The notes below the pieces were generated by a model. It was given only the letters and a program-made list of their open reading frames with translations. It searched no databases and was not told the origin of the DNA. Positions 1 to 64,000 of a stretch of DNA of 64,000 bases are shown here, piece after piece. Location: IMG/VR virus record IMGVR_UViG_3300037492_000170, positions 58,745 through 122,744 of that record; one strand, written 5' to 3'. The stretch comes from a virus (lineage: Duplodnaviria; Caudoviricetes). Position 1 is the first letter of the stretch; the number at the start of each line of letters is the position of its first letter. A program made the position numbers and the translations under genes.

Positions 1-91
1 CAGTTGCAAGGGCTATCTCTAAATCATTTAACACGTCGCTAGTAGCAGCGACAATTGATGCTTCTGTTCCATGTCGAATTAAAGGTCTCAT
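1..91 (-). CDS. Partial CDS (runs off the window), Mtd_N-like tail fibre/adaptor protein
   Basis: Hand translation MRPLIRHGTEASIVAATSDVLNDLEIALAT; SD AAGGAGA upstream; same RxGT...EIA motif as neighbouring genes. Not in the ORF track. Confidence 0.7.
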   Translation of the reverse strand, partial: MRPLIRHGTEASIVAATSDVLNDLEIALAT

Positions 92-107
92 ATATTATCT
101 CCTTGAA

Positions 108-404
108 CTAAGTTACCACCATTCCGCCTACAAGTAAATAGGAAGTATACATTCCATCTACCGGAGGTGTGTTATCTACTAAATAACCACCACCAAATAT
201 CCAAGCATCGAGTGTACCAGAAGCGTCTGCAATAGGAACTTTTGAGGCGGTTGGTATTGCTGTAGGAACAGGGTATTTCTGCCTCGTAGTACCATCATAA
301 ACTACAATCTTCTTAGTGTCTGTAGTAAACGCAATCTCACCTGTTTCTAGGGTAGTAGCGTCTACTACTGCCTCAGTTCCACGTTTTAATTGGAATTTGA
401 TCAT
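108..404 (-). CDS. Small Mtd_N-like (fibre N-terminal module) protein
   Basis: FQLKRGTEA...GEIAFTTDTKKIVVYDG matches the Mtd/hyaluronidase-type N-terminal motif. Confidence 0.7.
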   Translation of the reverse strand: MIKFQLKRGTEAVVDATTLETGEIAFTTDTKKIVVYDGTTRQKYPVPTAIPTASKVPIADASGTLDAWIFGGGYLVDNTPPVDGMYTSYLLVGGMVVT

Positions 405-413
405 AGGAACCCC

Positions 414-1502
414 TTATGTCAGTACGCCGCAGTCCAACGTGGTAATGTCTCCCCAAGCTACATCTGCACCGTGCCCAGCACTCTTTAAGAACTGTCCGGA
501 TGTACCATGTAAAAGTTCCGTGGGAACAAAAGTAGCGCCCTGATATACCAAAATGGAACCTTGCTCTGCACCATGGACTAACTGTGTTAATGCAATAGAG
601 TCTGCCGCAGGTGCAGGAATAGCTTCCCATCCTATATCAGTAGCAGCTCCACCAGCAGTAAGCACATAACCATCAGCACCAGCAGCTAAAAATGTAGGGG
701 GACCACCAGAACCATTATAAGCAACAAGGTCCCCACGAGTTCCGTGCTCCATCATCGCTAGGGTCACATAGTTAGCGGCAATTGACAAATCATGACTATG
801 GTCCTGACGTGCTACCTGAGATGAACTACCCACTGCACCAGAACTTGCATCTGCAATCGACCCAGGTTCACTGGATGCTAACGCGTAATTATTAATCGGA
901 ACCCATGCAGCACCTGAATAGATGAACAGAAGGTCCTCATCGTCAACATATGCACACATACCTTCAGTAGGGACCTTAAATTCCCATGCATCTGGTGTTA
1001 GCGCAGTATTCCACTGTGCTATCTGCCCTGCTTTATTAGCCCATGCACCAGTGGGGTCTGCTGCAATTATATATCTATCACCATTTGTAGGTGTTACTGG
1101 AGGTGTTGCAAGGTCATTATCCTTAACAGAGTCCTGAAACTCACCTACACCCCAAGAAGCAGCAGTAATAACCTGTTGAATCTTCTGCCCAGACCATGTA
1201 CCAGATGCATCCGTAGCTGCATCGTCGAGCTTCAATGAAACCTTAGTAAATGTAGTCGGTGCTGAACAGTAATACACAGTCGCATTGGTTGTATCTACAT
1301 ATAAACAGCCAGCAATACCGCCAGCAGAAGGCACTCCAGCGCTTGTGAACGCCTTATTGACTGGAACTTTGGTCGCACTGTTGTCTGCCGAGGTTACGTA
1401 GAATACTGTATTCTCGGTGTCAAACCACAATTCCGACAAATACCCTGTAGCTGCAGCAACCAGTGCTGCGGTCCCTCTTTTATGTTGTAATTTCACTGGC
1501 AT
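414..1502 (-). CDS. Tail fibre-associated protein, Mtd_N-like plus DUF2793-like domain
   Basis: KLQHKRGTAA N-terminus; DLATPPVTPTNGDRYII...GAWANKAGQIA...PTEGMCAYVDDE...YSGAAW; two C-terminal repeats. Confidence 0.65.
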   Translation of the reverse strand: MPVKLQHKRGTAALVAAATGYLSELWFDTENTVFYVTSADNSATKVPVNKAFTSAGVPSAGGIAGCLYVDTTNATVYYCSAPTTFTKVSLKLDDAATDASGTWSGQKIQQVITAASWGVGEFQDSVKDNDLATPPVTPTNGDRYIIAADPTGAWANKAGQIAQWNTALTPDAWEFKVPTEGMCAYVDDEDLLFIYSGAAWVPINNYALASSEPGSIADASSGAVGSSSQVARQDHSHDLSIAANYVTLAMMEHGTRGDLVAYNGSGGPPTFLAAGADGYVLTAGGAATDIGWEAIPAPAADSIALTQLVHGAEQGSILVYQGATFVPTELLHGTSGQFLKSAGHGADVAWGDITTLDCGVLT

Positions 1503-2176
1503 AACGATAACTCCTTATTTGCTTTACTTATTCTCCGACATGCTCTCACAGGAGTTGTAATAATTCTCTCATCACTCCACCCCCTGTCCTTTCTTCCCAT
1601 TATAGCCTCTCTACTTACCGATAACCTTACAGCCCATTGAGCCACAGTTAAATCTTCACCATTGAAAATCAATCTACGATTAGCTCTAGTATTGTTCATC
1701 TGTTCTCTATGTGTCGCCCATCTACAATTTTCAGGTTCATAATCCCCGTTATTGTCCTTCCTGTCTAGGGACATACCCTCCAGTGGATCTCCCATATCAT
1801 TGTAGAAATTCTCAAAGCCGTGATTGGGGTCTAACCATCTATCACAAACCTTAATACCCCGACCACCATAGTCTTTATATCGTGCATTGCTAGGGTTATA
1901 ACACCTATCCTTCATACCTTGCCATGTTCTATATATTTTAGGCAAAGCACCATTCATACGATTACCATGAGTGGTAAAAGACCTAGCTGTAGACTCTTTT
2001 CTTAAACAACCACAAGACTTTGTATTCCCCTTCATTAAATGTGACCCTGTAACAACAGTCTTGTTACCACAAATACAATCACACTCCCAAAGCGTCTTGT
2101 TAAATTTAGTAGTTCCAGCAAACTTCATTACTTCCAACCTATCGAACTTCTGTCCGACTAAATCTAGTCTCATCAC
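1493..2176 (-). CDS. HNH-like phage endonuclease (homing-endonuclease-like family); ATG at 2173 is the likely start
   Basis: CxCxCG...KSCGC; MKDRCYNP...YGGRGIKVCDRW; SLDRKDNNGDYEPENCRWAT; C-terminal HTH-like segment. Confidence 0.8.
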   Translation of the reverse strand: MMRLDLVGQKFDRLEVMKFAGTTKFNKTLWECDCICGNKTVVTGSHLMKGNTKSCGCLRKESTARSFTTHGNRMNGALPKIYRTWQGMKDRCYNPSNARYKDYGGRGIKVCDRWLDPNHGFENFYNDMGDPLEGMSLDRKDNNGDYEPENCRWATHREQMNNTRANRRLIFNGEDLTVAQWAVRLSVSREAIMGRKDRGWSDERIITTPVRACRRISKANKELSLCQ

Positions 2177-2178
2177 TT

Positions 2179-2270
2179 CACTCCTTATTGTGTTATCCTT
2201 AGAAGTTATTTAATGGGAAGGCGGCTAAGGTTTCCGCTTTATCGGGTGTACACCCCTATCCCATTAAAAC
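2179..2270 (-). ncRNA. Putative structured cis-RNA (three-way junction plus pseudoknot), copy 1, in the 5' UTR of an HNH-like gene
   Basis: P1 2209-2218/2259-2268; hairpin GGGUG-UA-CACCC; hairpin GCGG-AAACCUUAG-CCGC; loop complementary to CUAAGG at 2197-2202; covaries with the copy at 7476-7568. Confidence 0.7.
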
Positions 2271-2277
2271 TACAATA

Positions 2278-2856
2278 TCACGCAAGAGCCCCACAGTCTA
2301 CTTCATTCAGCCAAGCACCGGATATTGTTGGACTGTCACTTCTAGACAGCGGGATTGAATTAACGGTTGGTGTAGTAGTTGCACTTGCTGGATTCTCCAC
2401 TACAGTATTACTAGCATTTAATGTGGCGTGCTTACTATGAGGACTGGCAGCATTAATATGAGCAGAAATATCTGCTGGACTATATGTAAGCTGTACCCAC
2501 GCATCCCCTGAAGTAAGAAACAATGTGAAGGTATCTGTCTCAAAATACAATTTTCCAGGAACCACCGCAGAGGGTCTTTCATCATGAGTACCTGTTACAC
2601 ACGCTCCTACTAATTTCTTGCCTGTACCATTAAACAAATACACTTCATTAGTATCAGTGGTAAAAACGATTTCATAATCCCTTAGATTACTAGAAAACAT
2701 CTGAGCCTGCGTACCCCTACGCAATACCACTGAATGTCTCTCGGCAGCAAAATCTCCAGGTTCGAGATACTCAACAATCTGCTCGTTAGTCCATAACTCG
2801 GCATCGTCAGTAACAGAATCATCTATGGGATAGTAGGGATTTATTATAGTTATCAT
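2278..2856 (-). CDS. Mtd_N-like fibre-associated protein
   Basis: Internal VVLRRGTQA...YEIVFTTDTNEVYLFNG; ends VDCGALA, like LDCGVLT of 414..1502. Confidence 0.6.
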   Translation of the reverse strand: MITIINPYYPIDDSVTDDAELWTNEQIVEYLEPGDFAAERHSVVLRRGTQAQMFSSNLRDYEIVFTTDTNEVYLFNGTGKKLVGACVTGTHDERPSAVVPGKLYFETDTFTLFLTSGDAWVQLTYSPADISAHINAASPHSKHATLNASNTVVENPASATTTPTVNSIPLSRSDSPTISGAWLNEVDCGALA

Positions 2857-2857
2857 A

Positions 2858-3271
2858 TCATGAGCCCCACAACTTTACTCCAGCATTATGTGTTCCTCCA
2901 CTTACAAAAACTATACTCCCAAACTTTCCATCTGTTTCTATAAGCATAAAAACCCCTACTGGTATTTCGAGTACATTAGCTGTATCTCCATTAGCATAAA
3001 AACTAACAATTCCGCCTGTTTCATTGTGTAACATAAGACTATTATAACCCATACATAAAATGGGGTCAGACGGAAAATCATTAACAGTTGCTAATTCCAT
3101 AAATGGATTTACTAGTGGCTCGTGACTAACGAATGATACCCCTGTAGGCAAAGTCGTTGGATAAAAATCCGTAGTGCCTGTCGTATATTTCTTGATGGAC
3201 TTGCGCTTCTTCAGCCCAATACCACCACGTAGAGTAACTGTACGAGCAGTGGAGTTCGTGTAGGTTGGCAT
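2858..3271 (-). CDS. Hypothetical protein, probably virion-associated
   Basis: 137-aa ORF tightly packed in the operon. Confidence 0.6.
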   Translation of the reverse strand: MPTYTNSTARTVTLRGGIGLKKRKSIKKYTTGTTDFYPTTLPTGVSFVSHEPLVNPFMELATVNDFPSDPILCMGYNSLMLHNETGGIVSFYANGDTANVLEIPVGVFMLIETDGKFGSIVFVSGGTHNAGVKLWGS

Positions 3272-3274
3272 ATT

Positions 3275-3505
3275 TTATTCCTCTTCTGGAACTGTCTCTT
3301 CTTCAACCGGACGGAAGGTTATCACCTTAATTTCTGTTTGGCTAATCCAAATACTACCACCATTTTCCATAGGAACTCTTATCTTAGCCTGTGACATTAG
3401 AGCAGGTTCAATAGCTGCTTGTTCCCCGTCTATAACCATGCTAAATACCACATCATTTCCGTCCGAATCACGTAAATTACTTATAATTGTCACTGTCGTC
3501 TTCAT
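3275..3505 (-). CDS. Hypothetical protein
   Basis: 76 aa, SD GGGAGG upstream. Confidence 0.65.
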   Translation of the reverse strand: MKTTVTIISNLRDSDGNDVVFSMVIDGEQAAIEPALMSQAKIRVPMENGGSIWISQTEIKVITFRPVEEETVPEEE

Positions 3506-3532
3506 CTGTCTACCTCCCTTTTGTTTTACAGT

Positions 3533-3883
3533 TTATACTTTTAGTGCTGCTACTGCTTTAAACGTAGCAATCTTCTCTGACATAGCCAATTCTGTCGGTG
3601 TAGCTTCCGCTGCAACAAACTCAGCCAACTCACCTTCTGCTGCATCTGCCACATCACCTATCTGAGCCTCAACCGCAGTAGTCAGTGCACTAAAGTCTGT
3701 CGTGATGTCGGCAATAACTTTATTGCCTCTGGTTAGCTTTAGCCCTTCCGGTGAAAGCTGTGCCATGAACATTCCGAACACTGAACTGTAAAGCCCAGAT
3801 TCAGCCGGTCCTGCTTCCTGCCACACTATACGAAATGATTCCGTACCTGAAATTATACTAGCCAAAACATCTGCTGCTGCCAT
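3533..3883 (-). CDS. Hypothetical Ala-rich protein
   Basis: 116 aa, starts 1 nt after the upstream stop. Confidence 0.65.
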   Translation of the reverse strand: MAAADVLASIISGTESFRIVWQEAGPAESGLYSSVFGMFMAQLSPEGLKLTRGNKVIADITTDFSALTTAVEAQIGDVADAAEGELAEFVAAEATPTELAMSEKIATFKAVAALKV

Positions 3884-3884
3884 T

Positions 3885-4556
3885 TTATTCCCCTTCTACT
3901 ACTTTTAGTTGTGGCTTTAGTAATTCTTTTCTAAAGCGCATGAAATCTCCTATAAACCGTTTACCACCAATATGAACATTGGTAATTTCGGGATCTAAAT
4001 AAATGCTATACCCCAACTCTCTTAATCTCCTACACATCACATTATCTTCCGACACCAACTCCCCATCTATTATCTTAACGTCAAATATCATTTTTCTCAA
4101 TTTGCCTTCATTCTCATACTCAGGGCTATTGTCCCATAATGATTGCATGGCTTTATTACTGAGTTTGAGGAATCCAGTACCTAAACTATTAACTTTGATA
4201 AGACCATTCTCCCCTATATCCAGATTCTGTGTGTTAATGTTATAAAGCTCTGCGTCATCAGTCTTTTTACGCACAGTTCCACCAACTACATCCTCTGGAT
4301 AATTGAATAGCTTGAAAACATTTATTGGCTCAAACTCCATGTCATCGTCCACGAAGATCATCGCATCGGCACTGTTCTCCAATGCTATTGCAATCAGATC
4401 ATTTCTTGCCCTTTGGATTAAGGCATCGTGACTGAGGTAAATGGGATAAGTGGTGATACCAAGGGATTCACCCATACGAATAGTTTCTACCATAGAAGCA
4501 CAGTAGTAGACCGAAACGGTTCCCGAATAACAAGGAGTTCCAATGATAATATTCAT
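3885..4556 (-). CDS. GT-A fold glycosyltransferase-like protein
   Basis: IGTPCY...LIQRARNDL...MIFVDDDMEF (DxD)...GTGF...SEDNVMCRR...HIG. Confidence 0.7.
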   Translation of the reverse strand: MNIIIGTPCYSGTVSVYYCASMVETIRMGESLGITTYPIYLSHDALIQRARNDLIAIALENSADAMIFVDDDMEFEPINVFKLFNYPEDVVGGTVRKKTDDAELYNINTQNLDIGENGLIKVNSLGTGFLKLSNKAMQSLWDNSPEYENEGKLRKMIFDVKIIDGELVSEDNVMCRRLRELGYSIYLDPEITNVHIGGKRFIGDFMRFRKELLKPQLKVVEGE

Positions 4557-6082
4557 CTAGCTTCTAGTTCCTTTACCCTAGCAGACAGTTCCTGAATTGC
4601 CCTCACCATAACAACCAGTAGATTCCCCGATGCTACTTCCAACCTTTCAGGATTCACATCATAGACTAATCCAGGTATTGTCACACCTTCTTCCTTCTGT
4701 GCGATTTGAAGTTCTTGGGCGAGAAAGCCCATACCCGGTATCCCAACTTTGCTACCATCCCTCATATTCCAAGTAAATTCCCTTGGTTTGAGGCGATTAA
4801 TAAACTCAAGTCCTACAGGGATATTGCCTATATTAGTTTTATCTCGTTCATCAGAAATAGCGGTAATAGAAGTAACCTGACATCTCAATGTAGCAACACT
4901 AGCATTACCTAATGTCACTTCATTAGTAGCGGTAGCACTTGAAGCATCAGCATCGTAGCCAATTGCAGTCAGGTTTGAGCCGGTGGTTACGCTATCCAAT
5001 GCTAATGTACCAACAGCGGTGTTGTAGACTCCGGTGGTGTTTGCATAAAGTGCCCAATACCCAATCCCTACGTTGGAAGTACCAATACTATTAGTCTCAA
5101 GAGCACTAGTTCCGACAGCGGTGTTGTTGGCTCCGGTGGTGTTTGCAGCGAGAGCATTAGTACCTACAGCAGTACAGTTTGAAAACGATTGATTACTCGC
5201 TCCTCGTAATGCTGCAACTCCCAAAGCAACATTGTTTATACCAGTTAAATTAAAACGCATGGCAGTGTAACCAACAGCCACATTTTCATAACCGGTAGTT
5301 AATGCCTGGGCTGCCTGATAACCTAATACACTGTTGCTGTTGCCTACTGCGGAAGCAAGTGCACTTCCCCCTACGGCTACATTCTGAACTCCTATTTGAT
5401 TCCCCTCCAATGCTGATGCACCAACAGCGGTGTTGTTGACACCGGTGGTGTTTGTAGTAAGACTATTGTAGCCACATGCTGTATTATTATCTGCTAAATT
5501 AGCTGCTAGGGCACTCCTACCAACGGCTACATTAGAACATCCTACAAGGTTAGCATAAAGGGCTGCATCTCCTACTGCCACATTTTGAACACCCGTTGTG
5601 TTTGTTTGAAGTGCCCTAGAGCCACATGCAGTATTATAATTCCCTGTTGTATTTGCATTCAACGCACTAGTACCAATAGCAACATTTGATGTAACCAACC
5701 CAGCACCATAGGATAAAACACGAGAGAATATATGGTCACCGGCAGGATAAGTTCCAGCAACTACTTCACTGGCATTGATAGCTTCAAAGGCTAAATCAGT
5801 AGTAGTGCCACCACCTTTAAGGACATATCCATCTACTGGTGCGGCAAGTAATGTTGGCGTAAATGAAGCTCCTGCATAGTGCATGATACCACGGGAAGCA
5901 CCATGTACGATGTTAGTTAGGGCTATATTATTAACGGCATCGTCAGCAGAGTACTTCTTCTTTGAGGAACCATCATACACGACCAACTTTTTAGTATCTG
6001 TCTCAAACGCTATTTCATAATCACTGAGCGACGCAGCATCTACAACTGCGGCGGTTCCCCGTTTAATTTTTATAACTGCCAT
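4553..6082 (-). CDS. Tail fibre with beta-roll N-x-A-V-G repeats and C-terminal intramolecular chaperone (peptidase S74-like)
   Basis: Mtd_N-like start; many N(T/V)A(V/I)GxxAL repeats; SDERDKTNI...GFLAQE...coiled-coil end. Confidence 0.85.
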   Translation of the reverse strand: MAVIKIKRGTAAVVDAASLSDYEIAFETDTKKLVVYDGSSKKKYSADDAVNNIALTNIVHGASRGIMHYAGASFTPTLLAAPVDGYVLKGGGTTTDLAFEAINASEVVAGTYPAGDHIFSRVLSYGAGLVTSNVAIGTSALNANTTGNYNTACGSRALQTNTTGVQNVAVGDAALYANLVGCSNVAVGRSALAANLADNNTACGYNSLTTNTTGVNNTAVGASALEGNQIGVQNVAVGGSALASAVGNSNSVLGYQAAQALTTGYENVAVGYTAMRFNLTGINNVALGVAALRGASNQSFSNCTAVGTNALAANTTGANNTAVGTSALETNSIGTSNVGIGYWALYANTTGVYNTAVGTLALDSVTTGSNLTAIGYDADASSATATNEVTLGNASVATLRCQVTSITAISDERDKTNIGNIPVGLEFINRLKPREFTWNMRDGSKVGIPGMGFLAQELQIAQKEEGVTIPGLVYDVNPERLEVASGNLLVVMVRAIQELSARVKELEAR

Positions 6083-6083
6083 C

Positions 6084-6305
6084 TTACACTCCTAAGATAT
6101 TCTCGAAATGTTCATGCGCCCTTTGCATACAGATGAACATCTTATCAAGATTTGTCGGTATTATCTGTCCATCAAGAAGTGCTGCTCCAGGAATACTTAC
6201 ATCGCCCCCATCAAACGTGGGGGTTGGATTACTATCACTTGCCACTCCAGCATCCACCAATAGAAGATTATCCAGACAAGTCATATCACCATCATATAAC
6301 AGCAT
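6084..6305 (-). CDS. Hypothetical protein
   Basis: 73 aa, coupled to both neighbours. Confidence 0.55.
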   Translation of the reverse strand: MLLYDGDMTCLDNLLLVDAGVASDSNPTPTFDGGDVSIPGAALLDGQIIPTNLDKMFICMQRAHEHFENILGV

Positions 6306-6862
6306 TAGTATATCCTATACACCATCGCTGGCGCAGCTTGAGGAAAGGGTGGTCGTTCATCACAGAACTCTACCATCCAACCACTTATAGGTTGAAGTTC
6401 ATTTGCAAGAAAATCATGCACGGTAAATTGAATAGGAGACGCATCGTGGAATAAGAATACGCCGGTTGGTTTAAGTTTACTCTTGTATAAATTAAACGTA
6501 TTCTGCGCTTGCTCATAGGTGTGAGGGTCTAAGTCTATGTGAATTATGTCCAAACTATTGTCAGCAAACTGATTTACACAGTCCTCAGCACGTGAGTGTA
6601 TGAAGAATGTCTTTAGATTGTCTATAACAGGTGCCATCTCTACTCGATAATTGATATCCACAAATTTAATGGTGTAGGGCAGCCCTACCTCATCCAACTT
6701 CTCAACAAATAACCTTGCACTGAATCCAAGGTCACACCCTAATTCTAACACAGATATATTAGTTTGTCCAACAATTGCTTTGTCAATAGCATTGAGATAG
6801 AAGTCATGATAACTCTTGAATACTTCCACACCTAACATTTCCGAGAACGGTCGCTCTATCAT
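6305..6862 (-). CDS. Class I SAM-dependent methyltransferase (Methyltransf_24-like)
   Basis: VLELGCDLGFS motif I; DIIHIDLDPHTYE; LKPTGVFLFHD. Confidence 0.8.
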   Translation of the reverse strand: MIERPFSEMLGVEVFKSYHDFYLNAIDKAIVGQTNISVLELGCDLGFSARLFVEKLDEVGLPYTIKFVDINYRVEMAPVIDNLKTFFIHSRAEDCVNQFADNSLDIIHIDLDPHTYEQAQNTFNLYKSKLKPTGVFLFHDASPIQFTVHDFLANELQPISGWMVEFCDERPPFPQAAPAMVYRIY

Positions 6863-7470
6863 AATGCCCCCCTAACTGGACGTGTAAGAGAATCTTCTAC
6901 TGACCACGCCTTTAGCCTAGAATATAATGTACTGACTGGCATACCTAAATTGCGTGCCCACTGCGATGCCGTCATAGTCTTCCCATCATAATGAATTATA
7001 ACATTATCTCTCATATTATTCATTTGCTCGAAGCGAGTTGCCCACCTATAGTTATTTGGTGCATAATCCCCATCGTTATCAATTCTATCTAAAGATTTAC
7101 CAGCGGGGGCCTCCCCTACATCAGCAAGAAAGTTTTCAAACTTCAACCATCTATCACATACTTTTATTCCTCGTCCACCATATCTATCATAAAACTTATG
7201 ATTTGGGTTTAAGCATCTCTGCAGCATACCACTCCATACACGATAAATATTAGTTTCCTTTCCAACTCTGTTATATCCATGCTTAGTCACTACATCAATA
7301 TGAAGGCAACCACACGATTTAGTGCCTCCACTTCTCAACTGATCCCCACGAACCTTACAGACTTTACCACAATCACATCGGCAAATCCAATAATACATCC
7401 TGCGTTTATTTTTATCACCTGTACTAATCACAGTTAGTCTTCCAAATATTTGCCCAGTTAAATCTATCAT
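6859..7470 (-). CDS. HNH-like phage endonuclease, paralog of 1493..2176
   Basis: CRCDCG...KSCGC; MLQRCLNP...YGGRGIKVCDRW; SLDRIDNDGDYAPNNYRWAT. Confidence 0.8.
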   Translation of the reverse strand: MIDLTGQIFGRLTVISTGDKNKRRMYYWICRCDCGKVCKVRGDQLRSGGTKSCGCLHIDVVTKHGYNRVGKETNIYRVWSGMLQRCLNPNHKFYDRYGGRGIKVCDRWLKFENFLADVGEAPAGKSLDRIDNDGDYAPNNYRWATRFEQMNNMRDNVIIHYDGKTMTASQWARNLGMPVSTLYSRLKAWSVEDSLTRPVRGAL

Positions 7471-7475
7471 AATAT

Positions 7476-7568
7476 CACTCCTTATGGTGTTTATCCTTAG
7501 TGATTATCATGGGCAGGCCGCTAAGGTTTCGGCTCTTCGGGTCTAGATTCCCTAGCCCATGCTAAAAC
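7476..7568 (-). ncRNA. Putative structured cis-RNA, copy 2, in the 5' UTR of an HNH-like gene
   Basis: P1 7508-7514/7555-7561; GGG/CCC hairpin; GCCG-AAACCUUAG-CGGC; CUAAGG at 7495-7500; SD UAAGGAG. Confidence 0.7.
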
Positions 7569-9197
7569 TTGTTCAATAGCTTCTATAACTTCCTCCACAG
7601 AATGATTCATACAATCATGGTCTGGCAAAGGACACTGTTCTCTATCTTGTTGATATGGTTGATTATTAAAGCATTTATATTCTATAGGGCACGGCTTCCA
7701 CAAGTTAACTCTATCGGGACCCTCATGACCATACTGCTCTGGTCTAGTCCTCCCAAACATGGTTACTGTTGGTACATCAAAAGCTGCTGCCACATGACTC
7801 CCCATAGTGTCCAAACTAACTACAAGGCTTGAAGAAGAAATCCATCGAAAAGCTTCTCTAAATTTAAGGTTTGATATCGACACAACCTTATCAAAAGAAT
7901 CGTGCTGCTCCTCACCTGTCAGGTGGATAACATCATAACCCTTTTCAGTTAGATAATCAATAATAGCCTGCCATCTGTCATTGGACCAATACTTAGTTCT
8001 GCTGATGTCTGAGAAATCAAAGAGTTTAGCATTACTTTGCGGGCATATAACAACATAAGGTCCACTATTCTCCATAGGCTCTATTCCAAATATCTGTGGG
8101 CGCGTACTTGGAGCCACGGGAACATCTATCATCCTGCAATACGCCTCAGATATGTGTCCCTCCCACTTATTCTCTGCCATCCAACTATATATACTCTTCT
8201 CTACTCGATATGTTCTCTGTGCATCAAACTGACCCTTGGCTATCTCATCAATATCTGGATTTCCTTTGAATACGTGCTCACCGTAAGGATGATAGACTGA
8301 TATATTTCGTTCTGGATACATCTCTCGTAGTTGCCTGAAAGCAGGTTCAGACATAACCAAATCCCCGATAGCGTGACTCAAAGAAATGTGAATACCTGGT
8401 TTCAAGTTCTTCTTCAAAATATTGAACCTACGTAAATCATCGAGAGATTTACTCCCGTCTTTTACTGCTCTCGCTCCACCAGTACCTGCCCGGAAATGAT
8501 ATGCTATCGCCCCTGGATGCACTAATACTTTCATACCTTCGAGATGAACGCGCCAGGACAAGTGTGTATCCTCTCTATGAAAATTCAAGAGAACCGTCTC
8601 AAACCCATTAATCCGGTCGAGTGCTGCCTCTGTTAACATCATAGCAGAGTTTATATGCTCCACCGGAAAAGGCTTCTTCCTAGTGTGAAGGGACCACTGA
8701 ACATTAACACTGTCACTAAGATGCTCAATAGTTCCGTGTTTATATCTATCATCGTCGAGTTTAAAGGTATCCGGTTTCGTCCCGGCGAATAGCATGAGTC
8801 CAGATGCAGCACCTACAAGTGGGTCATCGAACAAAGGAACTACCTTTTCCAAGTAGTCTGGAGATAACCACGAGTCATCCTCTGCTCGATATACCAAGGG
8901 ATTCCCCCAGTCACGCGCACCTAACCACCCGGCTTGGTATACCGCCCCTACATGATAAGTGCTTGGTCCTGGTAGAATTCTTATTCTATGCCCCTGCATC
9001 TGTAATTCACCAATAATTTTAGAATAAAGTGAATGCTTGGTCCACTTCTCCTGCGTAAATGCAACATCATCAGAGTCGTCTACGATACATAAATCAAAGT
9101 TTTTAAATGTTTGCATCCTCAAACTGAACAATAGCTGATGCACAATATCCATGCGGTTGTGCGTCGCAACTATCACTGTCACCCGTTTATTGGACAT
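7521..9197 (-). CDS. Two-domain glycosyltransferase (GT2-like N-terminus plus GT9/heptosyltransferase-like C-terminus)
   Basis: VIVATHNR...IVDDS...EDD...REDT; then HAIGDLVM...KYWSNDRW...SLDTMGSHVAAAFDVPTVTMFG. Confidence 0.8.
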   Translation of the reverse strand: MSNKRVTVIVATHNRMDIVHQLLFSLRMQTFKNFDLCIVDDSDDVAFTQEKWTKHSLYSKIIGELQMQGHRIRILPGPSTYHVGAVYQAGWLGARDWGNPLVYRAEDDSWLSPDYLEKVVPLFDDPLVGAASGLMLFAGTKPDTFKLDDDRYKHGTIEHLSDSVNVQWSLHTRKKPFPVEHINSAMMLTEAALDRINGFETVLLNFHREDTHLSWRVHLEGMKVLVHPGAIAYHFRAGTGGARAVKDGSKSLDDLRRFNILKKNLKPGIHISLSHAIGDLVMSEPAFRQLREMYPERNISVYHPYGEHVFKGNPDIDEIAKGQFDAQRTYRVEKSIYSWMAENKWEGHISEAYCRMIDVPVAPSTRPQIFGIEPMENSGPYVVICPQSNAKLFDFSDISRTKYWSNDRWQAIIDYLTEKGYDVIHLTGEEQHDSFDKVVSISNLKFREAFRWISSSSLVVSLDTMGSHVAAAFDVPTVTMFGRTRPEQYGHEGPDRVNLWKPCPIEYKCFNNQPYQQDREQCPLPDHDCMNHSVEEVIEAIEQVLAWARESRPEEPKP

Positions 9198-9230
9198 AAA
9201 AGCCTCCCTAGTCCATTTAGAATAACATTG

Positions 9231-9259
9231 ACTATAGATGTGATTATCTGCTTTGTCAA
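9231..9259 (-). promoter_or_regulatory. sigma70-like promoter for the glycosyltransferase/fibre cluster
   Basis: TTGACA (9259-9254), 17 nt, TATAGT (9236-9231). Confidence 0.7.
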
Positions 9260-9260
9260 G

Positions 9261-9455
9261 TTATCGTTTACCTTGAGTCTCAATAGCTAAAGCAACGGCG
9301 TTCCTGTAATTGTCAGCAGCGATAATAAAATCACTAGTACCGCTAATAGCTGAGATATCTGCGGCTGATACCATCTGCTCCAGAGATGTAATCATCTGCA
9401 AAACAGTAAGCAGCCTCATGTCTACTTTCTCATAATCAATATTTGCTAGTGCCAT
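9261..9455 (-). CDS. Hypothetical protein
   Basis: 64 aa with SD AAGGAG. Confidence 0.6.
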   Translation of the reverse strand: MALANIDYEKVDMRLLTVLQMITSLEQMVSAADISAISGTSDFIIAADNYRNAVALAIETQGKR

Positions 9456-9468
9456 AAGTAATCTCCTT

Positions 9469-12400
9469 TTAGAATAGAACTATTGAATTAACAGGTGGAG
9501 TTCTAATTAGTCTGAGTGTGCCAGTACAACTGTCTAAATAAGTGTTAAACGCAGTCTGATATAGGCTATAAGAATAATTACTCATCCCAACTGCTGGACC
9601 AGCAGTAACAGAAACACTCATATAACCAGATCCCCATAGCACCCACCCAGAAGGATCAGCAAGAGGAATGTTACAGCTTAGTACGTAATTATACGCCTGC
9701 CCCCTTAGATAAGCATCTACTTTTGAACTATTACCTAAAACAACATAGTCTGTATAACAAACAACGTAGCCATAACCTGTAATATAAAAATAAAGAAGCC
9801 CTCTTGATGATCCTGTCCTTAATACATTACATTCTACTGACACATCGGGTCTAAGAAAACCAATCATTGTACTAGACGATATTGTTGCTGAATTAGTAAT
9901 ATTTACATCCCAATACTGTTCTGGTTGATGATATAAAGACCAAAGATTCCAATTGCCACCCATTCTATTGGTAGACACCACCGATATATAACCAATCAGC
10001 ATTGAGTCGCACATACCCTTATTACCAGAGCTGTCACGTGACCCACACACCGTGTAGTGTTTATCAGGCGCAGCTGTTGTTACATACCAGTAAGCAGGGT
10101 TTACCCATTCTGTTCCAAGAGTGTAGTCTTGACCGGCTGCGGGTACTTTCAGGTATATGTAATAGAAACTTCCAGCAGAGAGAGAACAGTTGTCAAGGTG
10201 GAAATGGAGCGTAGAACCATTTACCAGATTCATCTTCGAACCATTCTCAAATACTATCTGGGCATTTGTCTCCATAGGTGAAAGAGTAAAGTAGTATGTG
10301 TCCGCATAGTTCAACCTGATTGGTAGACCAGCGCTTTTTTGGTCCTCATATTTGAACCGTTTTCCAATCCAATCATAAGTAATAAGATAACTCATATCCC
10401 CAACATAACCGCTCTGGAGATTTAATTCCAGTCCCTGCAAATGCAGACTCGTAGTATCCAAAGCGCTATCAAGAGCGTTCAAATCTGATGTGAGAGATCC
10501 CATTCGTTGACTTACCAGACTTACCTTATTACTAAGGCTGTTCCAATCGCCGCTAAGATTACTGATAGTGCTGGCTGTACTATTAAGATTTCCACTGAGA
10601 GCATTGAGATTTGATGTTGCGTTGCTTAAATTGCCGGATAAAGAATTAACATTGCCGCTCAAATTACTGAGCGTTCTGCTCACGTTACTGATATGATTAC
10701 TCAGTGAGTTGTAATTATTTCCCAGCCCACTAAGGTTTAGGCTCAACGAACCTACGTTCCCACTCAAGAGAGAAGCAGTTGATTGAATGCCACTAATATT
10801 AGTAGATAATGAGTTTGTGATGAGACTAATATTACTATACGTGGACCAGAGACTTGTTACCTGCAGACTTGCGGTATTTAGGTTTCCGGATAATGCCGCA
10901 ACATTAGCACTAAGAGCACTTTCATGAACACTTAAATTGCTCATTACATTACTAACATTACTCAACCTACCGCTGAGGGTACTATAAGTATTGCTCAACC
11001 CACTAAGGTTTCCGCTCAGGGAATTTACATTGCCGCTGAGAAGAGTTAGATTAGACTGTGTGGCACTAATATTAGTAGATAATGAGTTTGTGATTAAACT
11101 CACATTGCTATATGTAGACCAGAGGCTATTGATGACTAGACTAGCACCACTCACACTAGAGGTTAAATTGCTAAGATTTCCACTAAGTAAACTAAGATTC
11201 CCACTCAAAGAAGTAAGATTACCACTGACGTTGCTAACCCTATTGCTGAGTGTATTATAATTTGAACCCAGATCGCTTGTAAGTATGCTAAGAGAATTAA
11301 TATTTCCACTCAGAAGGGACACGTCAGAGTATAGTGCGCCTAAGTTTGAATCTAACCCGGACAACTCACTACCAAAATCACTGACATAAGAATGTAATCT
11401 TATAAGGTAGGAATCTGCTGCATTAATATCTGAGGCAACACTGACTAAGTTTCCACTTAAATTACTTACACGACCAGATAATGTTTGTAAATTACTATTT
11501 ACATTTGAAGTCCAATAGCTTAATGAGGCATAGTCACTCTGCAAACTTATAGTATAGTTCGAGAGTTTGTTAACATTACTTCCTAAACCAGAGACACTAC
11601 CTGATAAGGCAGAATATGTTTGACTTATTGCACTGAAATTACTATATAAATTACTAACATCACCACTCATTGCAGAAACATTACTTCTCAAACTGAGTAG
11701 TGTATTGGATAGTCCACTTGCAGAACTAAACAAATCTACTATGTCAAGACTCATAACGTCCGTGTCTGATTGTAGATTACTTAGATTAGAATAGAGAGAC
11801 CCCATATCCTCACTAACATTTGAAGCAAACTCACTGGTATATGAGTGTAAAGCTATTATATTACCATCTGCTGCACTTATATCAGACAGGTAATCTGAAA
11901 TGTGAGACTGAACATTACTCACATTACTATAAACAGCCCCAACATCACTTACAAGGGAATTGTAGTGCAGAGAAATATTGTTAAGATTGATTCCCAATCC
12001 AGAAAGCTGTCCTGATAATGTATTAAAATTACTCCCTGTTGCACTAATGTTACCACTCAGTATATTCAAATTACTAATAGTAGCACTTAGATTTGTACTA
12101 AGACTATTTACTCGAAGGGAAACAGCAGTAAAATTAGAGGCAGCCTCAGACCGCAAAGTACTGGCTAATAAAGATATATTATTACTAATCTGGGTGTCTG
12201 CGCTCCCCAGCATATCGAATCCGTGACTGAGATTACCCAACTCAGAATAGATACCAGAAACATTGCTCCAAACATTATTGGACATAAGACTATTTGCATC
12301 ACTAAGGAATGACGTAGCACTATATAAATCACCTGAAAAGTTGCTAAAAATAGAATAGAGTGAATTAATGGTACCAGAGGCAGCACTTACGTCAGAATAG

Positions 12401-15384
12401 ATATCTCCGATATTAGTATTAATATCAGAGACTACATCGGATATACTAGAGGCTTCCTCCCAAATATCACTCAGTGTTGAATTAATAATCGATACATCAC
12501 TAATAATGTCGGATACGTTATCCTCGATGTTTGATATATTAGACCAAACATTTGAAACAAGCTCGCTTCCTATGTCACTATATAAAGAAGTTAAATCAGT
12601 AAGTTCTCCAGATAAATCGCCAACATAAGACTCTAGCTGGTCAGCATATGAATCAGTTGCACTTAAATTAGAAAATAACGCCTCGACATTACTTCCTATA
12701 TTACTTGCATTCTCTGATATGTTGTCAATATAACTACCCATATCAGAGATATCGTCACCCATACCACTAAATTCACTCTGTAAATCTGAAACATCCCCAG
12801 TTATATCGCTTAGGTTAGAGACAATATTAGATGCATTAGAGTAAGCCCCGTCTATAGCAGAATCTAAAATGGATAGATTACCTGAAAAATCACTTACTGC
12901 TGAATAAAGACCGGATAAGTTAGACTGGGCACCACTCAAATCACTAAACAAGGCGGTCACATTACTCTGAATATCGCTTACATTATCGGATATCTCATTA
13001 AAATTACTTCCCATATCGCTTATATTATCGTAAGCACCGCTAACATCACTATATAAATCATCAATATCGCTATAGATATCCTCTACATTAGATTCCATAG
13101 CATCTAAATTTGAGCCCAACGCACTAACATTATTACTCAGCGCAGACGCATTGGAATAAAGGTCTGTTATATCACTTCCTATATCTACTGTAATAGTCCC
13201 TAAATCACTTACGTCATCTAATAGTTCAGATACATCACTTCGCAGATCAGACGCTATACTATACATCATCGATAGATCATCAGAAAGACTATCAAATAAA
13301 CCTACATTGAAAGAGCCAATGCCTAATAGAAAATTAATAAAACTATCCTGGGATAGAGCTATACTGGCTAGGCTACCTAAGTCCATTGCAATATCATTCA
13401 GATTTAGTAGGGCAGCATCTTGTTTTCCAGGAGAATCTAATAGCCAATACCCGGTCAATAATCCACTGGAATCCGTCTTTACAGTTGCTACCCAACGTGC
13501 TGACGTACCAGGCCAGTTTGCAGACAAATAACCCCTTGTTGGAGCTACTTTTGAGAAGAATAATTTATTTGCGCGAGCGCCCCAACAAGTCTCATTATTA
13601 GCCATATAAACATAAAAAATAGTATCATGTTGAGAGCTAACTAAAGAAATATTACTCAATGGAGCTGATATATTTGATTCAGTGTAAGTTTGAAAATAAT
13701 CACTAACATTCGCGATATGCACATCAGAGTCTGTTGAAGGAAGGGTGATTAGTGTCTCCCCGCCAACATACACAACGCCCGCAGTACCCTCGGTTTCGGC
13801 TACCTTAAATTGAGTAGACGAGTCAGGTTTAATAGCAAAGTCAGCTTGACCTTTAAAATGCGTAGGATTAAGGATTAAACTCTTGATATACGAAATGTCT
13901 TTGGCATATAAAAATCTACCGTTAGCATCAGTCCATACGTGCCCAATACAACGAGAATAGAAAAGGGGCCAGGATTCTGTCAGTCTAAAATGCTCATGTT
14001 CTTTAGTAGATAAGAATGGTTTTAGTTGTAAGTCTTTCCTCTCGTCATAATTACCTACTGCGTTAACATCAGTTCTTCGGAAAGGTTTCCCGGTCTTAGG
14101 ATTTATCTCATTGAAGTTTATAGCATCAACTTCGTTTACAATGTATATCCAATACTCAGTATTACCAGTTAATGCCGTGTCGTGATAAACAGGTAGTTCG
14201 TCCCCGTCTATAGATACCCACGGGTCATTATTGTAAACAGATTTGCCATCCCCAATGTAAATAAGTTCCTCGGGAATATATATCTGTCCGAAGCTACCAT
14301 CCATACGAGTGAGCCGCAGTTCCTCGGTGCCCTCATAACTCAGATAAAAATCACTATAATCGCGAAAGGTCTCCTGAAGATTCGGTCGTCTACTAATCCA
14401 CGATATATCTAGCTCATGTCTGAAGTAACAATCCGAATCAGTCTCTATGAATCCAGCAACCACGGCATTAACACCAACACCCGTCGCTGCCATATAACCA
14501 TCTATTGGTGGGGTTAGTGATAAGAATAGTTTTCCCCGAAAATCCCATGCAATAGTTGTTTCCGTCTCTAACACATTGAATGCAGAAGAAGCTGTGTTTA
14601 CTAAATATATCCAATACTCTGTGTCGGGAGCCAACACAACTGGTGTAATTACATTAGCGGTAAGATCCAACGCAGGACAGGTATTAAAAACAGAGCACTG
14701 TGGGTCCGCATTTACTATCTCTCCATTTACTAAAACAGTTCCGCTTCCACCCTTAACTATATCTAATGATAATTGTTTCTTGTTGTAATATTCAATCTTC
14801 ACGTCTGGAGTAAGGAAAGCAATGAATCCTTCTGGCAGATGTTTCGTTGGTTGGTCATCTTCAAATGCAGAATGTCTAAACTTACGCCAAACATACCCGT
14901 CCCAGAATACCTCAACGTCGGGGTCTATTATTACATGTGCCCCACCAATAAGATTACCCGGATATGGAATATCATTTACATCATCTATTTCCCATAACCA
15001 AACTACTTGAGCCCAAGCATCTGTATCCGAATTCCAGAAATAAATATCATAAGGTCTACCATCATATACATCCTGACCCGCCGGGGGCCAGTTTGCTTTA
15101 GGTACACCCCACGCTTGCATGAAGGGTCTTGGACCGGCGGGAAGTTCACTAACAGTTTGAACAACCCCGGCTAATTCAAGTGTTGTATATTCTCTACCAT
15201 TCCAAATTAACGTCCTACGCCAATCACGAACAAACCTGGTCTGCCCATAAAAGTTACCTTCTGGTGATTGCCAACCAAGTCCCCGAGAATATGTCTTACC
15301 ATCGCCTACCCTTGGTGCAGTAGCACCAGGGGGCACGTAATAAAACAGACTACCCTTATCTTCTAGTGTTGGATCGTAGACCAA
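9469..15384 (-). CDS. Giant fibre-like virion protein (1971 aa) with about 1000 aa of Ser/Asn/Asp/Leu coiled coil
   Basis: Heptad-like SGNLS/SDVS repeats over roughly aa 660-1660, flanked by repeated globular domains; lies downstream of baseplate genes. Confidence 0.75.
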   Translation of the reverse strand: MVYDPTLEDKGSLFYYVPPGATAPRVGDGKTYSRGLGWQSPEGNFYGQTRFVRDWRRTLIWNGREYTTLELAGVVQTVSELPAGPRPFMQAWGVPKANWPPAGQDVYDGRPYDIYFWNSDTDAWAQVVWLWEIDDVNDIPYPGNLIGGAHVIIDPDVEVFWDGYVWRKFRHSAFEDDQPTKHLPEGFIAFLTPDVKIEYYNKKQLSLDIVKGGSGTVLVNGEIVNADPQCSVFNTCPALDLTANVITPVVLAPDTEYWIYLVNTASSAFNVLETETTIAWDFRGKLFLSLTPPIDGYMAATGVGVNAVVAGFIETDSDCYFRHELDISWISRRPNLQETFRDYSDFYLSYEGTEELRLTRMDGSFGQIYIPEELIYIGDGKSVYNNDPWVSIDGDELPVYHDTALTGNTEYWIYIVNEVDAINFNEINPKTGKPFRRTDVNAVGNYDERKDLQLKPFLSTKEHEHFRLTESWPLFYSRCIGHVWTDANGRFLYAKDISYIKSLILNPTHFKGQADFAIKPDSSTQFKVAETEGTAGVVYVGGETLITLPSTDSDVHIANVSDYFQTYTESNISAPLSNISLVSSQHDTIFYVYMANNETCWGARANKLFFSKVAPTRGYLSANWPGTSARWVATVKTDSSGLLTGYWLLDSPGKQDAALLNLNDIAMDLGSLASIALSQDSFINFLLGIGSFNVGLFDSLSDDLSMMYSIASDLRSDVSELLDDVSDLGTITVDIGSDITDLYSNASALSNNVSALGSNLDAMESNVEDIYSDIDDLYSDVSGAYDNISDMGSNFNEISDNVSDIQSNVTALFSDLSGAQSNLSGLYSAVSDFSGNLSILDSAIDGAYSNASNIVSNLSDITGDVSDLQSEFSGMGDDISDMGSYIDNISENASNIGSNVEALFSNLSATDSYADQLESYVGDLSGELTDLTSLYSDIGSELVSNVWSNISNIEDNVSDIISDVSIINSTLSDIWEEASSISDVVSDINTNIGDIYSDVSAASGTINSLYSIFSNFSGDLYSATSFLSDANSLMSNNVWSNVSGIYSELGNLSHGFDMLGSADTQISNNISLLASTLRSEAASNFTAVSLRVNSLSTNLSATISNLNILSGNISATGSNFNTLSGQLSGLGINLNNISLHYNSLVSDVGAVYSNVSNVQSHISDYLSDISAADGNIIALHSYTSEFASNVSEDMGSLYSNLSNLQSDTDVMSLDIVDLFSSASGLSNTLLSLRSNVSAMSGDVSNLYSNFSAISQTYSALSGSVSGLGSNVNKLSNYTISLQSDYASLSYWTSNVNSNLQTLSGRVSNLSGNLVSVASDINAADSYLIRLHSYVSDFGSELSGLDSNLGALYSDVSLLSGNINSLSILTSDLGSNYNTLSNRVSNVSGNLTSLSGNLSLLSGNLSNLTSSVSGASLVINSLWSTYSNVSLITNSLSTNISATQSNLTLLSGNVNSLSGNLSGLSNTYSTLSGRLSNVSNVMSNLSVHESALSANVAALSGNLNTASLQVTSLWSTYSNISLITNSLSTNISGIQSTASLLSGNVGSLSLNLSGLGNNYNSLSNHISNVSRTLSNLSGNVNSLSGNLSNATSNLNALSGNLNSTASTISNLSGDWNSLSNKVSLVSQRMGSLTSDLNALDSALDTTSLHLQGLELNLQSGYVGDMSYLITYDWIGKRFKYEDQKSAGLPIRLNYADTYYFTLSPMETNAQIVFENGSKMNLVNGSTLHFHLDNCSLSAGSFYYIYLKVPAAGQDYTLGTEWVNPAYWYVTTAAPDKHYTVCGSRDSSGNKGMCDSMLIGYISVVSTNRMGGNWNLWSLYHQPEQYWDVNITNSATISSSTMIGFLRPDVSVECNVLRTGSSRGLLYFYITGYGYVVCYTDYVVLGNSSKVDAYLRGQAYNYVLSCNIPLADPSGWVLWGSGYMSVSVTAGPAVGMSNYSYSLYQTAFNTYLDSCTGTLRLIRTPPVNSIVLF

Positions 15385-15391
15385 TTATACC

Positions 15392-15685
15392 TCATGTAAA
15401 AGCAGTTCCAGGAAGCCAGTACTGATCGGGAACAGGTTTCTGTGTTCCTTGTGCATGAAAATTCCAATTTGCACGTTCCTTCCCAGACATTTCTGTGTCA
15501 AATATATCACCTATAATAACAGCAGTGCCTAACACACTCCAACACCCACCAACTTCGGCATCAAACGCTACTGCTCCACCAAGTGCAAAGAATTCAAGAC
15601 ATCCTGGACTAACTGCTCCTATCTCAGTGCCATCTGAAGATTGAAAGTACTTATTCCAATCACCGCCTAGTGGGTCTAGTTCCAT
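15392..15685 (-). CDS. Small Cys/Gly-rich protein, paralog 3
   Basis: GGAVAFD...CWSVLG...IGD...MSG...N...H..G...DQYWLPG. Confidence 0.7.
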   Translation of the reverse strand: MELDPLGGDWNKYFQSSDGTEIGAVSPGCLEFFALGGAVAFDAEVGGCWSVLGTAVIIGDIFDTEMSGKERANWNFHAQGTQKPVPDQYWLPGTAFT

Positions 15686-15694
15686 AATAATACC

Positions 15695-16039
15695 TCATAA
15701 AGATGGACACGGCCCAGGTAATGCGTACTTATCAGTAGTAGGACAACAATCACCATTAGTATGAATATTGAAGTTGAAAATCTGAAACCCTTTCATAACA
15801 GGTGCATCTGTATCCCCTATAGGAATCTTAATTCCTGTAACACCCCAACAAGCTTGAGATGCAGGGTCCCAAGCTACTGCTCCACCACCAGTCATTGATT
15901 GGGCACATGCTCCAGACGCACCACCACCAGAACCTGCATTAGCCGTAGGCACAACTAGACTGATTATTTTTCCACTTGTGGTAGTGCCCATATTAATAGA
16001 AGCATAAGAACCAGCATTAGGACTAGGATTTATAGCCAT
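15695..16039 (-). CDS. Small Cys/Gly-rich protein, paralog 2
   Basis: GGAVAWD...CWGVTG...IGD...MKG...N...H..G...DKYALPG. Confidence 0.7.
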   Translation of the reverse strand: MAINPSPNAGSYASINMGTTTSGKIISLVVPTANAGSGGGASGACAQSMTGGGAVAWDPASQACWGVTGIKIPIGDTDAPVMKGFQIFNFNIHTNGDCCPTTDKYALPGPCPSL

Positions 16040-16051
16040 TAGATTACCATC

Positions 16052-16645
16052 CTACCACCCAGGGTCTTCCTCACCCGGAGTACATGGCGTTATTATTACA
16101 TCAAAGTTCTCAGTAAAATATAAGGCTAATTGTGAGTAAGCCCAATCGTGTAAAACAAGTGGAGTCTTTGCCGTAAACCTACTATCATACCAATGTGGTG
16201 GTAAAAGGTATGGACCCATAACATCCTCTCCAAACGGTGATTTCCCTGATGGCTTCCACTCTTTAATACTGGCTTGATAGGTATCTATATACTCATAAAT
16301 CTCGCTCATATGTGGAAAAGACTTGTATAATGACTCAGCAGCAATGTTCGCATCGGGACCCATAAGCTCAAGCATATATTTTGTTACCGTTCCCAACAAC
16401 AACGCACGAGTTTCATCTAAGCTCATTATACGTGCGCCCTTTGGGTCATCAACTATAACCCCCATTCCTACTATCACGCCCTTGCCCAAAGACTTAAGCA
16501 TATACTCATACCACTGCATCCCGGTACCATCGAAAAACGGTCCTATCATGGATTCTACAAACTGCTCCTCAGTGAGCCCACCCATGCCACCAGATAGAGC
16601 ATATAATTGACGAGCAATATTCGCGTAGTACTCTCTATCCGTCAT
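16052..16645 (-). CDS. Hypothetical protein (start moved to ATG 16645)
   Basis: ATGA overlap with the stop of 16642..16944; MTDREYY start. Confidence 0.65.
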   Translation of the reverse strand: MTDREYYANIARQLYALSGGMGGLTEEQFVESMIGPFFDGTGMQWYEYMLKSLGKGVIVGMGVIVDDPKGARIMSLDETRALLLGTVTKYMLELMGPDANIAAESLYKSFPHMSEIYEYIDTYQASIKEWKPSGKSPFGEDVMGPYLLPPHWYDSRFTAKTPLVLHDWAYSQLALYFTENFDVIITPCTPGEEDPGW

Positions 16646-16944
16646 ACTGGTGCTACCGCTCCCGGAAGTTGGTAAGAATCCACACAACACTTCTGTGTGC
16701 CACAAACATGCATCCAGTGATTCATTCTCTCAAAACCTGCCATTACTGAATCAATTGTATCGGCTATTACTATCTTTTGTCCTGCAACTAACCAACAACC
16801 GGGTTTCCTGGACGACCACAATCCCTTACCTGGATCATAAGCGGCAGCACCATGCCCCAAACATAACCCAGAAACTACCCCTATACCTACTGCACCACCA
16901 CCCTGATAATACTTTGCGAAATCTCCCATTGGATCGTCTGCCAT
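16642..16944 (-). CDS. Small Cys/Gly-rich protein, paralog 1
   Basis: HGAAAYD...CWLVAG...IAD...MAG...N...H..G...DSYQLPG; SD AGGAG. Confidence 0.7.
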   Translation of the reverse strand: MADDPMGDFAKYYQGGGAVGIGVVSGLCLGHGAAAYDPGKGLWSSRKPGCWLVAGQKIVIADTIDSVMAGFERMNHWMHVCGTQKCCVDSYQLPGAVAPV

Positions 16945-16954
16945 AACTATTCTC

Positions 16955-17932
16955 CTATTCTAGACAAACCTTCCCTAAACCTAAATCCCATAAATCCATC
17001 TTCAAATGTGCAATTTTAGGATTTGTAAATATTCTATCCCTGTATTGCTTACGCACACTCTCTCCATAATCTGGGAACTCTTGGCTGGCACAATTCCTAC
17101 CCTGCGCGAGCACGTTCCCTATCATAAACCATCGAAGCATCTCATTGTCTTTCTCAACTTCAGGTGGAATCATATCATAATAACTCACACCAATATCTGT
17201 TAAGAAACGCATCGCTGCCAATACTGCATTAGCATTATTACTGTGCTCTTCCCCAAGTCCAATCAAGTGTAGTAACTCCAGATATTTACGTTTGTCCAAC
17301 ACAGCCAGACTATGGAATATAGTGTAAACCGTTCCCAGCTTATGGACCAAATGAGGAGAACGAAACATATCAGCAACATCAAAGACTAGTGCATCCGCTG
17401 AAATATCACTTATGCTTGTTTTATCCCAAGGTAAATTCCAATCATTCATAATCATGTAATAAAGCAACTCTAATAATTGCCTTACATCTCCATCTGGTAG
17501 AAACTTCTTTCGGTCACACGAGTAATTGAGAACAAAATAATACTGATGATTCTCTGTGTCATGTTCCACATAATCAAGCACTCTCACGCCGGACCCCTCA
17601 AAGTCCTTTGAGTTCTTTATGAGTTTCAACTCTTTTGGTCCACACGTCCCTATAAAATCAGAGAAGTAGGGTTGGTACCTATACTGGAATATACCAGTTT
17701 TCCCCGCAAACCTCGGGTCTTGTGTATTATAACCGCAATAGAAAACATCGGATTTACTGGTCACTCCCGGATACCCTATATCCATTGTAAGATGGTTAGA
17801 ATAAGGAACACCCACACCCTTATAATAACTACTACCGTTTTTGCACACCCTACCACCTACAAAGGTTAAGTCAACAGGAATAGAGAAGGTTCTTACTTCT
17901 TCACCGAGGTTATTATAAACGGGTATCTTCAC
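16955..17932 (-). CDS. Hypothetical protein
   Basis: 325-aa ORF, GTG start directly after the upstream stop. Confidence 0.7.
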   Translation of the reverse strand: MKIPVYNNLGEEVRTFSIPVDLTFVGGRVCKNGSSYYKGVGVPYSNHLTMDIGYPGVTSKSDVFYCGYNTQDPRFAGKTGIFQYRYQPYFSDFIGTCGPKELKLIKNSKDFEGSGVRVLDYVEHDTENHQYYFVLNYSCDRKKFLPDGDVRQLLELLYYMIMNDWNLPWDKTSISDISADALVFDVADMFRSPHLVHKLGTVYTIFHSLAVLDKRKYLELLHLIGLGEEHSNNANAVLAAMRFLTDIGVSYYDMIPPEVEKDNEMLRWFMIGNVLAQGRNCASQEFPDYGESVRKQYRDRIFTNPKIAHLKMDLWDLGLGKVCLE

Positions 17933-18109
17933 TTATGCGCCCTCTAGCTTAACTAATCTATCCAACACATCCGTAAGGGTCTCTTTTAAAACAGCGTTCT
18001 CCTTCTTCACAAGCTTCAATTGCTTAACGATGGGGTTGGGGTAAGGCTTCAACCAACCATCGCTGGATCTAAAATACCCGGAAGGGGGTGTATCATAAAT
18101 ATCCTTCAT
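17933..18109 (-). CDS. Small coiled-coil protein (58 aa), not in the ORF track
   Basis: Hand translation MKDIYDTPPSGYFRSSDGWLKPYPNPIVKQLKLVKKENAVLKETLTDVLDRLVKLEGA; fills the gap almost exactly. Confidence 0.65.
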   Translation of the reverse strand: MKDIYDTPPSGYFRSSDGWLKPYPNPIVKQLKLVKKENAVLKETLTDVLDRLVKLEGA

Positions 18110-18111
18110 CT

Positions 18112-21100
18112 CTAAATCCTACTACAAATAAAAGCCGGGTTCATAACCCTCGGAGTTCTGGCTCTATTTGAAGTCTCGAAATAAATCAATGGTCTCATCT
18201 GTTCAAACTCTGTAAGTGTGATTGTACCACCAGTACCGTATGTACCATTCCCTGCTATATCAACCCCAGTTGTAGGATTGGTTAACTCAAAAGTATCGTC
18301 AGTGACATTCTTAATTCGAAAGGTCCCATTTGCATTAGTATTAACAGTGACACCGCTAATATCTACAACAGCACCCTCTTTGAACCCATGTTCTTCAGAT
18401 GTTATCTCTATCACGGATGCATTAGTAGCACCAGTAACGGTAGCCTCGTCGGGAGTCTCAAACTCATATCTATAAAATGGGTCTGTGGTGATTTCTGGAA
18501 TATATCCAGCTTTAGCACCAATCTCTACAAAAGTTACCCCATCATCTACAGAGTATTTAGGAGTAATCGAGGTGACTCCCTCTCCATTAGACCCATCTGC
18601 GTAGACTTCCATAAAAGCTGCTATCTTATTTGGATACTCCAGCGCATCTGAAAAGAAGGAATTTCTGCCTACATAATTGGCGCTGACATCATGAAGCATA
18701 AACACAATACCAGCAACCTTGCTTATTATCTGGTAATTTCCACCCAAACTAGTGACATCAATCCTAAGTTGAACCTTATCGTAAACGGCTTCCAAGTCTA
18801 CGTCGATATTGGGGTTATATGCTTCCCACGAATCCTCGAAGTCATCACCAGTTAGAGCTACTCGATAACTCCAAATAACATGTGTTCCTGGATAAATAAA
18901 TTCTGTAACTGCTGTCACAAACCTCGATGCTTCTAATCCGGTAAGCCCATCGAAAACTATACTACAATTCTCCTCGAAGTTAGACCTGTAGAGTTTGTAC
19001 TTTATATCCTTCTTAGACATTGCTTCCCAAGTGGTATTATTAGCCGCGTGGAACATTACCCCAGAAGCTGGTTGAGTTGTGATACGCGCACCAGTTATAT
19101 AATCGAGCTGTCCTATTTCTTCACAAAACAATTCGTACCCAGTGTTATTACCACTTGGCATAATAACAAAGCAATACTCATTATTTGCTTGATACCCCAA
19201 GACATTGCTAAATGTGAATATCGTCTCTACTGAACTATTAGCAGATATGGAAACCTCTGATGGAGCTAATGTCTTTGAGGCATAAACATAAGGCCCCGGA
19301 TACCCATTAATCATATTCCTAATCTGAACAGTAATCCCCTGTGTTGCATGTTTTGTCTGGAAATAAAGCCCCACCGCTGAAACATAGGTAAGCTCTGCGG
19401 GAACAAAGAAAGATTGTGCTAATGGGTCAAAAGTATTGTTAAAAGGAGTTATTGTAGTAACTGACCTAGTATCATCAACACATGCTTGCCTTAATATTGG
19501 AACATCATAACCAACAGTAGTGCCTTGTGAAGACGCAGTAAAACCAGAAGTGTAAAAAATGGTTTGCGCTGAAGATATATCATGTGAGGCATAATAGAAT
19601 ACATCAACGGCAATCTTACCTACTTGCACACCAGCGGGGACCTGGAACGTAGCCGTTAGATTACCATCATTACTGGTTCTGGCTGTAGACTTCGTTTTAT
19701 AAGTATTTGAACCTGCACTACCATGCTTATTCACTGGCGTGGCATCATAAACTAAGTTTACAGGAACACCACCAAAAGTGCAGGCATGGTCAATATTAGG
19801 CATTAGGCCAGTTATGCTAACCTTTATCATAAACGGAGAGCCGTCTGCGTTTGTGGTCCGAGCCCTGCCCATGATAGAAATATCAACTATACGATTTCCT
19901 AAATCCATAGTTCTTGAGCCAGGAACCAATGAAGACTCTACTCCCTGCCTAGTTTCTGTTGTAGTAACATTAATTGTTCCAGCTATTTGACCATAACCAC
20001 CTAATCCGAATACCCCAGGAGCAGCCTGATAAAGGGTAATAAGAGTTTCTTGTGATACACCCGAAACTCCCCAACTACCCCAGTTTATGTGATTAAACAT
20101 CTCTGGGTCGGCAGCAAGTATGGATGCCCAATTATTATCCATTTCCACATTGAGCGCAGGCATCTGTGTCTTATCTATAAACGAATCTACAGGAGGGTCT
20201 AGCAACATAATCCCGTAGTAGTTCTCGTACATAAAGTCAGAGGCGCAATTCATTGTTATACTAGCATATGGCTGTGTCTGAATAACTTCAGGTTGGTAGT
20301 CCAGCATTATAGTATTATCTACTTCTCGAATACCATTGCTCTCAGCAACTGCTACTATCAACTCCTGCTCATCAGTTGTTGCTGGCAACAATAGCCATTT
20401 ATTGTGTCTATCTAATGCAGCCGAATATGTAATCCCACCTTTATCGAATGTAAGGTCCATCTTGTTGAAGCCGGTTAATGCATCTGTGAACAAGCCCTTA
20501 GTGTCCACTGCGGTAGGATGACCTGCTGCTTCTTTCTCAAGTGCGTTTATTGCGTTCCAATACTCTAACCTAACAATTCTATCTTCCAGATTTGCAATAC
20601 CATACTGAGTTGTACGCATGGAATCAACAGGAAGTATTGTAACATCACCTTTATCATATGTATAGGGTGGAACACAAACAACACCTATAGATAGAACCAT
20701 CGGTTGGTCTTGTGGAATAGGCGCGTACTTAGACGGAGTTCCCTCAATAATTGCAAACCTACTATTAGGATAAAGTACTACCTTATCTCGTCGAGGTAGG
20801 TAATATTCATAATCGAATACTGTAGACTGTCCGACTTCGGGCCAGATGCCTTCCGTCCTGAAATCTATGCAGTCCCTTAGATACCAGGTCTCATTGGGTG
20901 CCATTTCTATTTCTTCATATATATCATAGGAATCAGCACTCACATAATCACCCTCAGTACTATGATTCCAAAATTCGTATGTAACATAGTAAACAGCATT
21001 TGCTATAGGCTGCCCAGTTACGCCAGAATTTGGAGCGCCAGCAGCAGACCAATCTATCTCGGAATCCTCATGTATAAGCGCGGTAGAATTCTTTAAAAAC

Positions 21101-23382
21101 TCATAATCTGTATAATAAGTAACCGACTGAGCCGGAGTAGTTGTTACACGAAGAATTCTAACTACATCAGTCGAGTTTCCAGACAGCCCTACAACTGCCT
21201 CATCATTTATAACTTTTTTGATGAAAGTTGCATCAGTAAATGTAAACTTATCCTGTGTATAATCAGCACCTTTCGTGACCTTAGCATCAGTCACCCTTAC
21301 CAGTTCACGAATACCCTTTTCTGCGCTAATATTATAGGCATACTTGACATAATAAGTTGCACCGCTTCCTGGCTCGCTTCCTTGCACACCAGCAAAACTT
21401 ATTGAATTTCCATCCTTGACAAAATCAGAGGTCTCTTCATAATCCCACTTCCCGTCGTGACAATTTGCCGCTGTATCGGCTGCACCAATAATATCCACTA
21501 CTGTATCACTAACTAAAGCATCAATATGTGTCTGAGCATTATGTGTTACTGATTCAACAACCTCAGTTCTGTAAACCATGTCTGTAACAGTCTTAACATA
21601 GGCATCATTCACTTCATATATTCTGGTCCCTATTGGATAATTTACCCCTGTAGATAGACCAAGTATTGTATAAGCATCCGTTGCAACTGCACTTATTGTA
21701 AGCGTCTTCCCATCAATAGCTTGTATTTTTAGATAGCCGCCAGCGGCAGTACATTCTACCAAGTCCCCATCTGTTGCATATGCATTCATTACTGCTTCGA
21801 TTTGAGTTACAAGCTGCGCCGCTGTCTGTCCATTTCCAGAAAGAGTTACTGTATGAGCATTTCCAGAACCAACGGTTAACTTTATATTAAGCGTATCTAC
21901 AGCATAATTCTGCGGATTAGTGCAAATTACATAACCACCATCAGCACTAAAACTATCTGTACCACTTCCATTAATTGCTTTTACAGTTCGTGCTTTATTA
22001 ATTACACAGGTCTGCGTTGTATCAATTTGGACTTCGTGCCCATTGGGATATGCCTTACCAGAACCAATATTCAAGTATAACTTTGTGTCATCTGTATCAT
22101 GGTCAGTTATACTCAATGGGAAATTCTTAACTGTAAAGGAGCCAGAGACATCATAAGTTCGTCGGTCAATCATATCGTAGAGTTCAGAATATTCTGGGGG
22201 TATCCTTGTTTCTAATACCGCCCCGTCGTTAAACTCTGCAATCACAAGAAGATTGGTGTCCAATGTAGTCTCTATTGACCACTCGACCAATGATATTATC
22301 CTATCTGCACCAGGAAGATTGTACATCTCGGCTGGAATATTATCGTCTATATTTCGAAGTTTCACGTCATCAGTGTAATCCACCACATCAGTAGTCACAA
22401 CGATACCAGCATACTCTGTTCCTGTTCCACTGATTGTCAACGAGGTTGCCGGTACTGGTATATGCCTACCATCAAGATAAATCTTCCCCGCTGAGAAGCT
22501 CCATAACAAACTAGTAGTCTCAATAAATAATGCCTTATATGTGTACGAAGTAGTTCCGGGAGTGCCTTCAACTGTTGCAGTTATTGCATCAGGAACTGGA
22601 ACACTTCCCCCAACTACATCAACTGGAAGTGTGGAAAACGCTTGCCCTACATCATAAAACTCATTTACTGTCGCTTTGCACCAACCCAAATACTGATAAG
22701 TCCCAGATGAAAGTTTATAAAATCGAATAGAGCTGACTCCGGCGGGTATTGTATCAACCACCAACTTAATTCTATTAGTAGTGCTTAGTGTAGCGTGTCC
22801 AGTAGCAACAACTGTAGCAGTGCAAAATCCAGATACCTTGAAGATATGTTGTGGTTTACAACCCTCCATAATATCGCCGTTTTTATGATAAGCACTACCA
22901 AACTCAGCCATTGCTTCGGTATTCATTGCTTGCTGGTCAACAAGTTCCATTCTCTGAAGTGGTCTGTCCGTCCTATAACCAATGAATCTCCAGTCCTCCC
23001 GACCACTTGTATTCGTAGTAGCAGGAACCACTGAAGTTACAGCTTGCCCTTCGTCGTACAAAGCATTTACAGCCGCAGTACACTGACCAATATACTTAAA
23101 TACTCCGGTGGTACTTCTAAAGAAGTTTATATAACGAACACCTGCGGGAACCGACTCCACTTGTAGAAGTATCCTATTGGTACCATCGCAAGTAGCATTA
23201 CCGGTAGCTATAGAAGCAGTTGCACTAGCAGTAGTATCACCATTAATGGTAGTAAATGTTGCTTGATACTCATATGTAGTTGCTCCAGGAGTCCCTGAAA
23301 CTACAGGTGTCTTTAATACCGGAACTGCTAAATTAGGAAAGTATCTCAAGTTGTAAGCGTGCAAACTGTCTAAAATTGCCAT
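18112..23382 (-). CDS. Large baseplate/tail structural protein (DUF4815-like)
   Basis: LPGADR, RRTYDVSGSFTV, YYLPRRDK, LEDRIVRLEY, DPLAQSF motifs typical of large myovirus baseplate proteins. Confidence 0.75.
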   Translation of the reverse strand: MAILDSLHAYNLRYFPNLAVPVLKTPVVSGTPGATTYEYQATFTTINGDTTASATASIATGNATCDGTNRILLQVESVPAGVRYINFFRSTTGVFKYIGQCTAAVNALYDEGQAVTSVVPATTNTSGREDWRFIGYRTDRPLQRMELVDQQAMNTEAMAEFGSAYHKNGDIMEGCKPQHIFKVSGFCTATVVATGHATLSTTNRIKLVVDTIPAGVSSIRFYKLSSGTYQYLGWCKATVNEFYDVGQAFSTLPVDVVGGSVPVPDAITATVEGTPGTTSYTYKALFIETTSLLWSFSAGKIYLDGRHIPVPATSLTISGTGTEYAGIVVTTDVVDYTDDVKLRNIDDNIPAEMYNLPGADRIISLVEWSIETTLDTNLLVIAEFNDGAVLETRIPPEYSELYDMIDRRTYDVSGSFTVKNFPLSITDHDTDDTKLYLNIGSGKAYPNGHEVQIDTTQTCVINKARTVKAINGSGTDSFSADGGYVICTNPQNYAVDTLNIKLTVGSGNAHTVTLSGNGQTAAQLVTQIEAVMNAYATDGDLVECTAAGGYLKIQAIDGKTLTISAVATDAYTILGLSTGVNYPIGTRIYEVNDAYVKTVTDMVYRTEVVESVTHNAQTHIDALVSDTVVDIIGAADTAANCHDGKWDYEETSDFVKDGNSISFAGVQGSEPGSGATYYVKYAYNISAEKGIRELVRVTDAKVTKGADYTQDKFTFTDATFIKKVINDEAVVGLSGNSTDVVRILRVTTTPAQSVTYYTDYEFLKNSTALIHEDSEIDWSAAGAPNSGVTGQPIANAVYYVTYEFWNHSTEGDYVSADSYDIYEEIEMAPNETWYLRDCIDFRTEGIWPEVGQSTVFDYEYYLPRRDKVVLYPNSRFAIIEGTPSKYAPIPQDQPMVLSIGVVCVPPYTYDKGDVTILPVDSMRTTQYGIANLEDRIVRLEYWNAINALEKEAAGHPTAVDTKGLFTDALTGFNKMDLTFDKGGITYSAALDRHNKWLLLPATTDEQELIVAVAESNGIREVDNTIMLDYQPEVIQTQPYASITMNCASDFMYENYYGIMLLDPPVDSFIDKTQMPALNVEMDNNWASILAADPEMFNHINWGSWGVSGVSQETLITLYQAAPGVFGLGGYGQIAGTINVTTTETRQGVESSLVPGSRTMDLGNRIVDISIMGRARTTNADGSPFMIKVSITGLMPNIDHACTFGGVPVNLVYDATPVNKHGSAGSNTYKTKSTARTSNDGNLTATFQVPAGVQVGKIAVDVFYYASHDISSAQTIFYTSGFTASSQGTTVGYDVPILRQACVDDTRSVTTITPFNNTFDPLAQSFFVPAELTYVSAVGLYFQTKHATQGITVQIRNMINGYPGPYVYASKTLAPSEVSISANSSVETIFTFSNVLGYQANNEYCFVIMPSGNNTGYELFCEEIGQLDYITGARITTQPASGVMFHAANNTTWEAMSKKDIKYKLYRSNFEENCSIVFDGLTGLEASRFVTAVTEFIYPGTHVIWSYRVALTGDDFEDSWEAYNPNIDVDLEAVYDKVQLRIDVTSLGGNYQIISKVAGIVFMLHDVSANYVGRNSFFSDALEYPNKIAAFMEVYADGSNGEGVTSITPKYSVDDGVTFVEIGAKAGYIPEITTDPFYRYEFETPDEATVTGATNASVIEITSEEHGFKEGAVVDISGVTVNTNANGTFRIKNVTDDTFELTNPTTGVDIAGNGTYGTGGTITLTEFEQMRPLIYFETSNRARTPRVMNPAFICSRI

Positions 23383-23393
23383 ATTAATTCCTC

Positions 23394-23972
23394 TTAATAT
23401 TCATATGGTGTAAGAACACCGTACCCATCGTCAACGTAGATATACCACACCTCGCCCGCAGCGCGTGTTGGAAGAAAGTCTTCCAGAAAATTAGGAAGGT
23501 CTAGATCTGTATCAACAATTAGTTTTCTCGCACCTGGATGATAGAGATTAGCGCCCATCAAATAGGAAGATGCTCCGCCTGGGCATCCCTGAGAACCTGG
23601 AACAATAATCTGGCTCATCATGTCTACGCTGCTCCAAGTCTCTCCTCCATGCCGTTCCACTAAATCCGCTATCTCATTCCAAGTTCCTTTGAAAGAGTGC
23701 CTAGTAACCGCTACGCTCGTCTTGGCTCGATTCCACTCAGTCGTGTTAGAGGACCGAACATCAAAAACATGCCCTACAGCATCGCCTTTGTACTGAATGA
23801 ATCTGTCATCTGCTCTGTCTATATTCCTAGATGCAAGAAGTTCAATAACAAGATCAGATACTCTATCGAACTCAGTATCCCAGATACCAAGATACCTTTC
23901 AAGAATACCCTGGCTGTCTAGGCGTGCCCATATATGAGGTAAACGGTCGAATAAAGGGACTCTATTAGACAT
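23394..23972 (-). CDS. Baseplate wedge protein (P2 gpI-like)
   Basis: LFDRLP..W...LERYL...KGT; position after the gpJ-like gene. Confidence 0.65.
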   Translation of the reverse strand: MSNRVPLFDRLPHIWARLDSQGILERYLGIWDTEFDRVSDLVIELLASRNIDRADDRFIQYKGDAVGHVFDVRSSNTTEWNRAKTSVAVTRHSFKGTWNEIADLVERHGGETWSSVDMMSQIIVPGSQGCPGGASSYLMGANLYHPGARKLIVDTDLDLPNFLEDFLPTRAAGEVWYIYVDDGYGVLTPYEY

Positions 23973-25374
23973 ATGAAACGCTCACTGTTCCAAGCACTGG
24001 AACTGCCCCTATTACACCGGCGACATCAACAATAGGTGCAATAAAACTAAAGTAATCCACACCCGCAACTTTAGAAATAGTCTCAGTAAGTTCGAGTAAG
24101 GTTATTCCATCACCAACCTCTATCATACCTGGTAACAACGCCGCTGTCAATGCAGTAGTGATATAGGTAGATACGGTGTTTTCCGAATAACCCTTCCTTT
24201 TACCAACTCTTAAAGATATATCCAAAGGAGTTTCAGTCACATCACTGATAACGTACCTACCACTCCAATTTCCAAATGCTCCCCACTCGGCACAAGCATC
24301 TTCTATTGTAGTCTTGAGATTATTTGAGAGTGTCCCACCACCGGAAGGATATACATAAATGAAAATATAAAGGTAGGGCCAATCCGAACCACTATTCCTA
24401 TCTATAGCTTGGACAGATACTACACCAGTGATAGCAGATACCATTGCTTCATAATCAGCAACAGTCAAGCCCCTTCGTTGTGTACGCGCGAGTCTAGGTA
24501 TCCTACTACGTAAAGATTCTACGGATTCAATATCGCTCCCACCAGTAGCAGCAACAAGATTACTAACAGTCACAAGAAAATCCCGGTCAACACTTGTAAT
24601 AGTACCAATACCACAGTTACCTATTAAACCATCTGATTTTACATAAGTGATTGTAGCGGTAGTTGGGGGTGTCGCTGTACCATATATTCCATCACCCAAT
24701 GTTAAGAAACAGCAATTCTCCACACCCTCATAAGTATCCGCATTTAAATCTACTCTAAAGTGTGTATCGTCCGCTTGTGAATTAAAGAAAGTATCAACCC
24801 TTGTCCACTCCTGTTGTGTATTATCAATCATCTCTACAGTTGATTCAACAACCCCAACCCCTAAATTATAACGCATTCGCATACTTGAGTCTATACTATC
24901 AAAATCACTAGCAATTACAGATGCAGACTCATAGGTTCCTTGGAGTGCAGGTACTTGCACACTATTCTCATTAGTCTCAAGTATAGCTTCTTCAGTAATT
25001 GAATAAATCAAACCATCTGCCCGCGAAAATACACTCTCCTCTGGGATAACAATCCTAGCAGCAGTATCGCCCCTAGTTATAGTTAATGTAGTAGCAGCGG
25101 GGGATGTTAACATAGGTCTAATATCAACCATACTTCCTAAATCAATAAGGGACTGTAAAAACCGGGCAGTATTAATAAAACCTTCGATGAATGCCTCATC
25201 AATATAAAATCCCAGCATGTCGGTTTCGCGTGCTAACAAACGAATTAATGAAATTCCACCATCAGAATGATTCCTATCTGTAAGTTCAGGGACTTCTTCA
25301 GTAAGGATAGTAAGCAGCCGTTCAAAGTTTGATGTGTAGTCCCTTTGTGAAAAATTTGTATATATGTCAGCCAT
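23965..25374 (-). CDS. Baseplate wedge subunit (gpJ/T4 gp6-like)
   Basis: RDYTS...PELTD...TAR...LGDG.YG...ATGGSDIES...R.LTVADYE. Confidence 0.85.
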   Translation of the reverse strand: MADIYTNFSQRDYTSNFERLLTILTEEVPELTDRNHSDGGISLIRLLARETDMLGFYIDEAFIEGFINTARFLQSLIDLGSMVDIRPMLTSPAATTLTITRGDTAARIVIPEESVFSRADGLIYSITEEAILETNENSVQVPALQGTYESASVIASDFDSIDSSMRMRYNLGVGVVESTVEMIDNTQQEWTRVDTFFNSQADDTHFRVDLNADTYEGVENCCFLTLGDGIYGTATPPTTATITYVKSDGLIGNCGIGTITSVDRDFLVTVSNLVAATGGSDIESVESLRSRIPRLARTQRRGLTVADYEAMVSAITGVVSVQAIDRNSGSDWPYLYIFIYVYPSGGGTLSNNLKTTIEDACAEWGAFGNWSGRYVISDVTETPLDISLRVGKRKGYSENTVSTYITTALTAALLPGMIEVGDGITLLELTETISKVAGVDYFSFIAPIVDVAGVIGAVPVLGTVSVSYV

Positions 25375-26284
25375 TTACTATCTCCATCATGATACGTTGT
25401 TTAGATGGAATACGTAAGGAAGCACTAAGCGGGGGGTCTCCCAATGTATCCATATGCTCCCTATTTAGACCAGCAGCAGCAGAATCAGCAATATAATTCC
25501 TTGCAAGAACGTACCAATAGCGAATATCTCCATAAAATTTCCATGATAAAGACAGCCAGGTGTCCCCTCTAATTATTGTGTGGTAAGAGTCCCCAGATGA
25601 TAAACTCAGGTTCTTATAAGGCATTATTCTAGTATAAGGACTGCCGTCTCGCACACTTGTTGGACCTCCCTTATACCTACTCACATAATCATGCCCGGCC
25701 GCATCAATATTACCGGATGGATATTCCTGCAATCTAGAAACCCTATCTGTAACAAAAGGAGAGACAAGATTCCCCGGCACTTGTCTGGTAACAAAATCAA
25801 TAGTAACCCACATGGGAACTTCGCCTAAATCAGCTTGCCTTCCTGTAGTCTTCCACCTGACTCCGCTAAATCTACCATATTTATTACTATCCCCCTCATA
25901 CCCGATAGTATCAAACATATCCGGTATACGTGCTCGTTTTTCCCATCTTACTGTAGAGGTTTTGAAATACACTTCTGCTATCTGCCTAAATTCGTATGTG
26001 TTTGGTTCAAACAATATCATGAATATATAAGAACCGAACTCAGGAAGTGTATCATGCTCACCTGGTCTTGTCAAGAGTATATGTGCAATTGATTCCGCTA
26101 TATGATTTACATTAGGAGTAACAGTTTCTCGTATGGACCAACTATCTTGTAAGTATTCCAAAGCCACAGAAGTAGCATCAGTATTTCCTGCCGTAGTTAC
26201 AACTCCACCTGTAGATGGATTAAGTCTAAATGGAAACCCCAAACCCCGACCGTAAACTGGGAGTTCGGTTGTTTTTCTACTCAT
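25367..26284 (-). CDS. Baseplate gp25/gpW-like sheath initiator fused to a C-terminal LysM-like domain
   Basis: GRGLGFPFR...ILLTRPGE...PEFGS...FEPN...WEKR; C-terminal HTIIRGDTWLSLSWKFYGD.RYW...LRIPS. Confidence 0.75.
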   Translation of the reverse strand: MSRKTTELPVYGRGLGFPFRLNPSTGGVVTTAGNTDATSVALEYLQDSWSIRETVTPNVNHIAESIAHILLTRPGEHDTLPEFGSYIFMILFEPNTYEFRQIAEVYFKTSTVRWEKRARIPDMFDTIGYEGDSNKYGRFSGVRWKTTGRQADLGEVPMWVTIDFVTRQVPGNLVSPFVTDRVSRLQEYPSGNIDAAGHDYVSRYKGGPTSVRDGSPYTRIMPYKNLSLSSGDSYHTIIRGDTWLSLSWKFYGDIRYWYVLARNYIADSAAAGLNREHMDTLGDPPLSASLRIPSKQRIMMEIVNG

Positions 26285-27267
26285 GCGGTTGAAACCTCAC
26301 TAAATAATGATTCCTTAGATGCCTTTACTAACAGATCCGTTACAGGTTTTATCATACTTTCCTCAACAGGAAAGTATAAGTCTTCCTGAATAATAGTCTT
26401 GGTTGACTTCATATCCCCTGTCTTACCACGAAGTTTAAGCTGAAATTTATTTGCGCCGCTGCCGACAGAAAAAATAATTGAGCCCCCATCTTTAGACGAC
26501 ATGATTATTGATGGACCAGTGTTTGCATTTTTACTGTCAGCGCATCTAATTATCATACCGCTGCCATCTTCGGCATCTATCATTGTTATACCAGAACCAT
26601 TCTGCCCCAGTAACCGAACATACCCAGCCTTATCCTTAAAAATTTCGCCGGGGGCTTTTTGTGTCCCATCAGCCTGAGTGTCTGTATTTCGCGTATATAC
26701 TCCAGGTGGTCTGGGTTTAGTCTCCTCTCCCTCTTTCTGTGTCGGCTCCTTCCCCTTAATTCCACCATTAAAAACTAAACAACCGGAAGGACCTTGTATT
26801 ATAAGTTGCTCTTTATTAACAGTAGTTGTTATTGTCAGCCCAGATCCATCAGGTGTTTTGAGTTGATAAATATTATGACCTTGCTTCTTCTTTATAGCGT
26901 TTGCAGTCTCTTTAGGTAGTAATCCTACCTTGCTATCTTTAGACTCAGAAGATGGACCAGCGGGAAACACAATTTGGTTCATTGGGTCTCCGTCAATATT
27001 AACAAGAACACCCCTTTGCCTTGGAGACATGGGCCAGGATATACCAGTATCGCCTTTATTATGTGTGCCACCAATCGGCATACCACCTACTTCAACCCAA
27101 CTAGTATAGTTTTCCTTCCCAACTCCACTCTTAACAGGGCACTCAACTTGTACCCTATTATCCCCCTTGGGGTCTCCTTCTGTTTTACGAATAACACAAT
27201 CGCTAAAAGTGACAGCTTTTAGAATATTCCCAGCATCTGGATTAACTATTGTTGGTGTTTCCCACAT
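26281..27267 (-). CDS. Baseplate spike (gpV/gp5 OB-fold-like)
   Basis: DPKGDNRVQV.CP...TSW...G..WP...VLV..DGDP; beta-rich C-terminus. Confidence 0.7.
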   Translation of the reverse strand: MWETPTIVNPDAGNILKAVTFSDCVIRKTEGDPKGDNRVQVECPVKSGVGKENYTSWVEVGGMPIGGTHNKGDTGISWPMSPRQRGVLVNIDGDPMNQIVFPAGPSSESKDSKVGLLPKETANAIKKKQGHNIYQLKTPDGSGLTITTTVNKEQLIIQGPSGCLVFNGGIKGKEPTQKEGEETKPRPPGVYTRNTDTQADGTQKAPGEIFKDKAGYVRLLGQNGSGITMIDAEDGSGMIIRCADSKNANTGPSIIMSSKDGGSIIFSVGSGANKFQLKLRGKTGDMKSTKTIIQEDLYFPVEESMIKPVTDLLVKASKESLFSEVSTA

Positions 27268-27269
27268 TA

Positions 27270-27530
27270 TTATGTCCTATCCACCGATGCATTTGCGCCA
27301 TCCTTTTTTACCCCGCCACCTTTAGCCTTTTCAGCACCTCCCCGTGACTGAGTAGTTGACATGGTAAACTTTGCTGATACTATAGTGCTATCATCTTTAC
27401 CAAACGAAACTGTAGCCTGACTTCCAGCATCTAGGTCTCTGGGTCCAATATTAATGTCACCGCCCCCATATATATCAGAGTTAATAACTACCTTACCTTT
27501 ACCTTTTTTTGTTTTTTTAGCTTGTGTCAT
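27270..27530 (-). CDS. Small basic protein, possibly a detached part of the baseplate hub
   Basis: 86 aa, ATGA overlap with the hub gene. Confidence 0.55.
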   Translation of the reverse strand: MTQAKKTKKGKGKVVINSDIYGGGDINIGPRDLDAGSQATVSFGKDDSTIVSAKFTMSTTQSRGGAEKAKGGGVKKDGANASVDRT

Positions 27531-28624
27531 GTTCTAGCCACCGAAGAGTTCATTCCTTGTTTTACAGAGGACCCTTTCTTATTCCCCTCCTGCTTCTCAT
27601 CTGGTTCATTTCTCATCACATGTAGTGTAGTAGAACCACCGTGTCCTTCCTCCCAACCATGTGTACATGTTTGAACATACCAACCACCAGAATTCTCTGG
27701 TCCTAAATTATCAAATTCAATTCCCTTCTTTGCGCGAAGTTCAGGAGACCAGTATAGGACCACATCTCCGCGCACTGACTTACCTTTACTGGCATTCTGT
27801 GCTGCATTAGCCCTGTTATTATCCACTGAATTAGTATCAGATGAAGAACCATAATCGTAAGTCAAATCACCACCAGCAGCCGCTCCAGCGGCAGCACCAG
27901 CAACTCCTCCACTGCCAGCCCCTCCTCCACTACCGGCAGCAGCTCCTGCAGCAGCTCCTGCAGCTCCGCCCTTGCCTCCATCTGGTTTCTTTCCGTTTTT
28001 TTCCTCACGACCAACCCCAGAATTAAGCGCTGTACCTGTCATACACATTGCTTTTGGCGCGCACGAGGGAGCCTTGAATTCTCCAATATTAAACATAGTC
28101 TGCTCTGCGTTATATTGACTGGTAGTTTTACACATATTGGTTAATTCACCTATAATACTCCATACAGTACCATTACACGGGAGTTTTACACCATTACCAA
28201 AATCAGGACTTTGAAGGTCTACTTTTACACTAGCCTTATTATCAACAGCAGCCTCAACAGTCTCCTTTATAGCTTTAACTGCATCTGTTCCTTCTTTATA
28301 CATACCTTTCATAGATTTCCCATCAATATTTGCTATTATATCTTGCCCAAGAATCTCTATAGTTAATGCTTTATCAGAATAAGTCTCTGTGACCCCTTGA
28401 ATTTTAAGTTTTGCTGTGTTTGATAAATCATTTGGTGTTCCGAACATAACCTCGATATCACCATCTAATTGAAATAAACCACTAAATAACATATCAATGT
28501 TAACTATAGTTATATTGCAAGAAGACATCCCATCATCAACTTCCTTAACCGACCATTTAGATACAATTTTCGTTATATCTGTCTCGGCTACCTTAACAAT
28601 AAAATCACACTCTTTATCATACAT
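27527..28624 (-). CDS. Baseplate hub (gpD/late control D-like)
   Basis: DITKIV...E.DDG...IEVMFG; C-terminal SPELRAK..I.F.NLG...GGWYV...H; Gly/Ala insert. Confidence 0.7.
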   Translation of the reverse strand: MYDKECDFIVKVAETDITKIVSKWSVKEVDDGMSSCNITIVNIDMLFSGLFQLDGDIEVMFGTPNDLSNTAKLKIQGVTETYSDKALTIEILGQDIIANIDGKSMKGMYKEGTDAVKAIKETVEAAVDNKASVKVDLQSPDFGNGVKLPCNGTVWSIIGELTNMCKTTSQYNAEQTMFNIGEFKAPSCAPKAMCMTGTALNSGVGREEKNGKKPDGGKGGAAGAAAGAAAGSGGGAGSGGVAGAAAGAAAGGDLTYDYGSSSDTNSVDNNRANAAQNASKGKSVRGDVVLYWSPELRAKKGIEFDNLGPENSGGWYVQTCTHGWEEGHGGSTTLHVMRNEPDEKQEGNKKGSSVKQGMNSSVART

Positions 28625-29076
28625 TACGCGGTTAACCTCAGAATTGTAACTGCAATTGTTGCATTATATGGTAAAAGAGTATCTGGGTTAGCTAAAGTTT
28701 TGTAGTGTACATCCACTTTATCTACTACACCATATATTGATAATGAAGCACCTGAAATAAACATAATCTTCGGTGGTCTCTTAACATTGCCACCAGATTC
28801 AGTAGTATCAGCTAACGCTATAAGACTATCTGCAAAACCTCGAACAAAGAAATCAGAGTTATTATCCCTAGAAACATCTATGGAAAAATGCACTATGTGG
28901 CTTGAACCACATGTATATTGTAAGAACGGCTCGTTATTACCAGCTGCTTTCATAGGATGCCACTGAGCTGACCTTGAATATTGAATGGTTGCTGGGTTCC
29001 ATTGAAAAATAACCGGGGAAGCCCCACCATCGACTGGTATTATCATACCTTTAGTAAAATTAGGTGAGTATGGCAT
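28624..29076 (-). CDS. Tail tube initiator/CIS tube-like protein
   Basis: FQWNP.TI...W...PFLQY...RPP...G...V. Confidence 0.7.
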   Translation of the reverse strand: MPYSPNFTKGMIIPVDGGASPVIFQWNPATIQYSRSAQWHPMKAAGNNEPFLQYTCGSSHIVHFSIDVSRDNNSDFFVRGFADSLIALADTTESGGNVKRPPKIMFISGASLSIYGVVDKVDVHYKTLANPDTLLPYNATIAVTILRLTA

Positions 29077-29096
29077 TTATATAGATAACATCCTTA

Positions 29097-31940
29097 TTAA
29101 TTTGTATAGCCGCCCTGTGGTGGTACTTCAGCAGAACCCCCCACTCTAACGTCCTGTGCCATGCCAGGTCCTGCTATCTTAATTCCTGCAATAGCTGCTG
29201 CCACTCCTGCTAAAGCCGATGCAATACTAGTTCCACCAGTACTAATACTTGCTGCCACTGTGTTGCTAACATCAGTTATAACACCACTAGAAGCCTCAGC
29301 ATCAGACATCCCTGTTTTACCCCCAGCAGCGACCACGGACTCCATTGCTCCTTCCATCCCTTCTGGATACAAATCAACACCTGAAGCAAGACCTTCTTTA
29401 TCGAACCAACTCCCTACATAATCTCTATTTAATTTTATGCCTCTTTTAAGTTCACCCCCCCAATAATCACCAGCAACATTATCATCTTTACGATTGGGAT
29501 CTGAGAGACTATTCCAATACTTCAAGTCTGCTTCATTCTTTAAAACCTGCTGCGCCTTTGTTTGTGTTGAATCTGGAGCATACCTAGATAAAAAGTTTGA
29601 AAGGAATGAGTTTGAGGCAGCAAATTGAGCAACGTCTCTAGAAAAGTTAGCAGTAGCACGTTGATAAACTGTAGAAGCATCTAATAACTTATCAGCACCA
29701 GTAACGGTATCTCCTTGACCATGAAAAGCCTCCTTAGCTTCTGCTGAAACTTGTTTTACTTGTTCCCTAATAAGAGGATTGTTCATAGAATCCATTACTC
29801 CCAACACTTCCAGACTCTTCACTCCGCGCCTAGCTTCTCCTTTACCAAATATATCATCCGCACGAGAGGAACTCTCTCCTACTAAATTCCATAATTTAGA
29901 TGGGTCTTCTGCATATAACGCTGGGGTCATCTGCTCAATAGACTGCCCACCAAACTCAGGCAATGGTTTTGTAATCACCCTTCTATTATGTGTTTGCACC
30001 CCAGACTTACTAACATAAGCAGGTGTAAACGCCTTCGCTCCCCTAACAAAGAAATCCCTTGGTTGTTTACTCATCCATTTTAGTTGCTGAGGGGTAAGCT
30101 TATATGGGTCCTCTGGCAAGTACCTAGATTCAAGAACTTTTCCACGCGTAGCACCCATCGCTACTATTCTATTAATATCCTCCATATTTTTTCCGGTTAA
30201 ATGTCTAAGTTGTCTACCTTGAGTATTGGCTTTCATGCCCATTGCTCTGGCTGAAAAAGCCATTCCAATTTCTTGTTCAATCGGTCTCCCTGTATTTAAA
30301 AGGGACTGAAATGTATACCTACCACTAGCTATCAAATCCCTAAACCATCCAGAAGAGAACGTTTCCCCTGCCCTGACCATATTCTGAAACTTAGTAAATC
30401 CAGCAGCCGGGTCTTTTGCCATAATATCTTTAAACTGAGGATGTTTTGTTAACAACTCAAACACAGTAGGCATCTCTAGTTGCGCCTGTTGAGGAGTCAT
30501 TTTTCCTAATCTAGCACCAACTATCGCATTCTCAGTTAACTTATCCATCTGCCCCGGTGCCATATTCTTAGTACCACCCAAACCCATAAACTCCGCCCGC
30601 ATACTAGCAAAGTCTCCAGAACCTATCCCCTTTAAACCACCATACTTTGCCGATATGTCTGTACCAGTCATAAAAGCAGCTTCAACTTGTTCCTTAGTAG
30701 CACCAGCAGCATACATATTAACTGCCGATTCTGTAAACTCTCCTCTATGTCTTTGAGTTACAACATCGCTAAGTACATTTCCAATGCCCCTAACTGCAGC
30801 ATAACCAGGAACATATACCATAGCAGAACCCATGCCTCCGCCCATAGTATTAATACCCTGTCTAATCAATCCACCGGTTGCGCTAGCCACTCCTCCAATA
30901 CGTTCTCTTATATTACCACCAGCACCACTAAACATATGAGAAGGACCCGCATCCCAGGGCATCCCCCATTCACCTAATCCAGTACCTGTAGGACCACCAT
31001 AATAACGTCCACGTTGTCTAGCATTGTTCTGTCTGGTCCACTCCGCTCTCCTTATCTCCGCTTCGTTATACTGACTAGACCTACCACCCACATAACCTGG
31101 TGCTTGCCAATTAACATAGGCTTGTCTTCCAGCCGCCGTAGTTAGATCAAATTTTGGGGCAGCTCCCGAAACATGAGCGCCCAAATCCGCAGCAAACTGC
31201 CTCATTCTAGGTGTCGGTCCTACACGGTCTGCCCCCCATCTTCCATCTGTCGTTTCAAGAGAACCGGCTGGTCTACCTAGACCACCAGCATCCCTTTTCA
31301 AAGCTGCGTTGCGTGCTTTTTCTTTTGCTGCGGATAAACTCGCTACATCAGCATCGGCTTGCATTGCGGCATCAACTGCTCTTCGGGCTAGTGTAACTTT
31401 CTGCACATCTAATGCAAGTTGTTTTTGACCTTTATGCATGGTAGCATATTTTTTCTGCTGTGCTGTATTCATCGAGGCGACAAGCTGCGCTTCAGTTAAT
31501 GCACCTTGAAGTGCTGCCTGTAATGCAACAGCTTCCTGTTTACCAGCTTTTGTGGTCTTAGCAACACTCATAACGGCAGCTTTGCTTTGTGCCGCTGCAA
31601 GTTCTGGAGCGTAAAGTGATGAGGGTGTTAAGTTTTTAGCAGAACCACCCGCCACATTGGCAAACATATTTCGAACATTATCAATTACTCTCTTGGCTTC
31701 AGTCTCAAAAGCCTTCAAACTATCAGTGCTTATTTTAGGCTCAATAAGAATATCACTAGCTGCTTTCTTTAAATCAGCAAACTGTTTGCGCAGCGGAGCA
31801 GTCAAATCCTTAGACATGGATTTGCCGACAGTTTGCTCAAGTTTGGCACCTAATTGATTAAACTCAGTAGCTATCTTATTTATTTCAGCTTCTAAGTTTC
31901 CAACTAGTGAAACACCTATGGTTACATTGGTATCAGGCAC
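29097..31940 (-). CDS. Tape measure protein
   Basis: 947-aa Ala/Gly-rich helical protein between the tail chaperones and the baseplate. Confidence 0.75.
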   Translation of the reverse strand: MPDTNVTIGVSLVGNLEAEINKIATEFNQLGAKLEQTVGKSMSKDLTAPLRKQFADLKKAASDILIEPKISTDSLKAFETEAKRVIDNVRNMFANVAGGSAKNLTPSSLYAPELAAAQSKAAVMSVAKTTKAGKQEAVALQAALQGALTEAQLVASMNTAQQKKYATMHKGQKQLALDVQKVTLARRAVDAAMQADADVASLSAAKEKARNAALKRDAGGLGRPAGSLETTDGRWGADRVGPTPRMRQFAADLGAHVSGAAPKFDLTTAAGRQAYVNWQAPGYVGGRSSQYNEAEIRRAEWTRQNNARQRGRYYGGPTGTGLGEWGMPWDAGPSHMFSGAGGNIRERIGGVASATGGLIRQGINTMGGGMGSAMVYVPGYAAVRGIGNVLSDVVTQRHRGEFTESAVNMYAAGATKEQVEAAFMTGTDISAKYGGLKGIGSGDFASMRAEFMGLGGTKNMAPGQMDKLTENAIVGARLGKMTPQQAQLEMPTVFELLTKHPQFKDIMAKDPAAGFTKFQNMVRAGETFSSGWFRDLIASGRYTFQSLLNTGRPIEQEIGMAFSARAMGMKANTQGRQLRHLTGKNMEDINRIVAMGATRGKVLESRYLPEDPYKLTPQQLKWMSKQPRDFFVRGAKAFTPAYVSKSGVQTHNRRVITKPLPEFGGQSIEQMTPALYAEDPSKLWNLVGESSSRADDIFGKGEARRGVKSLEVLGVMDSMNNPLIREQVKQVSAEAKEAFHGQGDTVTGADKLLDASTVYQRATANFSRDVAQFAASNSFLSNFLSRYAPDSTQTKAQQVLKNEADLKYWNSLSDPNRKDDNVAGDYWGGELKRGIKLNRDYVGSWFDKEGLASGVDLYPEGMEGAMESVVAAGGKTGMSDAEASSGVITDVSNTVAASISTGGTSIASALAGVAAAIAGIKIAGPGMAQDVRVGGSAEVPPQGGYTN

Positions 31941-32199
31941 TTTTCCTCTTCTTTTTAGCCTCTTTTTTCTCGAACTCTATCTGAGCTAGGTACTGTTTCC
32001 ATGTATCTTTTCTTACTGAGCTGGGCCAGGACATAATATCATTCTTGCTTTCTTTCATGTGCCACTCAAGATTAAACACATCTTGATTGAATCCTTTAAG
32101 TGTTTCATAAACAAGTGGGCACCATATTGAAGCATCTCTATAACCCCATTGTACAAACTCACCAGCCACCTGGCGAGCTAGCCCGTTGGAAATAAAAAA
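31933..32199 (-). CDS. Tail assembly chaperone extension (T-like), probably reached by -1 frameshift
   Basis: In the -1 frame of 32178..32885 at T TTT TTA; W..S.NDIMSWP...R motif; immediately upstream of the tape measure gene. Confidence 0.6.
   Translation of the reverse strand, partial: FFISNGLARQVAGEFVQWGYRDASIWCPLVYETLKGFNQDVFNLEWHMKESKNDIMSWPSSVRKDTWKQYLAQIEFEKKEAKKKRKSA
32156..32199 (-). promoter_or_regulatory. Programmed -1 ribosomal frameshift signal
   Basis: Slippery heptamer U UUU UUA (32199-32193) in frame; downstream hairpin CUCGCCAG-GUGG-CUGGUGAG. Confidence 0.65.
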
Positions 32200-32885
32200 T
32201 CCGGGTGTGTAAGCACATTCACCAACGCGGGAGAACTGCACTTAGGGCACACCAACTTAGCCACAGAATCATAACCACATACTAATTTACTTCTAGCCTT
32301 TCTTATTGCTCTATGATCAGCAGAAGGGAATTTAACAACATCTTCATATGAAAAATCATTAGAGCCATCAATAGACCTAATACTCTGAAACTCACTCTGA
32401 TTAGAGTCCACGCCGGTATCCAGTTGAGATAAAACAATAGCTTCTTTGTGTCCGGTAAGTAGACCAAATACAATTTTCTTCTTAGTCTTTGGAAGTGTAA
32501 TCTCAACCTCCGGGTCCGCTTTATTCTCTACATCTGGATATGTAAACTTCATAGATTTAAGTGGAAACTCGTGTGGGGAAACTTCTCCACATACGTAACA
32601 CATATTGTTGAACTCAAATACTTCACCATAATTAATCTTGTAGCCCTCTATTAACAAATGGTCCTGATCTGGAACATATAAATCTAATATGTGATCGGTG
32701 GTAACTTTCCTCAAACTACCGATTGATTGAACAAGAACTGCTAGGTAATCCACTATCAGTTCATACATTTTTTTATTTCTTTTGAGAAGCAGTCTATCAG
32801 CGTATCCATCAGTTTCCTGAATAACGACATCTTTTCCGTTTAACGGGAGTGTAACTGTTTTCTTCTCAAGTACATAATCAGACAT
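32178..32885 (-). CDS. Tail assembly chaperone (T4 gp26-like, two CxxC motifs)
   Basis: TVTLP...L.VPD..LL...NYG...CYVC; ITLP...CPKC; follows the tail tube gene. Confidence 0.7.
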   Translation of the reverse strand: MSDYVLEKKTVTLPLNGKDVVIQETDGYADRLLLKRNKKMYELIVDYLAVLVQSIGSLRKVTTDHILDLYVPDQDHLLIEGYKINYGEVFEFNNMCYVCGEVSPHEFPLKSMKFTYPDVENKADPEVEITLPKTKKKIVFGLLTGHKEAIVLSQLDTGVDSNQSEFQSIRSIDGSNDFSYEDVVKFPSADHRAIRKARSKLVCGYDSVAKLVCPKCSSPALVNVLTHPDFLFPTG

Positions 32886-32903
32886 AAAGCCTCCCTAGTA
32901 AAA

Positions 32904-33386
32904 CTAAGATATAATTCGCATAGTCCTTGATTCATATGCGATTTCTAACTCTTCAATAACATTAGCAGCTTCACCCAAAGAATGCCTATCCCCTAATGTA
33001 AAGCTAACAGGAAAACCACGTTTATACTCCCACACTCTGGAGGGGTCGCCGCGCGGATCTAACTCATATAAAGTAAAATTCTTTGTATAGACAGATGGGA
33101 CGTTACCATTACCAGTAACCGGGTCTTGACACAGATTCATCCAATCTTCGAAATAAACCCTTCCAGGTCCATCCAAAGGAGCCACTATACCAAGAGTACA
33201 GTTACCATAAGTGAGCATCCCTACTTCTTTAGCCGGGTGGTTTTGCCCAGCCCCTGCGTGCTGGGTAACACTATTTGTACGAACCCCAGGATTAAAGTGC
33301 TGCACTAAAGCAGCCGGAAGTCCATTAATCTCTAATCTAAACTTAAATTGCTTCAACACACTAATTGCTGCAGCTTCTACGGGCAT
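32904..33386 (-). CDS. Tail tube protein (T4 gp19-like)
   Basis: FKFRLEING...G..TYGN.TL...FEDW...LD..G...R.W.....P...IEELEIAYE. Confidence 0.85.
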   Translation of the reverse strand: MPVEAAAISVLKQFKFRLEINGLPAALVQHFNPGVRTNSVTQHAGAGQNHPAKEVGMLTYGNCTLGIVAPLDGPGRVYFEDWMNLCQDPVTGNGNVPSVYTKNFTLYELDPRGDPSRVWEYKRGFPVSFTLGDRHSLGEAANVIEELEIAYESRTMRIIS

Positions 33387-33438
33387 TTTCTAGTTCCTCC
33401 TATCAATTTTTGTGCACACAAAAATGAACATGGCGAAC

Positions 33439-33466
33439 ATGTTAGATGCTCGCCAGATTCTGTCAA
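33439..33466 (-). promoter_or_regulatory. Possible promoter for the tail tube operon, overlapped by an inverted repeat
   Basis: TTGACA (33466-33461), 16 nt, TAACAT; inverted repeat TGGCGAACAT/ATGCTCGCCA. Confidence 0.4.
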
Positions 33467-33491
33467 GGGGATGTCAGGAGATATGTTACTT

Positions 33492-34529
33492 TTAACTAAT
33501 CCTATTCTTCAACTCCTCTACCCGTAGACAACCGCAAGATTTGGAAGAGCCCCTCTTCAGGTTGTTTAAAAGAACCTCGGTAACCTTACCACAATCGCAC
33601 TTACATAACGCATATGTGAGATACTGTTTTCCGTTAGATTTTCTGCATGTATTTACTACGGTTAATCTACCAAACCTAATTCCTGAAAGGTCTTTCAACT
33701 TAGAACCTTGAGGGATATTATACTTAGTACCTGGTTTAGTTCCGGGCGTGTGCGCGTTAGGGTCCAATATCTTCTCGGGTGGGTCCCCCCGTTCATACCT
33801 GTTCTTTAATAACTGATACGAAACTCCAAGCTTCTCTGCCCACTCTCCTATAGTCCGTGACTCGCCGCCATATGTAAGAATGGTATTTTTAATATCCCTA
33901 GTCTTGTTGTCAAGTGTGTTCTTAGATAGAACCTTATCTACAGAAAACTTCGACCTTGACCTTATTCGTTTATGAATAGTAGTGGCTGGAATATCAAGTT
34001 GCTTTGCCCAATCCTCTACAACACGAGTCTCTCCTTTATATGTCAACTTACGATTCGTACGTTTGTTCCTTGCCTGTTCTCTTAGGCTTTCGTACCTACA
34101 GTTCTCTGGAGAATACCCCAAATCATTATCTTTCCTACCTAATGTCTTTCCATCTGGGCATATTCCCATATCTTCAAAGAAGTTAGCGAAGCCGTCTTCC
34201 CCATCCCACCTATCACAAAAGGTTATCCCTCTCCCTCCATAATTTTTATACTCTTTTCTGTTAGGATTTCTGCATCTAGCACGCGCCCCTTCCCATATCG
34301 TATATTCCTTCTGGTATATACTGTCTTTTGCCGCCCCGCCGTGTTTCACATTAGCGCTGCACCCACAAGAGGTGGATTTACCAGTTCGTACTGAATAAGA
34401 ATCGACGAGTCTCTCTGTTCCACACTCACATACACACTTGTAAAAATAACGTGTAGATGTCCCCATAACCTTCTTAATGACACCAGTCACTTTCCATTTC
34501 CCAAATTTTGTTCCGGCTTTATTTTCCAT
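33492..34529 (-). CDS. Free-standing HNH-like endonuclease between sheath and tube genes
   Basis: CVCECG..SCGC; YGGRGITFCDRW; TLGRKDNDLGYSPENCRY; two HTH-like repeats; a second CKCDCG..SCGC module at the C-terminus. Confidence 0.8.
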   Translation of the reverse strand: MENKAGTKFGKWKVTGVIKKVMGTSTRYFYKCVCECGTERLVDSYSVRTGKSTSCGCSANVKHGGAAKDSIYQKEYTIWEGARARCRNPNRKEYKNYGGRGITFCDRWDGEDGFANFFEDMGICPDGKTLGRKDNDLGYSPENCRYESLREQARNKRTNRKLTYKGETRVVEDWAKQLDIPATTIHKRIRSRSKFSVDKVLSKNTLDNKTRDIKNTILTYGGESRTIGEWAEKLGVSYQLLKNRYERGDPPEKILDPNAHTPGTKPGTKYNIPQGSKLKDLSGIRFGRLTVVNTCRKSNGKQYLTYALCKCDCGKVTEVLLNNLKRGSSKSCGCLRVEELKNRIS

Positions 34530-34534
34530 AAAAA

Positions 34535-34588
34535 AACCTCCTTACATTTTCATAAGGAGGTTATACCATAAAAAAGATGAAATGTCAA
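34535..34588 (-). promoter_or_regulatory. sigma70-like promoter plus SD-sequestering hairpin of the HNH-like gene
   Basis: TTGACA (34588-34583), 17 nt, TATAAC (34565-34560); 10-bp stem AACCTCCTTA/TAAGGAGGTT. Confidence 0.75.
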
Positions 34589-34689
34589 GTTTTACTCTGG
34601 AACGCCGTTTGAGTTTTTCCTCAATAGTATGTTTTTTTGTTCCAGACTGAGAAATAAGCTACTTTAAGTATTTTACCTAAGTAGTTGAA

Positions 34690-37326
34690 TTATCTTCGAA
34701 TCCAACCCGGCAGTTCCTTTAACTCTGTGTAGGTCTCGAAAGCCTCACCCGTTCTAAGTACACCTAACTCAAACTCTAGGTAGTAGATAGTTCTGGTAGG
34801 CTGTATAAGTGCCCTACAATGGTAAATTCCTCTATCAATATCAAGTCCTGAGTTGATAACGGCATTCTTAAGTACTCCACCATCAAACCAGGCATCACGG
34901 TCGGTCTGCAACGCGTAGTCATAGATATCATACTTATTCTTCCAATCATCAAAAGCAGGTTCAAGAGTTCTATGAATCTCTCTCCAGGTTACAGGATGGT
35001 TAGGCTCAAACAAGAAGGTTCTCAGTATCGGCATAAGCATCCTGTTCATAACCGTAATAAACCTAACAACATTAAGTTCTCTCAATGCGGAAGGTGCTCT
35101 CTGTGTAGTTCTCTGCTCCCAGAACATCGCGCCCTCGATACCTACGTATCTAGATATCATCAGGTAATTGATGCCGTTCTCTGCAAACAAATCAGAGTAA
35201 CCTGTAGTCCTGTTAGTTTGGATATCAAAATCCAAATCCTCAACAAGTGTTACCACACCTCGTCTGGGTCCAACAGGAGCGTGACTTGAACCGTAATCAT
35301 TATCAGTCCTACATAAACAAGATGCTAGATGCCCAAGGTTGGAAACCCACTTCCTAGTATCATCCAAATCATCATAAACCAACGGGCGACCGTACCACAA
35401 AGAGAACCTATGACTATTGAAAGCCGGATGGCTCCAAGGGGCTCCACCTAGTCTCCAGGTCACTGCTTCTTCAGGACGCAATCCGTAAGGCACCATCCCA
35501 TACCCTAACATATCGGCTCTATCCTCACAGTATACAATCATCGCTTGATAGACCGTAGCAGAGGTAGTACCTGGAACCATAAGATCCATACTCATATGAG
35601 CAGTATCTGCAGCATAAATTCCGGTTTGTGAAGGAGAATCACCTATCCAATCGGAATCATCAAAATCATCAAGCCCGTTAAACCCACCTGTGAGAGCAAC
35701 ACCCAGTGTCTCATCAGAAAGTTCTGGTCGATTAAGCCACCCAACTTCTGTATAAAAATCATTTGAAGAACTTTCATCAGTCACTATTACAAGTGTAGAC
35801 CTTTCATTAATGTAGTTAACAAAATATCTCTGAGATGTTGGGTCCATGCTAAGTGTTGGGAACCACTCTTGCATGGCACTTTGTCGAAGATAAGAAACCT
35901 TTACATCAAAACTACCTCTTGAATCAAGCGCAGAATCGTATATAAACACTCTAAGGTCATCGCCCCAATCTCCTGGGTCTTTTGATGTGAATGTTGCAGT
36001 GTCTTCCTGTACCCCTTCATACCCGAGAACTTCTGTAGTTATAAACCCTAATTTTATAGCTGAGGATGACTCAGATTTAATTTGTACAGAAGAGTCATCA
36101 CCAGAAGCTACAGTTCTAAAAGCTAGTTTACCATCTACGGACAGCACAGTAGCCCCTTCTAATCCTGCCTCGTTTATTTGAGTAACTAACTGAGCAGAGG
36201 TCAATCTAAAAGAAGAGCCCGGTGATGTAGAGGGGCTTCTTTCATAAACACCTTCTACAAATCCTAATACAGTATAACAATGAAGAGCTACTGTCATTAT
36301 CTCTATATCATCTGCTACATTTGTAGCAAATACTCTAATCTTATCTGTACTTGTAGCCACGGCACTAACGTCATCAATAGCTGCAATTTCTTCCGCTATT
36401 TGTGTAGCAGTTCTTTGAATACCAGCAGTTAATGTTATAGTAGTGGGACTCCCCCACTCTCCATTATGCCTGACCCTAATTTTAAACTTATCATTCTCAG
36501 TATCCGTCGCTTTAATAACAAACGGACCAGCAACAGTACCAGTTGTCCTACCAGATATAGTTGAATCATAAGCAAAGGAAAAATACTGATCTGCTCCACC
36601 ATCTATGGATACAATTAGTTCATCTTCCCCAACGATATGCATATACTGTCCCATAGTGACACCAATAGTGCTATAAACATCATCAGCAACATCCGATATC
36701 TCTAAATCATCGTCAGGGTTATCAGTAAATATCTTTACATGCCCGTGTATAGCTTCCGCATTTATACCTGTTGCTGCTGCTATTTCAAGAGCAATCTGTG
36801 AAGCAGACCTCGTTGTACCTTCAGTTAATGTTATAGGTAAAGCACTTCCCCATGTTCCTTCATGTCTGAGTTTAGCCGAAAACTTTTTGTTGTCTGCTGT
36901 TATCTCAAACGGTCCTTCAACAGTACCAGTTACATGCCCACCAAAACTCTGAATAAATGTGTAAGGACCAGTTCTTCCTTCAACATAAGCATGAGTTATA
37001 GCGTTACCTCTATCCGGGATAGTAACAGTAGCTGTAGTTGCAGTTAATGTGGAGGCATCAGAAGTTACGTCATAATGCGCCGTACGTATAAGATTCAAAC
37101 GCGCACCTTGTCGAAGTGCCATTTCACAAACCAACGGATCATTTGTATATGGAACTTTCAGCCCATATGTTCTACGATAGTCATCAAGTGATGTTACAGT
37201 CATTGGAGCACCAACAGGTCCGCGTTCTGCTTGAATAACCATAGTAACATAACCCATAGCTACGGCATCGACAAACATTGAAAGGTCGTTTATAGTCCAA
37301 ATTACTCTAGCAGTGCCTAGTGTCAT
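34690..37326 (-). CDS. Contractile tail sheath protein
   Basis: AERGPVG, DPGDWGD, LTGG, NGINY, ELNVVRF, FLFEPN..TW. Confidence 0.9.
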   Translation of the reverse strand: MTLGTARVIWTINDLSMFVDAVAMGYVTMVIQAERGPVGAPMTVTSLDDYRRTYGLKVPYTNDPLVCEMALRQGARLNLIRTAHYDVTSDASTLTATTATVTIPDRGNAITHAYVEGRTGPYTFIQSFGGHVTGTVEGPFEITADNKKFSAKLRHEGTWGSALPITLTEGTTRSASQIALEIAAATGINAEAIHGHVKIFTDNPDDDLEISDVADDVYSTIGVTMGQYMHIVGEDELIVSIDGGADQYFSFAYDSTISGRTTGTVAGPFVIKATDTENDKFKIRVRHNGEWGSPTTITLTAGIQRTATQIAEEIAAIDDVSAVATSTDKIRVFATNVADDIEIMTVALHCYTVLGFVEGVYERSPSTSPGSSFRLTSAQLVTQINEAGLEGATVLSVDGKLAFRTVASGDDSSVQIKSESSSAIKLGFITTEVLGYEGVQEDTATFTSKDPGDWGDDLRVFIYDSALDSRGSFDVKVSYLRQSAMQEWFPTLSMDPTSQRYFVNYINERSTLVIVTDESSSNDFYTEVGWLNRPELSDETLGVALTGGFNGLDDFDDSDWIGDSPSQTGIYAADTAHMSMDLMVPGTTSATVYQAMIVYCEDRADMLGYGMVPYGLRPEEAVTWRLGGAPWSHPAFNSHRFSLWYGRPLVYDDLDDTRKWVSNLGHLASCLCRTDNDYGSSHAPVGPRRGVVTLVEDLDFDIQTNRTTGYSDLFAENGINYLMISRYVGIEGAMFWEQRTTQRAPSALRELNVVRFITVMNRMLMPILRTFLFEPNHPVTWREIHRTLEPAFDDWKNKYDIYDYALQTDRDAWFDGGVLKNAVINSGLDIDRGIYHCRALIQPTRTIYYLEFELGVLRTGEAFETYTELKELPGWIRR

Positions 37327-37345
37327 TCTATTACCCTCCTATTAT

Positions 37346-37609
37346 TTAGCAATTTATAATCTTAATTTCGCCATCAGCCGCCAGTCTATTTGTGTAACCT
37401 GGGACTAATTTCCTCAATACTGGTCTTGACTTTCCGTTTTTAGGGACTCTACAATTAGCCCCATTTGTAAGGGTAATATCAATTCCACCTGTCTTCACAT
37501 CTTGTATGCAGATAAGACCAAGGACCTTAGCCGCTTTAGCACCGGACTCTACCGCCACTGGCTCAACAACTTGTCCTTCAACATTAGTGTAATCTTCAAA
37601 AGTTGACAT
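37346..37609 (-). CDS. Hypothetical protein
   Basis: 87 aa with SD, between neck and sheath genes. Confidence 0.6.
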   Translation of the reverse strand: MSTFEDYTNVEGQVVEPVAVESGAKAAKVLGLICIQDVKTGGIDITLTNGANCRVPKNGKSRPVLRKLVPGYTNRLAADGEIKIINC

Positions 37610-37620
37610 ATTTTATACTC

Positions 37621-38268
37621 CTATTCAGTAGTTATATCAAACTCAACGTCTGTTGTGGGGGTAGACGTATAATGTTCAATTCTATCTAACCATAAATCTA
37701 ACACGGCTAAAACATAAGCACTGCTAAAAACAGGCTTTTCTAGTTGATCCATGCCTAAAACCTTCTCGAATACGAACAATCCGTATTGTGATTGGTCTAT
37801 ATCCGGTATCTGAGATTGAAATCCAGGCGGAAATATTTGAAACATCATTTCCGTCAACCAATCATGCTGCGCCTTATCTGTAGCCATTGTAAACATTTCG
37901 TAATATAAATTTATTGGTGTGGGGTATGGTTTTCTAGTAAATCCATCTGGACCTGTTGCCACACCTCCGCCCATAATCTGTGGAATATCGACACTAATCT
38001 CTGTATCGCTAGGAACAAATACTTCGTGTCCAACCCTAAAACTTATAAGTCTGTGTTCAACGTGAGTACGAACAAATGCAACAGATGGATACAAAGTCTC
38101 ATTTTTTTCCCTATCCGGCATATATTCATAAACCTTCACTGGTCTGTAATGTACGCCTTGTGCTCCAGCAGGTAAAGCTACAGCATAGTTGAATTTTACC
38201 AACTCAAGTCTGCTTTTTATGAATGCATCCACGTACTGTAACACTACTATCGCATCCTTTCGGGCCAA
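37621..38268 (-). CDS. Putative tail terminator/completion protein
   Basis: YPSVAF...PTPINLYYE; synteny. Confidence 0.55.
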   Translation of the reverse strand: MARKDAIVVLQYVDAFIKSRLELVKFNYAVALPAGAQGVHYRPVKVYEYMPDREKNETLYPSVAFVRTHVEHRLISFRVGHEVFVPSDTEISVDIPQIMGGGVATGPDGFTRKPYPTPINLYYEMFTMATDKAQHDWLTEMMFQIFPPGFQSQIPDIDQSQYGLFVFEKVLGMDQLEKPVFSSAYVLAVLDLWLDRIEHYTSTPTTDVEFDITTE

Positions 38269-38861
38269 GCCCGTTTAGCCCAATTACCATATATGCCTTT
38301 AGGAGGAGCGCCCTGTAAACGAAATCTTTCCCTCATATCGGAAATCTTACCATATATCGCTGGTGCTCTAGCTGCACCTCCAAAAAATCCTTTACCTTGT
38401 TCGGCAAGTGTTAATACTCTGTTGATGCCGCCTCGACTGCCAGCAAAACCAACTCCACCTATGCTTGCAATAACTGCCGCTTTCACAATCGCCGCTGCCT
38501 CCGGCATACATTTAGCAACCGTGGGCCAGAGGAAAGGTCTTGCTGGCATTCTACCAGTGCCCATTTCATGATAAACAGCATAATCAGCACCAACAACCAC
38601 ACTGGCTGACATACCACCACCAGGAACAGCCATTATACTACCAATCAAGCCTCCAGTACGATTCAAGGTTGCAGGTCCGCCTTCTTTAAGCGGTGCCCAT
38701 CCTTCACCGCCCTTAGATATAAAATTCCTAGTCTCTGCGGCTATAAACTCCACTGCATTAAGAATACCGGCTTTACACCCAGCTCTTGCGGCTGCGGGTA
38801 TCTTTCTTAAATCTCCGAGAGCTGCGGTTAACCCCTGAATGTCGAACTTAAGTGCTAGCAT
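38247..38861 (-). CDS. Tail completion/virion morphogenesis protein (HK97 gp10/P2 gpS-like)
   Basis: WAPLK...L.RTG.L..SI...YAVYHEMGTGRMPARPFL. Confidence 0.8.
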   Translation of the reverse strand: MLALKFDIQGLTAALGDLRKIPAAARAGCKAGILNAVEFIAAETRNFISKGGEGWAPLKEGGPATLNRTGGLIGSIMAVPGGGMSASVVVGADYAVYHEMGTGRMPARPFLWPTVAKCMPEAAAIVKAAVIASIGGVGFAGSRGGINRVLTLAEQGKGFFGGAARAPAIYGKISDMRERFRLQGAPPKGIYGNWAKRAWPERMR

Positions 38862-39323
38862 CTACCAATCACCAAACTTAAATTTCTCACCTGTTGAAGC
38901 AGCGGGGATGACGTGTTCTAACGCTTCCGCCTTTCGCGCAAAGCAAGTTGTTAGAAGGTCAGTAGCTCCTACTAGTGGTGAATGCTCAGTCTGAATTCCT
39001 GGGAACTTCTCTGTTAAATCATAACGGATATCATTCCAGATGAAATGACCTGCATAATCCAACCCGGTGGTACCAAAAACAGCGGTAATTGCAGAGGTTT
39101 TAAAACAAAATCTAACCAAATCCATTTCAGTTACACCACCAACACCAACGCCATATCCTAATCCCTCACGAACGAACCTAAGATTCTCAGCCATAACATA
39201 GCCTTTAAAGACATATTCTGTTCCTGTAGGGGACACATAAGTTATATCCGAAGAAGCAGTGCCATCAAAAACACTCTCTATTATAGTTTTAACTTGTGAG
39301 CCTATACTGTTCCAATTGGTCAT
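38862..39323 (-). CDS. Putative head-closure protein
   Basis: Synteny and size. Confidence 0.5.
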   Translation of the reverse strand: MTNWNSIGSQVKTIIESVFDGTASSDITYVSPTGTEYVFKGYVMAENLRFVREGLGYGVGVGGVTEMDLVRFCFKTSAITAVFGTTGLDYAGHFIWNDIRYDLTEKFPGIQTEHSPLVGATDLLTTCFARKAEALEHVIPAASTGEKFKFGDW

Positions 39324-39931
39324 GCTACATAATCCGGAGAATCAAGCAAGGTAGTGGCAGTAACAACTCTGGTTGCAAAAGTTCCTCCCCTGAACTGAGC
39401 AAGGTATGGTTTTAACAACATCCAGATAGGTGCTCCATAAGCTTTCATAGTTTTATACAGCAATGGTTTGTTTACAGAAGTCTGTTCCTTAATTGTGGCT
39501 GCGTCCATAGTATTCTGAAGACCAACTTCCAATATGCCCATAATCTTAACACTTTTAACAAGTGCATTTTCAAGTAGAATATCGCCGCCTACGGCTTGTT
39601 CATCTATGTTAGCTATATTCTTATCTATAACAAGACAAGCTGTTAATGCCTGTGCTTGTTTTACAGCATCTGGAATCTCAGTAACATCAAGTTGACAAGA
39701 GCGAGGAAAACAAAGCGCCTGATTTGCATATACTAAGTTGCCACGCAAAGGGAATGTACCCATAAACTGAGCAGCAACTCTAAGTCTGAACTCCTTAGCT
39801 AAATCTTCGAAATTCAGCCAAGTGTCTAAGTAAGCTTCGTCGATACCAATATTCTGTAGAAAATCATCAGCATCTACAGCTTCTATAAAACTATCAGCAT
39901 ATGCTCCGCCAACTGTAGTATCTACAAACAT
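39320..39931 (-). CDS. Head-tail adaptor (DnaT-like phage family)
   Basis: ADSF...AD.F...QAL.FPR...IPDAVKQAQ...LLKPY. Confidence 0.7.
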   Translation of the reverse strand: MFVDTTVGGAYADSFIEAVDADDFLQNIGIDEAYLDTWLNFEDLAKEFRLRVAAQFMGTFPLRGNLVYANQALCFPRSCQLDVTEIPDAVKQAQALTACLVIDKNIANIDEQAVGGDILLENALVKSVKIMGILEVGLQNTMDAATIKEQTSVNKPLLYKTMKAYGAPIWMLLKPYLAQFRGGTFATRVVTATTLLDSPDYVA

Positions 39932-40125
39932 TAATCCTTCTCGTTATCAGAGGTTATTTTAAACCTCGGATCATCAGTGTTGTATTTTTTCAAAGTTCTT
40001 AAAAACTTTGCGGCTTCTTTATCTACTTCTACTGGCTCATAGTACGGAAACTCGGTCCTTACATCTTTGTGCATAAGGAAGTACTTGCTTTCCTTGGGTC
40101 CGAGATATGTTGCGAATATTTTCAT
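39931..40125 (-). CDS. Small hypothetical head-associated protein
   Basis: 64 aa, SD GGAGG. Confidence 0.6.
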   Translation of the reverse strand: MKIFATYLGPKESKYFLMHKDVRTEFPYYEPVEVDKEAAKFLRTLKKYNTDDPRFKITSDNEKD

Positions 40126-40147
40126 AATACACCTCCCCTGAATAGGG

Positions 40148-40175
40148 TAGGTGGGCTCACATTAGAACCCACCTA
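40148..40175 (-). terminator. Hairpin after the major capsid gene (attenuator or stabiliser; no U-tract)
   Basis: TAGGTGGG...CCCACCTA inverted repeat. Confidence 0.45.
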
Positions 40176-40186
40176 ACTGATTAATT

Positions 40187-41176
40187 TTAATAAATACCTG
40201 TTACCTGAACCACACCATTTTTGTCTTCGATTTGTAAGGCTATGCGAAGCGTAAGAACTATGATGATAACACGAGCAGAGATGTCCTTGTCAGTTTCTAC
40301 CATAATCCTACGCTGAATACCCATAATAAGGTTCTTTGGGTCGCAGAATAATGTGGTACCATCGGGCATAAGCGAGCACGGTCTGATTGTGGTTCCAAAG
40401 ACCTGAAGTGCATCATTGTAAGTTGCACTAAGTCTAATGTCACCAAGACCAGTCAATCTCTGACCAAGATACTTTGCATAATCAAACTCAAGTCTATGTG
40501 AAGTATATATCTTCATAGCTGACTTAAGGCGCTGATATCTAGTCGGAAGTGTACTAATGCTATATGCAAACACGTTCTCGTCAATTGACGGAGCCGTGGC
40601 ATAAGCACAAGTATAAGCATCAGCCAGCTTCAAGATTCCATCCTGAGCCAATCGCATATCAGTAGCCGACCAATGTGTATCGGACACCGGTTCGGCATCA
40701 TGTTTAATGTGATGAGTTTTATCGCCGGTAAGCAGAAGCTCTTCGAGTTCATACGAAACTTTCTGAGTGACTAGTTCCATAACAGTCTGCTCAAACCTTC
40801 CACCCTCGATGTTGTCTTCTAACACGTCGTAAGGAATACGCACTTCAGCTACTAGTTCCTGAGTATCAAGGTCAACGTAGCTAGTCGTAGGCGCAGCATA
40901 GTCACTAGATGCCAACGGAGTAATACTCCCGCCGGGCTTGTGTAGCAGCGTATCGGACATAACTATCTTGTTAAGACGCATAGAAGGTCCGCTCATTGTT
41001 ACTGTGCGAATCTCGTTTAGGATAGTAGGCTGGTCAACAATCATTCTGATGAATCTATCAGCCTGTTCCCTGTTAAGTAAACCACCACCAGCTCCACCAG
41101 AGCCGATGAGGTCGGTAGTCATGAAGATAGAGCCAGCGGCTCGTTCAACCATGTCTTGTGTGTTCGGTCTTGCCAT
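40187..41176 (-). CDS. Major capsid protein (HK97 fold)
   Basis: GGLLNREQADRFI...EVRIPYDVLEDNIEG...LEELLLTGD...DGILK...DPKNL. Confidence 0.9.
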   Translation of the reverse strand: MARPNTQDMVERAAGSIFMTTDLIGSGGAGGGLLNREQADRFIRMIVDQPTILNEIRTVTMSGPSMRLNKIVMSDTLLHKPGGSITPLASSDYAAPTTSYVDLDTQELVAEVRIPYDVLEDNIEGGRFEQTVMELVTQKVSYELEELLLTGDKTHHIKHDAEPVSDTHWSATDMRLAQDGILKLADAYTCAYATAPSIDENVFAYSISTLPTRYQRLKSAMKIYTSHRLEFDYAKYLGQRLTGLGDIRLSATYNDALQVFGTTIRPCSLMPDGTTLFCDPKNLIMGIQRRIMVETDKDISARVIIIVLTLRIALQIEDKNGVVQVTGIY

Positions 41177-41204
41177 CTTATAAATTCCTCCTAAAGTTAA
41201 TTAA

Positions 41205-42320
41205 TTACGCCAATGCAAAAAGACCCTTGAACACATTATCGCTGTCACGGTCTTTTCTTGTAACTGGTTCTTTATCCTCAGTAATTCTACTAATAGACAC
41301 ATCTTCCTCTTCGAACTTGGTGAGTCTCTCTTCAAGTTCCTTTATTTTAGCCTCAAGTATTTCAACACCATCGACCTTAACTTCTACCACTGTATCAACC
41401 GCTGCCTTCACTTCCTCCACAGGCGGGGGGGCAAGTTTCTCAGAAAGTTGCTCAACAACCTTCGCCATTGCAGTTTCTAGTCTCTCATCAAGAGCCTTAC
41501 CGATAGCATCGGGCAGACGTGTTTCCAGCAACTTTGAAAGCTGCTCTGAAGGATCAGTAGTAATCTCTTCAGTTCTCTCAATAACTTCTTCCATTTGTAT
41601 AACCTCTTCAGTTTTTTTTAGCGAGTCCATTGGATTGGATTCAAATCTGAGCGCAATGCCCTCACCAGAATTATCCAGTCCCATACTCACATAGGTACTA
41701 AAAGCATCAAGAGCGGACGCAACCGACTTTTTCTTGCTCTTAGAATCTAAGCTACTCATACTAAGTGTGCTAATAACATTAGTCACAAGTGAGTCTAATT
41801 CACGTAATATAATATCACCAAATGTCACAACGAATCCGTTAGAATCTATTCCAACTGTTGAAGCCATAGAGTTTCCCCTTACAGTTACAGCTTTTGAATC
41901 AGACTCTAGTAATTCACCAACTAATGCGAGCGCCCCACCCTCAAGCCTTTCCATATAGAAAGACCCTTTATTGAAAGCATCCATTGGTCGATGATTAAAC
42001 TTTTTATAAAAATCAAACTCCTCCACCCTCTGAACTTCCATATCATGTAACCAAACAAGTTTCTCCTTCAGTTCGTCAATGTTGGAAGTAGAAGGGACTA
42101 AAACACTTTGAATCACATCATTCATTCCTTTTTCCCCTCTTTTGTTTTTATCTATATTCCTAACAGTCCACTGAGCACGTTCTTCATCTTCTCTGACAAT
42201 TTTAAAAGGCAATCTGTTACTACCGTGGTCGACAAGCGATACAAACTCAACATCAAAATCTGTAAGGTAGTTTACAAACTTGCTCTCTTCCACAGTATTC
42301 TCGTCAATAACTTTACTCAT
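41205..42320 (-). CDS. Scaffold protein with an N-terminal protease-like strand motif
   Basis: L.DFDVEFVSLVDHGSN; acidic coiled-coil C-terminus ending FKGLF; directly upstream of the capsid gene. Confidence 0.65.
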   Translation of the reverse strand: MSKVIDENTVEESKFVNYLTDFDVEFVSLVDHGSNRLPFKIVREDEERAQWTVRNIDKNKRGEKGMNDVIQSVLVPSTSNIDELKEKLVWLHDMEVQRVEEFDFYKKFNHRPMDAFNKGSFYMERLEGGALALVGELLESDSKAVTVRGNSMASTVGIDSNGFVVTFGDIILRELDSLVTNVISTLSMSSLDSKSKKKSVASALDAFSTYVSMGLDNSGEGIALRFESNPMDSLKKTEEVIQMEEVIERTEEITTDPSEQLSKLLETRLPDAIGKALDERLETAMAKVVEQLSEKLAPPPVEEVKAAVDTVVEVKVDGVEILEAKIKELEERLTKFEEEDVSISRITEDKEPVTRKDRDSDNVFKGLFALA

Positions 42321-42927
42321 TTACAACCCCACAACTGCAAGTAAATCTATGACTATGGTCTAACTCTATCTCAGTGGCAGTGGACAGTAATACTTCATGC
42401 ACATGACGCATAGCTTCTGAGGACCAGGTAGGTATAACCTTGCCGTCCTCATCAAATACTATATGAATCACGTGTGAATGTTTATCTATACTTTCGGATA
42501 GGTTCAGTTCTGTTTCTACGTCTAATTCTGTTGTTCTTGTTAAATCAACATAGGTTTTAGTTTCATCTGAAAAACCAGCTATCGAGTAGCCATTGTATTC
42601 GCCTCTTAATACTTTATCCCAAATAGCGTCGCCTACGATTTGTGTTCCGAGAACCCAAGACCCTGTATAAAATTCGTCCGGGTCGTTCTCCCTCGCTATA
42701 AATGATTCAATCACGTAACAGCCGGATTCTTTCCAAGAATGTTGCTCATCAATCCGATTCACATACCCTTTTTTCATAAAATCATAGGCGACGCGTTTAA
42801 TCTCATTAGCGGTCATAGTAGTCCCATGCGAATCAATAAAACCAGGACGATATACTTCACCGAAAACAATGCGCTCATAAGTGTCTCTAACAACTAGGCG
42901 CTTGTTTTTGTCGGGGCTACTACTCAT
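42313..42927 (-). CDS. Prohead serine protease (XkdF-like)
   Basis: RIVFGEVY.P...DSHG...IDEQH...ESFIAR...GSWV...W..V..GEYNGYSIAG; His-rich C-terminus. Confidence 0.8.
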   Translation of the reverse strand: MSSSPDKNKRLVVRDTYERIVFGEVYRPGFIDSHGTTMTANEIKRVAYDFMKKGYVNRIDEQHSWKESGCYVIESFIARENDPDEFYTGSWVLGTQIVGDAIWDKVLRGEYNGYSIAGFSDETKTYVDLTRTTELDVETELNLSESIDKHSHVIHIVFDEDGKVIPTWSSEAMRHVHEVLLSTATEIELDHSHRFTCSCGVVNE

Positions 42928-43168
42928 ATAATAGCACTACTAAAAAACACGTAATATTGTCAAGGGTAAATGCATTACTCCCTGCGTAAAACTTGACAAA
43001 TCAGTATGCATGGTTAATTATAATGCACACATCGAGAAGGTGCCCCCAAAATGCAAAGATTTACTGCAAAAGAAACTTGTCAAGATGGTGCCCCAAAACG
43101 GGGGCACCCCCTCCTACAATTTAGGGCAAAACATGAAAGCGCTTTCATAATTTTAATCAGAAAATGAG

Positions 43169-43207
43169 GCGACATGGCGTGTCGCCCCCTGCGACATGGC
43201 GTGTCGC
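43169..43207. repeat. Two direct copies of the quasi-palindrome GCGACATGGCGTGTCGC, 22-bp period
   Basis: 43169-43185 and 43191-43207. Confidence 0.9.
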
Positions 43208-43298
43208 ACCCCTCGCCCATAAGTCTTTGATTTTCTTAAAAAATTGGATTTCTGCTAATATAATGAACGTTCTAGTTAACAAACTAATAAAGTAAGAT

Positions 43299-43347
43299 AA
43301 GGAAACGTACTTAATAAATATAAGATATTTATTAAGTACGTTTCCTT
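43299..43347. repeat. Perfect 23-bp-arm AT-rich inverted repeat followed by a T-run
   Basis: AAGGAAACGTACTTAATAAATAT-AAG-ATATTTATTAAGTACGTTTCCTT. Confidence 0.9.
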
Positions 43348-43512
43348 TTTTTTTTTATAAGATAAGACGCAGGACTGCGTTTCCCCCTTCAGAAAAACCC
43401 CAGGAGCTTCGCGTATGCAGGAAAGTATAGGAGAGGGAGAGGGAGAGAAAGGTAAAGAGAGGAGCGTGGGTGGGTCGCTGCCCCCCATCGCGCGGTATTA
43501 AAGTATTCATGC

Positions 43513-43541
43513 TTGCAATTATTTTGAAATCGTGATATACT
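43513..43541 (+). promoter_or_regulatory. sigma70-like promoter with extended -10 for the replication operon
   Basis: TTGCAA, 17 nt (TG), TATACT; SD GGGAGG before 43580. Confidence 0.65.
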
Positions 43542-43579
43542 ATTTGACATTGGAATTTTAGTTTTTTGGGGAGGCGGGC

Positions 43580-44665
43580 ATGGAGAAAAGGTTATTCAAG
43601 GAGAATGAATACAATACACTCACTGCTTTATTTAGTATGGCATTAGCGGCGGCACCTAAGTTTACGTTAAATGTCACTAGTATAGCTCTATTCATGTCAA
43701 GTAGGGCATCTCGTTGGGGGGGCATTGCAGCTACTACATCAACTGCTGATATTAGAAACTTTTTAATAAACACTCCGCATACAAATGCTCACAGAACTGT
43801 CCAGAGGTCTATGGTTTCAATCAAAGAATCTAATCTATTTATATTTACTTCAGCCACCAACTATGTTATCAATTTTCCTGGAATACTGTCGCATTATTTT
43901 TCATATACTGCACTTAAAGGAAGCGCACTTAATTTTTTTAATGGTTTGTGGAGTAAGGTAGTCACGGCATATCATGACCAGGGCATTGCTTGCGACATTC
44001 CTATATTTGGTGGGGTTAGTAATATGAAACTCGATGAACTTGTTGAAGATGCAAGGGCTAAAAGTATAGCGAGTAAGAAGCCGACGAAAGGCAACGCGCT
44101 TACTGTAACCGGCTTTATAACTGCTATGAAAGCACTTTCATCAAAACACAACCGGAGTTTTAACGCTATCGAGGAGCCAAGAACTTTCAAGAAGGTTAAG
44201 AACTATCTTGCCGAATGTATAAAGGAGGAAAGGGACCCAATTGATACTATAGATAATACTATCCCTTATTGGAATGGCATAGTAACTTTTTTAATAGATA
44301 TCACTGGTTATACTAGTATACAAGGTATCACTTTTGATTTTGAAACATTTTATAATTTTAGAGGATATGTGTATGATTACTTGTCGGTTCGTGAAGGAGG
44401 TGAGGGGATACGAGCATCTGAAAGAATTGTAGGAGGTATTTTTCTTAAAAGACTATTAGATGCAGGAAAGAGACCTGTTGCTGGTAAAGATCACCGCATA
44501 GAGATTAAAGGTTTGGGCGCTATGCTTACTAGCATAGAAGCGGGTGGACCTGTTGTTGTTGGACCTAATGTAGATTTGCCAGCTACTGAGACCCCTAGTA
44601 AGTGGTTGAAGAGTGGTAAAACATTAAAAACATTGAAAGAAGAAAGAGCAAAGGAGAAAAGGTAA
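43580..44665 (+). CDS. Hypothetical protein, candidate replication initiator
   Basis: First gene before loader-like, helicase and primase genes; function inferred from position only. Confidence 0.55.
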   Translation: MEKRLFKENEYNTLTALFSMALAAAPKFTLNVTSIALFMSSRASRWGGIAATTSTADIRNFLINTPHTNAHRTVQRSMVSIKESNLFIFTSATNYVINFPGILSHYFSYTALKGSALNFFNGLWSKVVTAYHDQGIACDIPIFGGVSNMKLDELVEDARAKSIASKKPTKGNALTVTGFITAMKALSSKHNRSFNAIEEPRTFKKVKNYLAECIKEERDPIDTIDNTIPYWNGIVTFLIDITGYTSIQGITFDFETFYNFRGYVYDYLSVREGGEGIRASERIVGGIFLKRLLDAGKRPVAGKDHRIEIKGLGAMLTSIEAGGPVVVGPNVDLPATETPSKWLKSGKTLKTLKEERAKEKR

Positions 44666-44666
44666 A

Positions 44667-45338
44667 ATGGAAACTAATTATCCGGTAACACCTTGGGATG
44701 ATACTGAATTTTCTGGGAGCCGTGCCAACAAGGATTTGATTTACAGTAAGTTGATAGAACGCGGGTATGATATAGAAATAGCCTCCATTCAACCACCGAT
44801 CCCGATGATGAATATATTAGCAGACATATTAGCAAAACTAGATGAGCATAGATGGCTTGTCTTTCTTGCTAATAGTCAGAGTATGTTGGATTCAGTCTGT
44901 AATTTCATCCCTATAATATTTGCACTTAATACGAAGAAGTCCGTTGCTAATGTATCTAACAATATGTTAGTTAGACTCTTTAGTGGGGATAGTGGAAATG
45001 ATTTCCGTGATCCTAACGAGTACTTAAAGGAAATATCCAGGTCTACATTGATAGTACATACGGATATAGCTGATGGCGATAGTCGCATGTCTCATTACAA
45101 GGGAAGTATGTCTGCTTTCATAAAGTATAGAGATAGACCGACCTATAAGTACTTAATAACTAATTTATTCGAGGGGACTATGAATGAAGCTGTAAAAAGT
45201 ACCTTCTTTTCCACTATTAAGAATACACTAGGTACATCTTTATTAATCAATATAGAAGAGAAAGCCGAGTATCTATATCACGAGAGTTCGAGAGCACAAG
45301 CCGCTAAAAAATGGGGTAAAGTGAGGAAAACAGATTGA
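44667..45338 (+). CDS. Degenerate DnaC/IstB-like helicase loader
   Basis: LIVHTDIADG...FIKYR....YLITNL resembles the DnaC C-terminal half; no Walker A. Confidence 0.45.
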   Translation: METNYPVTPWDDTEFSGSRANKDLIYSKLIERGYDIEIASIQPPIPMMNILADILAKLDEHRWLVFLANSQSMLDSVCNFIPIIFALNTKKSVANVSNNMLVRLFSGDSGNDFRDPNEYLKEISRSTLIVHTDIADGDSRMSHYKGSMSAFIKYRDRPTYKYLITNLFEGTMNEAVKSTFFSTIKNTLGTSLLINIEEKAEYLYHESSRAQAAKKWGKVRKTD

Positions 45339-46582
45339 GCGTAGGATTAGGCTTTTTACATCAGGTGTTGATAGACCGTCCGTGCTTGGATTTCCTTAAT
45401 AACTTCGGGTTGAAGATTGAGGATTTCGATGAGCGTGAACAAGAGGTAATTGAGATTATTAAGAATCACATCTTAATATATTCAGTACTTCCATCAAAGG
45501 AGACGGTGGAAGCCGAATGGGGGACTCAGTTTTCAAAGTTCCCTAGAGAACCTATAGATTACTGGACTGATGGTATTATCAGGCGTTCTGCCAATATGCT
45601 TATATCTGAATCATTTGATGCCGTAAAGAGGCATATATCCAATAATGATGTGGATGAGGCACAGGTTAGAATAAAGAAACTCTATTTGGAACTGCAGGAG
45701 CGCAGGGGCGCGCCCCCCGCGGTTAATTTGGCTGACCTTGGTAAATTGGTGTTAGAAGAACATGATAAAGCACAGGTATCTAGACATGATGCGGTAATCT
45801 CGCTTGGTTTTCCGTACTTGGATAAGGTATCCGCGGGCGCGCATCCGGGAGACTTCATAGCCATAGTGGGAAAGCGGTCGGCTGGAAAGACTTACATAAT
45901 GTTGAAGATGGCGAACGCTATTCATGCTGCTGGTAAGGTTCCTATGGTTATCTCTACAGAAATGAGTCCTGTGCAGTACGCGAGGAGAATTCTTGCTTTG
46001 AGGAGTGGGATAAAGTTTAGTGCCATCCGAACTGGCAGACTTATTCATCACATTGGCAGAAGTATGATAGAAACAGACATTCAGACACTATTAGAATGTA
46101 AGAACCCATATCTCGTGATGAAGAGTGCCTTGACAACCACCCTTGAAGATGTTATACTCCACGTTAAGGAAAAACGACCGGATTGTGTTTACGTGGACGG
46201 CGCGTATCTATTAAGGTCAGAATATTCGAAGCGATTGAACCGATTTGAACAGTACTCACATGGCGCAGATATGTTAAAACTCTTGGCTCAAGACACGGGT
46301 ATTCCTGTCATTGCGTCCTATCAACTCCGCAGGAAAACAGCGGGGGGATTAGATGACGTTTACATGTCTGATGTGATTGCACAGAATGCTACATTAGTTA
46401 TAGGTATAAGTGATGTAGAAGAAGAACACAAGAATGAAGCTGGATGGGAATCAGTTAAATACAAGATTATCGAAATCCTGAAAGGTAGAGAAGGAGAAAC
46501 AGGTAAGATATTGGTGTATTTCGATATGGAACGAACGAAGATAGAAGAAGTGGAGGTACTAAGTGAATCTAGCGGGCGCTAA
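45335..46582 (+). CDS. dnaB: Replicative DNA helicase, DnaB/SF4-like
   Basis: GKRSAGKT, STEMS, VYVDGAYL, YQLRR, ILKGREGETG. Confidence 0.9.
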   Translation: MSVGLGFLHQVLIDRPCLDFLNNFGLKIEDFDEREQEVIEIIKNHILIYSVLPSKETVEAEWGTQFSKFPREPIDYWTDGIIRRSANMLISESFDAVKRHISNNDVDEAQVRIKKLYLELQERRGAPPAVNLADLGKLVLEEHDKAQVSRHDAVISLGFPYLDKVSAGAHPGDFIAIVGKRSAGKTYIMLKMANAIHAAGKVPMVISTEMSPVQYARRILALRSGIKFSAIRTGRLIHHIGRSMIETDIQTLLECKNPYLVMKSALTTTLEDVILHVKEKRPDCVYVDGAYLLRSEYSKRLNRFEQYSHGADMLKLLAQDTGIPVIASYQLRRKTAGGLDDVYMSDVIAQNATLVIGISDVEEEHKNEAGWESVKYKIIEILKGREGETGKILVYFDMERTKIEEVEVLSESSGR

Positions 46583-48494
46583 AGAGTTCCTTAAAGAACT
46601 TGGCATCACGAAATTCACCCATAAAGGAAATTGGGTTAATGCCCACTGCCCACTTGCTAAACATAAGCATGAGAGCGGTAAGGACAGTAGACCGAGTTTT
46701 GGGGTGAGTGTTTCAGAAGAAGAAACCTCAGTGTGGAAGTGTTTCACTTGTAGTCCCTCACCCAGACCTATGTTTTCGTTAATCCAAGACATATGGAGAG
46801 CTACTGGGCATTACCCAAGAGCTGCCTCTTTAGTATTAATGCATGGAGATAACGCAACACATAATGAACCCATTACGTATGAACCACATGATTCGTGGAA
46901 GTCCTACGCGCAAAGACCAACAGATAAACTCCCAGATGATGTAATTGATATATTCCCGCTTCTCTCAAACGATGTATCTAAACCTATAATGGATTATTTA
47001 GTAAACACTAGACGGATAGAGCCCGATGTCATTGAATTGATAGGTGTTAGATGCTGGGTCGATGAAAATCTAATCCTATTCCCTTACACCAATAATCTGG
47101 GAGAGATTACTTTACTGAAGGCTAGAAGTTATAAAGAAAAGAAGATGTTCAACATAACCCCTGAGTATGTGGGGCAACCTTGGTTACGATTCAGGTCTGC
47201 ACAGGCTACAGGGTCTTGGTTAGGACTTCACTTGATTAACTGGCAGGAACCTGTATATATTGTCGAGGGTGAATGTTTTCCACTAGATGCGTCTGTGTTA
47301 ACACCAAATGGTTGGATTTGTTTTGAAGATTATAACGGCGAAAATGTTCTTCAAGTATTTGATGATTTCACTGCTTCTTTTGTAAAACCTACAGCCATCA
47401 TTAAAAAAGATTTTGATGGAGAACTTATTACATATGAAACGAAGGGGTACCTCTCTAAGACAACTCCTGGTCATCTGCTTGTCACCCTTGATACGGAAGG
47501 GAATCTCTGTAAAACAGAAGCACAAAACTATCCTAAACAAGGACACCATGTTCCAAGGGTCGTTCAAGTTGATGGTCCAGGAATTAATCTAACAGATAAT
47601 GAAATTAGATTATGTGTGGCGGTTAGTGCCGATTTCACTATAGATTATAGAAAAGGCACAGGTAGTTGCAAACCTAGAGAAATGAGGTATGCCAGAGGTG
47701 GATTTAAAAAAGAACGCAAGGTGCAAAGAATTTTATGGTTATTAGAAACACTAGGCTTGCATTACTCATGTACTAAACCAAGCAAAAAGAAGTATATATA
47801 TATTAGTTTCTCTATGCCGGATTGGGTTGTAGGTAGGGAGTTTCCACATGAGTGGTTATCACTGGCCACACTACACCAAAGAAACTTGATTTTGGGGGAG
47901 ATGGTATACTGGGACGGGAACTCCGTTAAACACAGAGACCAAACCGAGTATACTTCTATGTCTTATAAAAACATAGTATTTATGCAAACATTAGCCCACA
48001 CATGTGGCAAGATTTCCACTGTTATGCATCGCCGTAACCAATACGGAAGTTGGTATAAAATTTCTATTCTACACGGGAAATCTACAAACTCTACACAATG
48101 TCTACGCAAAAGCTCAGACTATTACAAAGGTAAAGTTTTTTGTGTGTCTGTTCCCTCTGGAATGTTATTAGTTAAACAAAATGATAAAATAACAGTGACA
48201 GGCAACTGTGATATGATGCGATTATTATCATTAGGTCGGTCTAATACCATAGCGGCAGGTACCAGTGGAATATCCCAGGCGCAGCTTGATGCGCTTCATG
48301 GAATAAATTATAGGTTAGGATTTGATGCTGATGATAGTGGGCGCGCTGGTGCTGCCAAAGTCTACAGGATGCTAAGTAACAAAAATATTGTTAGTGTCTT
48401 GGATTGGAGTGTGGCTGGGTGTAAGGACCCAGGAGATATAACCTCAGAAGAACAGATTGTTAATGTGATGGAGCATTTACGGTTATCGCTTTGA
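46563..48494 (+). CDS. dnaG: DNA primase (Zn finger plus TOPRIM) containing an intein
   Basis: HCPL..H...CFTC; VYIVEGE|intein|CD; GFDADDSG; KDPGD. Confidence 0.85.
   Translation: MNLAGAKEFLKELGITKFTHKGNWVNAHCPLAKHKHESGKDSRPSFGVSVSEEETSVWKCFTCSPSPRPMFSLIQDIWRATGHYPRAASLVLMHGDNATHNEPITYEPHDSWKSYAQRPTDKLPDDVIDIFPLLSNDVSKPIMDYLVNTRRIEPDVIELIGVRCWVDENLILFPYTNNLGEITLLKARSYKEKKMFNITPEYVGQPWLRFRSAQATGSWLGLHLINWQEPVYIVEGECFPLDASVLTPNGWICFEDYNGENVLQVFDDFTASFVKPTAIIKKDFDGELITYETKGYLSKTTPGHLLVTLDTEGNLCKTEAQNYPKQGHHVPRVVQVDGPGINLTDNEIRLCVAVSADFTIDYRKGTGSCKPREMRYARGGFKKERKVQRILWLLETLGLHYSCTKPSKKKYIYISFSMPDWVVGREFPHEWLSLATLHQRNLILGEMVYWDGNSVKHRDQTEYTSMSYKNIVFMQTLAHTCGKISTVMHRRNQYGSWYKISILHGKSTNSTQCLRKSSDYYKGKVFCVSVPSGMLLVKQNDKITVTGNCDMMRLLSLGRSNTIAAGTSGISQAQLDALHGINYRLGFDADDSGRAGAAKVYRMLSNKNIVSVLDWSVAGCKDPGDITSEEQIVNVMEHLRLSL
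47274..48206 (+). mobile_element. Intein (311 aa) with a LAGLIDADG-like endonuclease region
   Basis: Starts CFPLDASVLTPNGW; block B TTPGH; ends KVFCVSVPSG...VTGN followed by Cys; LCVAVSADF and LGEMVYWDG boxes. Confidence 0.85.
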
Positions 48495-48685
48495 GACCAG
48501 ATCCGTTATATGAGTATGAAGGAGAGATGATAACAGCATACGACCTTGCTGAGAAATTGTGTTATAGGAAGAAGTATATTGACAGGATGCTTAAAAAGTA
48601 TACTGCCGATGAAGTTGGAGTATTAGTCAAGGCTTTTCACGAGTACCACAGCAAAAATCTCGGATTACTTGACAACGAGGAATAA
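48491..48685 (+). CDS. Small HTH-like protein
   Basis: YEYEGEMITAYDLAEKL resembles the C-terminal module of the HNH-like proteins. Confidence 0.45.
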   Translation: MRPDPLYEYEGEMITAYDLAEKLCYRKKYIDRMLKKYTADEVGVLVKAFHEYHSKNLGLLDNEE

Positions 48686-48697
48686 ATGTGGTATGTT
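48669..48697 (+). promoter_or_regulatory. sigma70-like promoter for the SSB operon
   Basis: TTGACA, 17 nt (TG), TATGTT. Confidence 0.65.
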
Positions 48698-48731
48698 GCA
48701 AGCATAACAAAATGAAGAAGGAGAAGAAACG

Positions 48732-49478
48732 ATGAATTACGCGACTGGGCTTTCTGCTATTCAGAGAGCAAAAGATGAACGGATCAAAACTAACAAAATG
48801 AGGGAGCGGAGTGGTATTAGGAGATACCGACTCAAGAGAGGGGAGCGCGGAGTAATCACATTTATTGATGTGCCTACCGCGGGCGCGTACGAACACTCGA
48901 TTAAGAACAGCAACGGGTTCTATGAGCCAGTGTGGTGTTCTAATAACGAGAATAACGAGGGCGACTGTCCGCATTGCGCGACCGGCGTATCGAGAAGTTA
49001 TGTGCTGGTTGGGACAGTTATTAACCACAACAAGTATCCATCCAAAGACGGCACAAAGGAGTATAAGGACCAGAAACAGTATATTGTGTTGAAGGGTGCT
49101 GGGCAACAGGCTATGCTGGAGTTTCTTGATCCAGAAAGTCCTGAGTACATTAATGTGCAGTTTACTGCCTTTCGTGTTACGCGCCCAGATGAGCAGACAG
49201 CTTGCGCGTGCGGTGAGATTTTCCACCCTAAAGGCAAGATTTCACCTGCTAAGCTTAAGGCACTTGCCCCGGAAGGAACAGACCAGGACGAGTTCATTAA
49301 ACCGCTTGACTACACTGCTATCATTGATACGATAGATGAGTCTACACCTTTTAAATCTGCTGGCATCGGTGCTAATGATGACCCCTTCGATGACTTGAGG
49401 GAGGACGAAGAGGCGGAAGGCACAGATGAAGCTGGAGAGGATGAGAAGGAAGACGAAACTGTGGAGAGCCTTTTCTAA
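48732..49478 (+). CDS. Single-stranded DNA-binding protein (gp32-like)
   Basis: H...C...CPHC Zn site, OB-fold-like pattern, very acidic C-terminal tail. Confidence 0.7.
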   Translation: MNYATGLSAIQRAKDERIKTNKMRERSGIRRYRLKRGERGVITFIDVPTAGAYEHSIKNSNGFYEPVWCSNNENNEGDCPHCATGVSRSYVLVGTVINHNKYPSKDGTKEYKDQKQYIVLKGAGQQAMLEFLDPESPEYINVQFTAFRVTRPDEQTACACGEIFHPKGKISPAKLKALAPEGTDQDEFIKPLDYTAIIDTIDESTPFKSAGIGANDDPFDDLREDEEAEGTDEAGEDEKEDETVESLF

Positions 49479-50849
49479 ATGTTCAACAACCCAATAATAG
49501 TATCTAGTAGCATATTCGTGGATAAAGCAGAACTTGGGCATAAACTGCCAGTATTGCGGGATTCACTTACATTCCGCAGCAAATTCGATGCTTCTGCAGA
49601 AATTCCAATCTATGAAACGACAGATACTATGTTTGGATTCCCCAGACACCACTTCCCACTGACGAATAAACTTGGCAAGAAAATGATTGACAAACGCGCA
49701 GTGGGAAGTCCTATTTCTTTCAAATCCAGGGAGGAATTCAAGCTCTGGGATTACCAAGAACAACTACTTAAAGAATTTAATGCACACACAGATAAAGGAG
49801 GGACAGGATTCTTCTTAGAGGCAGCTCCTGGGTCTGGTAAGACTATCTGTGCTATAAAGTTTATACAATCCCTTGGTAAGACCGCGTTAGTAGTGGTCCC
49901 AAAATCAGACCTAGTTTTACAATGGATAGATAGAATAGTATCGAGTACCGATATTGATCGTATTAGAATAGCGACCGCTCAAAACGGTAAGCTAGATGAT
50001 AATTGGGATAGTGCTTACATAGTTATAGCTCTTGTGCACACATTAGCACTTGATAGATTCGGAGAGGATTTCAAGAACTATTTTGGAACTGTAGTTTTTG
50101 ATGAGGTTGATTCCTCAGTTCCCCCAGCAACATTCGCTCCTGTAGTTGGACTATTCCCGGCAAAATACCGAATTGGGATTACAGCTACCAGGTACAGGAG
50201 CGATGGTCTCCACAAGATATTTGAGGAACATCTTGGACAGATATACTTAAAGGCTACATCAAGTAATACTTTGATGCCATCTGTTACACAGATTCAATAT
50301 AATGCCCCCTCTGGGTATTTGAACCCGGACCTAGAGTTTAAGTTCAGGAGGGGCAAACTTCTAACGCTACTGAGTGATAACAAAGACAGAACTGCACTCA
50401 TAGTAAATCGTATAGCGAGGTTGTATGAAAGCGGCAGACAAATACTTGTGCTATCAGACCGTAAAGAGCAACTGCTATCTATGTGTGAGCAACTTATTGA
50501 AACCCATAATGTTCCAGAAGCTGAAGTTGGATTTTTCATGCGAACTATGGAAGGGAAACAGTTCAAGAAGGATTACACGAAAAATGTATTAGAGAACTGT
50601 AAAATAATCTTAGGAACATTTCCTATGGGTTCCAGGGGCACAGATATCCCAAGATTAGATGCCCTAGTTCTAGCCACACCACAAACCAAGATGCTTCAGA
50701 TATCAGGCAGGATAGAGCGGTTTTTAGATGGTAAGAAGACCCCTGTAATATTAGATGTAGTCGATAATTTTTATGAAGATTTACGTATCTCCGGGTATGC
50801 CAGACTCAAATACTATAAAAGTAGAGGGATGGCAATAACTTATGAATGA
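49479..50849 (+). CDS. SF2 helicase (UvsW/XPB-like)
   Basis: APGSGKT, DEVD, GITAT, RGTDIPRLD, QISGRIER. Confidence 0.9.
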   Translation: MFNNPIIVSSSIFVDKAELGHKLPVLRDSLTFRSKFDASAEIPIYETTDTMFGFPRHHFPLTNKLGKKMIDKRAVGSPISFKSREEFKLWDYQEQLLKEFNAHTDKGGTGFFLEAAPGSGKTICAIKFIQSLGKTALVVVPKSDLVLQWIDRIVSSTDIDRIRIATAQNGKLDDNWDSAYIVIALVHTLALDRFGEDFKNYFGTVVFDEVDSSVPPATFAPVVGLFPAKYRIGITATRYRSDGLHKIFEEHLGQIYLKATSSNTLMPSVTQIQYNAPSGYLNPDLEFKFRRGKLLTLLSDNKDRTALIVNRIARLYESGRQILVLSDRKEQLLSMCEQLIETHNVPEAEVGFFMRTMEGKQFKKDYTKNVLENCKIILGTFPMGSRGTDIPRLDALVLATPQTKMLQISGRIERFLDGKKTPVILDVVDNFYEDLRISGYARLKYYKSRGMAITYE

Positions 50850-50862
50850 GAGAGGTTAAGAA

Positions 50863-51153
50863 ATGGTAAAGAAAATAGAGAAACAAGAAGGTACTGTTAC
50901 GGTATCCAAAACAATACTAAAACAGACAACACAGAAGCAAGAAAAAATAGAGATACGTCCCTTCGTAACTGACACGGCTACCGTCTCTGTGCAGTTAAGC
51001 CGCACATTGAATCTAGGCAACTTTGAGAATGTGAAGCTGGGTGTTCTGATTGCCGTTCCATGTTATATAGAAGAAATGGTAGATGTATTTCACAAAACCG
51101 TCGAAATGACTAAAGAACTCATGAATGAACAACTCGAAAAATTGGAGGCATAA
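50863..51153 (+). CDS. Hypothetical protein
   Basis: RTLNLGNFENVK motif, SD GAGG. Confidence 0.65.
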   Translation: MVKKIEKQEGTVTVSKTILKQTTQKQEKIEIRPFVTDTATVSVQLSRTLNLGNFENVKLGVLIAVPCYIEEMVDVFHKTVEMTKELMNEQLEKLEA

Positions 51154-52250
51154 TGCTCTTAAATGAAGTGGCGGAACAATATAATAAAACATATGGCGAG
51201 AACACCTGTGTTCCAGGTACTCAAATTCTTCCACACATAGATAGACTTCCAACTGGGATATTCTCTCTAGATTTTGCTTTGTGTGGCGGATTACCTATGA
51301 ATCAAATGGTCTGCTTTAGGGGTCCAGAATCTGGAGGTAAAACATCTACTGCTATTAGTACCGCTGCAAATGCAGCTAGAATGTGCTGGAGGTGTATGAA
51401 AATTGAGTGTGAATGCTCGCAGCCCCCCCTTCATATGAAAACTCTCTGGTTGGATGTAGAGGGTTCCTTCGATAAACAATGGGCAACAGATTTAGGGTTA
51501 GATGAAGAAAGTTATGTCATTGCTACCGCTGAAGACTTGGAGCAGTATGTTGATATTGCTACGGCTGCTATACGCGCAGAGGATGTAGGATTGATAGTGG
51601 TAGATTCAGTAGCCGCGTTAGTGCCGTCTAAGATTATGGAAGGCTCATCCTACAGTAACTATATGGGTGTTAATCCTAGAGCAGTAAAGGATTTTGTCAG
51701 AAGGCTTAACCCGGTGCTTATTAGAGAGGGCTTCAAAGGGCACCCTGTCGTAGTGATACTTACAAATCAAGTCATGTTTCTAGTTGGAGAACTGTTCAAG
51801 AATCCAGAGAGTATGCCTGGAGGAGAAGCGTTAAAACACTTCACTTCTTTATGGGTAAGATTCTCTAAGAAGGCACTGACAGACTCTGAAAAGAAACAGA
51901 GAGATGAGAGTAGAAAAGTCTCATTGGTGCAGAGACATTCTTTCACTGTAGAAAGACAAAAGGTTACAATTCTAGCTGGAGGTGGCGAATTTGTAAGGTG
52001 TAAAGAACCCATAAGAGATGAAGAGGGCAACATTGAATTTAGCAGAGGAGAACTATTAGAATACACAACTGTCATAAAACAAGCTAAAACCTATAACCTT
52101 CTTTTACCAGAAGGGGCAAAGTGGCGAATTGGAAGCACAGTCGGTACACAGAAAGAGATAAAGGAGTTTTGGAGAGCTAACCCCGGTGCATACCTTACGG
52201 CTCAGAGGGAAATAATAGAAAAAGCCAAACTGGAGATATTCCATGCCTGA
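51153..52250 (+). CDS. recA: RecA/UvsX-like recombinase with a Cys-rich insertion
   Basis: PTG..SLD..L.GGLP, GPESGGKTS, VDSVAAL, TNQ, PGGEALKH; insert CWRCMKIECEC. Confidence 0.9.
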   Translation: MLLNEVAEQYNKTYGENTCVPGTQILPHIDRLPTGIFSLDFALCGGLPMNQMVCFRGPESGGKTSTAISTAANAARMCWRCMKIECECSQPPLHMKTLWLDVEGSFDKQWATDLGLDEESYVIATAEDLEQYVDIATAAIRAEDVGLIVVDSVAALVPSKIMEGSSYSNYMGVNPRAVKDFVRRLNPVLIREGFKGHPVVVILTNQVMFLVGELFKNPESMPGGEALKHFTSLWVRFSKKALTDSEKKQRDESRKVSLVQRHSFTVERQKVTILAGGGEFVRCKEPIRDEEGNIEFSRGELLEYTTVIKQAKTYNLLLPEGAKWRIGSTVGTQKEIKEFWRANPGAYLTAQREIIEKAKLEIFHA

Positions 52251-52707
52251 TGTTGTTTGTTCTACATGCTCTAAAATGTCTGATGTGGATAATAAAGACT
52301 GGAAGTTGATAGACCCAACATCTGCATACTTCTGCTCTAGCGACTGTCTTCTAAAAGCCATTTACAGAAACAAGCCAAGAGACAGGTTCTTATTTAACAT
52401 GCAGACTATCAGAACCGGTACCTATTACTCAAAAAAACTAAAAACATTCTTTATGTCTAAGTATGAAGAAACTGTAGCATTGTTTTTAGCGGCTCACGAT
52501 ATATGGTATCAATATGAAGCTTATTGGTTCCCTATAGTTAAAACTATTTACATTCCAGATTTCTACCTTCCAGACTATGGGTGTTTTCTTGAGGTTAAAG
52601 GGGCTTATGGTATCGGTTCGAAAAACAAATTAGCTTTATTTAGAATAGCATATCCAGATGAAACATTATTCACAATATCCTGGCACATGAGGCATATGTT
52701 CTCATGA
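52243..52707 (+). CDS. PD-(D/E)XK nuclease (T7 endonuclease I-like) with N-terminal Cys motifs
   Basis: SKYE...YE...YIPDFYL....LEVKG. Confidence 0.75.
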   Translation: MPDVVCSTCSKMSDVDNKDWKLIDPTSAYFCSSDCLLKAIYRNKPRDRFLFNMQTIRTGTYYSKKLKTFFMSKYEETVALFLAAHDIWYQYEAYWFPIVKTIYIPDFYLPDYGCFLEVKGAYGIGSKNKLALFRIAYPDETLFTISWHMRHMFS

Positions 52708-53555
52708 GTCTACTTACAGAACCAACCATGTTAAATAAGCAAGAGCCTTCGTCTAACATACTAAGCATTAACACTGTGCGTAACGTACAAAAGCTTCATT
52801 ATCCAAGAGCCTCTAGTTTATATAGTGCGTGCATTAGGCAACTAGTCATTGGTACTGCTAAGAAACTAGAGAGAACCGAGATAGTGGGCTTTAGTAGACA
52901 ACTCACCTTTGATATTGGTTCTGCGGTTCATAGTTGGATACAAAACAGTGATTCTTATTTTGGTGTTCAGCGAAGGGGAGTGTGGGAATGCACTGCTTGT
53001 GGAAAAGAGAGAATATTTGGAAAGCCCCCCACGCTACCGTGCAAGAGGTGCGGGGCAGATGTGGCGGCATCAAGATACAAGGAAGTCACTTTATTAATGC
53101 ACTCCCCTTATTGCCTAACAGGACATCCTGATTTGTTTATAGAACCTATAGAAGCGCCGGGAAAGATAAGAGTCGTAGAATTGAAAACTATGAACGGTGA
53201 CAAGTTTTCAAAATTACTCACACCATTAGTCGAACATGTCTGGCAGATTCAAACATATATGTGGGCTTGTCATAAAATGGCGTTTGAGATGTCTGTGCGA
53301 ATAGATGATAGCTGTGGCTACATTGCTTATATATCCAAAAAAGAGACGCAGGGTGAACTTCCTATCAAAGTGTTCCCAGTAATGAAAGACGAGCGCATAC
53401 TAACTGAGATAAAAACTAAATTAAGGTTATACGGAAATTCTATGAAAAGTAAGACCTTACCACCACCAGATCACGATTGCGAGAGAACCAAGTACACTAG
53501 CTGGAAAGCTAGAAACTGCCCTTGCGTGAAATTTTGTATCCGGGCTAAAACTTGA
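52704..53555 (+). CDS. Cas4/RecB-like PD-(D/E)XK exonuclease
   Basis: ASSL..C.R, G...H, GHPD, VELKT, QIQTYM, C-terminal Cys cluster. Confidence 0.8.
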   Translation: MSLLTEPTMLNKQEPSSNILSINTVRNVQKLHYPRASSLYSACIRQLVIGTAKKLERTEIVGFSRQLTFDIGSAVHSWIQNSDSYFGVQRRGVWECTACGKERIFGKPPTLPCKRCGADVAASRYKEVTLLMHSPYCLTGHPDLFIEPIEAPGKIRVVELKTMNGDKFSKLLTPLVEHVWQIQTYMWACHKMAFEMSVRIDDSCGYIAYISKKETQGELPIKVFPVMKDERILTEIKTKLRLYGNSMKSKTLPPPDHDCERTKYTSWKARNCPCVKFCIRAKT

Positions 53556-53580
53556 CAAACATAAAAAAGCATGGTATAAT
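53552..53580 (+). promoter_or_regulatory. Consensus sigma70 promoter
   Basis: TTGACA, 17 nt (TG), TATAAT; -35 overlaps the upstream TGA stop. Confidence 0.85.
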
Positions 53581-53616
53581 GACAACTAAGCTAGAGAATT
53601 ACTTGAGGGAGGTTAG

Positions 53617-53991
53617 ATGAGCACTGCCAGATCCAGAATCAGCAAGGGTCGCGCGTTTCAAAAAAGTATTATGCTTTTGATAAAGCAGTGCTTCAATCTA
53701 GACGATGACGATTTACGCAATCCTGTGGGCGCGGAGAATGGACCAGATGTAATCCTCAATAACAAAAAAACCCGTGACCTAGTAGGCTTGACTATAGAGT
53801 GTAAGAACCAGAAGAGTCTTTCAATCTGGAGCGCGTTAGAGCAGACTAAAGACAATCAGAAAAAGTATTATCCAGATACAACGCCAGCGTTAATATTTCA
53901 CCGATCACAGATGGGAAATAGGGATGTCTGGATAACTGTACCTCTTACTCATTATCTTGAGTTAAGACAGAAAATTGACGTGGATTGTTAG
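53617..53991 (+). CDS. Holliday junction resolvase-like PD-(D/E)XK nuclease
   Basis: KGRAFQ, GPDV, IECKNQ, ALEQ, PALIF. Confidence 0.7.
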   Translation: MSTARSRISKGRAFQKSIMLLIKQCFNLDDDDLRNPVGAENGPDVILNNKKTRDLVGLTIECKNQKSLSIWSALEQTKDNQKKYYPDTTPALIFHRSQMGNRDVWITVPLTHYLELRQKIDVDC

Positions 53992-53992
53992 A

Positions 53993-55561
53993 ATGCCTAA
54001 AATAACGGATTATTTGAGGGCAGGGAACCCGTGTTTGTTTTTACCATCTGCAGAGGAGATGTCTGTGGAGGAGACGGTGAAGACTGCACTTAAGGAACTC
54101 GAAGATGAAGGCAAGGAGCCCACCGATTATGCAGTCTGGAGAGTTACAACAGGATTAAGGATATATGCAGCCGGGCATTATGACAGCTTACCCAAAACAG
54201 GACCTAAAGACTTAATCCCGTCGCTGCAAGAGATTGAGAAAAGTATCTCTCCTCTAGTGGCAATATTCTTCAATGTCAGGTTCCATCTTGATAGTCCGGC
54301 TGTTGTGCAGCAGATAGCAGACACTGTTAATAAAGTGCGCTCTACTTTTTCTGCAGTAATACTAGCCGGTCCATATATAGAACTCCCCCCGGAGCTTCAC
54401 GACGTAGTGACCTTCTGTGATTTTCCCCTACCAACACAGAAGCAACTGGAACAACAGTTTACTACTCTAATTAAAGAGTATCTACCCGATTTAACCAACT
54501 TTCCAGCCTCTGCTCCTGAACGCAGAGCTAAAATAAAGAAGGCTGCTATGAACGCAGCCGGACTTACTGCATTAGCTGCCGAGAACGCGTTATCTCTATC
54601 CCTATCAATGACCGGAGGGGTAGATACAAACATAATCCAGCAGCAAAAAGAACAGGATATCCGAAAGAGCGATATCCTTGAATATATATCAACTTCAGAG
54701 TCAATATCCACACTTGGTGGGTTTAGAGCACTGAAGTCATGGCTACAACGAAGGAAGGCTGGGTTTACTGATGAGGCTAGAGAGTTTGGACTATCTTACC
54801 CTAAAGGAATTCTATTGGTAGGAGCCGGGGGAGTTGGTAAGACACTTTGTGGTAAAGTAGCAGCCGCTTATCTGGAGCTTCCATTATTACGGTTAGATAT
54901 GGGACGTGTGTATTCAGCTTATGTTGGGTCCAGTGAGGCGCGTATCAGAAGTGCTTTGAAGATAGCAGAGGCAGTTTCACCATGTCTCTTATTGGTCGAT
55001 GAACTTGAAAAGGGTTTGGCTGGACTTCAGGGTTCAGGAACTTTTGATTCGGGTGTAACGGCTAGAGTTATAGCTACGCTTTTGACATGGAGGCAGGAGA
55101 CAACGAAGCCAGTGTTCCTGGTAGGCACTGTGAACGATCCTTCTAAATTACCACCTATGGTATACCGACGCGGCAGGTTCGATGAGATATGGTCTGTAGG
55201 GCTTCCTGATGCGGAGGAGCGCGTAGAGATACTTGGCATACATCTTACTAAACGAAAACAAGATCCGGCTCTGTTTGATTTGGTTTTTCTTGCTAACAGG
55301 AGCAATGGTTACACCGGGGCAGAACTTGAGTCTTGTATAGAAGATGCGATGTTTACAGCTTTCTCAGGTGGTAAGAGGTTAGAGACAGAGCATATCATGT
55401 ATTCCATTCAAAGCACTAAACCACAGTCTAACATAGACAATGAAGAGGCACAGCAACTAGCCGAGTGGATGCATCAACGCGCTAGATCAGTATCAATGGT
55501 GTCAGATTACAATGTAATGCCGCTACGAAAGGGAGAAAAAGATGTTAAAAACAAAAAATAA
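53993..55561 (+). CDS. AAA+ ATPase (Ycf46-like); ATG 53993 preferred to TTG 53975
   Basis: LRAG.P, GG...LKSWL, PKGILLVGAGGVGKT, DELEK, RRGRFDE. Confidence 0.85.
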   Translation: MPKITDYLRAGNPCLFLPSAEEMSVEETVKTALKELEDEGKEPTDYAVWRVTTGLRIYAAGHYDSLPKTGPKDLIPSLQEIEKSISPLVAIFFNVRFHLDSPAVVQQIADTVNKVRSTFSAVILAGPYIELPPELHDVVTFCDFPLPTQKQLEQQFTTLIKEYLPDLTNFPASAPERRAKIKKAAMNAAGLTALAAENALSLSLSMTGGVDTNIIQQQKEQDIRKSDILEYISTSESISTLGGFRALKSWLQRRKAGFTDEAREFGLSYPKGILLVGAGGVGKTLCGKVAAAYLELPLLRLDMGRVYSAYVGSSEARIRSALKIAEAVSPCLLLVDELEKGLAGLQGSGTFDSGVTARVIATLLTWRQETTKPVFLVGTVNDPSKLPPMVYRRGRFDEIWSVGLPDAEERVEILGIHLTKRKQDPALFDLVFLANRSNGYTGAELESCIEDAMFTAFSGGKRLETEHIMYSIQSTKPQSNIDNEEAQQLAEWMHQRARSVSMVSDYNVMPLRKGEKDVKNKK

Positions 55562-56318
55562 AAACAATCAGCAGAGTTCCGGGGAGGTAGTGGGGGGTGA
55601 GGCTGCACTCAGAGCCGAGATAATCACCATAAAGGATTCCATAGAGTCCGGGTTCCTAGTGCTGGCTCGTGACCTACATGAAGTGTTTATGGCTAAAATG
55701 TTTGTAGGGTGGGGGTTCCCTACATACGAGTCCTATATCAAGACAGAACTTGATTTCTCTTATAGGAAAGCCAAGTTTCTTACAGATATATGGCAGAAAG
55801 TTGAGGAGCTTGGGCTTTCACACGATAAGATAACAAAAATGGGTTGGTCTAAGGCTGTAGAACTCATTAAGGTGCTTACACCAGATAATGCTGACCTTTG
55901 GCTCGAAAAAGCAGGGGGCTTGTCTCTAGCTAAGCTTGAGGCAGCAGTTAAAGACGAACTAAACCGCACAGGTAATGACACGAAGCCTAAAGTGAATATC
56001 ATGACGTTTAAACTTGATGCTGCCGACGCTGGTATAGTTGGTGATGCTCTCACAGAAGCGAAACGGATTCACGACACAGACAATGACGTTTTAGCGTTAT
56101 CTCAGATATGTGGTGAGTGGCTTATATTCAAAGGCAAGACTCCGGTTAGAACTTCCATCGAAGACTACATAGTGTTCCTGGAAAGGTCATTTGGAGTGCG
56201 CCTTGGGGTTGTTAATGCAGCAGAACCAGTGCCTAAGAAAAAGATGGTGAAAAAAGAAGAGCCGGTATTTGACGATTTAGATGATAAAAGTATAGATGAT
56301 TTGCTGAGTGACGATTAA
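55542..56318 (+). CDS. Hypothetical protein, possibly DNA-binding
   Basis: 258 aa, helical, acidic tail. Confidence 0.7.
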   Translation: MLKTKNKNNQQSSGEVVGGEAALRAEIITIKDSIESGFLVLARDLHEVFMAKMFVGWGFPTYESYIKTELDFSYRKAKFLTDIWQKVEELGLSHDKITKMGWSKAVELIKVLTPDNADLWLEKAGGLSLAKLEAAVKDELNRTGNDTKPKVNIMTFKLDAADAGIVGDALTEAKRIHDTDNDVLALSQICGEWLIFKGKTPVRTSIEDYIVFLERSFGVRLGVVNAAEPVPKKKMVKKEEPVFDDLDDKSIDDLLSDD

Positions 56319-57046
56319 TGCTTTCTGTCCAAGATTACCTAACCGGTTTATATAGAGCTGTGCTGCGCGCCGATGCAGCCGTGGCAAAGCTCTGCCTTGG
56401 GCATCTGTGGAAAACGCTGAAAAACACCGATTATATAAAATGGAAACTTCTCCTTCTTTGCTGCAGCTCATCTTATCACAATCTCGACGAAGCCTATGCA
56501 ATATTGAACAGCGACAAACTTACCGGGAAGACGGCACTGGAACTTGTTTACAATCTATGTGTATCGCCGAAATCCAGGGATGCTTTTGCGTTAGCATGGT
56601 TTGTAAAGAAGGGGGGTACAATTGTACCCTATGAAGTAGCGTATTTCAGAGAAAGTATGTTCGAGCCTCCCATTGTGGGAGGACTCCCATTTATTGGCAA
56701 AGACCCGGTGCTCAGTCACGATGTAATCCTTTATAAAGCTGCATTATATTTACTAATGAATAGAATACGAGGAGAAGCGCATTTTGTTGAGACTCCTGCG
56801 GTAGAGGCGGCTAAGATACTCCCATCATGGGCTACAGCGAAATTGGAGGATGTAGATATTGGTGATAATGCTGTTAATGAAGCATACTTTAATCTATTTA
56901 TAAGTGAGTATACTTACAATGTAGAGATAATAGAGCCTACAATACTACGATTAAAGACAACAGACAACTTACTTTGGACACAATACATGGCAACTATATG
57001 TAATAGAGCTAACATGAGTCTGGAGGAGCTATGCAAACTAACATGA
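56318..57046 (+). CDS. Hypothetical protein
   Basis: 242 aa, TAATG coupling. Confidence 0.65.
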   Translation: MLSVQDYLTGLYRAVLRADAAVAKLCLGHLWKTLKNTDYIKWKLLLLCCSSSYHNLDEAYAILNSDKLTGKTALELVYNLCVSPKSRDAFALAWFVKKGGTIVPYEVAYFRESMFEPPIVGGLPFIGKDPVLSHDVILYKAALYLLMNRIRGEAHFVETPAVEAAKILPSWATAKLEDVDIGDNAVNEAYFNLFISEYTYNVEIIEPTILRLKTTDNLLWTQYMATICNRANMSLEELCKLT

Positions 57047-57273
57047 TTAAGAGACAGAGATGGTTTGGAGTGAGAGAAGAGGCTAAGGGTGTCAAGCTAG
57101 CTGGAACTGTGGAAGACTGGCTTGAAGTGAATAAAGATGATTTGGTGTATTGTGAGTCCCTTGGCGCAACCATTCACAAACGACATTGCACAAAGCACGT
57201 ATCTAAGCATGATAACGAGTATAAAGAGCGCAGAGTCCTTACCTATTGTAAGAGTTGTCCAATATCCTCTTGA
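57031..57273 (+). CDS. Small Cys-containing protein (start may be ATG 57043)
   Basis: C...C...CKSC. Confidence 0.55.
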   Translation: MQTNMIKRQRWFGVREEAKGVKLAGTVEDWLEVNKDDLVYCESLGATIHKRHCTKHVSKHDNEYKERRVLTYCKSCPISS

Positions 57274-57319
57274 CAAATGGCTGATAATGTGATTAAAAGG
57301 CGACAGAGGTGATTAATTA

Positions 57320-58039
57320 ATGGAAATAGAAGAAGTTCTTGAAAATAAAGAACTCATGTCAAATATCACGACTGTTGCTAAGGAAAGCACTATAATTGGA
57401 CGGTGGCTTCATGAAATACCAGACCATCTTCTAGCGGAGATATATCTAGACATGAGAGAGGGTGCCACATTTATTGAAATAATAGATAAGGTCCAAAAAG
57501 ATTGGAGAATACTGTTTGACAGAAACTCCAGGTCTCTTATGGGTGACCTTGCAAACTTTAAGATGAAGGCACTTAATGATATCGCGCTTGTTGAAGCACA
57601 GTTAAAGAATGGTGAGCCTGGGGCACGCGAGATTAAAGATAAGCTTGAGAACCTGTCGGCAAGGATAGATGCTATGGGTAGATTAGGCTGGCTCGCAGAT
57701 GTGCAGACAGCAAGGGTAGAGAAGTTTATAGCTATGGAAGATGTTGAAGGGAAGCCACTTATAATCCTGAACGATACGATTAGGCAACTAAGCTCAATCC
57801 TGGAAAAATATATCAAACTTGAGAATGATGTAGGTACAAGCAGAATTACATTCTCTGCAACAGGACAACCGTTAAAAGCATTCGCATTCGAAGCACAAGA
57901 TGATACAGATAAAATAATCTCAGCCACACGTAGACTTCTGGCTTTAACTGAAGAACGTGGGTTAGCAAACATAAAAGACGAAGCGATTGATGTGCCTGTC
58001 ATTGAGGCTTCCTCACAGAAGGTAGTAGTCAATGCATAA
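57320..58039 (+). CDS. Putative terminase small subunit
   Basis: Helical 239-aa protein directly upstream of and overlapping the large terminase; inferred from position. Confidence 0.5.
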   Translation: MEIEEVLENKELMSNITTVAKESTIIGRWLHEIPDHLLAEIYLDMREGATFIEIIDKVQKDWRILFDRNSRSLMGDLANFKMKALNDIALVEAQLKNGEPGAREIKDKLENLSARIDAMGRLGWLADVQTARVEKFIAMEDVEGKPLIILNDTIRQLSSILEKYIKLENDVGTSRITFSATGQPLKAFAFEAQDDTDKIISATRRLLALTEERGLANIKDEAIDVPVIEASSQKVVVNA

Positions 58040-60026
58040 GTACATAGAAATAGGAGAAGCACTGGAGGCAGTGCAGCAAATAAGTAAAGATATAGGACTT
58101 ACCAAGCAATCGACCGGGTTCTTCGAAGACCTTGTTCTGTCATGTCACATGACAGAGAAAGATGGGCAATTACTGTTAGATAAACATCTGTTCAGTTTAT
58201 ACTGCGAAAACTATATGAAGACCATGTTATCTAAAGACATGGACCAAATGACAGCCACACGAGGATATAAGAAGCAGCCGGTAGATATCGAAGAGTTCTT
58301 AGAGTCTAAAGAATATATGAACCAAAGAGGTCATCTTAGACCAGTGATAAAATATGAACTGGATAGACTCTTTTCTAACAGAGATAAATATCTTGAGGTA
58401 ATTCTTTCGGGTGGAATAGGGATTGGGAAAAGCTTCTTCTCTGAAATGGCATTATCCTATTTGGTGTATCTAAACTCTTGCCTAACAAATATGCAAGCAG
58501 AATATGATTTAGCCCCAGGTTCTACCATCTACTTCATTCTACAGTCTGTATCTATGACATCGGCTAAACGAGTCCTCTTCGACCAGATGATGGGGCGCAT
58601 GTCACAAACACATTACTTTACAAGGGTGTTCCCCTTCGATAAAAAAGTTCGCTCTATGTTGAAATTCCCGAACGGATTGTATGTAACCCCGGTTAGTAGT
58701 ACTGAAATGTCAGCTATTGGGTTGAATGTGTTTGCAGGTGTGATTTCGGAAGCTAACTTCTTCCAAGTAATAGCAGATAGTAAGTTAAGTAAATCTGCTG
58801 ATGGAACATATGACCAAGCGGAACAGAATTATGGCACTATTATGCAGAGAATGCGTTCCAGGTTTGATAAAATGGGTAAAATGCCTGGAATGATGATATT
58901 AGACTCTTCCGCACGGTACCCAGGCGACTTCCTAGATAGAAAGATGGAAGAAGCGAAGACAGACCCTAGTATATTCGTCATGAAGTATGCACAATGGGAA
59001 GCATTACCTGCGGATAGGATGAGCACAGAGAAATTCCTTGTTGAAATCGGGAATCATGAACGAAGTTCTAGAATTCTACCGAAATATGAGATGGCATTCG
59101 AAGGGTCCGAAGTTATTGAAGTGCCGATGAACTACTTCCGTGACTTTCAACGAAATTGTGAAGCTGCACTCCGAGACTTTGCTGGTATTGTGCTCGGTGT
59201 TGAAGGCGCCTTCATGAAGAACAAGGAAGCAGTAGTTGATGCTGTTCGCGCGCACGCGGCTGTGTATGATAATAAGCAACTATTCACAATGGATGACATT
59301 ATCATAGATGCTGAGCTAGATTGGGGTTCTCCACACTGGGCGATGCTTATAAACCAGGACTATTTAAAGGAACCATCGTTCGACGCTGGCGCTACATTTG
59401 CGCTGCACGCTGATATTGGTATCACACACGATAGTACTGGTCTTGTAGTGGGGCATATCCAAGATTATGTGAATCTGCCATCAACCAGTAGATACAACGG
59501 CAAACTAGACACATTTGTAGAGTTAACCGATTTACTCGCACCAGTATTTTGTATAGATGGGATTATCCGTATTCGCCCACCACATGGCGGCGAAGTTCAC
59601 ATGGATCTGCTAAGAGGATTCATTTTCTACATCTGTCAGGTTCTTAATATAAAGTTTGGTACGTTTGATAGATTCTCTTCGGTGCAGTTTATACAAGGGT
59701 TGAGGCGATTAAAAGTAAGGAGTGGGTTAGTATCGACAGTAACAACGACACAACCATACAACGAACTTAAATCTGCCTATATTGAACACCGAATCATACA
59801 TCCCAGTCACAAAGTATATGTAGAGGAGCTACTTGGGTTGCAGTTCGAGCCTAAGAAGAACAGGATTGACCATTTACCCGGTGCTGGAAAAGACTGCGCT
59901 GATGCTATGGCTTCTGTTGTACACATACTTACAAACAAAGTGGCGAACTACAGCAGAAAGCACGAGGAAATCAAACAAGTAAAGCGGTACCAAAAGTTAG
60001 GGATTCGGAAATTGAGGTTCAGATAA
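58032..60026 (+). CDS. terL: Terminase large subunit
   Basis: LSGGIGIGKS Walker A, ISEANFF Walker B variant, LDSS, nuclease motifs HADIG, TFDRF, IDHL...KDCADA. Confidence 0.85.
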   Translation: MHKYIEIGEALEAVQQISKDIGLTKQSTGFFEDLVLSCHMTEKDGQLLLDKHLFSLYCENYMKTMLSKDMDQMTATRGYKKQPVDIEEFLESKEYMNQRGHLRPVIKYELDRLFSNRDKYLEVILSGGIGIGKSFFSEMALSYLVYLNSCLTNMQAEYDLAPGSTIYFILQSVSMTSAKRVLFDQMMGRMSQTHYFTRVFPFDKKVRSMLKFPNGLYVTPVSSTEMSAIGLNVFAGVISEANFFQVIADSKLSKSADGTYDQAEQNYGTIMQRMRSRFDKMGKMPGMMILDSSARYPGDFLDRKMEEAKTDPSIFVMKYAQWEALPADRMSTEKFLVEIGNHERSSRILPKYEMAFEGSEVIEVPMNYFRDFQRNCEAALRDFAGIVLGVEGAFMKNKEAVVDAVRAHAAVYDNKQLFTMDDIIIDAELDWGSPHWAMLINQDYLKEPSFDAGATFALHADIGITHDSTGLVVGHIQDYVNLPSTSRYNGKLDTFVELTDLLAPVFCIDGIIRIRPPHGGEVHMDLLRGFIFYICQVLNIKFGTFDRFSSVQFIQGLRRLKVRSGLVSTVTTTQPYNELKSAYIEHRIIHPSHKVYVEELLGLQFEPKKNRIDHLPGAGKDCADAMASVVHILTNKVANYSRKHEEIKQVKRYQKLGIRKLRFR

Positions 60027-60033
60027 AAAATTT

Positions 60034-60094
60034 GGAGTATCACATCCATTCAACCTTCTCCTCCCGAATGGGGACACCCGGATGATGATACTCC
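60034..60094 (+). terminator. Branched hairpin after terL (terminator or cis-regulator)
   Basis: GGAGTATCA/TGATACTCC outer stem, inner CATC/GATG and CATTC/GAATG, followed by CTTTTCTCTTTT. Confidence 0.5.
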
Positions 60095-60115
60095 CTTTTC
60101 TCTTTTGGAGGCATA

Positions 60116-60397
60116 ATGGCAATTGAAGTATCAATTTTGGATGAGAATGAAAATGAAACAATACTAAAGGAGGCACAAGTGACTGAAAACTTGCCGGTAG
60201 TAGTGAAAGGTAAATTCCCTAGTCTGCAAGAACAGCTTAAACAACAGCTTAATGCTGCTCACCAGAGATGTGTAGAGGCTGGCAGGGTAATTCAACGGGC
60301 TGCAGAAGAGCGCGCAGAGTTGTGGGAGAAAATGGCGGATGAGAGTAAGGCTGCTTTGAAAAGAAACGTGGATGATTTCAACAAATTTGAGGGCTAA
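60116..60397 (+). CDS. Hypothetical coiled-coil protein
   Basis: SD GGAGG. Confidence 0.65.
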   Translation: MAIEVSILDENENETILKEAQVTENLPVVVKGKFPSLQEQLKQQLNAAHQRCVEAGRVIQRAAEERAELWEKMADESKAALKRNVDDFNKFEG

Positions 60398-60610
60398 ATG
60401 ATTATCTTAAAAAAATGTGTATGCAATAGTGCCTTCCAAGACGAAGAATACGGCGAAAACATACGTGTTCACAACATGTGTAACCCGGCGGGTAACAAAT
60501 TTACCAAAGCTGGGTGTTCGGTATGTGGCAGAGTCAAAGACATTGCCGCAGTCTCAATGGCAGATGATACAAAACTTTCCAAGAAAGAGAAAAAGAAGGG
60601 TAAAAAATGA
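60398..60610 (+). CDS. Small Zn-finger-like protein
   Basis: CVC...QD..YG...RVHN...CSVCG. Confidence 0.6.
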   Translation: MIILKKCVCNSAFQDEEYGENIRVHNMCNPAGNKFTKAGCSVCGRVKDIAAVSMADDTKLSKKEKKKGKK

Positions 60611-60885
60611 TACCTACCCCAGTGGAACTACTAGGACCGAATTTTGATGCCGGTATAGTAGAAAAATACATAGACCAGATTGAAGCGCAGATGTGGAATA
60701 GAAGGGGTAGGGATATGAGCTTATATATAGTAGTCCCTTCCGAGGAGCATCATGTAATTAAGATAATACAGGAGTGTATAGAGTTAAAAGGGTGGACTGT
60801 AACTGCGACTGGTATAGGAACATCGAAAGATCCGCCAGGAACACATATCGAATATGTTGTGAGACCCTCACGACCTAATGTATAA
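60607..60885 (+). CDS. Hypothetical protein
   Basis: ATGA coupling. Confidence 0.55.
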   Translation: MIPTPVELLGPNFDAGIVEKYIDQIEAQMWNRRGRDMSLYIVVPSEEHHVIKIIQECIELKGWTVTATGIGTSKDPPGTHIEYVVRPSRPNV

Positions 60886-60894
60886 GGAAGTAAA

Positions 60895-61299
60895 ATGACC
60901 CATTTAGAACAACTTAGAGACGGAATACAACAACTAGTAGACAGTGATGGTCATTCTGATTGTTTTTTTAAAGAAAAACTCAACAGAATAGTAGAAATCG
61001 GTCCAAAAATCTGTGAAGATGAGGGAATGATAGCAGAAGTATGGGTACCCGCCGAGGTAAAAAAGAATATGCGGTTATCAGCAGACGCATTCAGGACTGA
61101 ACTAGATAAATTATCTATTCAGAAGATGTCATATGAGTTTGTTGACTATATGGTAGAGTGGAATGCCGGTAAGTTAGTGCTTGAAGACCTTGCATTTGAA
61201 TTAAAGGATGGCGAACCTGCCAAACATATTGGTGTAATTCATTTTCATTGGTTTCCATTATGTAAATATGACGAATGGGGGGGATATAATGAAATGTGA
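60895..61299 (+). CDS. Hypothetical protein
   Basis: 134 aa with SD. Confidence 0.6.
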   Translation: MTHLEQLRDGIQQLVDSDGHSDCFFKEKLNRIVEIGPKICEDEGMIAEVWVPAEVKKNMRLSADAFRTELDKLSIQKMSYEFVDYMVEWNAGKLVLEDLAFELKDGEPAKHIGVIHFHWFPLCKYDEWGGYNEM

Positions 61300-61540
61300 A
61301 ACATGTATGTTTGCAACTAAAGCTAATCAACCGCAATATTACATATACTGTGTCAGGTATCCAAGGGTAGAGCAGAAAGAGAGAGGTACGTGGTGTGGGG
61401 AATGGCAGAATAAAATGAGTTTTGAGGATGTGCCGCGTCCACCAGAAAGTGCGTCTGGGTGGGTGGGAAGAAAGGAGCACGTTGGCACTACACTCTCCGA
61501 GCGATTCTTCAAATGGTTTCAAAGAAGGGGAGAGAAATGA
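61289..61540 (+). CDS. Small Cys-rich protein (start at MKCETC)
   Basis: CETC...C.RYP...WCGEW motif. Confidence 0.55.
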   Translation: MKCETCMFATKANQPQYYIYCVRYPRVEQKERGTWCGEWQNKMSFEDVPRPPESASGWVGRKEHVGTTLSERFFKWFQRRGEK

Positions 61541-61701
61541 CATTTGAGCAAAAGTGGGAAGAGTTGGAGCTTCATATCCAGCGAGAGATTGATGAGTGTG
61601 AGCGTATAGTAGCTAGGGATGACGATGATTGTTTTTCATACGGAGCACTCTCTACTTACATTAGGCTCAGAAAAGAGATGGAGAAAATAAGCGAATGGTA
61701 A
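61537..61701 (+). CDS. Small hypothetical protein (start at MTFEQKW)
   Basis: ATGA coupling; loosely resembles the next ORF (E.KW.EL.L.I). Confidence 0.5.
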   Translation: MTFEQKWEELELHIQREIDECERIVARDDDDCFSYGALSTYIRLRKEMEKISEW

Positions 61702-61886
61702 CATCGGAAGATAAATGGTCTGAACTAGCGTTAGAAATAATACATCAAAAGTTTGAGCTTATGAACTCGATAACAGAAACAGAGATGGATAGAGACCTAG
61801 TAACCGTGAAACTAGGTGAGCTAAAAGCATTTACATTTTTACAAGTACTTATGGAAGAACTGGAGAAAGAATATGGAGAGGCTTAA
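61695..61886 (+). CDS. Small hypothetical protein
   Basis: 63 aa, overlapping neighbours. Confidence 0.5.
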   Translation: MVTSEDKWSELALEIIHQKFELMNSITETEMDRDLVTVKLGELKAFTFLQVLMEELEKEYGEA

Positions 61887-62253
61887 AGAGTTCAAATTCC
61901 GGTTTGACATGCCAGGATTCTCAACATCACTTGTGCAGCAATACAGTATCACATTTGATGATTCATGGCTCCGCTCGAATAGAGTGAGAAAGGCTGGGAC
62001 ACTAGCACTGACTTACCTCGTTGCTTGCACGGATGAATGCACTATCTTCCAAGATTGGCAGGATAAAGGTTATATAGCCAACATCTCACTGCTTGACCTA
62101 GATGCAGCCGGGACACCAATACGATGTATGACTTTCAGAGATTGTAAAGTGACAGAGATATACTACCCGTGGAGAAACGCAGAAGGTGATGGTGATTATT
62201 TCAATCGGGTGTATTTTAGATTCAAACGAATAGATACCAAATGTATGTTATAG
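61873..62253 (+). CDS. Truncated tail-tube-like (gp19 fold) paralog
   Basis: Colinear with 32904..33386: LKEFKFRF..G...LVQ / FQDW / N.SL..LD..G.P.R. Confidence 0.65.
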   Translation: MERLKEFKFRFDMPGFSTSLVQQYSITFDDSWLRSNRVRKAGTLALTYLVACTDECTIFQDWQDKGYIANISLLDLDAAGTPIRCMTFRDCKVTEIYYPWRNAEGDGDYFNRVYFRFKRIDTKCML

Positions 62254-62262
62254 GAGGCTAAG

Positions 62263-62463
62263 ATGTTAGTACGCGCAAGATACAAAGAAGGTTATAATCC
62301 AGGAATAGAAGTGGTTATGGATATGAGCATAGAAGAAGCGGAAGTGTTCCACTATATAATGGACTGTGAGGTAGAACGTAACCTTACCACAACGGCTGAT
62401 TTTGCACAAGAGATACTAGATGTTTTATTAGTAGCAGAGGAAGACATAAAAGAATGGAACTAA
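62263..62463 (+). CDS. Small acidic hypothetical protein
   Basis: SD AGGAGG. Confidence 0.6.
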   Translation: MLVRARYKEGYNPGIEVVMDMSIEEAEVFHYIMDCEVERNLTTTADFAQEILDVLLVAEEDIKEWN

Positions 62464-62822
62464 CACAATCTGATGAGTTCATTAAAGCTATTAACGGAGA
62501 GAAGGTATACACATACTACTTCGATGTGTTCTGGGATGTAAAAGAAAACACGATAATATTATCCCCTGCCAGGTCTGAGCATGAGTCTATGGCTGATTGT
62601 GGAGTGACCGGATACCGGAATGGAGACTCCTGGCATTTGCGAGTAAAAGAAACTAGCGCATCGGCAGCAATGAAGAAAGCAAAGCTGCGGCTTGCAGCAC
62701 ACATTGGCGCGTTGGCGCAACGAGTAATGGGTGCAGTGCCCGATGACCCATCCACACACATGGGAAGCGAGGGTACAAAGTTTCCAGGATATGAATGGGT
62801 GGATGAGGTATTCTCAGCATGA
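62454..62822 (+). CDS. Hypothetical protein
   Basis: 122 aa, coupled to the methyltransferase gene. Confidence 0.6.
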   Translation: MELTQSDEFIKAINGEKVYTYYFDVFWDVKENTIILSPARSEHESMADCGVTGYRNGDSWHLRVKETSASAAMKKAKLRLAAHIGALAQRVMGAVPDDPSTHMGSEGTKFPGYEWVDEVFSA

Positions 62823-63544
62823 GACTTTCTTTAATTCCATACTTTGGCGGGAAAGGAGCAATCTATAAATGGATACTGGCAAACTTCCCAGAACACGATT
62901 ATTTGGTTGATGCCTTCGGCGGGAGTGGTGTTATTATCTTGAATGATAATGTGCCAGGGTTGTATAACGAAATAGACCCAGACCTGTTCTGGATGATGAT
63001 AAACATCAAATGGGCATGTGCCCAGTTTGTAGATAGATTGCGGGAAGTAGAATATTGTGAAAGCACTTGCAAGTCCGCTAGCAGATATTTTAAATTGGCG
63101 GAAGGAAGTTTTGACAGGTCGGTAGCCTACTATACGTGGCAACGAATGCGATATGCTGGCGGAGAAGCTGCCGGTAGAGGATTCAAATGGACTGGTAGAC
63201 AGACATGGGAAAACATGCTGCTAAAGTTGCCGGTAATCGCCCAGCGGTTGCAGAATATAACCATATCCAACAAAAGTGCGCTAGACTTGTTACCGCTTAA
63301 TCCTGCGGTCCAGCGGGGTAAAAAACCGCTAATATACCTGGACCCACCATATCCTAGCGAGTTGAGAACAAGAGGGTTGTACAAATACGAGTTCGACGAG
63401 CATGAGAAGCTAATGAAGCTGGTAGAACCCTACGCATTTGTGTTGTCAAGCTATGATAGCACGCTTCCTTACCCACACGTTAAGAAACCGACCAGAAACC
63501 AGAACGGCAAAGCCAGAGAAGAATACCTCTACATCCACGCCTGA
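62819..63544 (+). CDS. DNA adenine methyltransferase (Dam/D12 class)
   Basis: PYFGGK, DAFGGSG (motif I), YLDPPY (motif IV). Confidence 0.85.
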   Translation: MRLSLIPYFGGKGAIYKWILANFPEHDYLVDAFGGSGVIILNDNVPGLYNEIDPDLFWMMINIKWACAQFVDRLREVEYCESTCKSASRYFKLAEGSFDRSVAYYTWQRMRYAGGEAAGRGFKWTGRQTWENMLLKLPVIAQRLQNITISNKSALDLLPLNPAVQRGKKPLIYLDPPYPSELRTRGLYKYEFDEHEKLMKLVEPYAFVLSSYDSTLPYPHVKKPTRNQNGKAREEYLYIHA

Positions 63545-63546
63545 AA

Positions 63547-63586
63547 TTTTTCCACCAATTTTTTCTTGAAACCCCTGGTGGAAAAA
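63547..63586. repeat. 11-bp inverted repeat after the methyltransferase gene
   Basis: TTTTTCCACCA ... TGGTGGAAAAA. Confidence 0.6.
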
Positions 63587-63725
63587 CTTGCCGAAAATCA
63601 CTAATCGCGAAAAGGTGCCAAACAAATTCTGAGGGTTAGCTACACCAGCCCGCGCTGCGTTAACGTTATGATTACGATACGTTATCACCCTCCCCATATC
63701 CTTTCTTATATACACGCGCGGGAGT

Positions 63726-64000
63726 GACCCAGGTCGACCCCGCGACCCTCGACCCAGGTCGACCCCGCGACCCTCGACCCAGGTCGACCCCGCGACCCTC
63801 GACCCAGGTCGACCCCGCGACCCCGCGACCCTCGACCCTCGACCCAGGTCGACCCCGCGACCCCGCGACCCTCGACCCAGGTCGACCCCGCGACCCTCGA
63901 CCCAGGTCGACCCCGCGACCCTCGACCCAGGTCGACCCCGCGACCCTCGACCCAGGTCGACCCCGCGACCCTCGACCCAGGTCGACCCCGCGACCCTCGA
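63726..64000. repeat. GC-rich tandem array, 25-bp unit GACCCAGGTC-GACCCCGC-GACCCTC, 10 full units, runs off the window
   Basis: Parsed as ABC x3, ABBCC, ABBC, ABC x5. Confidence 0.95.

What the first reader, a model, noticed from the sequence alone, without database searches (positions are those of the whole stretch)
2179..2270. Covarying three-way-junction plus pseudoknot RNA element that travels with HNH-like genes
Seen on the coding strand. Copy 1: AAUGGGA-UAG-GGGUG UA CACCC-GAUAAA-GCGG AAACCUUAG CCGC-CU-UCCCAUU...CUAAGG AUAACACAA UAAGGAG-start. Copy 2 (7476-7568): CAUGGGC-UA-GGG...CCC-GAAGA-GCCG AAACCUUAG CGGC-CU-GCCCAUG...CUAAGG AUAAACACCA UAAGGAG-start. Stems show compensatory changes (GGGA/UCCC vs GGGC/GCCC; GCGG/CCGC vs GCCG/CGGC). 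The loop AAACCUUAG and the downstream CUAAGG are invariant. The loop can pair with CUAAGG (pseudoknot) or with the UAAGG of the Shine-Dalgarno site. Both copies precede paralogous HNH-like genes at unrelated loci. Inference: a mobile RNA+nuclease unit in which the RNA is a translational switch, an autoregulatory binding site, a small ribozyme or an RNA cofactor. I cannot match it to a named RNA family; it is far shorter than HEARO/omegaRNA.
Basis: partly seen in the sequence, partly recalled or inferred. Interest (0 to 1): 0.85.

Follow-up and report, generated by a model that had tools for sequence, protein, structure and literature searches.

The report
Known int-alpA leader RNA before phage genes
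The two folded RNA elements are real, but they belong to a catalogued RNA family of untested function (Rfam int-alpA), a portable leader found before many kinds of phage genes, in which one hairpin loop can pair either with a nearby decoy or with the ribosome-binding site and so probably limits how much protein is made.

Summary
Both copies match Rfam RF02996 (int-alpA RNA) over its full length and above its gathering score: 43.7 and 39.6 bits against 35.8.

The 122.7-kb phage record holds five copies. Four precede paralogues of an HNH-like gene (phrog_374) and one precedes an unrelated ORF. Six of the ten paralogues have no copy.

The RNA is not HNH-specific:
- Of 113 genes behind pattern-found copies in other phages, most encode replication proteins, antirepressors or assorted nucleases; 8 match phrog_374.
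- Only 5 of 80 homologues of this HNH-like gene carry the RNA.

The mechanistic clue holds widely. In 204 leaders from phages and from bacteria of many phyla, the P3 loop is complementary to two downstream sites. One starts about 8 nt after P1 (the pseudoknot). The other ends about 4 nt before the start codon. Both are present in 78%, against 25% with permuted loops.

My best reading, by inference, is a cis-acting leader that sets translation through competition between decoy and ribosome-binding site. No expression data exist.

This scan reached the same reading earlier on at least 25 other genomes. The copies are new members of a known family whose function is still untested.

The parts
2197..2266 (-). 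Copy 1: full-length match to Rfam RF02996 (int-alpA RNA), three-way junction plus 3' tail
   Evidence: 39.6 bits (gathering 35.8), model 1-71; R1 40.4 bits at 2211-2266
2259..2268 (-). Copy 1, P1 5' strand (UUUAAUGGGA)
   Evidence: pairs with 2209-2218
2244..2255 (-). Copy 1, P2 hairpin (4 pairs, 4-nt loop)
2238..2243 (-). Copy 1, junction J23 (GAUAAA; one base longer than the usual GAAAA)
   Evidence: alignment
2221..2237 (-). Copy 1, P3 hairpin; loop AAACCUUAG at 2225-2233
2209..2218 (-). Copy 1, P1 3' strand
2197..2202 (-). Copy 1, site 1 (decoy, CUAAGG), pseudoknot partner of the P3 loop
   Evidence: loop-site duplex -7.2 kcal/mol
2181..2187 (-). Copy 1, site 2 (UAAGG) overlapping the Shine-Dalgarno AAGGAG; 7-nt spacer to AUG
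   Evidence: duplex -4.9 kcal/mol
1493..2173 (-). HNH-like gene behind copy 1 (226 aa, phrog_374)
7494..7562 (-). Copy 2: full-length match to RF02996
   Evidence: 43.7 bits; R1 52.8 bits at 7507-7562
7555..7561 (-). Copy 2, P1 5' strand (CAUGGGC); pairs with 7508-7514
   Evidence: the minimum-energy fold is the three-way junction, -21.0 kcal/mol, z -2.52
7539..7552 (-). Copy 2, P2 hairpin
7517..7533 (-). Copy 2, P3 hairpin; loop AAACCUUAG at 7521-7529. The UAG of the loop (7523-7521) is the stop codon of the upstream 558-aa glycosyltransferase ORF.
7508..7514 (-). Copy 2, P1 3' strand
7495..7500 (-). Copy 2, site 1 (decoy, CUAAGG)
   Evidence: -7.8 kcal/mol
7478..7484 (-). Copy 2, site 2 (UAAGG) overlapping the Shine-Dalgarno AAGGAG; 7-nt spacer to AUG
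   Evidence: -4.9 kcal/mol
6859..7470 (-). HNH-like gene behind copy 2 (203 aa, phrog_374)

Best explanation
Both elements are members of the int-alpA RNA family (Rfam RF02996). Here, and in most places I found the family, it is the 5' leader of a protein-coding gene and not a free-standing small RNA.

Anatomy. A three-way junction (P1, P2, P3, with junctions UA / GAAAA-like / CU) carries a 6-12-nt P3 loop. That loop is complementary to two downstream stretches of the same transcript:
- site 1, a 'decoy', a few bases after P1, which forms the pseudoknot;
- site 2, which overlaps or abuts the Shine-Dalgarno sequence, often displayed in the loop of a small hairpin whose 3' strand holds the last G's of the Shine-Dalgarno sequence.

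Inferred mechanism. The same loop bases cannot hold both sites at once.
- Loop on decoy leaves the ribosome-binding site open, so translation is possible.
- Loop on site 2 locks the ribosome-binding site, so translation is blocked.
- The balance between the two pairings sets a low, cassette-specific translation rate. Co-transcriptional order may add to this: the decoy is made first, which would give each new transcript a short translatable window.

The genes served are ones that are harmful in excess: replication initiators, antirepressors, and homing-type nucleases such as the two HNH-like genes here.

Shown: family membership, covariation of the stems, the two covarying sites, and their fixed positions relative to P1 and the start codon. 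Inferred: that pairing with site 2 happens in the cell, its direction of effect, and what, if anything, shifts the balance.
For: Family membership:
- Both copies are above the gathering score and full length.
- There are five such matches in the phage record, at 39.6-45.6 bits.

Stems covary:
- On 145 sequences the covariation score is 0.457, against 0.118 in shuffles (0 of 500 reach it). Slid controls give 0.104 or less.
- 7 of 8 P1 pairs and 3 of 4 P3 pairs show changes on both sides.

Two sites within this genome, given as loop / decoy / ribosome-binding site:
- AAACCUUAG / CUAAGG / UAAGGAG (the window copies);
- AUUCCUGA / UCAGGA / CAGGAGG;
- UAUCCUAG / CUAGGA / UAGGAGG.

Two sites at large:
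- 84 of 121 leaders have at least two exact complements of 5 nt or more to the loop within 110 nt. Four controls give 5, 19, 11 and 18 of 121.
- In 204 leaders, two non-overlapping sites of -5 kcal/mol or better occur in 78%, against a mean of 25% (maximum 30%) with loops permuted among sequences.
- The 5' site starts a median of 8 nt after P1. The 3' site window ends a median of 4 nt before the start codon.
- Mean loop-to-initiation-region energy is -8.40, against -5.51 (sd 0.12) when permuted.

Leader position:
- The start codon lies a median of 35 nt (interquartile range 30-40) after P1 in 120 of 121 copies.
- Terminator-like hairpins were flagged in only 4 of the 37 leaders that my start-codon filter set aside.
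- -10-like TANNNT hexamers pile up 14-21 nt before the CUAG: 135 hits in 239 sequences, against about 3 per offset elsewhere. In many members this places the transcription start at about the first base of P1.

Small hairpin around site 2:
- 117 of 157 tails fold at -2 kcal/mol or better, and 92 of those hold site 2 in the loop.

Other support:
- The same architecture occurs in bacteria of many phyla.
- Within this phage, a sixth HNH-like paralogue without the RNA has a plain anti-Shine-Dalgarno hairpin instead (-18.6 kcal/mol, z -3.86). This fits a shared need to mask these ribosome-binding sites.
- A known precedent is ribosome-binding-site sequestration for T4 homing endonucleases (PMC2988022, section 12, passages read).
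Against: - There are no expression or probing data. No RNA run holds this DNA.
- The decoy is the stronger partner in 107 of 204 leaders, and in four of the five copies of this phage, both window copies among them (-7.2 and -7.8 against -4.9 kcal/mol). Site 2 is stronger in 58 and the two are similar in 39. At equilibrium the masked state may therefore be rare, and the role of site 2 may be something else.
- Permuted-loop controls ignore relatedness. Many sampled leaders are close relatives, so the effective sample is smaller than 204.
- My sequence sets were drawn with patterns that fix the junction bases. They say nothing about junction conservation and may miss other architectures.
- Start codons were called by a simple rule.
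- For copy 1 the three-way junction (-20.1 kcal/mol) is 1.8 kcal/mol above an alternative nested fold.
- The G-U (57) against A-C (59) count does not show which strand folds.
- The consensus scan finds no full sigma-70 promoter on the minus strand before either window copy.
- The strongly conserved junction has no role in this model.
Confidence: 0.6

Rival explanations
1. A processed, trans-acting antisense regulator of the P1/P7 c4 or P4 CI kind. The three-way junction would be cut from the leader and accumulate. Its free loop would then bind site 2 on other transcripts of the same cassette, or of cassettes with the same loop. That would give dosage-dependent or immunity-type repression, with the loop sequence as a private address. 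In the uncut transcript, the decoy would keep the loop silent.
For: - Rfam types the family 'Gene; sRNA'.
- The architecture parallels c4: a junction RNA that is co-transcribed with its target and whose loop is complementary to the target's ribosome-binding region. The structural details of c4 are recalled. The c4-icd-ant operon and its antisense control are as read in passages of PMC8198154.
- The downstream genes include antirepressors (phrog_63 in 6 of 113; AntA in 3, ANT in 2, Rha in 3) and replication genes, which are the classes under RNA immunity control in P1 and P4.
- Loops differ greatly between elements. Yet three of the five copies in this phage share the identical 9-nt loop while their P3 stems differ, as expected for a shared address.
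- Site 2 often sits in a hairpin loop suited to loop-loop kissing.
Against: - There is no evidence of processing or of a stable small RNA.
- The decoy in cis is usually the stronger partner and would keep the loop occupied.
- There is no match to the c4 family at gathering score.
- The element is nearly always within 20-70 nt of a start codon, so a cis action suffices.
Confidence: 0.15
2. A riboswitch-like or factor-sensing leader. The conserved junction would bind a ubiquitous small molecule, ion or host protein. Binding would decide whether the loop reaches the decoy (on) or falls onto the ribosome-binding site (off).
For: - The junction bases are the most conserved part of the Rfam consensus (CUAG, CGAAAAG, CCUG). 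They are kept in all five copies of this phage, with only small changes.
- The family spans many bacterial phyla, so any partner would have to be universal.
- A junction plus pseudoknot with an expression platform at the Shine-Dalgarno sequence is the usual riboswitch layout (general knowledge).
- A rare variant (L040) has a terminator in place of site 2.
Against: - There is no ligand candidate.
- The downstream genes share no metabolic theme.
- Conserved junction bases can equally serve the RNA's own tertiary fold.
- My sets cannot measure junction conservation, because the patterns fixed those bases.
Confidence: 0.1
3. An activator pseudoknot. Pairing of the loop with the stretch next to the Shine-Dalgarno sequence would open or position the initiation region and raise translation, as in the repZ/repA pseudoknots of IncI/IncB plasmids. 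The decoy would then be the negative element.
For: - Site 2 lies inside a small hairpin that also holds part of the Shine-Dalgarno sequence. A loop-loop contact could melt that hairpin.
- The plasmid precedent for a replication gene is recalled, not read.
Against: - In this phage site 2 overlaps the Shine-Dalgarno bases themselves (UAAGG of UAAGGAG), so pairing would hide them.
- There is no leader peptide or antisense RNA as in the plasmid systems.
- There is no Rfam match to those families.
Confidence: 0.07
4. The RNA and the HNH-like gene would form one mobile unit, and the RNA would serve that protein as an autoregulatory binding site, ribozyme or cofactor.
For: - 4 of 5 copies in this phage precede HNH-like paralogues.
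- 5 of 80 homologues elsewhere have the RNA directly upstream.
- Several nuclease families recur behind the RNA: HNH_3 in 7, phrog_99 in 7, phrog_374 in 8 of 113.
Against: - 6 of 10 paralogues here lack the RNA, and the RNA-bearing ones do not form a clade.
- 75 of 80 homologues lack it.
- Most copies elsewhere precede unrelated genes.
- There is no ribozyme match.
Confidence: 0.04

Closest known systems
int-alpA RNA motif, Rfam RF02996 (typed 'Gene; sRNA').
   Same: Both window copies match the model from end to end and above its gathering score. That covers the three-way junction, the junction bases, the loop AAACCUU and the 3' AAGG that can pair with the loop.
   Different: - The context here is a tail-fibre and glycosyltransferase region of a 122.7-kb phage, before HNH-like genes, and not between an integrase and alpA.
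- There are five copies in one genome, where the other records I searched mostly have one.
- The second loop-complementary site at the ribosome-binding site lies beyond the Rfam model.
- Many relatives score below the gathering score: 19 of 50 records over it, 38 of 50 at E <= 0.001.
- I found no paper on its function. The term occurs in only two papers of the library, as a gene-order label and as a list entry.
c4 antisense RNA of phages P1/P7 (and the CI RNA of satellite P4)
   Same: - It is a small junction-type RNA made from the same transcript as its target.
- Its loop is complementary to the ribosome-binding region of the next gene.
- There is a second complementary copy elsewhere in the transcript.
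- It controls antirepressor or replication genes.
The operon and the antisense control are as read in PMC8198154. The structural details are recalled.
   Different: - There is no match to the c4 family in the window.
- Here only one loop is antisense, and both targets lie downstream.
- Processing and trans action are untested.
RNA hairpins that sequester the ribosome-binding sites of T4-type homing endonuclease genes (I-TevI, I-TevII, I-TevIII, segB, Aeh1 mobE)
   Same: Translation of selfish nuclease genes is held down by pairing of the Shine-Dalgarno region within the leader (PMC2988022, section 12, passages read). The sixth paralogue in this window has exactly such a plain hairpin.
   Different: - Those are simple local hairpins, relieved by a late promoter placed inside them.
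- Here a conserved three-way junction supplies the masking loop from a distance, a decoy competes for it, and the module also serves non-nuclease genes.
HEARO / omega-RNA of IscB-type HNH nucleases
   Same: Only the neighbourhood of an RNA and an HNH-annotated gene.
   Different: - There is no Rfam match.
- The RNA is about 60-70 nt and lies in the 5' leader with a site at the ribosome-binding site.
- The protein is a 200-230-aa phrog_374 member, not IscB.

Membership tests
Rfam RF02996 int-alpA RNA | Covariance-model score at or above the curated gathering score (35.8 bits) | tested here: met
   43.7 bits (7494-7562) and 39.6 bits (2197-2266), both on the minus strand. Confirmed in the whole record, which has five matches.
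Rfam RF02996 int-alpA RNA | Full-length three-way junction: P1, P2 and P3, with junctions UA, GAAAA and CU | tested here: met
   Model positions 1-71 are matched in both copies. Copy 1 has GAUAAA and an A-U pair in place of the C-G pair next to the junction. Stems covary on 145 relatives.
Rfam RF02996 int-alpA RNA | 3' tail with AAGG complementary to the P3 loop AAACCUU (pseudoknot) | tested here: met
   This is seen in the alignment. Duplex energies are -7.2 and -7.8 kcal/mol. I could not see whether Rfam itself annotates this pairing.
Rfam RF02996 int-alpA RNA | Neighbourhood of integrase and alpA genes (the source of the name) | tested here: not met
   The neighbours are Mtd_N and DUF2793 fibre-like proteins, a glycosyltransferase, a methyltransferase and HNH-like genes. 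This context is descriptive and not part of the model.
Rfam RF02996 int-alpA RNA | Acts as a free small RNA (Rfam type 'sRNA') | not testable with these tools
   No RNA data. Position argues for a leader: the start codon lies a median of 35 nt after P1.
c4 antisense RNA (P1/P7) / P4 CI RNA | Match to the family's covariance model | tested here: not met
   Only RF02996 reached gathering score in the window.
c4 antisense RNA (P1/P7) / P4 CI RNA | Loop complementary to the ribosome-binding region of the co-transcribed downstream gene | tested here: met
   This is a functional resemblance only.
c4 antisense RNA (P1/P7) / P4 CI RNA | Processing to a stable small RNA that acts in trans | not testable with these tools
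   No transcript data.
Riboswitch (any class) | Match to a known aptamer family, or a demonstrated ligand | tested here: not met
   No riboswitch family reached gathering score. Ligand binding cannot be tested here.
Self-cleaving ribozymes | Match to a known ribozyme family | tested here: not met
   None at gathering score. Cleavage itself cannot be tested here.
phrog_374 'HNH endonuclease' (the downstream genes) | Profile match over most of the protein | tested here: met
   E = 9.5e-74 and 1.3e-70. No Pfam HNH model matches at E <= 0.01, so nuclease activity is not shown.

The most novel reading that the evidence does not exclude
The int-alpA fold would be a universal, self-contained phage 'translation fuse' or sensor. 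Each cassette would carry its own promoter, a junction RNA whose loop is a private address, a decoy and a matching site at the ribosome-binding site. Either the order of transcription gives each new mRNA a brief translatable window before the loop moves to the ribosome-binding site, or the conserved junction reads a ubiquitous cellular signal that decides between the two partners. Cassettes that share a loop (three of five in this phage) could also cross-talk in trans, as in P1 c4 heteroimmunity. That would make it the first broadly distributed phage-borne class of regulated leaders controlling replication, antirepressor and homing-nuclease genes across bacterial phyla.
Probability: 0.2. Interest if true: 0.8.

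Novelty: new member of a known kind. Interest (0 to 1): 0.45.

Why it matters
int-alpA is one of many orphan RNA motifs: catalogued, typed as a small RNA, and never tested. These data show three things.
- It is overwhelmingly a 5' leader.
- It is spread across phages and prophages of many bacterial phyla.
- It has a second, covarying loop target at the ribosome-binding site.

That turns an unexplained motif into a concrete hypothesis, decoy against ribosome-binding site, which a handful of reporter mutants can test. If the hypothesis holds, it would explain how phages keep replication initiators, antirepressors and selfish nucleases at low dose with a portable cassette that does not depend on the gene. 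It would also offer a compact natural part for tuning translation.

For this window in particular the result is deflationary. The element is not a new RNA and is not tied to the HNH-like gene.

Tried and rejected
- Expression data. No RNA holder is listed for window 1400-9300. This is a blank, and is evidence neither way.
- Laying DNA contigs of four runs on the same stretch. This gave only short pieces and cross-matches between paralogues. No contig cleanly bridged a site with or without the cassette, so the mobile-unit test failed.
- Syntenic relatives. I looked through the flanking glycosyltransferase and the DUF2793 fibre-like protein. None was found, so presence or absence of the cassette could not be compared.
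- blastn of one leader (L013) against named phages. This gave only 3 partial hits with nothing annotated.
- Strand test by G-U against A-C pairs: 57 against 59, uninformative.
- Sigma-70 consensus scan. It found no minus-strand promoter before either window copy. The -10-like boxes I see by eye before three of the five copies therefore remain unconfirmed.
- Terminator idea (P1 plus a U-run, or a terminator after the decoy). A heuristic scan flagged terminator-like hairpins in only 4 of the 37 leaders that my start-codon filter had set aside (2 looked plausible by eye), so I rejected it as the general design. The script stopped on an N before it could count the main set.
- CsrA-type GGA sites. 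I considered these for this phage's decoy and ribosome-binding site, and rejected them because other members use unrelated site sequences.
- DNA-level roles (origin or primase site next to replication genes). I considered these, and rejected them because of the fixed orientation and distance to start codons and the covariation with the ribosome-binding region.
- Literature. 'int-alpA' occurs in 2 papers only, neither on function. A search for three-way junction, pseudoknot, Shine-Dalgarno, prophage and leader RNA from 2017 on listed only riboswitch papers and general reviews; I saw the listing only. Weinberg 2017 has no 'alpA' in its main text. Its supplements, which may describe the motif and its pseudoknot, were closed.
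Full report
WHAT IS THERE. The finding lies on the minus strand. Each has a closing helix P1, a UA junction, a short GGG..CCC hairpin P2, a GA-rich junction, and a hairpin P3 with the loop AAACCUUAG. Then come CU, the P1 partner, a spacer, CUAAGG, about ten bases, UAAGGAG, a 7-nt spacer and AUG. The two genes that follow (1493-2173 and 6859-7470) are paralogues: 96 of 209 residues identical, E = 6e-59. Both match phrog_374 'HNH endonuclease' at E = 9.5e-74 and 1.3e-70. No Pfam HNH model matches them at E <= 0.01.

IT HAS A NAME. A cmscan of the whole window against Rfam 15 returns exactly two matches at gathering level, both to RF02996, int-alpA RNA. They are 7494-7562 (43.7 bits) and 2197-2266 (39.6 bits), against a gathering score of 35.8, and both cover model positions 1-71. 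The window is the right half of a 122,744-base virus record that is estimated 99% complete. That record holds five such matches, all on the minus strand, at 39.6-45.6 bits. My own model R1, run without filters, finds the same five and nothing else in the window; the next match scores 11 bits at E = 0.87.

THE LINK TO THE HNH-LIKE GENE IS LOOSE.
- The record has ten paralogues of this gene.
- Four of them, all in the minus-strand block, have the RNA. Five plus-strand paralogues and the one at window 33492-34529 do not.
- The fifth RNA copy precedes an unrelated 96-aa ORF.
- In a tree of the ten proteins, the RNA-bearing ones do not group. One pairs with an RNA-less paralogue at 81/89 support and another at 88/88. 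The rest of the tree is unresolved.
- Among the best 80 of 516 homologue loci in IMG/VR, R1 finds the RNA directly upstream in 5.

THE FAMILY AT LARGE. These come from Planctomycetota, Acidobacteriota, Desulfobacterota, Nitrospirota, Chloroflexota, Bacillota, and Alpha-, Beta- and Gammaproteobacteria, by the records' own titles. Of 50 viral records checked, 38 have an RF02996 match at E <= 0.001 and 19 are over the gathering score. Most have a single copy.

On 145 cores the three helices covary. The covariation score is 0.457, against 0.118 in shuffles (0 of 500 reach it) and 0.104 or less when the partners are slid.

The products of 113 downstream genes (first 300 aa of each) are diverse:
- Pfam: DUF1376 in 21, HNH_3 in 7, Rha in 3, AntA in 3.
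- PHROGs: primosomal families in 21-23, DNA polymerase/primase in 22-23, O-like replication initiators in 13, phrog_374 in 8, phrog_99 HNH in 7, Ant in 6.

A Citrobacter prophage copy sits after the lysis genes, before a 55-aa ORF. The RNA is therefore a gene-agnostic cassette part.

THE MECHANISTIC CLUE. In this phage the three loop types each have their own decoy and their own ribosome-binding site. CCUUAG goes with CUAAGG and UAAGGAG. UCCUGA goes with UCAGGA and CAGGAGG. UCCUAG goes with CUAGGA and UAGGAGG. The copy before the non-HNH ORF has a weak decoy and a 7-bp site just after its AUG.

The rule holds at large:
- 84 of 121 leaders have two or more exact complements of 5 nt or more to the loop within 110 nt. 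With the sense, reversed, shuffled or permuted loop, the counts are 5, 19, 11 and 18 of 121.
- With duplex energies on the 204 leaders whose start lies 22-70 nt after P1, two separate sites of -5 kcal/mol or better occur in 78%, against a mean of 25% (maximum 30%) for permuted loops.
- The first site starts a median of 8 nt after P1. The second site's 9-nt window ends a median of 4 nt before the start codon.
- The start codon lies a median of 35 nt after P1, interquartile range 30-40.
- The stretch between the decoy and the start often forms a small hairpin with site 2 in its loop. 117 of 157 tails fold at -2 kcal/mol or better, 92 of those hold site 2 in the loop, and the mean z is -1.17.
- -10-like hexamers are concentrated 14-21 nt before the CUAG: 135 in 239 sequences, against about 3 per offset elsewhere. 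In many members the transcript probably begins at P1.
- For the two window copies, the consensus scan finds no full promoter.

HOW IT MOST LIKELY WORKS. Because the same loop bases serve both sites, the two pairings exclude each other. I read the element as a cis-acting translational governor. Loop on decoy leaves the ribosome-binding site open. Loop on site 2 hides it. The decoy is made first.

What is shown is the anatomy and its covariation. The pairing with site 2 in vivo, its sign and any trigger are inference.

A real difficulty is that the decoy is the stronger partner in 107 of 204 leaders. This holds for both window copies, at -7.2 and -7.8 against -4.9 kcal/mol. Site 2 is stronger in 58 and the two are similar in 39. 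The masked state may therefore need help, or site 2 may serve a trans partner. That keeps three rivals alive:
- a c4-like processed antisense RNA (c4-icd-ant control read in PMC8198154);
- a junction that senses a ligand or factor;
- an activating pseudoknot.

The theme of masking nuclease ribosome-binding sites has precedent in T4 (PMC2988022, section 12). It recurs in this window in plain form. The RNA-less paralogue at 33492-34529 has an 11-bp anti-Shine-Dalgarno hairpin before its AUG (-18.6 kcal/mol, z -3.86).

LIMITS.
- There are no RNA data, and the DNA contigs were too fragmented to test mobility.
- No syntenic relatives were found.
- My sequence sets were drawn by patterns that fix the junction, and they contain close relatives.
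- The controls are not phylogeny-aware.
- Start codons were called by rule.
- For copy 1 the three-way junction is 1.8 kcal/mol above an alternative nested fold before the pseudoknot is counted.

NOVELTY. The element is a member of a catalogued family. Within this library, the family's function is not described in print. The term occurs in two papers, neither on function, and the main text of the 2017 survey does not mention it.

I formed my reading before seeing those notes and tested it on my own data. The notes are not independent evidence.

- the two-site statistics across phyla;
- the promoter position;
- the counts against HNH specificity;
- the c4 analogy.

Noticed in passing
window 34530-34585 (minus strand), before the ORF 33492-34529: The HNH-like paralogue without the junction RNA has its own leader. 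An 11-bp hairpin pairs AACCUCCUUAU with GUAAGGAGGUU, so the whole Shine-Dalgarno sequence is paired. A run of seven U and the AUG follow (-18.6 kcal/mol, z -3.86). A TTGACA / TATAAC promoter-like pair lies just upstream, seen by eye. It could be a ribosome-binding-site mask or a terminator.
   Followed up: partly
G000:C1 14577-28881 (plus strand, outside the window) and window 33492-34529: There are ten paralogues of one HNH-like gene in a 122.7-kb phage. Two carry an extra copy of the N-terminal zinc-ribbon-like CxC..CGC module. All share L-x-R-x-D-N where, by recall, HNH_3 proteins have a histidine. No Pfam HNH model matches the two window proteins at E <= 0.01.
   Followed up: partly
window 7521-7523: The 558-aa glycosyltransferase ORF (7521-9197, minus strand) ends at the UAG inside the P3 loop of copy 2. 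Ribosomes finishing that gene would therefore unfold P1, P2 and half of P3. This may couple the two genes, or it may mark an insertion of the cassette into the gene's 3' end.
   Followed up: no
G000:C1:57359-57426 (L002), outside the window: The fifth RNA copy precedes a 96-aa ORF that is not HNH-like. Its decoy is weak (AAGG). Its strongest loop partner (AAGGUUU, 7 bp) lies at +5 to +11, just after the AUG.
   Followed up: partly
window 7536 (run X2, one contig, depth about 5): A metagenome contig follows the glycosyltransferase gene down to about 7536 and then continues with a different P3 hairpin and P1 partner. This suggests that a related strain carries another version of the RNA, swapped at the junction. 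It is a single low-depth contig.
   Followed up: no
window 63676-63996: There is a G+C-rich tandem array with a period of about 25 nt (nine or more copies) at the very end of the record, unlike the rest of the window in composition. It may be a terminal repeat, a packaging feature or an assembly artefact.
   Followed up: no
window 9469-15384 (minus strand): A 1971-aa ORF with long internal repeats (spacings of 702 and about 975 nt) sits next to the glycosyltransferase.
   Followed up: no
L040 4561-4700: This is a variant of the family scoring 50.7 bits for RF02996. In it the decoy is followed by a clear intrinsic terminator (a GC stem and seven U) instead of a second site. It may be a free-standing or attenuator form.
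   Followed up: no

What the first reader, a model, noticed from the sequence alone, without database searches (positions are those of the whole stretch)
61873..62253. Loop-deleted tail tube paralog among the small early-type genes
Seen: colinear similarity to the tube gene (LKEFKFRFDMPGFSTSLVQ vs LKQFKFRLEINGLPAALVQ; IFQDW vs YFEDW; NISLLDLDAAGTPIR vs NFTLYELDPRGDPSR). It lacks most of the N-terminal arm and about a dozen residues in each of two loops. It is 28 kb from the tail module, on the opposite strand. Known: the N-arm and long beta-hairpin loop mediate ring stacking in gp19/Hcp-fold tubes. Inference: a non-polymerising tube mimic that could cap or poison tails of competing phages, tailocins or T6SS, or decoy host sensors of tail proteins.
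Basis: partly seen in the sequence, partly recalled or inferred. Interest (0 to 1): 0.75.

Follow-up and report, generated by a model that had tools for sequence, protein, structure and literature searches.

The report
Shortened spare copy of tail-tube gene
An uncultured freshwater phage carries, far from its tail genes, a small but well-kept extra copy of its tail-tube protein that has lost the parts that stack tube rings, so it is probably not a building block of the tail; what it does is untested.

Summary
ORF 61873..62253 (+, 126 aa) is a true, colinear, much diverged relative of the phage's own gp19-type tail tube gene (32904..33386, -, 160 aa). BLASTP gives E 1e-7; the two are reciprocal best hits among 797 open frames; hhalign gives E 5.7e-6. 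Two predicted models, one independent of my alignment, have the tube/Hcp fold. Against the tube it lacks 7 N-terminal residues, about 12 residues of the long beta-hairpin including its conserved tip, and 13 residues after the helix. All 62 tubes of the clade are 154-178 aa.

The gene is functional: dN/dS is 0.116, and 0.058 outside the hairpin remnant. It is also accessory. It is the 8th ORF (my ORF choice, no gene caller) of a packed cluster of small ORFs ending in a Dam methylase. Its flanks are mosaic. One natural variant has deleted all but its last 48 nt. Only five variants, at least 86% identical, turned up among 1.84 billion representative proteins.

Best reading: a non-stacking tube-core mimic that acts in the infected cell, not a part of the tail. 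Its target is untested; capping, poisoning and decoy roles remain speculation. It is a new variant of a known kind, of moderate interest.

The parts
61873..62253 (+). CDS of the 126-aa shortened tail-tube paralog (P0002); its ATG overlaps the end of the upstream ORF by 14 nt, with GGAG 8-12 nt upstream
61951..62007 (+). codons 27-45: remnant of the beta2-beta3 hairpin tip. This is the low-confidence loop of the model and the variable hot spot (11 of 19 columns vary against 12 of 107 elsewhere; dN/dS 0.58 against 0.058)
32904..33386 (-). the phage's tail tube gene (P0001, 160 aa, PF06841), the paralog's only detectable relative in the genome
34690..37326 (-). tail sheath gene, marking the tail module (an HNH endonuclease ORF 33492..34529 lies between sheath and tube)
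28624..29076 (-). 150-aa ORF in the tail module with a weak CIS_tube match (24.2 bits, below the cut-off of 27). It is probably a tube-fold initiator and is not similar to the paralog by BLASTP
60116..63544 (+). cluster of 11 tightly packed or overlapping ORFs by my ORF choice (no gene caller; overlapping alternative frames exist). Ten are of 63-134 aa with no family match; the last is a D12-class Dam methyltransferase (62819..63544). The paralog is the 8th
60034..60106 (+). terminator-like stem-loop plus U-rich tract after the 664-aa gene; it may set the small-ORF cluster apart as its own transcription unit
   Evidence: dG -27.3 kcal/mol, z -2.9; 1 of 200 shuffles folds as well

Best explanation
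ORF 61873..62253 encodes a functional, lineage-restricted, shortened paralog of the phage's own gp19-type tail tube protein. It keeps the beta-sandwich plus alpha-helix core that forms the wall of a tube ring. It has lost most of the N-terminal arm, about 12 residues of the long beta-hairpin including the conserved tip, and the 13-residue loop after the helix. In solved myophage tubes these parts join ring to ring and relate to the sheath.

The gene arose from a tube gene of this clade. Whether that was a recent duplication followed by a burst of change, or an older event, cannot be told.

Shown: homology, predicted fold, the deletions, purifying selection, an accessory and mosaic location, and loss in a natural variant.

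Inferred: the protein cannot stack into a tube or carry a sheath, and it is made from a cluster of small ORFs rather than with the tail genes. On that basis it would act inside the infected cell as a soluble monomer or single ring that mimics the tube core. Its likely partner is something that recognises tube protein: a host sensor, a tail-assembly-blocking defence, or a competing tube assembly. It would not be a building block of the phage's own tail.

My odds: real functional paralog about 0.9; non-virion mimic or conflict role about 0.45; within that, decoy or sponge for a host factor about 0.25 and assembly poison about 0.12.
For: Homology: BLASTP E 1e-7; reciprocal best hits among 797 frames; hhalign E 5.7e-6.

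Fold: AF2 with a 14-row alignment gives pLDDT 79.3 and pTM 0.74. Foldseek against the PDB gives 42 matches at E<=0.001, led by PVC, Afp and AlgoCIS tube proteins and Hcp. Foldseek against BFVD gives 70 matches at E<=0.001; every named one of the 50 listed is a tube, tail-completion, tube-initiator or baseplate protein or an uncharacterized one, and about half of the 50 carry no name. Independently of my alignment, the ESM Atlas's own model (pTM 0.67) has gp19-family neighbours at TM 0.75-0.80 over 115-122 residues.

Lost parts. The hairpin-tip motif is kept in 77-100% of 62 tubes (G45, G47 and N49 invariant), and all 62 tubes are 154-178 aa. In P1 the hairpin plugs into the N-terminal rim of the next ring and the O-loop relates to the sheath (PMC10304247, passages). 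The hairpin is the interface between stacked rings (PMC13581612, passages).

Functional: against the one independent DNA lineage (L020-L023, identical to each other) dS is 0.66, dN 0.076 and dN/dS 0.116, which is among the lowest of six neighbouring genes (0.11-0.97). All five protein variants are 126 aa with no frame breaks. GC is 42.3% against 41.7% for the window.

Accessory: the flanks are mosaic, since L023 and a contig of run X4 join 60605 to 61873 and keep the gene. A 57.6-kb contig of run X5 joins 60629 to 62206, removing all but the last 48 nt of the gene. Exhaustive phmmer over 1.84 billion representatives found only its own cluster plus one repeat-protein hit. No second tube-like frame was found in 5 of 5 related viral records (37-53% complete), nor in the 6 kb after the 664-aa homologue in the nearest of them.

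The usual tail roles have candidates in the late module: Ad1-type adaptor, tail completion/Neck1, sheath, tube, gp48/54-like and a weak CIS_tube ORF.
Against: There are no expression data of any kind, no virion proteomics and no known host. The AF2 fold rests on an alignment in which 12 of 14 rows are tubes; single-sequence AF2 failed (pLDDT 40.1).

dN/dS rests on one independent lineage pair. The deletion variant is read from one Logan contig laid at under 95% likeness, which I could not fetch. Absence from relatives rests on fragmentary contigs and on a protein library without genomic context.

Some chains among the Hcp matches are listed at 116-126 residues (these may be modelled parts only). 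So small size alone does not prove that the protein cannot form rings or tubes. A decoy for hairpin-binding sensors is contradicted by the loss of the hairpin tip. An assembly poison would be expected to hit the phage's own tube, since its identity to all 12 tubes compared is alike (21-25%).

The variable hairpin remnant may reflect relaxed constraint rather than an arms race (dN/dS 0.58 is below 1). The mapping of the third deletion onto P1's O-loop is by order of elements, not by a structural alignment.
Confidence: 0.45

Rival explanations
1. It is an optional or minor virion or tail-assembly component. Examples would be a single tube-fold ring at one end of the tube (cap, adaptor or plug) or a helper of tube initiation, encoded away from the tail module.
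For: Tube-fold proteins routinely serve as initiators, terminators and adaptors. BFVD matches include 'tail completion', 'head-proximal tip of tail tube' and 'baseplate tail tube initiator' proteins. PDB matches include cap and baseplate tube-fold chains of PVC and Afp. Strong purifying selection on the core fits a structural contact. A ring that ends a tube needs only one stacking face. Structural and replication genes are not cleanly separated by strand in this genome: the portal lies beside the DNA polymerase.
Against: One natural variant lacks the gene. No homologue was found beyond the species-level cluster, although 58 tube clusters of the clade are known, some on contigs of 123-139 kb. 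Adaptor, tail completion and initiator candidates already lie in the late module. The gene sits among unannotatable small ORFs with mosaic flanks.
Confidence: 0.22
2. It is a dominant-negative poison. The protein would enter or cap growing tube rings of co-infecting phages, host tailocins or T6SS through the retained lateral or one axial face, and stop elongation because the stacking parts are missing.
For: The core is retained while the axial elements are lost. Blocking of tail assembly is an established conflict strategy among prophages and satellites: Tab (PMC10884400, abstract) and Tai (PMC11364771, abstract and passages). The gene is accessory and its locus is variable.
Against: Nothing suggests it would spare the phage's own tube, because its identity to all 12 clade tubes compared, its own included, is 21-25%. 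Tab and Tai were described in prophages and satellites that protect a host, whereas this is a 122.7-kb phage with no lysogeny evidence examined. No hydrophobic or signal segment is present, so it cannot reach incoming tails.
Confidence: 0.12
3. The fold has been taken over for an unrelated job. One example is an Hcp-like single ring that chaperones or carries a small partner protein, or binds nucleic acid; another is a metal- or redox-dependent function using the newly gained cysteines.
For: Hcp chains are among the matches with the highest TM by query in the PDB search (0.66-0.68). The paralog gained charge (pI 7.56 against 5.78). It has five cysteines (CxxxC and Cx5C plus C124), invariant in 5 of 5 variants, against two in the tube. 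Its neighbours are small proteins of unknown function.
Against: No partner is identified and no T6SS-type genes were seen in the parts annotated. Whether the cysteines lie close together in space was not examined, because no coordinates were available to me.
Confidence: 0.16
4. It is a decaying duplicate without function.
For: It is shortened, highly diverged, restricted to one lineage and deleted in one variant.
Against: dN/dS is 0.116 at dS 0.66, and 0.058 outside the loop. The 126-aa frame is intact in all five variants and four metagenome loci. The model is well ordered.
Confidence: 0.03

Closest known systems
gp19-type tail tube proteins of myophages and contractile injection systems (Pfam PF06841 Phage_T4_gp19; this phage's own P0001)
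   Same: Detectable sequence homology to a member, the same order of strands and helix, and the same predicted beta-sandwich plus helix fold.
   Different: It does not reach the Pfam, PHROG or NCBIfam models. It is 126 aa against 154-178 aa in 62 of 62 clade tubes. It lacks the N-arm, the hairpin tip motif and the post-helix loop. It is not next to the sheath gene. It is dispensable in a natural variant.
Specialised tube paralogs inside tail modules: T4 gp48/gp54, Afp5/Afp7, and the tandem TTP1-3 of Vandenendeviridae (PMC12846349, passages)
   Same: They are duplicated and diverged tube genes with 24-29% identity between copies and nearly the same fold.
   Different: Those copies are adjacent in the tail module, full length or longer (159-174 aa in phage Adele), stably inherited across a family and presumed to be virion parts. 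This one is 28.5 kb away on the other strand, shortened, confined to a species-level cluster and sometimes lost.
Hcp of type VI secretion
   Same: The same fold class; a tube-fold protein that exists as free single rings and can act as a chaperone (the chaperone role is recalled, not from a call). Hcp chains are among the matches with the highest TM by query (0.66-0.68).
   Different: There is no sequence match and no T6SS gene context, and the gene is phage-encoded. Ring formation by P0002 is untested.
Tail-directed conflict systems: Tab and Tai tail-assembly blockers with their counter-defences (PMC10884400; PMC11364771), and host sensors of tube protein, DSR2 with its inhibitor DSAD1 and Avs16 (abstract starts in the search listing; PMC13581612, passages)
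   Same: These show that tube protein and tail assembly are real targets in phage-host and phage-phage conflict, and that the counter-measures are small accessory phage genes in variable loci.
   Different: I saw nothing in the passages or abstracts read that describes any of these proteins as a tube homologue. P0002 has no PADLOC match, and I did not compare it with their sequences. The link is by analogy only.

Membership tests
Phage_T4_gp19 / CIS tail tube family (PF06841) | Scores above the family's curated HMM threshold | tested here: not met
   P0002 has 0 Pfam families at E<=1, while the phage's tube P0001 scores 38.2 bits against a cut-off of 28.2. P0002 also has no significant PHROG hit (best E 0.087, an unrelated family) and no NCBIfam hit.
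Phage_T4_gp19 / CIS tail tube family (PF06841) | Significant homology to a bona fide member | tested here: met
   BLASTP E 1e-7; reciprocal best hits among 797 frames; hhalign E 5.7e-6.
Phage_T4_gp19 / CIS tail tube family (PF06841) | Beta-sandwich flanked by an alpha-helix (tube/Hcp fold) | tested here: met
   These are predicted models only. AF2 with the alignment gives pLDDT 79.3, and Foldseek returns tube and Hcp matches. The ESM Atlas's own model has gp19-family neighbours at TM 0.75-0.80.
Phage_T4_gp19 / CIS tail tube family (PF06841) | Extended N-terminal arm and long beta-hairpin that stack ring on ring | tested here: not met
   Seven N-terminal residues and about 12 hairpin residues, including the conserved tip, are missing. 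Their role is taken from PMC10304247 and PMC13581612 (passages).
Phage_T4_gp19 / CIS tail tube family (PF06841) | Polymerises into the tail tube of the virion | not testable with these tools
   This needs virion proteomics or in vitro assembly.
Tail-module tube paralogs (initiator, terminator, TTP1-3 type) | Encoded within the tail or baseplate gene block and conserved across the phage family | tested here: not met
   The gene is 28.5 kb from the tube on the other strand, among small ORFs. No homologue was found outside a cluster of at least 86% identity. It is absent from 5 of 5 related, incomplete records and deleted in one variant.
T6SS Hcp | Sequence membership and T6SS gene neighbourhood | tested here: not met
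   There is no Pfam or NCBIfam hit. The neighbours are phage replication genes, small ORFs and a Dam methylase. Only the fold is similar.
Known anti-phage defence or tail-assembly-blocking proteins | Match to a model of a known defence protein | tested here: not met
   PADLOC-DB gives 0 families for P0002 and for 9 of 9 neighbouring small ORFs at E<=0.1. That library dates from 2023, so Tab and Tai may not be in it, and they were not compared directly.
Anti-defence decoy of a tube-protein sensor | Binds and blocks a host sensor without activating it | not testable with these tools
   The host and any sensor are unknown. The loss of the hairpin tip argues against Avs16-type targets.

The most novel reading that the evidence does not exclude
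A lytic phage has turned a copy of its own tail tube protein into a soluble weapon or shield by trimming it. The trimmed core can no longer stack or hold a sheath, but it still looks like tube protein. It would either soak up a host factor that recognises or blocks tube protein (an immune sensor or a Tab/Tai-like assembly blocker) or cap the tubes of rivals. The fast-changing hairpin remnant would be the contested surface. This would be a first case of a virion structural fold recycled as a self-mimic in the tail arms race.
Probability: 0.3. Interest if true: 0.75.

Novelty: new variant of a known kind. Interest (0 to 1): 0.5.

Why it matters
Tube-fold duplicates are well known as neighbours in tail modules, where they build special rings. 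This copy is different. It has been stripped of the ring-stacking and probably sheath-related parts, moved among accessory genes, kept under strong selection, and yet is expendable in nature. That pattern marks a new function for an old virion fold.

Host sensors (DSR2, Avs16) and assembly blockers (Tab, Tai) are now known to aim at tube protein and tail assembly. A phage-made tube look-alike is therefore a concrete and cheap candidate for a counter-measure or a competition factor. It is a 126-aa protein that can be synthesised and tested.

Six literature searches turned up no description of such a distal, trimmed tube paralog.

The limits are that the phage is uncultured, known only from lake and sediment metagenomes, that its host is unknown, and that the gene is confined to one species-level lineage.

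Tried and rejected
- **Single-sequence AF2:** pLDDT 40.1, unusable.
- **Complex prediction, tube alignment plus paralog alignment:** no verdict (scores 0.09 and 0.00, mark 0.32; controls not run). This says nothing either way about binding.
- **RNA evidence:** no RNA holder is listed among the 13 runs found. Parts of the stretch without contig cover in runs X2-X5 are not interpreted.
- **Collections with no relative of P0002:** INPHARED phages by megablast and tblastn; the IMG/VR pattern scan, where 10 stretches matched a pattern and 0 were confirmed.
- **Family libraries with nothing for P0002:** Pfam, PHROGs, NCBIfam and PADLOC.
- **P0004:** 718 aa, E 1.2e-4, eight stretches each matching only query residues 14-34. 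I treated it as a repeat-protein artefact, not a relative.
- **Promoter and terminator consensus scan of 57000-64000:** fewer promoter-like sites than in shuffles (8 against 15.1) and none on the + strand inside the cluster, so it is uninformative.
- **Origin of the paralog:** in a 65-row ML tree the three paralogs sit on a 3.4-substitutions-per-site branch at the unresolved base of the tube clade. The AU test does not reject placing them with the phage's own tube group (p 0.169; the group was named after seeing the tree). So recent and old duplication cannot be told apart.
- **Are the deleted segments the most conserved parts of the tube?** Only the hairpin tip is (0.78 against 0.64 mean column conservation). 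Taken together, the deleted segments are not (0.60 against 0.64).
- **PDB sequence search with the tube profile:** only weak hits, gp54 at E 0.0016, so the deletions could not be mapped residue by residue onto a solved tube.
- **The 664-aa upstream protein:** a weak terminase-like PHROG hit only (6.4e-4), with nothing in Pfam, the PDB or NCBIfam. It is left unnamed.

Full report
**Setting.** The window is bases 58745-122744 of a 122,744-base IMG/VR virus record rated 99% complete.
- The minus strand of window 1-43000 carries virion genes: head protease 42313..42927, major capsid 40187..41176, Ad1-type adaptor 39320..39931, tail completion/Neck1 38247..38861, sheath 34690..37326, an HNH endonuclease 33492..34529, tube 32904..33386, a gp48/54-like protein 32178..32885, a weak CIS_tube ORF 28624..29076, and baseplate wedge genes.
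- From 43580 the plus strand carries replication and recombination genes: a DnaB-like helicase, a Toprim protein, a ResIII/DEAD-type helicase, RecA, an endonuclease I-like protein (27.0 bits, below the cut-off of 29.1), a PD-(D/E)XK nuclease, a RusA-like resolvase and an AAA ATPase. A 664-aa protein with only a weak terminase-like hit follows.
- A terminator-like hairpin follows that gene (60034-60094, dG -27.3 kcal/mol, z -2.9).
- Then come eleven tightly packed ORFs, 60116..63544, by my choice among listed ORFs. No gene caller was run, and overlapping alternative frames exist.
- Ten of them, of 63-134 aa, have no family match in PHROGs, Pfam or PADLOC. ORF 60116..60397 was scanned against PADLOC only. 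The last is a D12-class Dam methyltransferase.
- The finding is the eighth of these ORFs. The contig ends in a 25-bp tandem repeat.
- Strand is not a clean guide to timing, because the portal lies beside a DNA polymerase on the minus strand in the other half of the genome.

- The 126-aa product (P0002) and the 160-aa tube (P0001; PF06841 at 38.2 bits, cut-off 28.2) align colinearly. BLASTP gives E 1e-7, 26% identity over 114 columns and 30 gap columns.
- Among all 797 open frames of at least 50 aa in the genome, each is the other's best non-self hit (E 5.6e-5 and 2.7e-4). The next hits have E of 0.36 or worse.
- A profile of seven tubes aligns 100 columns with the paralog at hhalign E 5.7e-6.
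- MAFFT with 12 tubes carries the alignment through to the last strand.
- The paralog itself reaches no Pfam, PHROG or NCBIfam model.

**Fold.**
- Single-sequence AF2 failed (pLDDT 40.1).
- With the 14-row alignment (2 paralogs and 12 tubes) the model has pLDDT 79.3 and pTM 0.74. Its order of elements is b1, b2, a 13-residue low-confidence loop (29-41), b3, helix (58-65), b4, b5, b6.
- Foldseek against the PDB gives 42 matches at E<=0.001, headed by PVC, Afp and AlgoCIS tube proteins and Hcp.
- Foldseek against BFVD gives 70 such matches. The 50 listed are 139-372 aa. Every named one is a tube, tail-completion, tube-initiator or baseplate protein or an uncharacterized one, and about half of the 50 carry no name.
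- That model depends on an alignment made mostly of tubes. The independent check is the ESM Atlas, whose own model of this exact sequence (pTM 0.67) has gp19-family neighbours at TM 0.75-0.80 over 115-122 residues.

**What is missing.**
- Against the tube, the paralog lacks 7 of the first residues. It lacks about 12 residues of the b2-b3 hairpin: MAFFT places gaps of 7+5, while hhalign places 12+5 offset by a 5-residue insertion. It also lacks 13 residues between the helix and b4.
- In 62 tubes of this clade the lengths are 154-178 aa. The hairpin-tip motif (HAGAGQN in the phage's own tube) is kept in 77-100% of them, with three invariant positions.
- In phage P1 the tube protein is a beta-sandwich with a flanking helix, an N-terminal domain, an inserted long hairpin and an 'O-loop'. 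The hairpin 'plug' of one ring inserts into the N-terminal 'rim' of the next, and the O-loop changes where sheath contact is lacking (PMC10304247, passages).
- By order of elements the three losses correspond to rim, plug and O-loop. That mapping is my inference, not a structural alignment.
- Caveat: some Hcp chains among the matches are listed at 116-126 residues (these may be modelled parts only), so small size alone does not exclude rings.

**It is a working gene.**
- Four metagenome loci (L020-L023) carry a version that is 87% identical in protein (88% over the 119 residues that L023 holds) and 85% in DNA. They are identical to each other in the gene, so they count as one independent lineage.
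- Nei-Gojobori gives dS 0.66, dN 0.076 and dN/dS 0.116. This is among the lowest of six genes in the neighbourhood, which range from 0.11 to 0.97.
- Five protein variants exist, all 126 aa. Of their 23 variable columns, 11 fall in the 19 residues 27-45 (Fisher p 2e-5). There dN/dS is 0.58, against 0.058 elsewhere.
- So the hairpin tip, the best-kept part of the tube, has become the freest part of the paralog. This means either relaxed constraint or a contested surface, and the data cannot say which.
- The paralog also gained charge (pI 7.56 against 5.78). It has five cysteines, invariant in 5 of 5 variants, against two in the tube.
- Its GC content matches the genome.

**It is an accessory gene.**
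- The flanks are mosaic. L023 and a contig of run X4 join 60605 directly to the paralog's ATG at 61873, dropping five small ORFs but keeping the paralog.
- L022 and run X5 replace 20 nt between 62822 and 62843 with about 526 other letters.
- A 57.6-kb contig of run X5 (depth 25.7) joins 60629 to 62206, removing the small ORFs and all but the last 48 nt of the paralog. The remnant points to deletion rather than original absence.
- That contig was laid at under 95% likeness and I could not fetch it, so this rests on the tool's table alone.
- Beyond this cluster of at least 86% identity, an exhaustive phmmer search of 1.84 billion representative proteins found nothing except a repeat-protein artefact. 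The word-indexed search of 5.8 billion found only P0003.
- By contrast, the tube has 58 clusters of relatives at 41-95% identity, some on contigs of 123-139 kb.
- In 5 related viral records (37-53% complete), P0002 hits only the tube gene itself in 4 and nothing in 1. In the record with nothing, whose tube is 65% identical to this phage's, the 6 kb after the 664-aa homologue hold other small ORFs.
- No cultured relative exists in INPHARED. The only tube match there is Microcystis phage Mel-JY01 at 28.8%.
- DNA holders are lake-water and sediment metagenomes.

**Origin.**
- Identity of the paralog to all 12 tubes compared is 21-25%.
- In an ML tree of 65 rows, the three paralogs sit on a branch of 3.4 substitutions per site at the unresolved base of the tube clade.
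- Forcing them next to the phage's own tube group costs 9.06 log-likelihood units and is not rejected (AU p 0.169; the group was chosen after seeing the tree).
- The narrow distribution, together with a present rate only modestly above the tube's, makes a lineage-specific duplication followed by a burst of trimming and change the simpler story. This is inference.

**Mechanism.**
- Shown: homology, predicted fold, the deletions, selection, and accessory status.
- Inferred: without rim, plug and O-loop the protein cannot extend a tube or seat a sheath, and the late module already has candidates for adaptor, tail completion and initiators. So it is more likely a soluble tube-core look-alike acting in the infected cell than a tail part.
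- The partner is open. Tube protein and tail assembly are known targets of conflict: DSR2 and Avs16 sense tube protein (abstract starts in the search listing, passages). Tab and Tai block tail assembly and are countered by small phage proteins.
- A sponge or decoy for such a factor is my leading guess. However, a sensor that grips the hairpin tip is an unlikely target, because the tip is gone.
- A poison of rival tubes is possible but would need a way to spare the phage's own tube, and nothing shows one.
- The highest 19-residue hydropathy mean is 1.15, so I see no export signal. Action on incoming tails outside the cell is therefore unlikely.

**Comparison and novelty.**
- Duplicated tube genes are known as adjacent, full-length, stably inherited tail-module genes, such as TTP1-3 at 24-29% identity (PMC12846349, passages).
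- I found no description of a distal, trimmed, accessory tube paralog in six searches or in the anti-defence catalogue preprint (passages). The library is incomplete and supplements were closed.
- From memory only, and checked by no call: staphylococcal islands encode a capsid-protein homologue that redirects helper capsid assembly. That would be the nearest precedent for a structural-protein look-alike used in conflict.

**Verdict.** This is a new variant of a known kind, of moderate interest.

Noticed in passing
window 33492-34529 (-): An HNH endonuclease ORF (phrog_374, E 2.8e-68) sits between the sheath and tube genes. This looks like a homing-endonuclease insertion in the tail module, similar to the GIY-YIG insertion at the same junction reported for phage Adele (PMC12846349, passages).
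   Followed up: no
window 63726-64000: A GC-rich 25-bp tandem repeat of about 11 copies (91% matches) runs to the very end of the contig. It probably explains why the assembly stops there. Runs X2 and X3 show loose ends at 63528 and 63564, so variants differ after the methylase gene.
   Followed up: partly
window 62263-62463 (+): The 66-aa ORF just after the paralog is only 54% identical to its counterpart in L020, with dN/dS about 0.97. It is by far the fastest-changing gene of the cluster, and it sits next to one of the slowest.
   Followed up: partly
window 60605-61873 and 62822-62843: There are population-level indels. One form joins 60605 to 61873, dropping five small ORFs (L023, run X4). 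Another replaces 20 nt before the Dam methylase with about 526 other letters (L022, run X5). dS between lineages ranges from 0.08 to 1.05 from gene to gene, which suggests recombination mosaics.
   Followed up: partly
window 61873-62253 (+), codons 52, 56, 85, 91, 124: The paralog has five cysteines (CxxxC, Cx5C and one near the C-terminus), invariant in 5 of 5 variants, where the tube has two at other positions. They may form a metal or disulfide site.
   Followed up: no
window 58032-60026 (+): This is a 664-aa protein with a GKS P-loop-like motif. It is conserved at 62-99% in three viral contigs. It has only a weak terminase-large-subunit PHROG hit (E 6.4e-4) and nothing in Pfam, the PDB or NCBIfam, so its identity is open.
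   Followed up: partly
window 60034-60106 (+): A strong stem-loop followed by a U-rich tract lies after the 664-aa gene (dG -27.3 kcal/mol; 1 of 200 shuffles folds as well). It is a likely terminator separating the replication genes from the small-ORF cluster.
   Followed up: partly
L028 17047-18753 (-) and L028 18750-20000 (-) (genome 37047-41311): The portal gene lies directly beside a large DNA polymerase ORF on the same strand, and a ribonucleotide reductase lies further along the 'structural' strand. Structural and replication genes are therefore interleaved in this genome.
   Followed up: no
L029 15846-17042 (-) and 17432-18835 (-): Two neighbouring ORFs both match the same tail-protein family (phrog_11262, E 1.7e-55 and 7.5e-48). 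This is a second case of duplicated tail genes in this phage, here in tandem.
   Followed up: no
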